A DNA stretch of 38,410 nt from Actinomycetota bacterium (GCA_046744115.1 JBKOXW010000147.1:1-38410); one strand, 5' to 3'. Shown: positions 1 to 38,410, numbered from the stretch's first letter. The notes: generated by a model not told the origin, from the sequence alone. Program-made: numbers and translations.

Positions 1-28
1 CTCGTGGGTTCGAATCCCACGCCCTCCG
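1..28 (+). tRNA. 3' end of a tRNA (T-arm plus acceptor 3' strand); probably a class II tRNA such as tRNA-Ser, identity not determinable
   Basis: gtggg-ttcgaat-cccac T stem-loop, then 7-nt acceptor strand gccctcc and discriminator G at 28. Acceptor would start GGAGGGC and has G73, as in Ser tRNAs. Anticodon lies outside the window. Confidence 0.7.
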
Positions 29-87
29 CAGATTGAAGGGAATCGCAGGCCAGAGGCCCCGCCGCGGTGGTCGTCGTCGCGGTCACC

Positions 88-180
88 TCAGTACGGCAGG
101 ACCCGACCGGCCGGCGTGCGCAGGTCGAGGTCGGCGGGCGCGGCCGGCCGCTTCGGCTTGCGGATCTGGGTCTGGCGCAT
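88..180 (-). CDS. Candidate 30-aa small protein MRQTQIRKPKRPAAPADLDLRTPAGRVLPY (unknown function)
   Basis: Below the 60-aa cutoff of the ORF track. ATG at 180 is preceded by GGGAG 6 nt upstream. 29 of 30 codons end in G/C by my count. TGA stop at 90-88. Confidence 0.35.
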   Translation of the reverse strand: MRQTQIRKPKRPAAPADLDLRTPAGRVLPY

Positions 181-313
181 CGTGTACTCCCGTATCGGGG
201 CTCTGCGGACACGAGCAGCTTCGCGCCGGTATAGATACAGGGCATCACGGCCAGCGGCCGTCTTGTACTGGGGCTAGGCCGAATCCCCGGCTTCTGGCTA
301 GCCGGTAGACGGG

Positions 314-1459
314 TTGGCCTGCCCGAATGTCGGACCGGTCGCATACTCTCCGATCGTGACCGTCCATGAGCTATCTCGCCTCGATGCGCGCCGCATCGCC
401 GTGCGCGCGCAGCTTCTGGACGCCGGGCGGCCCACCGATCTGCTGGACACCGTCCGCCGCCTGACGCTGCTCCAGCTCGACCCGACCGCGGCCGTCGCTC
501 CCAGCGCCGATCTGGTCGCGTGGAGCCGCCTCGGCTCGTCGTACCAGACGAGAGAGCTGGATCTTGCGCTGGAGATGCGCACCCTGATCGAACTGCGGGC
601 GATGATCCGGCCCGCCGAGGATCTCGCGCTCTACCGTGCCGAGATGGCCCAGCGGCGCGAGCCCGGCGTGCTCCGGGACTGGCGGCTGTCGCAGCAGAAG
701 TGGATAGCGGCCAACGACGCATGTCGCCGAGACATCCTGGATCGGCTTACCCGATTCGGGCCGTTGCCGTCGCGAGATCTTCCGGACACATGCGAGGTGC
801 CGTGGTCGTCGACGGGCTGGACCAACGATCGCAACGTCACGCAGATGCTGGGTTTCATGGTCCGGCGCGGCGAAGTCGCGGTCGCGGGGCGGCGAGGCCG
901 CGACCGGCTGTGGGACCTGGCGAGCCGGGTCTATCCGGATGATCCGGTCGTCCCCGCGGACGAGGCGCTTCGCATCCGGAACGAGCTGCGCCTGCGTTCG
1001 CTGGGCATCGCCCGGTCGCGAGGCCAGGAGTGCCCGGTCGAGCCATGGGATGTCGGCGATGCCGGTGAGCCCGCGGTCGTCGAGGGGGTCCGCGGTCAGT
1101 GGCGGGTTGACCCTGCCCAGCTAGGACAGCCGTTCACCGGGCGGGCGGCGTTGCTGTCGCCGTTCGATCGATTGATCCACGACCGCAAGCGCATGGTGGA
1201 GATCTTCGAGTTCGACTATCAGCTGGAGATGTACAAGCCGGCTGCTCAGCGCCGGTGGGGATACTTCGCGTTGCCGATCCTGTTCGGCGACCGGCTGGTG
1301 GGCAAGCTCGACGCCACGGCCGATCGGACGGCCGGCGAGCTCCGGGTCGACGCGATCCACGAGGACGTCCCGTTCGACAAGGCCGCCTCAGCCGCCGTAG
1401 ACGAGGAGATCAAGGACCTGGCGCGCTGGCTGGAGCTAGACCTCACACTGCCTGTATAG
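314..1459 (+). CDS. Winged-helix DNA glycosylase, YcaQ/AlkZ family (DUF1006), YcaQ-like subtype
   Basis: N-terminal LSRLDARRIAVRAQLLD and a Q-L-D motif (LLQLDP) at the expected position. C-terminal YKPAAQRRWGYFALPILFGDRLVGKLDATADR is typical of the family. Start is either TTG 314 or, more likely, GTG 356. Confidence 0.85.
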   Translation: MACPNVGPVAYSPIVTVHELSRLDARRIAVRAQLLDAGRPTDLLDTVRRLTLLQLDPTAAVAPSADLVAWSRLGSSYQTRELDLALEMRTLIELRAMIRPAEDLALYRAEMAQRREPGVLRDWRLSQQKWIAANDACRRDILDRLTRFGPLPSRDLPDTCEVPWSSTGWTNDRNVTQMLGFMVRRGEVAVAGRRGRDRLWDLASRVYPDDPVVPADEALRIRNELRLRSLGIARSRGQECPVEPWDVGDAGEPAVVEGVRGQWRVDPAQLGQPFTGRAALLSPFDRLIHDRKRMVEIFEFDYQLEMYKPAAQRRWGYFALPILFGDRLVGKLDATADRTAGELRVDAIHEDVPFDKAASAAVDEEIKDLARWLELDLTLPV

Positions 1460-1480
1460 GCGCGGAATCGGGCACCCACC

Positions 1481-2152
1481 ATGACGAACGGCGACCCGAG
1501 CGGCGAGGTCGACCGGTCCCACACCGGCCCGAGCCCAGCTGCGGTCAGCTTCGTGACCACCGAGCACTTCACCCTCCAGGGAGCGCGCTCGTCCACCATC
1601 GCCGAGGCAACGGGCCGGGCGAGCATTTTCCTCGGCGCCGTGTCCGGGGGGCTGGTCGGCCTCGGGCTGATGGCGACCGCCACCGGCGTCGGCGAGGCGT
1701 TCTATGCCTTTGGGCTTCTCCTGCTACCCACGCTGGCGTTCGTGGGCCTGGTCACCTTCGACCGGGCGTTGCAGTCAGGGATCGAAGACTACGGCTACGC
1801 GCGCCGCGTCGCTCGACTGCGCGGCTACTACTTCCAATACGCCCCCGAGCTGGTCGACTACCTGCTCAGCGTTCCGCCGGCGGAACGGCTGAAGATCCAG
1901 GGCATGTGGGGCGGGCGCTGGCAGAGGTTCTTGACCGTGGCGGGAATGGTCGGCGTGATCACCGCCGTGCTCGCCGGCTCGGCCGCCGGGCTGCTCGCCG
2001 CCGTCGTCTTCGAACTGCTGGTCGCGGCGCTGATCGCGGGTGTCCTGGTTGCCGTCATTGTCCTGGTCTGGCTTATACGCTACGAGGCGTCCGCGTGGAA
2101 GCGGGTCGGCACCGCGCCGCTCTTCTCCGACGAAGAAGCCCAGCGCCAGTGA
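1481..2152 (+). CDS. Hypothetical integral membrane protein (about 4 hydrophobic segments)
   Basis: 223-aa ORF 21 nt after the glycosylase gene, with hydrophobic stretches (IFLGAVSGGLVGLGLMA, FGLLLLPTLAFVGLV, two near the C-terminus). No family recognised. Confidence 0.6.
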   Translation: MTNGDPSGEVDRSHTGPSPAAVSFVTTEHFTLQGARSSTIAEATGRASIFLGAVSGGLVGLGLMATATGVGEAFYAFGLLLLPTLAFVGLVTFDRALQSGIEDYGYARRVARLRGYYFQYAPELVDYLLSVPPAERLKIQGMWGGRWQRFLTVAGMVGVITAVLAGSAAGLLAAVVFELLVAALIAGVLVAVIVLVWLIRYEASAWKRVGTAPLFSDEEAQRQ

Positions 2153-2201
2153 GCTGATCCGCCGTAATGCCTCGCCCTGGCGCGGTCACCCGCGCATCGA
2201 G

Positions 2202-2223
2202 ACCGCGGCCCGGGCCGTGCGGT
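2202..2223. terminator. GC-rich hairpin between convergent genes (possible bidirectional terminator)
   Basis: accgc-ggcccgggcc-gtgcggt inverted repeat between the stops at 2152 (+) and 2250 (-). Confidence 0.3.
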
Positions 2224-2249
2224 GACAGAAGAGGGCACCCCCGTATCGC

Positions 2250-2945
2250 TCAGCCGGTCCGGCGGTACCTGACCAGGCCGTAAGCCAGCGAGCCCACGTT
2301 GATGCCGATGGCCGGCCGGTAGCCCGGCTTCATCCACTGCATCAGCCACCGCAGGTGGGTCTCCGGGACGGCCACGCAGCCGGCCGTGGGCCCGCCGCTG
2401 GAGATGTGGAGGAAGAACGCGCTGCCCGCGCCCGGCACGACCGGGAAGCGGTTGTAGTTGATGACCACCGCATGCTTGTAGAGGATGCCGAAGTCGATCA
2501 GATGCTCGGACCGGGACTCGTCGAATGGGCAGCTGCCCGGCGCGCAGCGGTAATGCTGGTTGTAGTACGGGGATTGGGTGTCGCTCACCCACCAGTCGTT
2601 GTTGTCCACGACCCGGTACGGCAGGGCCGTGCCGGGGTTGGCGCCGATGCCGAACGCCTCGGTCAGGCCGAACGTGCCCGCAGGCGTGCGGCCGAGACCC
2701 TCCCGGGTGGCGCCCACCCCGCTGTACCCGACGTTCGCGGTGATGGGGCCGTAGACGCGCCTGTACACCGGGCTCCAGATTGGCCGCTGCCAGGCCTCCA
2801 GCACAGCGGTCTGCGAGGTGGAAGTGGCCGCCTTCACGGTGATCACCTGCACTGGCCCGAAGACCGCTCCCGCCGCCGGGGAGAAGACCACGGTCGCGGC
2901 CACGACGAGGATGCCGACGAGGAGCATCCGACGGAACGTCCTCAT
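2250..2945 (-). CDS. L,D-transpeptidase (YkuD domain) with N-terminal signal peptide
   Basis: Signal-like MRTFRRMLLVGILVVAATVVFSPAAGA. Catalytic signature FFLHISSGGPTAGCVAV (His ... Gly-Cys). Confidence 0.85.
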   Translation of the reverse strand: MRTFRRMLLVGILVVAATVVFSPAAGAVFGPVQVITVKAATSTSQTAVLEAWQRPIWSPVYRRVYGPITANVGYSGVGATREGLGRTPAGTFGLTEAFGIGANPGTALPYRVVDNNDWWVSDTQSPYYNQHYRCAPGSCPFDESRSEHLIDFGILYKHAVVINYNRFPVVPGAGSAFFLHISSGGPTAGCVAVPETHLRWLMQWMKPGYRPAIGINVGSLAYGLVRYRRTG

Positions 2946-3069
2946 AGCGTCGACCTTCCAGAACGGCGGGCCCGGATGCGGCCGAATTCTTCTACCAGAA
3001 CGATCGTCGGGACGACAACCCGTGCGTGCCGTCTACACCCGAGCGGGTGGCGGCGCGACCGCCAGTGGT

Positions 3070-3945
3070 TCAGCCGCCCAGGTCGGCGACGGTCGCGACC
3101 TGCGTCGACGGCGGTGCCGTGATGGAGACGGGTTGCCCCCAATCGGAGTAGGCGGCCTTGGCAACGGTCCGTACCGTGCCCTTCTCGGTCCGCAACCGTA
3201 AGGTCAGGCCGAACTGCCGCAGCAGCCCATCATCATCGACCCACACCGTCCACGGCAGCTGGGTGACGCCCAGCTCCGGAAGCTGCGCGTATCGCTCCTC
3301 TGTGGACAGCGCTGTGATGTCGGTGCGCCCCTGGTATCTGGTCATGGTCTCGCCACCGATGGTCTCGCGCTTTGGCCGCGCGGTGAACTTGCCCTTCTCC
3401 ATGAGGACGAGACTGTCTGTGGGGGAGGCGCCGCGCAGGTCGTCCTCGACCTGATCCAACAGCTGCTGGAGCAGCGCCTTCAGCTCCGCCGCGGCGGGGT
3501 CATCGAGCGCGGCGAGGTCCGCACGGCTCATCCGCAGCCACGGCTTCCCGGGCGCGGCCTCCTCGCCCTCTTGCTGCACGTAGACGACGCGGTTGAGAAC
3601 GATGACCCTGCCCGTCTCGGTCACGCCATCCTCGGTCGTCGTCGAGTCCAGATCCATGTCGACCCGGTTGCCCGCCGCGATGCGAATGACCCCCTCGATC
3701 CGCACCGAGGCCCGCTGCACGCCGCCGGACGTGGCCTTGATGTCCATCTCGACGCGCAGAGTCGGCCGGGCGGGCACCTGCTGCTCGATCTGCTCGGCCA
3801 GGGCGGGCGCGTTTGGTGCGGCCTCGGGCGGCGCCTCGCTGGTCGCGGTGACCCCGCCGGGCAGTGCATCGGGCCCATCGTCCTGCGCGCAGCCGGAGAG
3901 CACCGCGCCGATCAACACGGCGATCATTGGCGTGACTCGCCTCAT
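3070..3945 (-). CDS. Secreted lipoprotein, function unknown
   Basis: Internal start MRRVTPMIAVLIGAVLSGC has a lipobox (LSGC) and GGAGG 5 nt upstream of ATG 3945. The ORF-track start at 4035 is an upstream extension. Confidence 0.75.
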   Translation of the reverse strand: MRRVTPMIAVLIGAVLSGCAQDDGPDALPGGVTATSEAPPEAAPNAPALAEQIEQQVPARPTLRVEMDIKATSGGVQRASVRIEGVIRIAAGNRVDMDLDSTTTEDGVTETGRVIVLNRVVYVQQEGEEAAPGKPWLRMSRADLAALDDPAAAELKALLQQLLDQVEDDLRGASPTDSLVLMEKGKFTARPKRETIGGETMTRYQGRTDITALSTEERYAQLPELGVTQLPWTVWVDDDGLLRQFGLTLRLRTEKGTVRTVAKAAYSDWGQPVSITAPPSTQVATVADLGG

Positions 3946-4081
3946 TGCGCCTCCACCTCGGCGTCGCTGTCCACGAGGGTCCCATGGTCCTCGGCGCTCA
4001 CCGCCGGCCCCCGACGCCGACCACGCTGATCTCATGCAATCTCAGCACGCATGGCAGCGCGATGCGGCGCATCGGTGGGGA

Positions 4082-5209
4082 TCAGGGCAGGGTGGACCAG
4101 AAGTCGAGCCTGTGCTCGGCGGCGTAGTCGACGGGCGTGATGCCGCCGGGTCCCGGCGCGAGGGACTGTACGTACGGCACGGGTTGCGCAGCGTCGAACG
4201 GCTGCCATGGCAGAAGGTCGACGCCGTTGGGGTCGCCGTCGCGCGCGAAGTTCGCCCAGTAGCGGATCATCTGGTCGGACAGGTGCCGCTGCTCGGGCGT
4301 GCTCGCCGCCTGGAACGGCTCGTCGGGGAAGACGTACGGAACCTCGGCGGCGTGGAAGGCGCCGGGCGGGAAGTCCTCGGGGAATGGCAGGTACATCGGC
4401 GCCTGCCGGTCGGCGAACTCGTACGCGTAGACAGGCCTCTTCGGCCGCCAGCCGAACCACGCCACCGCGGGCAGGTCAGGGAAGATGCCGCCGGCCGGCA
4501 GGTCCATCAACGCGAATCCACTTTGGATGATCGCTCGGTGGAAGCGCCCCGCCGACGCCGGAGCAACGAGGTGGGCGGAGGTCGACAGCCCACCGTAGGA
4601 CTCGCCGAACACCGTCACGTTGCCGGGATCACCGCCGAACTCGGCGGCGTTGCGTGCCACCCAGCGCAGCGCGGCCTGCTGGTCCTCCAAGCCGAAGGCG
4701 CCCGAGCCCGCCAGGCCCGGGTGGCCAAAGGCGCCAAAGATGCTCAGCCGGTAGTTGATCGTCACGACCACCACGTCGCCGAGGGTGGCGAGCCGGCGGG
4801 CGTCGAAGAAGCTGCCGGCTCCCACGGCGCCGTCACCGTGGATCCACACCATCACCGGCATGGGCCGCTGCAGGTCGGCGGACCGGGGGGTGGTCACGTT
4901 CAAGCAGAGGCAGTCCTCCTCCAGGCTGGCCACATCGGCATACGAGGAGGGCTGCTGGGGGCACATGCTGCCCGGCGCGGTGGCATCCCTGGGCTGCGTC
5001 CACGCACCTGCTGGCCGAGGGGATCGCCAGCGCCCTTCGCCCGCGGTCGACGCAGCGTAGGGGATCCCCTGGAACAGCCGGTACTTGTCGGCCACGATCC
5101 CGCGCACCGGACCGGAGTCGGTCCGCACGATCGCGGCATCGGTCATGTCGCCATGATGCCCGTGATCCGCGGACAGGCCATGACCCGGACGGGCAGTGGG
5201 CCTGGGCAT
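4082..5209 (-). CDS. Carboxylesterase/lipase type B family protein, unusually short (375 aa)
   Basis: Motifs FQGIPYA, EDCLCLNV, VMVWIHGDG, nucleophile elbow FGESYGG, and GAFHAAEVPYVF (catalytic His region). GAGGAG lies 8 nt upstream of ATG 5209. Confidence 0.8.
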   Translation of the reverse strand: MPRPTARPGHGLSADHGHHGDMTDAAIVRTDSGPVRGIVADKYRLFQGIPYAASTAGEGRWRSPRPAGAWTQPRDATAPGSMCPQQPSSYADVASLEEDCLCLNVTTPRSADLQRPMPVMVWIHGDGAVGAGSFFDARRLATLGDVVVVTINYRLSIFGAFGHPGLAGSGAFGLEDQQAALRWVARNAAEFGGDPGNVTVFGESYGGLSTSAHLVAPASAGRFHRAIIQSGFALMDLPAGGIFPDLPAVAWFGWRPKRPVYAYEFADRQAPMYLPFPEDFPPGAFHAAEVPYVFPDEPFQAASTPEQRHLSDQMIRYWANFARDGDPNGVDLLPWQPFDAAQPVPYVQSLAPGPGGITPVDYAAEHRLDFWSTLP

Positions 5210-5331
5210 GCGGAAGGCTCCTCGGTCGCTGCGTAGCAGCGAGACCCTACGGTCAGCCGAGAGGCGCTCACCAGGTCGCGAGGCGGCAGGACCTCGCCAC
5301 TGGCGTGTATATGCCAGACCGACCCGGTCGG

Positions 5332-5508
5332 TCAGTCGAAGCGGGTGCTCGCACCGCCGATGAGCAGCGAGGCGAGGATCCCGAGCGGGAGGGTGCCGAC
5401 GTAGGACACCTCCTGGCCGAGGTTGCCGAGGAACAGCATGAGCAGCCAGGTGGCCGGGAACGTGGCGATGACGAACGTGACGGCGAGAATCAGCAGACCC
5501 CTGATCAT
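5332..5508 (-). CDS. Small hydrophobic membrane protein (58 aa)
   Basis: MIRGLLILAVTFVIATFPATWLLMLFLGNLG... has two hydrophobic segments. GGAAGGGA lies upstream of ATG 5508. Hairpin gaccgac-ccg-gtcggtc overlaps the stop. Confidence 0.5.
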   Translation of the reverse strand: MIRGLLILAVTFVIATFPATWLLMLFLGNLGQEVSYVGTLPLGILASLLIGGASTRFD

Positions 5509-5566
5509 GACTGTCCCTTCCGGTGGACGGCTGCCCGCAGCGTGATCCATAGAGGACGCTCGGCCC

Positions 5567-6541
5567 TCACCCGCCGAGGGTGAATCCCGTACGAGCGAGG
5601 CAGGTCGCGAGCAGGGCCGGGTCGATATTGCCGCCGGAGACGACGGCCACCGTCCGGCCAGCGGGCAGCCCGTCCCGCCGGGACAGGTAGGCAGCGGTGG
5701 TCACCGCGCCGCTCGGCTCCGCCACCAGCCGCGACTTCCGGGCGAGCACGCCGACCGCGTCCAGGATCTCCGCATCGGTGACGGTCACGATGCCGTCGAT
5801 CAGCCGCCGTAAGTGGGACAGGGTGAGCTCGGACAGCGGTGTGCGCAGCCCGTCCGCGACCGTCCGGTGCCGCTGCTGCTCGGTCCACGGCCGCAGCTCG
5901 CCGGCGAGCACGCTGTCCCGGGCGTCCGCGGCGAGCTCCGGCTCGACGCCGATCACCCGTGCCGACGACGCCAGCGCGCGCACCGCCACCGCGATGCCGC
6001 TGGCCAGCCCGCCGCCGCCGACCGGCACCAGCACCACCTCGACGTCGGGCAGGTCGGCGACGATCTCCATCCCCACCGTGCCCTGCCCGGCGATCACGTC
6101 GCGGTGGTCGTACGGCGGGATTAGCACCAGCCCGCGCTCCGCCCTCAACTGCTCGGCCCGGGCCAGCCGCTCGGCCGGCGGCACCAGCACGACCTCCGCG
6201 CCCAGCTGCCGGGTCGCGTCGATCTTGATCGGCGCGGCGACGTCCGGCATCACCACCACGGCCGGGATACCAAATGCGCGGGCTGCGTACGCCGCCGCCT
6301 GCGCGTGGTTGCCGCTCGAGTGCGTCACCACGCCGCGCGCCCGCGCATCGGCCGGCAACGCCGCGATCGTGTGGTAGGCGCCGCGGATCTTGAACGAGCC
6401 GATCGGTTGCAGGCTCTCCGGCTTCAGCCACAGCGGCCGGTCGGAGTCGGCCCACGGGCACGGCAGCAGCGGCGTGCGCACCGCTACCCGGCCGATGATC
6501 TCGGCGGCGGCGCGCACCGCGTGGACCGAGACGAGGTCCAC
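5567..6541 (-). CDS. PLP-dependent serine/threonine dehydratase (threonine ammonia-lyase / serine racemase-like fold type II)
   Basis: PLP-lysine motif PIGSFKIRGAY, glycine loop VPVGGGGLASG, 324 aa. Confidence 0.9.
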   Translation of the reverse strand: MDLVSVHAVRAAAEIIGRVAVRTPLLPCPWADSDRPLWLKPESLQPIGSFKIRGAYHTIAALPADARARGVVTHSSGNHAQAAAYAARAFGIPAVVVMPDVAAPIKIDATRQLGAEVVLVPPAERLARAEQLRAERGLVLIPPYDHRDVIAGQGTVGMEIVADLPDVEVVLVPVGGGGLASGIAVAVRALASSARVIGVEPELAADARDSVLAGELRPWTEQQRHRTVADGLRTPLSELTLSHLRRLIDGIVTVTDAEILDAVGVLARKSRLVAEPSGAVTTAAYLSRRDGLPAGRTVAVVSGGNIDPALLATCLARTGFTLGG

Positions 6542-6985
6542 TCAGCAGCTCCGTCCACTGTTGACACAGTCCACGACGCGCGCCGACCTGTCACCGTTGC
6601 CGCAGGTCGTGCCCGCTGCGGCCAGGCTCTGCTCAGTGGAGAACGCGTCGGTCGAGACGTTGCCGACGTAGTCGTGGACGTGGTGCGCGGCACCCGGCTC
6701 GCCCGGCGCGGTGATCATGTTGTCGGAGTTCCGGTGATCGGAGCGGCCGCACGACGACACGGCCGATCCGGTCGAGGCCGCCGGGCCGGGCTCGGGCGCC
6801 CGGTAGTTCGGCGAGACATCGCCGACATCGACGTAGTCCTCGGCCGACGGGACCGAACCGCCGCCATTCGCCGAGCTCGCGATCGTCAGGATGCCGGCGG
6901 CGAGCACCAGCACCACCAGCGCGGCCAACCCCCAGAGCAGCCACGGAGGCCACCGCCCGGTCGCGCGCCCGAACACCCGACTCAT
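6542..6985 (-). CDS. Membrane-anchored DUF1996-like protein, apparently C-terminally truncated
   Basis: N-terminal TM anchor, then SSCGRSDHRNSDNMITAPGEPGAAHHVHDYVGNVSTDAFST...TTCGNGDRSA, which matches the N-terminal signature of DUF1996. The ORF stops about 15 codons later, directly abutting the dehydratase GTG start. Confidence 0.55.
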   Translation of the reverse strand: MSRVFGRATGRWPPWLLWGLAALVVLVLAAGILTIASSANGGGSVPSAEDYVDVGDVSPNYRAPEPGPAASTGSAVSSCGRSDHRNSDNMITAPGEPGAAHHVHDYVGNVSTDAFSTEQSLAAAGTTCGNGDRSARVVDCVNSGRSC

Positions 6986-7044
6986 TCTGCTGCGGCAGGG
7001 GCGGGGGACGGAAGCTATGGAACGGGGGGCTTCGGTACGGCACG

Positions 7045-7785
7045 ATGGGTGAGATCAGCCGACGGGAGGACGACCTGGTGAGCGCGTGCGAGCGGGGCAC
7101 GGTGCTGCTGGGGGCACATGTGTTGCACGCCCTCGACCCCGACGAGACCCGGGACGTCGAGGCGCACCTGGCCGAGTGCGCGCAGTGCCGCGCCGAGCTG
7201 GCGGAGCTGGAGCAGGTGCGGGCGCTGCTGGACGAGGTGCCGCGGGAGGCGTTCCTGGAGGGGCCGCCCGAGGACGCAGACCTGCTGCTCGCCCGAACGC
7301 TTCGGCAGGCCGGCGCCGAGACCGCCCGCGGCACCCGCGTGCGGCTGATCTCCGGCATCGCGGCCGCCGCGGTCGCCGTCGTCGCGCTGGTCGGGGCGGG
7401 CGTGCTGATCGGCCGCGGCGCGGAGCCGGACGTGGCTGCCGGACCGCCGACGGCCTCGAGCCTCCCCACCCCTGTCGAGGGGACCCGGTTCGTCTCGGCC
7501 ACCGACCCGACCACTGGCGCGCGGCTCAGCGTACGGGTCGAGCCGGCGGCCGGCTGGGTCCGGCTCAACGCCGCGGTGCGCGGCATCGCGGCCGGCGAGC
7601 GGTGCCGGCTCATCGTGGTGGCCACCGACGGCGCGCGTGAGATCGCCGGGAGCTGGCTGGTCTCGGAGGCCGGCGCGCAGTCCGGCACCACGCTGGACGG
7701 ATCGGCGCTCGTCGCTCCGGACGACGTGGCCGCCGTCGTGGTGGAGAACGTCGAGGGACGCCAGTTCGTCTCCGCCGACGTGTGA
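7045..7785 (+). CDS. Zinc-finger (HxxxCxxC) transmembrane anti-sigma factor
   Basis: HLAECAQCRAEL ZAS motif, single TM segment ISGIAAAAVAVVALVGAGVLIG, extracytoplasmic C-terminal domain. Confidence 0.8.
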   Translation: MGEISRREDDLVSACERGTVLLGAHVLHALDPDETRDVEAHLAECAQCRAELAELEQVRALLDEVPREAFLEGPPEDADLLLARTLRQAGAETARGTRVRLISGIAAAAVAVVALVGAGVLIGRGAEPDVAAGPPTASSLPTPVEGTRFVSATDPTTGARLSVRVEPAAGWVRLNAAVRGIAAGERCRLIVVATDGAREIAGSWLVSEAGAQSGTTLDGSALVAPDDVAAVVVENVEGRQFVSADV

Positions 7786-7791
7786 CGCGCC

Positions 7792-8334
7792 GTGCCGCCA
7801 CGCGCCCGCCGGGGTGCCGCCGATCAGGCATTGATCCGGTCGCTCTACGACGAGCACGGCCGGGCGTTGCTGGCGTACGCGACGCGGTTGACCGGTGACC
7901 GCTCGGACGCCGAGGACGTGGTCCAGGAGACACTGCTGCGCGCCTGGCGCAACCCGAGCGTGCTGGCCGACGCGGAGCGCTCGCCCCGCGGCTGGCTATT
8001 CACCGTCGCCAGGAACATCGTGATCGACCGGGCCCGGGCGAAGGCGGCCCGACCCACCGAGGTCCCCGAGTCGCCGTCGAACCAGCCGGTCTCGCGCGAC
8101 CACTCCGACGCCGTGGTCGACTCGCTCACCGTGCTGGAGGCGCTGAACCAGCTGTCCAAGGACCACCGGGACGTGCTGGTGGAGATCTACTTCCGCGGTC
8201 GCACCGTCAACGAGGCGGCCGAGATACTCGGGATTCCACCCGGGACGGTGAAGTCGCGCTCGTACTACGCGCTGGCCGCGCTGCGCGACTTCTTCGGCGG
8301 GCGCGGGCCCGCGCTGGACGGCATGACCGTCTGA
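7792..8334 (+). CDS. ECF-type RNA polymerase sigma-70 family factor
   Basis: Region 2 DAEDVVQETLLRAW and region 4 HRDVLVEIYFRGRTVNEAAEILGIPPGTVKSRSYYAL. Exact start is uncertain. Confidence 0.9.
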   Translation: MPPRARRGAADQALIRSLYDEHGRALLAYATRLTGDRSDAEDVVQETLLRAWRNPSVLADAERSPRGWLFTVARNIVIDRARAKAARPTEVPESPSNQPVSRDHSDAVVDSLTVLEALNQLSKDHRDVLVEIYFRGRTVNEAAEILGIPPGTVKSRSYYALAALRDFFGGRGPALDGMTV

Positions 8335-8361
8335 TCCGGACGGTCCGCCGCTGGTGTCCTG

Positions 8362-8886
8362 TCAGGACCCGGTGGCCCCGTCGATGCGCTCGCGCAGCAG
8401 GTCCGCGTGGCCGTTGTGGCGCGCGTACTCCTCGATCATGTGCAGGTAGACCCAGCGGACCGAGATCGGGCCGCCCTCGCGGCCCTCGCCGAACGTGTCG
8501 TCCGGGTCGGCGCCGGCGACGGCGGCCCGGATCTCCGCACATGCCTGCCGGTACGTGGCGAACATCGCCTCCGGGTCGGCCGTGTCCACGTCGTCGAAGT
8601 CGCCCTCCGGGTTCTCGTCGCTGTAGTACAGCGGCGGCACCTCCCGGCTGGCACGCCCCGCCACCCCGCGCAGGAACCAGCCACGCTCCACATCGGTCAG
8701 ATGGCGGACGAGGCCCAGCAGCGAGAGCGTGGACGGCTCGCACGATCGGCGCCGCAGCTGCTCGGCGTCCAGCCCGGCGCACTTGTTCAGCAGCGTGGCG
8801 CGATGGAACTCCAGCCACTCGTCCAGCATCGTCCGCTCGTCGGACACCCTCCGCGGGTCGGTTCTCGGGACCTCGGGCGCAACCAT
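8362..8886 (-). CDS. DinB-superfamily protein (DUF664 / mycothiol-transferase-like)
   Basis: DERTMLDEWLEFHRATLLNKCAGL, LLGLVRHLTDVERGWF, HMIEEYARHNGHADLLRERIDG. GGAGG lies 8 nt upstream of ATG 8886. Confidence 0.85.
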   Translation of the reverse strand: MVAPEVPRTDPRRVSDERTMLDEWLEFHRATLLNKCAGLDAEQLRRRSCEPSTLSLLGLVRHLTDVERGWFLRGVAGRASREVPPLYYSDENPEGDFDDVDTADPEAMFATYRQACAEIRAAVAGADPDDTFGEGREGGPISVRWVYLHMIEEYARHNGHADLLRERIDGATGS

Positions 8887-16335: not shown

Positions 16336-17118
16336 ATGACTCTCTACCCGTACGCGGGGACTCTCGTTACGGTCGGCAGCGTGCCGGAGACTCACTTCGA
16401 CGAGTGGATGGCCGCGCGGTACGCGACCTTGTGGCCGGAGCTGTTCGATCCGGCGGTGGTGGACCCGGCCGTGAGCTTCCTCGCCGAACTGGCGGCAACG
16501 GGGCCCGCCCTCGAGTTCGGCATCGGCACCGGGCGCATCGCCATACCACTGAGCCGTCGGGGAGTGCGCGTGCATGGGATCGAGCTGTCTCCCGCGATGG
16601 TGGAACAGCTCGACGCGCAGCCGGGCGGCTCCGACATCGGCGTGACCATCGGCGACTTCGCGACCGCCGACGTGGGCGGTCCGTTCGCGCTCGTCTACCT
16701 GCTGCGCAACACGATCACAAACCTGACCGCGCAGGACGAGCAGGTCCAGGCGTTCCGCAACGCCGCAGCGCACCTACAACCTCGCGGCTGCTTCGTCATC
16801 GAGAACTACGTCCCGCAATTACGGCGACTTCCTCCGGGCGAGACCACCCACGTCTTCACTGCGACGCCCGGCCATCTTGGCTTCGAGGAGTACGACGTCG
16901 CGTCCCAGATCGCGGTGTCCCATCACTACTGGACGATCGAGGGCCGGCTCAGGACGTTCTCCTCGCCGCACCGCTACGTGTGGCCGTCCGAGCTGGACCT
17001 GATGGCGCGCCTGGCCGGACTGAGCCTGCGCGAGCGGTGGGCCGACTGGAACCGCGCCCCGTTCACCAGCGAGAGCCGCGGTCACGTCTCGGTCTGGGCG
17101 AAGCCACCGCGCCCGTGA
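16336..17118 (+). CDS. Class I SAM-dependent methyltransferase
   Basis: SAM motif ALEFGIGTGRIAIPL, followed by HGIELSPAMV and LQPRGCFVIE. Start is uncertain (ATG 16336 or GTG 16381). Confidence 0.8.
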   Translation: MTLYPYAGTLVTVGSVPETHFDEWMAARYATLWPELFDPAVVDPAVSFLAELAATGPALEFGIGTGRIAIPLSRRGVRVHGIELSPAMVEQLDAQPGGSDIGVTIGDFATADVGGPFALVYLLRNTITNLTAQDEQVQAFRNAAAHLQPRGCFVIENYVPQLRRLPPGETTHVFTATPGHLGFEEYDVASQIAVSHHYWTIEGRLRTFSSPHRYVWPSELDLMARLAGLSLRERWADWNRAPFTSESRGHVSVWAKPPRP

Positions 17119-17189
17119 TCGTTCGCTGCTATCGTCCGCTGCGGTCGACCGCTCGGCGGAAGCCGCGGGAGGGCAGAGGGTTGCGGACC

Positions 17190-18248
17190 GTGAGCGGGCA
17201 CGACACCGGCTCGGCGTCGCTGCGGATCGCTGTCGTCTCCTCGCCCTGGTTCGACGTGCCGCCGGACGGCTACGGCGGGATCGAGCGGGTGTGCTTCCAC
17301 CTGGTGGAGGGGCTCATCGACCGCGGCCATGACGTGACGCTGATCGCGAACGGCGCGGACCGCACCCGCGCCCGGTACCTGCCGGCGCTGCCCGAGCTGC
17401 CGTACGGCCTCGGCGGCATCGAGGGTCCCGCCCAGGAGGTGCGGTACGCGGCCGCCGTCGCCGAGGTGCTGACCAACGTCGACGTGCAGATCGTGCACGA
17501 CCACTCGCTGGCAGGCCCGCTGCTCGGGCGGGGGCGTGCGGCGCCCACTCTGGTGACTGCACACGGCCCAACGGACGGCCACATCGGCGACTACTACCGC
17601 CGGCTCGGGCTGCCGATCGTGGCGTCCTCGGATGCGCAGCGCCGCATCGCACCTGACCTCCCGTGGGTGGGCACGGTGCCGAACGCCCTCGACGTGCGCG
17701 ACTACCCGTTCCGCGCCGACAAGGACGACTACCTGCTCTTCCTCGGCCGGCTCTCCCCCGAGAAGGGCGTCCACGTCGCGGTGGACGCGGCCCGCGCCGC
17801 CGGCTCCCGGCTCGTGATCGCCGGTAAGTGCGCGGAGCAGCACGAGCAGCGCTACTTCGCCGAGTTCGTTCAGCCGAGGCTCGGCGCGGACACCGAGTTC
17901 GTCGGTGAGGTCGCCGACACGCGGCGCACCGACCTGCTGGCCCGCGCGCGGGCGCTGCTCGTGCCGGTCCAGTGGGAGGAGCCGTTCGGCCTGGTCTCCA
18001 TCGAGGCATTGGCCTGCGGCACGCCCGTGGTCGGGCTGCGACGTGGGGCGATCCCCGAGATCGTCGACGATGGCCGGACCGGCTGGGTGTGTGACGATCC
18101 CGCCGACATGCCCGCCGCGATACGTCGGCTGGACGAGATCGACCCTCGCGACTGCCGGGCGGCGGCCGAGCGGCGCTATCACACCACCGTGATGGCCGCC
18201 GCGTACGAGCAGATCTACCGGCGCCTCGTTCATGCGACCGCCGGGTGA
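17190..18248 (+). CDS. GT4-family (GT-B fold) glycosyltransferase
   Basis: N-terminal RIAVVSSPWFDVPPDGYGGIERV. C-terminal EPFGLVSIEALACGTPVVGLRRGAIPEIVDDGRTG (E-x7-E region). Start is GTG 17190 or TTG 17181. Confidence 0.85.
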   Translation: MSGHDTGSASLRIAVVSSPWFDVPPDGYGGIERVCFHLVEGLIDRGHDVTLIANGADRTRARYLPALPELPYGLGGIEGPAQEVRYAAAVAEVLTNVDVQIVHDHSLAGPLLGRGRAAPTLVTAHGPTDGHIGDYYRRLGLPIVASSDAQRRIAPDLPWVGTVPNALDVRDYPFRADKDDYLLFLGRLSPEKGVHVAVDAARAAGSRLVIAGKCAEQHEQRYFAEFVQPRLGADTEFVGEVADTRRTDLLARARALLVPVQWEEPFGLVSIEALACGTPVVGLRRGAIPEIVDDGRTGWVCDDPADMPAAIRRLDEIDPRDCRAAAERRYHTTVMAAAYEQIYRRLVHATAG

Positions 18249-18257
18249 GGCGGGCGG

Positions 18258-19103
18258 ATGTCGCTGCCCGACTGGCTGCCTCCGCGGGTCGACGGGCCGC
18301 TTGCCCGGAACGGCTACGCACTGGTCACCGACCTGGAGAGCCCGGCATACGCGAAGATCATGCGCGCACTGGAGGGATATCAGGCGGCATTCCTCGGCCG
18401 GACCCGCGAGCAGTGGGGAGATCACTTCCCGATTCCCGGCGACGCGCTGGCTCACTTCGGGCGCCAGTGGGAGTTTCCGTACGCCTGGGCCAACCTCGCG
18501 CCGGTGCGCGGCCGACTGCTGGACGCCGGCTCCGGCATCACGTTCTTCCCGTTCCTCTTGGCGACGGCCGGCTTCGAGGTCCACTGCTGTGACGAGGACA
18601 GCAGCCTCGGCCTCGCCGCGCGATACCGCCGTGCCGCCGCCCTCACCGGATGCCGCGTCACGTTCACCGAGGCGTCGCTGACCGACCTGCCGTACCCGGC
18701 CGGGAGCTTCGACGCGGTCGCGTGCATCAGCGTGCTCGAACACGTCGGCGCCGCCCGGCTGGAGATCATCACCGCGCTGGTGGAGATGCTTCGGCCGGGT
18801 GGACGGCTGGTCCTCACCTGTGACGTCGACCTGCGCCGTGAGGGCGGGCTGACCGTGGAAGATGTCGGGGCGCTGCTGGCCCACCTGGACGAGTCGTGCG
18901 ACCTGCTCTTCCCGCTCGACCTGCGTCGGCCAGGTCAGCTCCTGACCAGCGAGACCGTGCTTGCGTCGGCGCCGTGGCGGCTGCCCTGGCCGTGGCGACC
19001 GCCGGTGGGACCGGCGACCGCGCCGGCGGTAGGCGGCTGGCGCGACGAGTTCCGGTCGATCGCACTGCTGGGCGTCACCGCCGAGAAGCGGCACCCCCAC
19101 TGA
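18258..19103 (+). CDS. Class I SAM-dependent methyltransferase (second, unrelated copy)
   Basis: LLDAGSGITFFPFLLA, FDAVACISVLEHV, LRPGGRLVLT. Starts 9 nt after the GT4 stop. Confidence 0.75.
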   Translation: MSLPDWLPPRVDGPLARNGYALVTDLESPAYAKIMRALEGYQAAFLGRTREQWGDHFPIPGDALAHFGRQWEFPYAWANLAPVRGRLLDAGSGITFFPFLLATAGFEVHCCDEDSSLGLAARYRRAAALTGCRVTFTEASLTDLPYPAGSFDAVACISVLEHVGAARLEIITALVEMLRPGGRLVLTCDVDLRREGGLTVEDVGALLAHLDESCDLLFPLDLRRPGQLLTSETVLASAPWRLPWPWRPPVGPATAPAVGGWRDEFRSIALLGVTAEKRHPH

Positions 19104-19125
19104 TCATCGGCGATACGCTGATCCG

Positions 19126-22100
19126 ATGAGGTTGTTCGGCTGGCTGCGGCGCCGCCGAGAGCCGCCGCCGCGCCAGCCGAGCACGGCCGACGCCGACCTG
19201 GAGCGGTTCTTCACCGACGCCGAGGACGCGCGCCGTCGCTTCGACCTGCTGATCTCCGCCGACCGGCCGGCGAAGCAGATCGTGGTCATCCACGGCATCG
19301 GCGCGGTCGGCAAGTCGAGCCTGCTCCGCATGTATCGGCTGTCCTGCCGGCGCCACCAGCGACCGGTCGGGCTGGTCGGCGCCGAGGAAGCTCCGTCCAG
19401 TGTAGACATTCTCGACCGGTGGACCGCCGACCTTCGCGCGGACGGCGTCTCGATGTCGGCGGTCACGTCGTCGCTGGTCCGCTATCGCAAGCTCCTGGCG
19501 AAGGTCGAGGAGACCGCGCGCCGCGCCGGGCAGGACCAGGAGACTGCGGCCGCGGCGCTGACCACCGCCGCGGCGAAGGGCGTCGTGAAGGTGGCCGCGA
19601 GCGCCATCCCGTTCGCCGGGCTGATCGTCGATGCTGTCGGAGGCGAGGCGGTGGAGGCGGTGCTCAACGTGCTGCGCGCCTCGCTGTCCAAACCGGACTT
19701 CGATTTCTTCCTCGACCCCACCCGCCGGCTGACCGACGACTTCCTCGCCGACCTGGGTTCTGCCGCCGACCGGCGGCCGGTGCTGATGCTCGACACGTAC
19801 GAGCAGGCCACCGCGCTCGGCGACTGGCTGCGCGATCTGGTCCAGCGACTACCCGAGCCCACTCTCGTCGTGATCGCGGGACGGGTGATCCCCGAGTGGG
19901 ACCGCGCTTGGCAGGGGTGGATCGGCCGGGCCGAGATCATCGAGCTGACCGAGATGTCCGACGCCGACGTCCAGCGGCTGGTGCAGCAGTACTACGCACT
20001 GTTCGGCCGGGGGGAACCGGACGCCGACCATGTACAGACGGTCGTGCGGTTCGCCCGCGGTCTTCCGCTGGCCGCTACCACCGCCGTGCGCCTCTGGGTG
20101 AACCATCAGCTCACCGACCTGCAGCCGCTGGGCCAGAGCGCGGTGGCCGAGCTGGCGGACCGGTTGCTCGAGGGCGTGCCGGCCGAGCTGCGACCGGCGT
20201 TCGAGGCCGCGGCGGTGCTCCGCTTCTTCAACGCCGACTCGCTGGCAGCGCTCCTCGGCACCGACGGCAAGGCCGAGTACGACGAGCTGCGGCGCTGGCC
20301 GTTCACCCGGCCGAGGCGGGAGGGCCTTGCCGTTCACGACACGATGCGGGAGGTCATGAACGACGCGCTCCGAGCCCGGTCTCCGCACCAGTTCCGCGCA
20401 TACAACGAGGCCGCCGCGGCACACTACGCGGCGCTGCTGGCCGAGGCGAGCAGCGACGAGCGAGACCGGTTGCGGCTGGAATGGCTCTACCACTCGATCC
20501 GAGCCGACGAGAGGGCCGGCCTGCGCAACCTCCAGGAGCTGGCCGACGAGCTGGTCCGCTACCAGGTGGTGGGCAGGCTGCGAGCGTTGGTGAACGACGC
20601 CAGCAGCTACCCGCTCCAGGAGGAGAACAGCCGGCTCTGGCGGCGCTACTACGCCGCCCGGCTCGACCACCTGCAGGGCATGACCGCCCGCGCCGAGGCC
20701 GAATACCGCGCGATCGGCGACAGCGAGGACGCCGAACCGCGGCTGCGTGCGTACGCGTTGTGCGACCTCGGGACGATTCTCGTCTCGCTGGAACGGCTGG
20801 CCGCGCCAGACGGCGAGCGGCGCGCGGTGGACGTCATCGAGCGCAGCCTGTCCGCCTGGCCCCTGGACGCCAAGCTCGTCGCGAACCACGAGAGCCTGAT
20901 GAACGTCAGCAATGCGCGGGCGGACTGGCAGGAAAGCCTCGAGCACCTCCGGCCGATGCGCGAGCATGCCGAGTCCACCGGCGACAGCTTCGCCCTGATC
21001 ATGACGGACCGGCACGAGGCCGCCATCCACGCCCTGCGCGGCGACTGGCGCGGATACCTCACCGCGCGCCGGCACTACGAGGCGGCCGTCGCCGGGCTCG
21101 GCGACGTGCCCGCGTTGCGCATGCACGTCGCCTACTTCACCTGGCCGCTGGTCTACATGGGCCGCTACCGCGAGGCCCAGATCTCCAGCGAAGAGGCCCT
21201 GACGCTGGCCGTCCGGCTCGAAGAGAAGGAGCTGATGGTCACCGTGCTGGAGAGCGTCGGGCTTGCCCTCGGGATGCAGGAGGCGTACCCGCAAGCCGCG
21301 GAACGGTTCGGCGAGGCGTGGAACTTCTACGAGAACTTCCACGTCCCGGCGGCGACGGGGGAGACCGGTGCGGCCGACCGCTACGTCCGCGCGATGCTGA
21401 GCTTCCGCGGGCTGGTCGCGCTGCGGGCCGGCCGGCTGGACCAGGCCGACGCCGACCTGCAGCGGGCGCTGGACATCAAACGGCGGATCCGGGACCGGAT
21501 CGGCCTGCCGGAGGTGCACGCCTGGCGCGGCCAGCTGCACGAGCAGCGGGACGAGCCGGCGGCGGCCGAGGCGGAGTACCGCGAGGTTCTCGGCCTCGGC
21601 GACGTCGGCCGTGTCTACTTCGAGGCGACCGCCCGGGCCGGACTCGCCCGCCTGCATGCCGCCCGACACCGGGACCAGGAGTGCGCCGACCAGCTCGCCG
21701 CCGCGGAGCGCAGCGCCCAGCGGTACGAGTACAACGACCTGCTCGCCGCGCTCCGGCTGAGCCAGGCTCAGCTCGCGTGGGAGGGGCGGCTCGGAACGGA
21801 GGCGGGCTTCGACGCTGCGGCCGCCCGGTACCGGCAGGCGCTCGTGCACGCTCTCCGCTACAACCGGTTCGCCCTCGACGAGGTGCTCGGAGGACGGCCG
21901 GAAGGGACGCCGCTGCCCGCGGTCATTCCGTCCTGCCTGGAACGGGGCGACGAGGGCAACCGGATGCTGCACCTGTTGCACGAGTGGTGGCGGTCGGGCA
22001 CGAACGATGTCGAGCCCCCGCGGGAGGAGAGCATCACGCCACTGCCGGTGGGCGCCCCACTGCTCGAAGCCGAGCGCCTGGCGCGCACCCGGGAGCCGGG

Positions 22101-22167
22101 GTCGGGCGGGCCACAGCGGACCGTCCTCGAGCAGCTCGGGGCCGCGCTCGAGTCGCCACAGTCCTGA
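19126..22167 (+). CDS. STAND NTPase: NB-ARC-like P-loop domain with internal insertion, plus extended TPR-like helical repeat region
   Basis: Walker A HGIGAVGKSSL, Walker B PVLMLDTYE, TLVVIAGR, ARC-type GLPLA motif (FARGLPLAAT). About 600 aa of helical repeats follow. Only about 50 aa precede the P-loop. Confidence 0.8.
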   Translation: MRLFGWLRRRREPPPRQPSTADADLERFFTDAEDARRRFDLLISADRPAKQIVVIHGIGAVGKSSLLRMYRLSCRRHQRPVGLVGAEEAPSSVDILDRWTADLRADGVSMSAVTSSLVRYRKLLAKVEETARRAGQDQETAAAALTTAAAKGVVKVAASAIPFAGLIVDAVGGEAVEAVLNVLRASLSKPDFDFFLDPTRRLTDDFLADLGSAADRRPVLMLDTYEQATALGDWLRDLVQRLPEPTLVVIAGRVIPEWDRAWQGWIGRAEIIELTEMSDADVQRLVQQYYALFGRGEPDADHVQTVVRFARGLPLAATTAVRLWVNHQLTDLQPLGQSAVAELADRLLEGVPAELRPAFEAAAVLRFFNADSLAALLGTDGKAEYDELRRWPFTRPRREGLAVHDTMREVMNDALRARSPHQFRAYNEAAAAHYAALLAEASSDERDRLRLEWLYHSIRADERAGLRNLQELADELVRYQVVGRLRALVNDASSYPLQEENSRLWRRYYAARLDHLQGMTARAEAEYRAIGDSEDAEPRLRAYALCDLGTILVSLERLAAPDGERRAVDVIERSLSAWPLDAKLVANHESLMNVSNARADWQESLEHLRPMREHAESTGDSFALIMTDRHEAAIHALRGDWRGYLTARRHYEAAVAGLGDVPALRMHVAYFTWPLVYMGRYREAQISSEEALTLAVRLEEKELMVTVLESVGLALGMQEAYPQAAERFGEAWNFYENFHVPAATGETGAADRYVRAMLSFRGLVALRAGRLDQADADLQRALDIKRRIRDRIGLPEVHAWRGQLHEQRDEPAAAEAEYREVLGLGDVGRVYFEATARAGLARLHAARHRDQECADQLAAAERSAQRYEYNDLLAALRLSQAQLAWEGRLGTEAGFDAAAARYRQALVHALRYNRFALDEVLGGRPEGTPLPAVIPSCLERGDEGNRMLHLLHEWWRSGTNDVEPPREESITPLPVGAPLLEAERLARTREPGSGGPQRTVLEQLGAALESPQS

Positions 22168-22189
22168 CGATCCGACGAGGAGGGGCACC

Positions 22190-23164
22190 GTGGAGGGGGC
22201 CGAGGCGGACGCGGTGGCGACGGCGGCACGCGCCGGCGACGAGGCGGCGTTCGCTGCGCTGGTCGAGCGGCATCGGCGCGAGCTGCACGTGCACTGCTAC
22301 CGGATGCTCGGCTCGTTCGACGAGGCAGAGGACCTCGTGCAGGAGACGTTCCTGCGCGCGTGGCAGTACCGGGAGAGCTTCGACGGCACGTGGTTCCGCG
22401 CCTGGCTGTACCGCATCGCGACGAACGCGTGCCTCGACGCGCTCCGGCGCAACGCACGCCGGGTGCCGTCGCTGAGCTCGTTCGCCGACGTCCCGTGGCT
22501 GCAGCCGTACCCGGACCGGCTGCTGGACGAGATCGCGCCCAGCGAGGACGAGCCGGATGCCGTCGTCGTCGCCCGCGAGACCATCGAGCTCGCCTACCTT
22601 GCCGTCATCCAGCACCTGCCGCCGCGACAGCGCGCCGTGCTGCTCGTGCGGGACGTGCTCGGCTGGTCGGCTAGCGAGACCGCCACGGCGCTGGAGATCA
22701 GCATCCCCGCGGCGAACAGCGCGCTGCAGCGCGCCCGCGCGACGCTGCGGGAGCGGCTGCCGGCCGGCCGGATCGAGCCGTCCACAGTGGAGCCGACCGC
22801 GGAGGAGCGGGAGCTGCTCGCCCGGTTCATCGACGCGCACGAGCGGGCGGACGCGTCGGCGGCGGTCGCGCTGGCCCGCGAGGACATCCGGATCACGATG
22901 CCGCCGCACCCGTTCCTGTACGAGGGCCTGGAGTCGATCGCGCCGCTGCTGCAGGGTCTGACCGAGCCGGGGGAATGGCGGCTGGTGCCGACCGCGGCCA
23001 ACCGCCAGCCGACCGCGGCCAGCTACCTGCGCGAGCGCGGGGACACCGAGTTCCGCGCGTTCAAGCTCGACGTGCTGCGCATCGAGGGCGGCGCGATCGC
23101 GGAGATCACCACGTTTGGCGCCGGCCTGTTCCCCGCGTTCGGACTGGCGCCGACGTACCGATGA
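22190..23164 (+). CDS. ECF sigma factor with C-terminal NTF2/SnoaL-like extension (ECF41/SigJ-type architecture)
   Basis: GAGGAGG RBS before GTG 22190. Region 2 AEDLVQETFLRAW and region 4 LPPRQRAVLLVRDVLGWSASETATALEISIPAANSALQRAR. About 130-aa extension ending FKLDVLRIEGGAIAEITTFG. Confidence 0.85.
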   Translation: MEGAEADAVATAARAGDEAAFAALVERHRRELHVHCYRMLGSFDEAEDLVQETFLRAWQYRESFDGTWFRAWLYRIATNACLDALRRNARRVPSLSSFADVPWLQPYPDRLLDEIAPSEDEPDAVVVARETIELAYLAVIQHLPPRQRAVLLVRDVLGWSASETATALEISIPAANSALQRARATLRERLPAGRIEPSTVEPTAEERELLARFIDAHERADASAAVALAREDIRITMPPHPFLYEGLESIAPLLQGLTEPGEWRLVPTAANRQPTAASYLRERGDTEFRAFKLDVLRIEGGAIAEITTFGAGLFPAFGLAPTYR

Positions 23165-23191
23165 GTTTTGGCTCGCCCGAGGGTCTAGTCA

Positions 23192-23599
23192 GTGGAGACA
23201 TCTGTGCCGACCAAGATGGAGGGACACGTCGTGTTCGAGAACACCAAGGCGTTCAGCGGCTTCTCGGTGAACGACATACCGGCGGCCAAGAGGTTCTACG
23301 GCGAGACGCTCGGCCTGCGGGTGTCCGAGGAGAACGGCATGCTCACCCTGCACATCGCCGGTGACCGGGACATCCTGGTCTACCCCAAGGACAATCACAC
23401 CCCGGCGACGTTCACGATCCTCAACTTTCCGGTCGACGACGTCGACAAGGCGGTCGACGAGCTGACCGCGCGCGGCGTGCGATTCGAGCGGTACGAGGGC
23501 GTCGAGGCCGACGAGAAGGGGATCGTCCGCGGCGGCGGGCCGGCCATCGCGTGGTTCACCGACCCGGCCGGAAACGTCCTGTCGGTGCTCGAGATGTAG
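23192..23599 (+). CDS. VOC-family (glyoxalase/bleomycin-resistance fold) protein
   Basis: [21 protein letters not shown] and [15 protein letters not shown]. Confidence 0.85.
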
Positions 23600-23630
23600 T
23601 GACCCCGCGCGGCCGACAAGCGCGGTCGCC

Positions 23631-23659
23631 TTGACAAACAGAACTGTCGGTCATAGCCT
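23631..23659 (+). promoter_or_regulatory. Near-consensus promoter that would give a leaderless ArsR-family mRNA
   Basis: TTGACA (23631-23636) - 17 nt - TAGCCT (23654-23659). ATG 23667 lies 8 nt downstream with no SD sequence. Confidence 0.4.
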
Positions 23660-23666
23660 CGCCGGC

Positions 23667-24398
23667 ATGCTCGATGTGGCGGTGATCGAGGACCCGGCCG
23701 CGGCCGGGGTCTCGCTGGATCCGACCCGCGCCAGGCTGCTGGCGGAGCTGGCCGAGCCCGGCTCGGCCACGATGCTCGCGAGCCGGGTCGGCCTCCCGCG
23801 ACAGCTGGTGAACTACCACCTGCGCGAGCTGGAGCGGCACGGTCTGGTCGAGCTGGTGCAGGAGCGGCGGAAGGGCAACGTCACCGAGCGGCTGCTCCGC
23901 GCCACGGCGGCGTCGTACGTGATCTCGCCGGCCGCGCTGGCCGCGGTGCAGCCCGACCCGTCCCGCTCGCCGGACCGGCTGTCCGCGCGGTGGCTGCTCG
24001 CGGTCGCCGCCCGGCTGGTGCGCGAGGTGGGCGCGCTCATCACGGGCGCGACGAAGGCCCGCAAGCGGCTGGCGACGTTCGCCCTGGACGGCGAGGTGCG
24101 GTTTGCCTCCGCGGCCGACCGCGCCGCGTTCGCCGAGGAGCTCGCCGGCGCGGTCACCGCACTCATCGGCAAGTACCACGATGAGACGGGGGAGCGCGGG
24201 CGCAACCACCGCGTCATCGTCGCCGTGCATCCGACGCCGGCCCCGTCCACGGAGAAGGCGGAGGCGAGCGAGCCGACACCGTCGGCGGAGCCGACAGGGA
24301 CGACACCGTCGGCGGAGCCGACAGGGACGACACCGTCGGCGGGGCCGACAGGGACGACACCGTCGGCGGAGCCGACAGGGACGACAGGAACGACTTAG
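23667..24398 (+). CDS. ArsR-family winged-HTH regulator with repetitive Thr/Pro-rich C-terminal tail
   Basis: RARLLAELAEPGSATMLASRVGLPRQLVNYHLRELERHGLV. The tail carries (EPTGTTPSA) repeats. Confidence 0.8.
   Translation: MLDVAVIEDPAAAGVSLDPTRARLLAELAEPGSATMLASRVGLPRQLVNYHLRELERHGLVELVQERRKGNVTERLLRATAASYVISPAALAAVQPDPSRSPDRLSARWLLAVAARLVREVGALITGATKARKRLATFALDGEVRFASAADRAAFAEELAGAVTALIGKYHDETGERGRNHRVIVAVHPTPAPSTEKAEASEPTPSAEPTGTTPSAEPTGTTPSAGPTGTTPSAEPTGTTGTT
24270..24395 (+). repeat. 27-bp tandem repeat, about 4.7 copies, in-frame within the ArsR-family gene
   Basis: Unit gagccgacagggacgacaccgtcggcg at 24288, 24315 and 24342 (one A>G change), a variant last unit at 24369, and a shortened first unit at 24270. 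Confidence 0.9.
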
Positions 24399-24433
24399 CC
24401 GACCGAGACGACCGGGCAGAAGGAGCGCTAGCG

Positions 24434-25180
24434 ATGGGCCACGAGTTCGAGACCAGCCAGGAGATCACGGTCGACGCGACGCCCGAACAGGTCTGGGAGG
24501 CGATCGCCACCGGCCCGGGCATCGACTCCTGGTTCATGGGGCGGAACGAGGTCGTACCGGGCGAGGGCGGCTCGGTCCGGATGGCCCTCGGGGACATGGA
24601 CTTCCCCGCGTCCACGATCACCGTCTGGGATCCGCCGCGGCGGCTCGCGTACCGCGATGCCGAGGGCGAAGACGGCGCGTTCATGGCGTTCGAGTTCCTC
24701 GTGGAGGGACGAGCCGGCGGGAGCACGACGGTGCGGCTCGTGCACAGCGGCGTCCTCGGCGGCGACGACTGGGAGTCCGAGTACGACGCGCTGCGCAAGG
24801 GCGACCCGATGTACCTGCGCTCCCTGGGCACGTACCTCACCTACTTCCCGGGCCGGACCGCTGTGCCCGTCACGGCCTGGGCCGCGCCCCAGCCCAGCGA
24901 GGAGGGTGCCTGGGAGGGCATCAAGCGCGGCCTTGGCCTGACCGGCACGGTCAACGAGGGCGACCGGGTCCGGTTCGCGCTCGACGACGGCGCTCCGGTG
25001 GAGGGCGTCGTGGACTCGGTGCTCTACCCGAGCTTCCTCGGCGTGCGCACTGACGACGGGCTGTACCGGTTCGTCGGCGGGGGCGGCCAGATCGGGGTCG
25101 GCCACCACATCTTCGCGGACGTGGATCCGAAGGAGGCCGAGCAGGCCTGGCAGTCCTGGCTGACCAGGCTGTATGCCTAA
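24434..25180 (+). CDS. SRPBCC-superfamily (AHSA1/START-like) protein
   Basis: GAAGGAG RBS. ITVDATPEQVWEAIATGPGIDSWF. Classic pairing with an upstream ArsR-family gene. Confidence 0.85.
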   Translation: MGHEFETSQEITVDATPEQVWEAIATGPGIDSWFMGRNEVVPGEGGSVRMALGDMDFPASTITVWDPPRRLAYRDAEGEDGAFMAFEFLVEGRAGGSTTVRLVHSGVLGGDDWESEYDALRKGDPMYLRSLGTYLTYFPGRTAVPVTAWAAPQPSEEGAWEGIKRGLGLTGTVNEGDRVRFALDDGAPVEGVVDSVLYPSFLGVRTDDGLYRFVGGGGQIGVGHHIFADVDPKEAEQAWQSWLTRLYA

Positions 25181-25673
25181 GTCCATGTCCTACCCACAGG
25201 CCCGATACCACGGCGACACCGGACTGGCGAACGCGACGCTCCGACCGTCCGATCAGGATCCCGAGCTCCGGTACCCCTCCGGCGGCACAGTGCACTATCT
25301 GGCCACGGGGGCGACGACCGGAGGCGAGTTCGGCCTGTACCGGTGGGAGATATCGGCGGAGCCGAGCGGGCCGGGACCGCACTTCCGCAGGACGATCTCC
25401 GAGTCGTTCTACGTCCTGTCCGGATCGGTCCGCTTCTACGACGGCAACCGGTGGATCGACGGCACTCCGGGCGACTTCCTGTTCGTGCCCGAGGGCGGCG
25501 TCCACGGCTTCCGGAACGAGTCAGGCGAGCCGGCATCGATGCTGCTGCTGTTCGCACCCGGTGCCCCGCGCGAGGACTACTTCGAGACCCTCGCGCGGGT
25601 CGCCGAGGGCCTTGTGCTGACCGACGAGGAGAGGGCCGCGTTCTTCCTGCGCCACGACACCTACTGGGTCTGA
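25173..25673 (+). CDS. Cupin-domain protein
   Basis: GPHFRRTISESFYVLSG ... FLFVPEGGVHGFRNES. The start overlaps the SRPBCC stop by 8 nt. Confidence 0.8.
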   Translation: MPKSMSYPQARYHGDTGLANATLRPSDQDPELRYPSGGTVHYLATGATTGGEFGLYRWEISAEPSGPGPHFRRTISESFYVLSGSVRFYDGNRWIDGTPGDFLFVPEGGVHGFRNESGEPASMLLLFAPGAPREDYFETLARVAEGLVLTDEERAAFFLRHDTYWV

Positions 25674-26345
25674 CGCCGAGTCTGACGCCTGCTCGGCGAT
25701 ACGGGCGACTCTGCGCCGCCATCCCTCGTAGACGGCGGCGACTCCGGCGATGGCCAGCGTCCACAGCACGTACGCGCCGAGCATGAAGAGCAGCGCGGTG
25801 ACCGAGGCAAGCGCGACGACGGCGCCGCGGCGCGACCAGCTCCGCCGAGGCAGAAGCCGGACCGCCGCGGCCATGCCGAGCACGTACACCAGGACGAACG
25901 AGCCCGTGGTGAGCAGGACCGACAGCCGCGGGCCCGCGCCGGCCACGGCCACAAGCGCCAGCACGGATAGGCCCGACGCGACGGCCAGGCTCCGGCGGGG
26001 CACCTGGCCGGCGCTGCTGCCGCGGGCGAACCACGCGGGCAGCGCGCCATCCCGGCCGAGTGCGGCGCCGAGCTTGGCGGCACCGGCGAAGTAGGCGTTC
26101 ATCGCGCCGAGCGTCAGCAGCAGGGCCACGATCGCGGTGAGCACCCGGACCTCGCCGCCGATGCCGATCGCGAGCAGCTCGGCGAGCGGTGCCTCGGTCG
26201 AGCCGGTGGCGGGGCCGAGCACCAGCAGGCTCGCGGCGGCGACGCCGAGGTAGAGCAGCCCAACCACGACGATCGCGATCGCGGTGGCGCGAGGAAGGTC
26301 GCGGGCCGCCGGGCGGAAGTCGGCGGCGAGCGAGGTGCTGCCCGC
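25521..26345 (-). pseudogene. 5'-truncated APC-family amino acid permease (only the C-terminal roughly six TM segments remain)
   Basis: Begins mid-protein at AADFRPAARDLPRATAIAIVVVGLLYLG (the conserved ..E..nP.RdlPrA.. region), then GAMNAYFAGAAKLGAALGRDGALP. No N-terminal half in any frame. The ORF tail reads antisense into the cupin gene with poor codon bias. Confidence 0.6.
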
Positions 26346-26550
26346 CGGCGCGGAGGAGCGGGACGTCGTGGCCGCCGCGGCGGCTCGCGGCCTGGCCCTT
26401 CGTGCCCTGGCCACGCACGGCTACTACAGCGCGGGCAGCGCACCGGACGGGCGAGGCCGGCTCGTGGTCGACTACGCCGGCCCGCCCGAGCACCTGTACG
26501 CCGCCGCGGTCGCCGCTCTGGTCGAGGCCCTCGCCGCGGGCTTGCGGTGA
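26332..26550 (+). pseudogene. C-terminal fragment of a PLP-dependent aminotransferase / MocR-like protein
   Basis: EVLPAGAEERDVVAAAAARGLALRALATHGYYSAGSAPDGRGRLVVDYAGPPEHLYAAAVAALVEAL has strong G/C third-position bias. No upstream coding continuation. Confidence 0.5.
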
Positions 26551-26593
26551 CCGGTGGCCGAGACAACGATCAGTCCGGGAAGGGAGCGTGCGC

Positions 26594-27445
26594 ATGGCTG
26601 ACCTGACTGGCGTGACCGCCGCGGACGCCGGCCCGATCGACGTCGGTGGTGACCTCACCGTCAACCGCCTGGGCTTCGGCGCCATGCGGATCACGGGGAG
26701 GGGAATCTACGGCGAACCATCCGACCGCGCCGAGGCGATCGCGACGGTCCGCCGCGCGGTCGAGCTCGGCGTGAACTTCATCGACACCGCGGACTCGTAC
26801 GGCCCGGAGGTCAGCGAGACGCTGCTCGCCGAGGCCCTCTACCCGTACCCGGACGACCTGGTGATCGCGACCAAGGGCGGCCATGTGCGGCCGGGTCCGG
26901 GGCGGTGGACTCCCGACGGGCGGCCCGAGCACCTGAGGCAGGCCTGCGAGGGCAGCCTGCGGCGGCTGCGGCTGGACCAGATCCCGCTCTACCAGCTCCA
27001 CCGGGTCGACCCCCAGGTACCGCTCGAGGACTCCGTCGCGACCCTGGTCGAGATGAAGGACGAGGGCAAGATCCGCCACATCGGACTGTCCAATGTCACC
27101 GAGGAGCAGCTCCGGCAGGCGCAGAAGCTCACCCCCGTCGTGTCGATCCAGAACCGGTACAACGTCGACGACCGGACCTCGGAGCCGCTGATCGATCTGT
27201 GCGAGCAGGAGCAGCTTGTCTTCGTGCCGTGGGCACCGATCCGAGACGTGGACCGCAACCAGGTGGTCCACGAGACCGCCGAGCGGCACGGGGTCACGCC
27301 GCGGCAGGTGGTGCTGGCCTGGCTGCTGGCCCGCTCGCCGATGATGCTGCCGATCCCTGGTACCAGCTCGGTCGCCCACCTCGAGGAGAACGTCGCGGCC
27401 GCCGGCCTGAGGCTGAGCCCGGCAGAGCTCAACGCCATCGGCTGA
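26594..27445 (+). CDS. Aldo/keto reductase
   Basis: GGGAAGGGAG RBS. LGFGAMRITG, VELGVNFIDTADSYGPEVSE, IPLYQLHRVD, IGLSNV. Confidence 0.9.
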   Translation: MADLTGVTAADAGPIDVGGDLTVNRLGFGAMRITGRGIYGEPSDRAEAIATVRRAVELGVNFIDTADSYGPEVSETLLAEALYPYPDDLVIATKGGHVRPGPGRWTPDGRPEHLRQACEGSLRRLRLDQIPLYQLHRVDPQVPLEDSVATLVEMKDEGKIRHIGLSNVTEEQLRQAQKLTPVVSIQNRYNVDDRTSEPLIDLCEQEQLVFVPWAPIRDVDRNQVVHETAERHGVTPRQVVLAWLLARSPMMLPIPGTSSVAHLEENVAAAGLRLSPAELNAIG

Positions 27446-27486
27446 GCCGATGTCGACAGTGGACAGTCTGCGGGAGGACGCCGGCG

Positions 27487-28869
27487 ATGACCGAACGAGT
27501 CGATGTCGCCGTGCTCGGCATGGGTCCGGGCGGCGAGGTCGCCGCCAGCCGGCTGCTCAACGCCGGCCGGAGCCTGGCGGTGGTGGAGCGCGAGCTCATC
27601 GGCGGCGAGTGCGCGTACTGGGCCTGCATACCGTCGAAGACGCTGCTGCGCCCGGTGGATGCCCGATCCGAGGCCGAGCGCGCCGCCGGGGTGAGCCGAC
27701 CGGCGCTGGACTGGGCGGCGGTGCGCGACTACCGCGACGTCATGGTGCGGTATCTCGACGACCGCAAGCAGGTCGCGGAGTACGAGCAGCAGGGCGCGAT
27801 CGTCGTCAAGGGAACCGGCCGGCTGGCCGGCGCTGGCGGGGATGGCGGCCGCTTCCAGATCGAGGTCGGTGACCGCCGGATCGAGGCGGACCACGTCGTG
27901 CTCGCCACCGGCTCGGACCCGATCCGCCCTCCGGCGGAGGGCCTGGACGCCGGCTCCGACCTTCCCGTGTGGACGAACCGCGAGGCAACCGGGCTCACCG
28001 AGATCCCAGGGCGGGCGCTGGTCGTCGGTGGCAGCGCGGTCGCCGTCGAACTGGGGCAGTTCCTGGCTCGGATGGGCACCGAGGTCACGCTCGCCCAGCG
28101 CGGCGATCGGCTGGTGACCCGCGAGGAGCCGCGCATCGGCGAGCTCGTGGCCGAGTCCCTGGCCGCCGACGGCATCGACGTGCGTCTCGGCCGGCAGGTG
28201 GCGCGAGCGTGGCGGGACGGCGCCAGCACCCGGGTCGCCTTCGACGACGGCGGCACGCTCGACGTCGACGTGGTCGTGCTCGGCACCGGCCGCCGACCAC
28301 GGACCGGCGGGCTCGGCCTCGACGCGGTCGGCGTGAACCTCGACCGGGGCGGGCTCGCCGTGGACGAGCGCTGCCACGTCGTCGGCGCTCCGGACGGCGT
28401 GTGGGCGGTCGGCGATGCGACCGGCGGCCCGCAGTTCACCCACGTCGCGAAGTACCAGGCCCGGGTCGCCGCCGACAACATCATCGGTCGGCCGCGGTGG
28501 GCGACGTACGACGGCATCCCGCGGGTGATCTTCGCCGACCCCGAGATCGCCGCGGTCGGCATGACGGCTGACCGAGCCCGTTCGAGTGGGCTCGACGTGG
28601 CCGCCGTTGAGGTGGACCTGCCCGCGGCGTTGGCCCGGCCGTGGACGTACGAGACCGAGCCGCGCGGCAGGCTCGGCCTGCTCGCCGACCGCTCGCGCCG
28701 GGTACTGATCGGCGCGTGGGCCGTGGCGCCGCTTGCCGGGGAGTGGATCCACCAGGCCGCGCTCGCGGTCCGGGCCGAGATCCTCATCGACACCCTGCTC
28801 GACCAGGTCGCGCAGTTCCCCACGTACACCGAGGGGTACCTGACCGGGCTGGAGCAGCTCGACCTCTAG
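27487..28869 (+). CDS. FAD/NAD(P)-dependent pyridine nucleotide-disulfide oxidoreductase (dihydrolipoamide dehydrogenase-like family)
   Basis: VAVLGMGPGGEVAA dinucleotide fold, redox-active GGECAYWACIPSK, second Rossmann motif VVGGSAVAVE, C-terminal dimerisation region. Confidence 0.85.
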   Translation: MTERVDVAVLGMGPGGEVAASRLLNAGRSLAVVERELIGGECAYWACIPSKTLLRPVDARSEAERAAGVSRPALDWAAVRDYRDVMVRYLDDRKQVAEYEQQGAIVVKGTGRLAGAGGDGGRFQIEVGDRRIEADHVVLATGSDPIRPPAEGLDAGSDLPVWTNREATGLTEIPGRALVVGGSAVAVELGQFLARMGTEVTLAQRGDRLVTREEPRIGELVAESLAADGIDVRLGRQVARAWRDGASTRVAFDDGGTLDVDVVVLGTGRRPRTGGLGLDAVGVNLDRGGLAVDERCHVVGAPDGVWAVGDATGGPQFTHVAKYQARVAADNIIGRPRWATYDGIPRVIFADPEIAAVGMTADRARSSGLDVAAVEVDLPAALARPWTYETEPRGRLGLLADRSRRVLIGAWAVAPLAGEWIHQAALAVRAEILIDTLLDQVAQFPTYTEGYLTGLEQLDL

Positions 28870-28875
28870 CGCCCG

Positions 28876-29268
28876 TCACGCCACGGCCGTCGCCTCGATC
28901 TCCACGAGCAGCTCGGGATAGGCGAGGCGGGTGACGCCGACCAGCGTGCTCGCCGGCGCCACACCTGCCGCCGCCTTGCGCTCCCGCACGATGCCGGCGT
29001 GCCGGAGGTAGGCGTCGACGTCGGTGGCATACGTGGTGAGCCGGACGACGTTCGCCAGGCTCAAGCCCGCCTCGGCCAGGACCGCCTCGAGGTTGTCGAG
29101 CGCGAGTGCGATCTGTCCCGCCATGTCACCGGCATGCTGGACGACTCCGTCGCCGTCGAGCGCCGTCTGCCCGGCGCAGAACAGAACCCTCGTGTGGCCT
29201 TCGACGAGCTCGCCCTGGTTGAAGCTGGGCAGCGACCAGTCCCACGGATTGACGGCGGTTCGCTTCAC
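28876..29268 (-). CDS. RidA/YjgF-family protein
   Basis: 130 aa. VLFCAGQTALDGDG, NLEAVLAEAGLSLANVVRLTTY, C-terminal LVEIEATA. Confidence 0.9.
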   Translation of the reverse strand: MKRTAVNPWDWSLPSFNQGELVEGHTRVLFCAGQTALDGDGVVQHAGDMAGQIALALDNLEAVLAEAGLSLANVVRLTTYATDVDAYLRHAGIVRERKAAAGVAPASTLVGVTRLAYPELLVEIEATAVA

Positions 29269-29395
29269 TTCTCAGCCCTTCTCCTACGGTCTGGTTACCG
29301 CGTCCAGTGTCCAGGTTCTGCCTCGCCAGCGGTCGACGTACGTTCCGCGGTGTATGTGCTGGCCGGATCCGGCGCCTGCGGAGGAGGCGAGCGCG

Positions 29396-29809
29396 ATGAG
29401 GCCGCGATGGGATCAGCCTGCCTGGCAACGCAAGGCCGTCGGAGCCGTGGTCGTGGTTGCCGCACTCGGCCTGGTCGCGGGGCTGACGGGGTCGGCGCGC
29501 GCGACAGACGGCGAGCCGGTCGACCCACCCGAGGACGCATACGTCGCTCCGATCGAGTTCGACCTGCCGCCGCCCGTTCCGGAGCCAGGACCCGAGGCCG
29601 GCGACGACCCGGGGGAGCCGCCGGTCATCGAGCCCGACGACTCGACGATCGCGCGCACGGCCTACGTATGGGTCACGAGCGAGGACGCGCCCGATCCCGA
29701 CCCGGAGCCGTCACCAATTGACCCCGAACCGGAGCCGACGGATGTCGAGCTCGAGCCTGGGCCGAACATCAGGCGCCCTGCATTACTGGAGCGGGAAGGG
29801 GGGCTGTAG
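29396..29809 (+). CDS. Secreted Pro/Asp/Glu-rich low-complexity protein
   Basis: GGAGGAGG RBS, signal-like AVGAVVVVAALGLVAGLTGSARA, then acidic Pro-rich sequence. The 3' end overlaps the convergent Moco gene by 27 nt. Confidence 0.5.
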   Translation: MRPRWDQPAWQRKAVGAVVVVAALGLVAGLTGSARATDGEPVDPPEDAYVAPIEFDLPPPVPEPGPEAGDDPGEPPVIEPDDSTIARTAYVWVTSEDAPDPDPEPSPIDPEPEPTDVELEPGPNIRRPALLEREGGL

Positions 29810-30814
29810 CCACCAGGGCTCGTCGCGGAGTTCGATGCGGGCGACCCACTTCACCCACCAGTAGCCGCGGCGGCCGGGGGCGACGAGCCGCGCGGGCGCT
29901 CCGTGTCCGGCGGACAGCGGCAGCCCGGCGGCGTGCGAGGCGAGGAGCAGGGAATCGGCGTCGTCGACGGGGAACCGGCGCCGGTAGCCGGTCACCGACA
30001 CGACCTCGATGCTGCGGGCGGCGGCGGGTGGGTCGCCGAGCAGCCGGCTGAGCCGCACACCACGCCACTCCTGCTCGGCGTACCAGCCGCCGGTGCAGTC
30101 CAGAGTGGCCCGGACCGTGTCGGCCTCGCCCTCCAGGTCGTCGACGCCGAGGCGGCGGGTCTGGCCGTCGAGGCCGACGATCTCCAGCCGCCAGCGGTCG
30201 CGGTCCATCCGCGGCACGGTGTCTGTGAACCACTGCGTCACGGGCATCGCGGCCGGCCGCCCGGACCCGGCCGCGTAGGACCCGGTGCTCCGACGCTCCG
30301 AGCCCGGCAGCCGCAGCAGCGTGGCGATCCCCTCGACGGCGAGGTAGGCCGCCCCTGCCACGCCGGCCAGCGCGCCGGCGCGGAGGAGGACCCGCCGGCT
30401 GAGGTCGGTACGCCGCGGCCGCTGCGGGTGCGACCGTACGTGTGCGACCGCGGCGACGACCGCGAGTACGCCGACCGCGACGTGCCAGGACAGGACGCTC
30501 ATGCCGAGCAGGACCTGGCGGCCGGTCAGCGCGTGCCACGCGCCGAGCGCCAGCGTCGCGGCGACGAGCACGCCCAGCGCGACGCCGGCCCAGGACCGCC
30601 GGCGAGGCAGTCCACGTCGGACGATCACCGACTTCCACGGGACCAGTAGCACCAGCGCCAGCCCGGCCGCGCCGTGCAGCACGGCGACCACGCGGGACGG
30701 CCCCGGCGTGCCGACACCGAACGCGACCGCGCCCGTCACAACGGCGGTCGCGAGCAACACGAACAGGGCGAGGTTCGTGCGCCGCCCGGCGCGTCGGACC
30801 AGGGCCTGCCCCAC
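29783..30814 (-). CDS. Membrane-anchored molybdopterin-dependent oxidoreductase (sulfite-oxidase-fold domain fused to a His-containing multi-TM N-terminal domain)
   Basis: C-terminal RATLDCTGGWYAEQEWRGVRL ... GHGAPARLVAPGRRGYWWVKWVARIEL. The N-terminal TM helices carry His residues (VLHGAAG, AWHALTG, SWHVAVG, VAHV). Start probably GTG 30814. Confidence 0.8.
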   Translation of the reverse strand: MGQALVRRAGRRTNLALFVLLATAVVTGAVAFGVGTPGPSRVVAVLHGAAGLALVLLVPWKSVIVRRGLPRRRSWAGVALGVLVAATLALGAWHALTGRQVLLGMSVLSWHVAVGVLAVVAAVAHVRSHPQRPRRTDLSRRVLLRAGALAGVAGAAYLAVEGIATLLRLPGSERRSTGSYAAGSGRPAAMPVTQWFTDTVPRMDRDRWRLEIVGLDGQTRRLGVDDLEGEADTVRATLDCTGGWYAEQEWRGVRLSRLLGDPPAAARSIEVVSVTGYRRRFPVDDADSLLLASHAAGLPLSAGHGAPARLVAPGRRGYWWVKWVARIELRDEPWWLQPPFPLQ

Positions 30815-30885
30815 CCGATCAGTGTGCGCCCCGCTTCCGCAGTGACGCCTACGTTCACCGATCCGTAAGTTCCGCGGCCGGATGC

Positions 30886-31419
30886 GTGCGGAAGGGGTAC
30901 CTGGTCGCCGCCATCGGCACCGGACTGCTCGTCGCGCTGCCGACCGTGCGGGACCGAACCGTCGAGGAGGCGGATGTCGTCGCGGTAGCGGACAACCCGA
31001 CGGCTCAGCCCACCAGCCCTCAGCCCGGCGCGCCGCAGCCGTCGGGCTCGGCGCCGACGGCCCCACCGACGACAGCCCCGGCGGTTCCACGCGCTCCAGT
31101 CGAAATCGGTCGGGCCGAACTGGCCGGCATCGACCACACCGCGACCGGGACCGCGCGGCTGATCCGCCTCGCCGACGGCAGCCTGCTGGTACGCCTCGAG
31201 GAGATCGACATCCAGCCCGGCCCCGACTACTACGTCCACCTGGTCCGCGGCGCGGGTCAGCAGGAGCCGGCCGGGGGCTCCCAGCTCGCCCGGCTCAAGG
31301 GCAACCGCGGCAGCCAGAACTATCCGGTGCCGCGCGGGCGGCCGGCGGAGACGCCGGTCACCGTGCTGATCTGGTGCCGCGCGTTCGACACCCCGGTCGC
31401 CAACGCCACGATCCGATAG
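30886..31419 (+). CDS. DM13-domain protein with N-terminal membrane anchor or signal
   Basis: GTARLIRLADGSLLVRLEEIDIQPGPDYYVHLV and VTVLIWCRAFDTPVANATI are typical of DM13. GTG 30886. Confidence 0.8.
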   Translation: MRKGYLVAAIGTGLLVALPTVRDRTVEEADVVAVADNPTAQPTSPQPGAPQPSGSAPTAPPTTAPAVPRAPVEIGRAELAGIDHTATGTARLIRLADGSLLVRLEEIDIQPGPDYYVHLVRGAGQQEPAGGSQLARLKGNRGSQNYPVPRGRPAETPVTVLIWCRAFDTPVANATIR

Positions 31420-31507
31420 CCGGGCCGCCGGCTGCCTGCGCCCGGCGGAGCAGCCGCGAGGCGCCGCATACTCCCGGGGTGGTACTCGCAGTTCAGGTCG
31501 GGAGCCG

Positions 31508-32785
31508 ATGACGGTGCCCGCCTCCGCGGCCTACCGTGCCTGTGTGTCCACCCGAGTGGCGGTCCGACCGCCGGAGCAGCCTGCCTGGCCATGGCCGTGG
31601 CGGTCTCCGGCGGTGCTGGCTGCCCTGGTCGGGCTCATCCAGGTCGTCATCACCATCTTCGCCGCGCAGGGGCAGCCCGAGCGGAGATCGCTGGATCTGC
31701 TCGCGTTCGCCCTGCTCGTCGCCGGCCCCGCGGCTCTGCTCGCCCGCCGCCGCTACCCGGTGCACACGCTGGCCGCGGTCACCGCGGTCACGCTGGCGTA
31801 CCTGCTGATCGGCTACCCGTACGGCCCGGTCGTGCTGAGCATGGTGGTGGCGCTGGCGAACGCCGTGATCCTCGGGTATCGGGCGGCCGCGTGGATCGCC
31901 TCGGGCGTGCTCTACGTCGGACACTTTGCGCTGCGCCCGTTCACCCGACCCGACGAGGAGACCACGTGGCTGCAGGCCGCCGCGGTCGGTGCGTGGCTGC
32001 TGCTCGTGCTGGTCGCGTCGGAGTTCGCCCGGGTCCGGCGGGAGCAGGTGCTCGCCGCCGCGCGCGGCCGTGAGGAGGCCGCCCGCCGCCAGGCGAGCGA
32101 GGAGCGGCTGCGCATGGCCCAGGAGCTGCACGACGTGCTGGCGCACAACATCTCGCTGATCAACGTGCAGGCCGGCGTGGCGCTGCATCTGATGGACGAG
32201 CGCCCGGAGCAGGCGCGGACCGCGCTGACCGCGATCAAGCAGGCCAGCCATGAGACGCTGAACGAGCTGCGGACGGCGCTCGGCGTGCTCCGCCAGGACG
32301 ACGGCGCCGCGCCGCGCCAGCCCGCGCCCGGTCTGGCCAACCTGGACGATCTCGTCTTCCGGGCCGCGTCCGCCGGACTCGACGTGTCCACAGTGGTCAT
32401 CGGTGAACCCCGGCCGGTGAGCGCCGGTGTCGACCTGGCAGCGTTCCGGATCGTGCAGGAGGCGCTGACGAACGTGGTACGGCACGCGGGCTCGGCGACC
32501 GCGCGCGTCAGCGTGGAGTACGGCGAGCGCGAGCTGACCCTGCAGGTCGAGGACGACGGCCGGGGCGTCCCGGCCACCGAGATCGGCCTACCGGGCGCCG
32601 GCAGCGGCATCGCCGGCATGCGGGAGCGGGCGACCGCGCTCGGTGGCACGCTGTGGGCCGGGCCGCGCAACGGTCGCGGGTTCCGGGTCAGGGCCCGGCT
32701 GCCGATCGACCCGATCGACGAGGGGCCCGGCGAGGTCGAGACGGCCGAGCCGGTCGAGGCGACGCCGTGGGAGGACCGGCGGTGA
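31508..32785 (+). CDS. Two-component sensor histidine kinase (HisKA_3 type, NarL-family partner)
   Basis: Multi-TM N-terminus, H-box MAQELHDVLAHNISLINVQ, and an ATPase domain with GRGVP and GSGIAGMRERA. Confidence 0.85.
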   Translation: MTVPASAAYRACVSTRVAVRPPEQPAWPWPWRSPAVLAALVGLIQVVITIFAAQGQPERRSLDLLAFALLVAGPAALLARRRYPVHTLAAVTAVTLAYLLIGYPYGPVVLSMVVALANAVILGYRAAAWIASGVLYVGHFALRPFTRPDEETTWLQAAAVGAWLLLVLVASEFARVRREQVLAAARGREEAARRQASEERLRMAQELHDVLAHNISLINVQAGVALHLMDERPEQARTALTAIKQASHETLNELRTALGVLRQDDGAAPRQPAPGLANLDDLVFRAASAGLDVSTVVIGEPRPVSAGVDLAAFRIVQEALTNVVRHAGSATARVSVEYGERELTLQVEDDGRGVPATEIGLPGAGSGIAGMRERATALGGTLWAGPRNGRGFRVRARLPIDPIDEGPGEVETAEPVEATPWEDRR

Positions 32786-33447
32786 TACGCGTCCTGCTCG
32801 CCGACGACCAGGCGCTCGTCCGCGCCGGCTTCCGCGCGCTGCTCGACGCGGAGCCGGACGTCGAGGTCGTCGGTGAGGCCGCGAACGGCGCCGAGGCCGT
32901 ACGGCTGGCGGCGACCCTGCTGCCGGACCTCGTGCTGATGGACATCAGGATGCCCGATGTGGACGGTCTGGAGGCGACCCGCCGGATCGCCGCCGACCAG
33001 CGGCTGAACGCGGTTCGGGTGGTCATCCTGACCACGTTCGACCTTGACGAGTACGTGTTCGAGGCGCTGCGGTACGGCGCGAGCGGCTTCCTTGTCAAGG
33101 ACACCGAGCCGGCCGACCTCGTGCGCGGCGTGCGCTCGGTGGCGGCCGGCGACGCACTCCTGTCGCCCGGCGTCACCCGCCGACTGGTCGCCGAGTTCGC
33201 CGCCCGTGCCAAGGAGCCGAGGCCGGCACCGTCGCTGAACGTGCTGACCGAGCGCGAGCGCGAGGTGGTCACGCTCGTCGCGACCGGTCTGACGAACGAC
33301 GAGATCGCGGACCGGCTCGTGGTCAGCCCGGCCACCGCCAAGACGCACGTGAGCCGGGCGATGGTCAAGCTCGGGGTGCGGGACCGGGCGCAGCTCGTCG
33401 TCATCGGGTACGAGTCGGGGCTGGTTCGCCCCGGCTGGCTCGGCTGA
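32782..33447 (+). CDS. NarL/FixJ-family response regulator (REC + LuxR HTH)
   Basis: GTGA start/stop overlap with the kinase. VLLADDQALVRAG, LVLMDIRMPDVDG, LTEREREVVTLVATGLTNDEIADRLVVSPATAKTHV. Confidence 0.9.
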   Translation: MIRVLLADDQALVRAGFRALLDAEPDVEVVGEAANGAEAVRLAATLLPDLVLMDIRMPDVDGLEATRRIAADQRLNAVRVVILTTFDLDEYVFEALRYGASGFLVKDTEPADLVRGVRSVAAGDALLSPGVTRRLVAEFAARAKEPRPAPSLNVLTEREREVVTLVATGLTNDEIADRLVVSPATAKTHVSRAMVKLGVRDRAQLVVIGYESGLVRPGWLG

Positions 33448-33611
33448 CTGCTACCACTGGGCTGACCTCTACTACAGAGGCGGTACGCCGGGCCGCCGGC
33501 AGTGCGCCGTAGAACGTACCGGCGAAGCCACCCCTGGTCCGACGACACCGGATCGCCCGCTCGACACGCTGGTCTCATGCAGACAGACGCGATCACGGAG
33601 AGCAGGCGATC

Positions 33612-38410: not shown

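Follow-up and report, generated by a model that had tools for sequence, protein, structure and literature searches.

A STAND NTPase of an unnamed family, with a dispensable hairpin in its nucleotide-binding domain, encoded together with a GT4 glycosyltransferase and a methyltransferase

The window considered here, a stretch of 38,410 nucleotides from an Actinomycetota bacterium, encodes a STAND (NLR-type) P-loop NTPase that is a full-length member of a large and so far unnamed family. As the best explanation of the data overall, we favour with moderate confidence a STAND switch that has a GT4 glycosyltransferase and a methyltransferase as its likely partners and a role that leans towards conflict. 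The family possesses a helical subdomain inserted between the Walker motifs of the NTPase, the tip of which is a flexible, uncharged and dispensable hairpin.

The gene occupies positions 19126..22167 on the plus strand, which also carries all other features described below. It runs from the earliest possible start codon to the stop and encodes 1013 amino acids comprising a NOD, a TPR solenoid and a conserved C-terminal cap. The third-position GC content of 0.91, which is that of a real gene in a window of 72% GC, the homologues, the AlphaFold (AF2) models and the Foldseek matches identify it as a genuine gene. As read from the sequence, all motifs of the nucleotide switch are intact. These are the Walker A motif or P-loop GIGAVGKSS (residues 57-65, 19294..19320), with G57, G59, G62 and K63 invariant in 67 aligned full-length homologues; the Walker B motif LMLDTYE (residues 220-226, 19783..19803), with D223 invariant and T224 and E226 at least 90% conserved; strand 4 with the sensor-1 arginine, TLVVIAGR (residues 246-253, 19861..19884), with A251 and G252 at least 90% conserved, and G252 and R253 invariant or nearly so in smaller alignments; the RGLPLA motif (residues 311-316, 20056..20073; GLPLA 312-316), with invariant G312, L313 and P314; and VHD, the MHD-type histidine motif of the winged-helix domain (residues 403-405, 20332..20340), in which H404 reaches at least 90% conservation and near which R408 is invariant. 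The conservation of the motifs and the insertion across the 67 homologues is far beyond chance. A preliminary description of this DNA had reported a protein of the same length, and the motifs that it quoted are all present at the positions given there; its estimate that ~155 residues separate Walker A from Walker B agrees with the 154 that lie between the two motifs (160 from Lys63 to Asp223). It had also noted an effector-less N-terminus of ~50 residues. The 56 residues upstream of the P-loop indeed consist of a disordered tail (residues 1-19) followed, in the AlphaFold model, by two helices of the nucleotide-binding domain (NBD), and therefore leave no space for an effector domain. The tail is poorly conserved, and neither an amyloid signalling motif of the BASS/Bell type in it nor a matching neighbour was found. 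A fused effector (nuclease, TIR, SIR2, protease and the like) was likewise absent from the protein, so that motifs, fold and domain searches back the earlier view of a STAND-type switch without an effector domain in cis.

The mean pLDDT is 87.9 for the full-length model and 78.4 for a model of the N-terminal part. Foldseek comparison of the latter delineates the NOD (residues 20-440, 19183..20445), composed of the nucleotide-binding, helical and winged-helix domains. The TPR-like solenoid (residues 441-860, 20446..21705) is all-helical, is modelled with pLDDT >90 and is the least conserved part of the protein, with column conservation of 0.35-0.50 over residues 561-800. A Pfam TPR_12 match at residues 755-822 (31 bits, cut-off 30.1) and the all-helical AF2 structure of residues 402-1013 bear out the ~600 amino acids of TPR-like helices recognized earlier. 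The C-terminal helical cap (residues 861-1013, 21706..22164), delimited by column conservation of about 0.6-0.65 over residues 841-1000, is conserved and belongs to no known family, searches of PDB and Pfam having returned no match. The best Foldseek match of the full model is the STAND-TPR protein PH0952 (6mfv, 2e-8), with MalT (8bob) also matched, whereas the N-terminal model matches the NB-ARC domains of Sr35, Roq1, NRC2, ZAR1 and Dark, together with MalT, PH0952 and Cdc6; for the NOD, E-values range from 5e-6 to 2e-4. Thus, the structural check on the N-terminal part that the preliminary description had proposed places it among the STAND proteins. The narrower label “NB-ARC” used there fits the motifs and the fold but not the profile: the protein has no match to Pfam NB-ARC at E <= 0.01 and, in the NOD, a sub-threshold match only to AAA_16, the relatives score at most 16 bits with NB-ARC (P0040; cut-off 23.5), and no Pfam, NCBIfam or PADLOC model covers the ATPase domain. 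Among the features of NB-ARC (PF00931), the GLPL motif and the MHD-type histidine are present, and the compact Walker A-B spacing is absent.

Several known systems share parts of this architecture. In PH0952 of Pyrococcus horikoshii (6MFV) and MalT (8BOB), as in the window protein, a NOD is followed by a TPR solenoid, and MalT is among the top six Foldseek matches for both models. However, sequence similarity to both is marginal (E = 0.04 for MalT with the family profile), and the window protein differs from both by an extra hairpin of 45 amino acids and a distinct C-terminal cap. It lacks the LuxR DNA-binding domain of MalT, the C-terminus being an unrelated helical cap; no GerE or other HTH or DNA-binding domain was found in it, and the TPR_MalT and WHD_MalT profiles gave nothing. 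The relatives match TPR_MalT below the cut-off of 45 bits (19-35 bits, otherwise given as 31-35) and WHD_MalT weakly. PH0952 likewise is not known to have a separate catalytic effector. With the NB-ARC/AP-ATPase clade (plant NLRs, Apaf-1/Dark, AfsR-type regulators), the window protein has in common GLPLA, the MHD-like VHD and the sensor-1 arginine, but it lacks a CC, TIR, CARD or DNA-binding N-terminus, and its Walker motifs are 160 amino acids apart. Antiviral STANDs (Avs, bNACHT) and the present family share a tripartite logic with a variable N-terminus, the relatives of the window protein carrying TIR, CHAT, PRTase-CE, hydrolase, TM or HTH elements on a conserved NOD and sensor. Unlike Avs and bNACHT, the window protein yields no PADLOC match, about 83% of the family lack any N-terminal domain, and a consistent defence-island context was not seen around the loci surveyed.

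The helical insertion lies between strands 2 and 3 of the NBD (residues ~106-197, 19441..19716, from AF2 and the spacing in homologues) and contains AF2 helices at residues 111-133, 136-150, 173-186 and 189-196. That the Walker A-B region is unusually long, as first proposed, is confirmed family-wide, with a spacing of 153-166 amino acids in 65 of the 67 members. The norm of 70-80 residues against which the insertion was originally measured applies to NB-ARC domains, where the spacing is about 75-85 amino acids, but not to the other bacterial STANDs compared, in which the motifs are already separated by about 107-118 residues. The special element is therefore a hairpin of ~45 amino acids rather than the whole 75-80. 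This dispensable module, defined by pLDDT and consensus, spans residues ~127-177 (19504..19656); the Ala/Val/Gly-rich hydrophobic stretch covers residues 149-179, and the uncharged Ala/Gly/Pro core of 21 residues (152-172) contains a near-invariant I-P-x-x-G turn (Pro 96%, Gly 92%). Apart from the protein termini, this is the only part with a pLDDT below 50, and AlphaFold cannot place the hairpin. The insertion site is presumably the one at which initiator/STAND AAA+ proteins carry an oligomerization wedge (ISM). Insertions likewise emerge between Walker A and Walker B in HslU (I-domain) and in Orc/Cdc6/DnaA (initiator-specific motif), and HslU and Cdc6/ORC are among the Foldseek matches of the NOD, but those insertions bind substrate or DNA, have no sequence kinship with the hairpin, and none is an uncharged Gly/Ala/Pro hairpin. 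We infer that the hairpin functions as a latch or as an element of an oligomer interface.

The hairpin is not a transmembrane segment. On the Hessa scale, its best 19-mer in the window protein scores +6.8 kcal/mol, as against -0.9 to -4.2 for the true TM anchors of relatives, and the hairpins of the family range from +3 to +15 kcal/mol (median +6.4). The preliminary description had drawn an analogy with KAP NTPases, in which a hydrophobic insertion also lies between the two Walker motifs; given the score of the window hairpin, this analogy fails. The arms lack the length needed to cross a membrane and contain too much Gly, Ala and Pro for it, the remainder of the domain is STAND-like, and a KAP-like membrane insertion was also rejected in the absence of a KAP_NTPase match.

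The hairpin has been deleted, at differing boundaries, in 14 of 200 members belonging to about nine lineages, in several of which the nearest neighbours still bear it. Most of the hairpin-less lineages have acquired a domain at the N-terminus (CHAT, PRTase-CE, hydrolase or HTH), such additions being found in 10 of the 14 hairpin-less members and 21 of the 186 hairpin-bearing ones (Fisher p = 1.3e-6, raw). These statistics ignore phylogeny, and p rises to 0.002 among divergent members (score < 450) and to 0.07 in the most divergent subset. Such a pattern would suit a self-contained NLR-like death or defence sensor in which the NBD hairpin is itself the effector and no separate one is needed; in a ligand-triggered oligomer, many hairpins would come together in a ring that acts on membranes or captures partners, a functional analogue of the alpha-1 funnel formed by plant CNL resistosomes. 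Besides the repeated loss, the strong conservation of an element that AF2 models with low confidence, the tethering of ten hairpin-bearing members to the membrane by N-terminal TM helices, a weak match of one member's hairpin to a glycine-zipper model and the lack, for most family members, of a conserved neighbour able to supply an effector are all in line with this explanation. We nevertheless consider it unlikely, since the hairpin is not membrane-spanning by its Hessa scores, the association with N-terminal additions, uncorrected for phylogeny, weakens in the most divergent subset, and hairpin and effector are not exclusive. Judged by sequence comparison, the inserted element as an output device has some comparative support from the repeated loss of the hairpin and its correlation with N-terminal gain, but is not established, because the hairpin coexists with TIR (P0204), NACHT (P0135), HTH and TM N-termini.

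At E < 1e-30 the family comprises at least 474 clusters (50% identity), mostly from Chloroflexota and uncultured Actinobacteria; at E < 1e-10 the number of clusters is 2,739. Among these, 89 full-length homologue clusters show 35-100% identity to the window protein (89 homologues are otherwise given as 35-69%). Recognized death effectors occur in five of 200 members (2.5%), where the same NOD is fused to CHAT (P0189, P0191), PRTase-CE (P0178), an alpha/beta-hydrolase (P0222) or TIR_2 (P0204). The C-terminal cap is retained in the four CHAT-, PRTase-CE- and hydrolase-fused proteins, and the TIR-fused one gave no cap match. Because relatives with the same sensor carry these N-termini, we lean towards a conflict or cell-death-type sensor over a housekeeping regulator. 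TPR-like sensors are present in most defence STANDs (PMC13581612).

Several observations speak against a role in defence. PADLOC matched no defence family in the window protein, and the 2.5% of effector-bearing members falls short of the 10% criterion of Lee et al. 2026 (PMC13581612). A search of phages, plasmids and IMG/VR returned no relatives. The neighbours of about 60 Chloroflexota-type loci include no recurrent partner; their 142 ORFs give only scattered defence matches (BrxA, DruE, REase, GajB-like). The window itself resembles ordinary chromosome, with no defence context seen in it.

Upstream of the STAND gene lie two conserved partners that had not been remarked on before. The first gene encodes a GT4 glycosyltransferase (17190..18248, starting at GTG 17190 or TTG 17181; Glycos_transf_1, 92 bits), and the second a class I SAM methyltransferase (MTase; 18258..19103, Methyltransf_11/25), with gaps of 9 nt between GT4 and MTase and 22 nt between MTase and STAND. 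We examined the cassette in the window and nine other loci (L030, L033, L110, L116-L120 and the P0028 contig). In all of them the three genes share one strand and the order GT4, MTase, STAND, are spaced by -11 to +96 nt and have differing flanks, and GT4 is adjacent in every examined locus of the window's clade. Ten further STAND homologues, outside the contigs examined directly, are linked to GT4 and/or MTase matches through contigs of identical length. The GT4-linked members, including the window protein, form one monophyletic clade of 25 leaves, and pairwise identities co-vary between STAND and GT4 (r = 0.79) and between STAND and MTase (r = 0.82). The MTase family is narrow, with 93 clusters, many on contigs with STAND homologues and none attributed to a cultured organism. 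These data show that GT4, MTase and STAND constitute a co-inherited, co-diverging and tightly packed three-gene operon in the window's clade. Since the STAND gene is the last of this operon, GT4 and MTase are the most likely signalling partners of its product. They are not the general output of the family, because most of its members, from Chloroflexota, have no GT4 or MTase neighbour. A further methyltransferase, similar to CcbJ (16186..17118; PDB 4hgy, E 1.7e-41), lies upstream of the conserved cassette in the window and is specific to the window; in L030, L033 and L117-L120 no such gene precedes the cassette.

Kaur, Iyer, Burroughs and Aravind (2021, PMC8195603) put GT4 domains forward as effectors in STAND conflict systems, where they are genetically coupled to STAND proteins as in the window. 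The window GT4, however, is encoded by a separate gene with a methyltransferase gene between it and the STAND gene, and it scores 92 bits with Glycos_transf_1 and 29 bits with the Pfam GT4-conflict profile (cut-off 26). Its nearest kin are small-molecule glucosyltransferases, an observation against a conflict effector: the best PDB match is the glucosylsucrose synthase 7fg9 (E 1e-57), and the enzyme is also close to BGluT and AviGT4.

A possible though doubtful alternative is that the protein is a metabolic or regulatory STAND of the MalT/PH0952 type without a role in conflict, which would sense a sugar-derived molecule and control the GT4-MTase pathway by protein contact; the pathway would make a methylated glucoside or a product resembling a compatible solute. 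The kinship of GT4 with glucosylsucrose synthase and with pteridine and antibiotic glucosyltransferases is consistent with this, and GT4 relatives (55-57%) on a Thermomonospora-attributed contig and in a Streptomyces MAG adjoin an MGH1-like/GDE glycoside hydrolase without a STAND gene, which favours the metabolic reading. The sensor and cap, moreover, are well conserved and not diversifying, PH0952 and MalT are the top structural relatives, and the window offers no defence context. On the other hand, the protein has no DNA-binding domain, the GT4/MTase neighbours are confined to a minor part of the family, and the presence of TIR, CHAT, PRTase-CE and hydrolase domains on the same NOD, with the cap in four of five cases, is unlike known metabolic regulator families.

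For the conflict-leaning switch that we prefer, fold and motifs lend good support to a nucleotide-switch mechanism, the steps of which can be proposed by analogy with MalT, PH0952 and NLRs. The ADP-bound protein would be a closed monomer kept shut by contacts between the NOD and the TPR region, and ligand binding at the TPR solenoid or C-terminal cap would open it. Exchange of ADP for ATP would then allow the NODs to oligomerize into a signalling hub, and the oligomer might recruit or activate GT4/MTase, or sense their methyl-glycoside product.

Downstream, an ECF sigma factor whose C-terminal domain is SnoaL_2 is encoded at 22190..23164 (TIGR02960 / PRK08241, about 372 bits), starting at GTG 22190 with the ribosome-binding site GAGGAGGGG. 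The sigma factor pointed out in the preliminary description thus exists, 22 nt from the STAND gene, on the same strand and with no terminator-like site between the two genes, and in L119 a sigma-70-type gene follows at a distance of 870 nt. Signalling through the ECF sigma factor, with the STAND protein serving, for instance, as its activator or as an anti-sigma-like partner, is nonetheless highly improbable. A sigma gene directly after the STAND gene is found in the window alone, being absent in the fetched loci of the clade and about 100 others, and the sigma carries its own SnoaL_2 domain. Sigma factors of this class probably regulate themselves and need no separate partner. The ECF sigma gene is a chance, lineage-specific neighbour and not a conserved partner, and the genes of its own likely regulon (glyoxalase, SRPBCC and cupin) come next.

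The gene at 19126-22167 on the forward strand runs from its first possible start codon to the stop over 1013 codons and has been taken as real, since its third-position GC of 0.91 is the signature of real genes in a window whose GC content is 69-77% throughout. All the motifs quoted in the preliminary description are found in its product, namely Walker A (GIGAVGKSS, residues 57-65), Walker B (LMLDTYE, residues 220-226), TLVVIAGR (residues 246-253), GLPLA (residues 312-316) and the Ala/Val/Gly-rich stretch (residues 149-179). The winged-helix domain contributes one more, a near-invariant VHD (residues 403-405) that corresponds to the MHD motif of NLRs. The claim that the protein carries no effector is also borne out: only 56 residues precede the P-loop, modelled by AlphaFold as a disordered tail and two helices of the nucleotide-binding domain, which leaves no fused effector. 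The gene product is thus a STAND protein of the NOD-TPR type with intact switch motifs and no effector in cis.

The ATPase domain of this protein escapes the available sequence models. Pfam searches yield TPR_12 above the threshold, AAA_16 below it and no match to NB-ARC, the NCBIfam and PADLOC models give zero matches, and PDB sequence searches with the protein and with a profile of the NOD return only marginal matches to the P-loop of ArsA and the winged helix of MalT. Predicted structure is more informative. The full-length AlphaFold model (67 homologues, pLDDT 87.9, pTM 0.73) has as its best Foldseek match in the PDB the STAND-with-TPR protein PH0952 (6mfv, E = 2e-8), with TPR proteins and MalT ranking next, and a separate model of residues 1-440 matches the NB-ARC domains of the plant NLRs Sr35, Roq1, NRC2 and ZAR1 as well as MalT, Dark, Cdc6 and PH0952. 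Judged from these models, the protein contains a STAND NOD with AP-ATPase-like motifs. At the level of sequence it is a clade of its own, its relatives giving only sub-threshold matches to the nSTAND5, NACHT, AAA_16 and NB-ARC models. A STAND or NLR-like switch with a TPR sensor is an already known kind of protein; the family itself is unannotated, its ATPase domain lying outside all Pfam, NCBIfam and PADLOC models.

A search with the protein identified 89 clusters with 35-100% identity, nearly all of about 1000 amino acids and aligning end to end, and an exhaustive search with the NOD profile extended this to 474 clusters (50% identity) below E = 1e-30 and to 2,739 below 1e-10. Filamentous Chloroflexota and uncultured Actinobacteria account for most of the family, which thus comprises at least 474 clusters: the closest relatives of the window protein come from soil-type metagenomes and Actinobacteria MAGs, and matches among the species-representative genomes searched are nearly all Chloroflexota MAGs. 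Searches of IMG/VR, of GenBank phages and of PLSDB plasmids turned up no relatives, and a mobile-element origin has been rejected on this ground. Conservation peaks in the NOD and in a 150-aa helical C-terminal cap (residues 861-1013), for which neither Pfam nor PDB searches found a relative, and reaches its minimum in the central part of the TPR solenoid. About 83% of the members lack an N-terminal domain, death-type effectors being fused in a minority; the cap is kept in those effector-fused relatives that were matched, so that the same kind of sensor is coupled to death-type effectors in the minority and to nothing in the 83%. With no effector in most members, how such receptors signal becomes a general question.

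The long insertion between the Walker motifs, proposed in the preliminary description as unusual for NB-ARC domains, is real, with 160 residues between Lys63 and Asp223, and a spacing of 153-166 residues in 65 of 67 members makes it a family trait. Its distinctive part is shorter than had been thought: in the data, 107-118 residues already lie from one Walker motif to the other in other bacterial STANDs, and 122-140 in hairpin-less relatives within the family, which leaves a hairpin module of about 45 amino acids. The inserted material is modelled as helices (residues 111-133, 136-150, 173-186 and 189-196), amid which the segment 152-172, the core of the hairpin, is the sole internal stretch of about 20 residues with pLDDT < 50. 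It consists of 21 uncharged residues with Glu on both flanks and has the consensus AASAIP-VVG-PLVGALGG, the Pro being conserved in 96% and the Gly in 92% of sequences. The suggested analogy with the membrane insertions of KAP NTPases fails, as the best 19-mer of the hairpin sums to +6.8 kcal/mol by the Hessa scale (with a median of +6.4 for the family), against -0.9 to -4.2 kcal/mol for the genuine N-terminal membrane anchors of some relatives, and no KAP profile is matched. The hairpin occupies what we take to be the site of the oligomerisation wedge in STAND and initiator AAA+ proteins, and would act as a latch or an interface in a protein that is presumably an ADP/ATP switch, oligomerising once a ligand binds the TPR solenoid or the cap.

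Among 200 members with a complete NOD, the hairpin, a dispensable part of the family-wide insertion, is kept in 186 and missing in 14. The boundaries of the deletion vary by lineage and the hairpin-less members are scattered, several of them being nearest to hairpin-bearing ones (for example, P0178 and P0059, with 56% identity); neighbour-joining and nearest-neighbour identities rule out a single sister clade. N-terminal additions of at least 60 amino acids are found in 10 of the 14 hairpin-less members (PRTase-CE, two CHAT, an alpha/beta-hydrolase, four XRE-type HTH, two transmembrane helices and one unknown) and in 21 of the 186 hairpin-bearing ones. In Fisher tests, none of them corrected for phylogeny, this association has a raw p = 1.3e-6, with p = 0.002 among divergent members (score < 450) and p = 0.07 in the most divergent subset. 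Hairpin and N-terminal addition do not exclude each other, since the hairpin is also present beside TIR_2 (P0204), a second NACHT-like STAND module (P0135), HTH, coiled-coil and transmembrane anchors. An intriguing minority view holds that the hairpin itself is the effector. On this reading, which seems improbable, an NLR-like receptor with no other effector would have its output device in the uncharged Ala/Gly/Pro hairpin inside the nucleotide-binding domain, and oligomerisation would bring many hairpins to the surface as a ring, able to damage membranes or to capture a host target. Once a conventional effector (CHAT, PRTase-CE, hydrolase) or an HTH had been gained at the N-terminus, a lineage could dispense with the hairpin, and its repeated independent deletion would be explained. 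Were it true, this would constitute a new way to wire an effector into the STAND ATPase core.

The sigma factor adjacent to the STAND gene, which had been put forward as a route for its output, proved not to be a conserved partner. It is an ECF sigma factor with a C-terminal SnoaL_2 fusion (22190-23164, forward strand; TIGR02960/PRK08241, ~372 bits); the ORF as called mechanically begins at 22007 and so overlaps with the STAND gene, the likely start being the GTG at 22190, which is preceded by the ribosome-binding site GAGGAGGGG and lies 22 nt past the STAND stop. Examination of more than 110 homologous loci by tblastn and in called-gene tables found no sigma factor directly downstream of the STAND gene outside the window, and sigma-factor coupling has been rejected accordingly. 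At locus L119 a sigma-70-type gene lies 870 nt downstream, and at L033 an ECF sigma gene is located about 4 kb away on the opposite strand. Downstream of the sigma gene of the window, in the same orientation, come genes for glyoxalase/VOC, SRPBCC (AHSA1) and cupin proteins (23192-23599, 24434-25180 and 25173-25673), which may be the regulon of this sigma factor.

In one clade the STAND gene has constant neighbours of another kind. In the window it is preceded by genes of a GT4 glycosyltransferase (17190-18248) and a class I SAM methyltransferase (MTase; 18258-19103), and the same three genes, in the same order and strand and with tight or overlapping spacing, are found at L030, L033, L110, L116, L117, L118, L119, L120 and on the contig of P0028, the genes flanking this cassette being different in every one of these loci. 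At L035 and L037 GT4 adjoins the STAND gene without the MTase, and 10 further STAND homologues, besides the contigs examined directly, are linked to GT4 and/or MTase matches by contigs of identical length. The cassette-linked STAND members form one clade of 25 leaves, to which the operon is specific, and the three genes co-diverge (r = 0.79 and 0.82); in this clade the two co-operonic enzymes would be the partners of the STAND protein. Outside it, all-against-all clustering of adjacent ORFs and Pfam and PADLOC scans of 142 neighbours revealed no recurrent neighbour, with the exception of PolX at four syntenic Chloroflexota loci, a case of local synteny that does not make PolX a family partner, and defence genes near these members are scattered only. 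The MTase family is narrow (93 clusters, 0 attributed to a cultured organism). The GT4 family is huge, its closest solved structure being the cyanobacterial glucosylsucrose synthase 7fg9 (E = 1e-57), and relatives with 55-57% identity on a Thermomonospora-attributed contig and in a Streptomyces MAG adjoin a glycoside hydrolase with no STAND gene, so that the GT4 family as a whole is not conflict-specific.

The fusions of other family members to TIR, CHAT, PRTase-CE and hydrolase domains tilt the interpretation towards a role in conflict or cell death, and a role as STAND effectors has been proposed for GT4 domains (PMC8195603). A metabolic regulator remains a serious rival, because recognised death-type effectors occur in only 2.5% of members, short of the 10% criterion applied by Lee et al. 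2026 (PMC13581612), the GT4 looks metabolic and defence context is lacking; if so, the family would be a modest addition to the MalT-like regulators. The dedicated glycosyltransferase-methyltransferase operon of one clade and the conserved hairpin in the ATPase, repeatedly lost where N-terminal domains appear, are two leads, either of which could uncover a new output mode for NLR-like switches. No description of a hairpin inside the nucleotide-binding domain, of its repeated loss or of a dedicated GT4-MTase operon has been found for any characterised STAND.

Several further observations concern the window and the homologous loci. Directly upstream of the cassette, a second methyltransferase (16186-17118, forward strand) resembles the celesticetin N-methyltransferase CcbJ (PDB 4hgy, E 1.7e-41) and is not part of the cassette at other loci. 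A scan of 15700-23800 for promoters and terminators found nothing and, at such GC content, is uninformative. Within 12083-14979 (forward strand), the mechanical 900-aa ORF 12277-14979 probably does not represent a single gene: codon-position GC points to a LuxR/GerE-type regulator in another frame (12083-13228), and the sole domain match of the long ORF is a ParA/MinD-like CbiA region near its C-terminus (aa 648-770). On the reverse strand, 8954-10657 encodes a 567-aa protein with a weak sub-threshold match (23 bits) to a putative T7SS secretion-signal domain. L001 is among the few loci with an obvious defence neighbour, a BrxA homologue (7061-7753; PADLOC, E 3e-38) located 245 nt upstream of the family member and after a 1655-aa ORF. 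At L117 a different STAND gene (8124-11411; adenylate/guanylate cyclase, AAA_16 and TPR, 1095 aa) lies about 360 nt 3' of the cassette STAND gene. L002, from a Thermoflexales MAG, contains a tandem same-strand pair of full-length paralogues (4881-7892 and 7977-10988), and the member at L006 (8001-10949, 37% identity) is located on a contig assigned to a Methanotrichaceae archaeon MAG, the explanation being either horizontal transfer to an archaeon or an error in binning.

Signalling through amyloid motifs (BASS) has been rejected, the N-terminus not being conserved and a Bell-type neighbour being absent. Two members combine the family NOD with a second, different STAND module, an N-terminal NPHP3_N/NACHT in P0135 (1402 aa) and a C-terminal nSTAND2 in P0113 (1236 aa), which hints at sensor-helper pairing between STAND proteins. 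In P0075, P0111 and P0113 (N-terminal ~100 amino acids), and also in P0181, P0190, P0210, P0220, P0223 and P0231, the N-terminus has in some cases a split zinc-ribbon (CxxC...CxxC) enclosing two transmembrane helices and in others two such helices alone; part of the family is thus membrane-tethered. Finally, P0055, P0060, P0063 and P0077 share a conserved N-terminal helical domain of about 95 amino acids (EDIEAQRELLRVYRRNLA.YLQQQAEQGG...YVTP.V.NGI.DARAEI), which matches no Pfam model and may be of the adaptor type.
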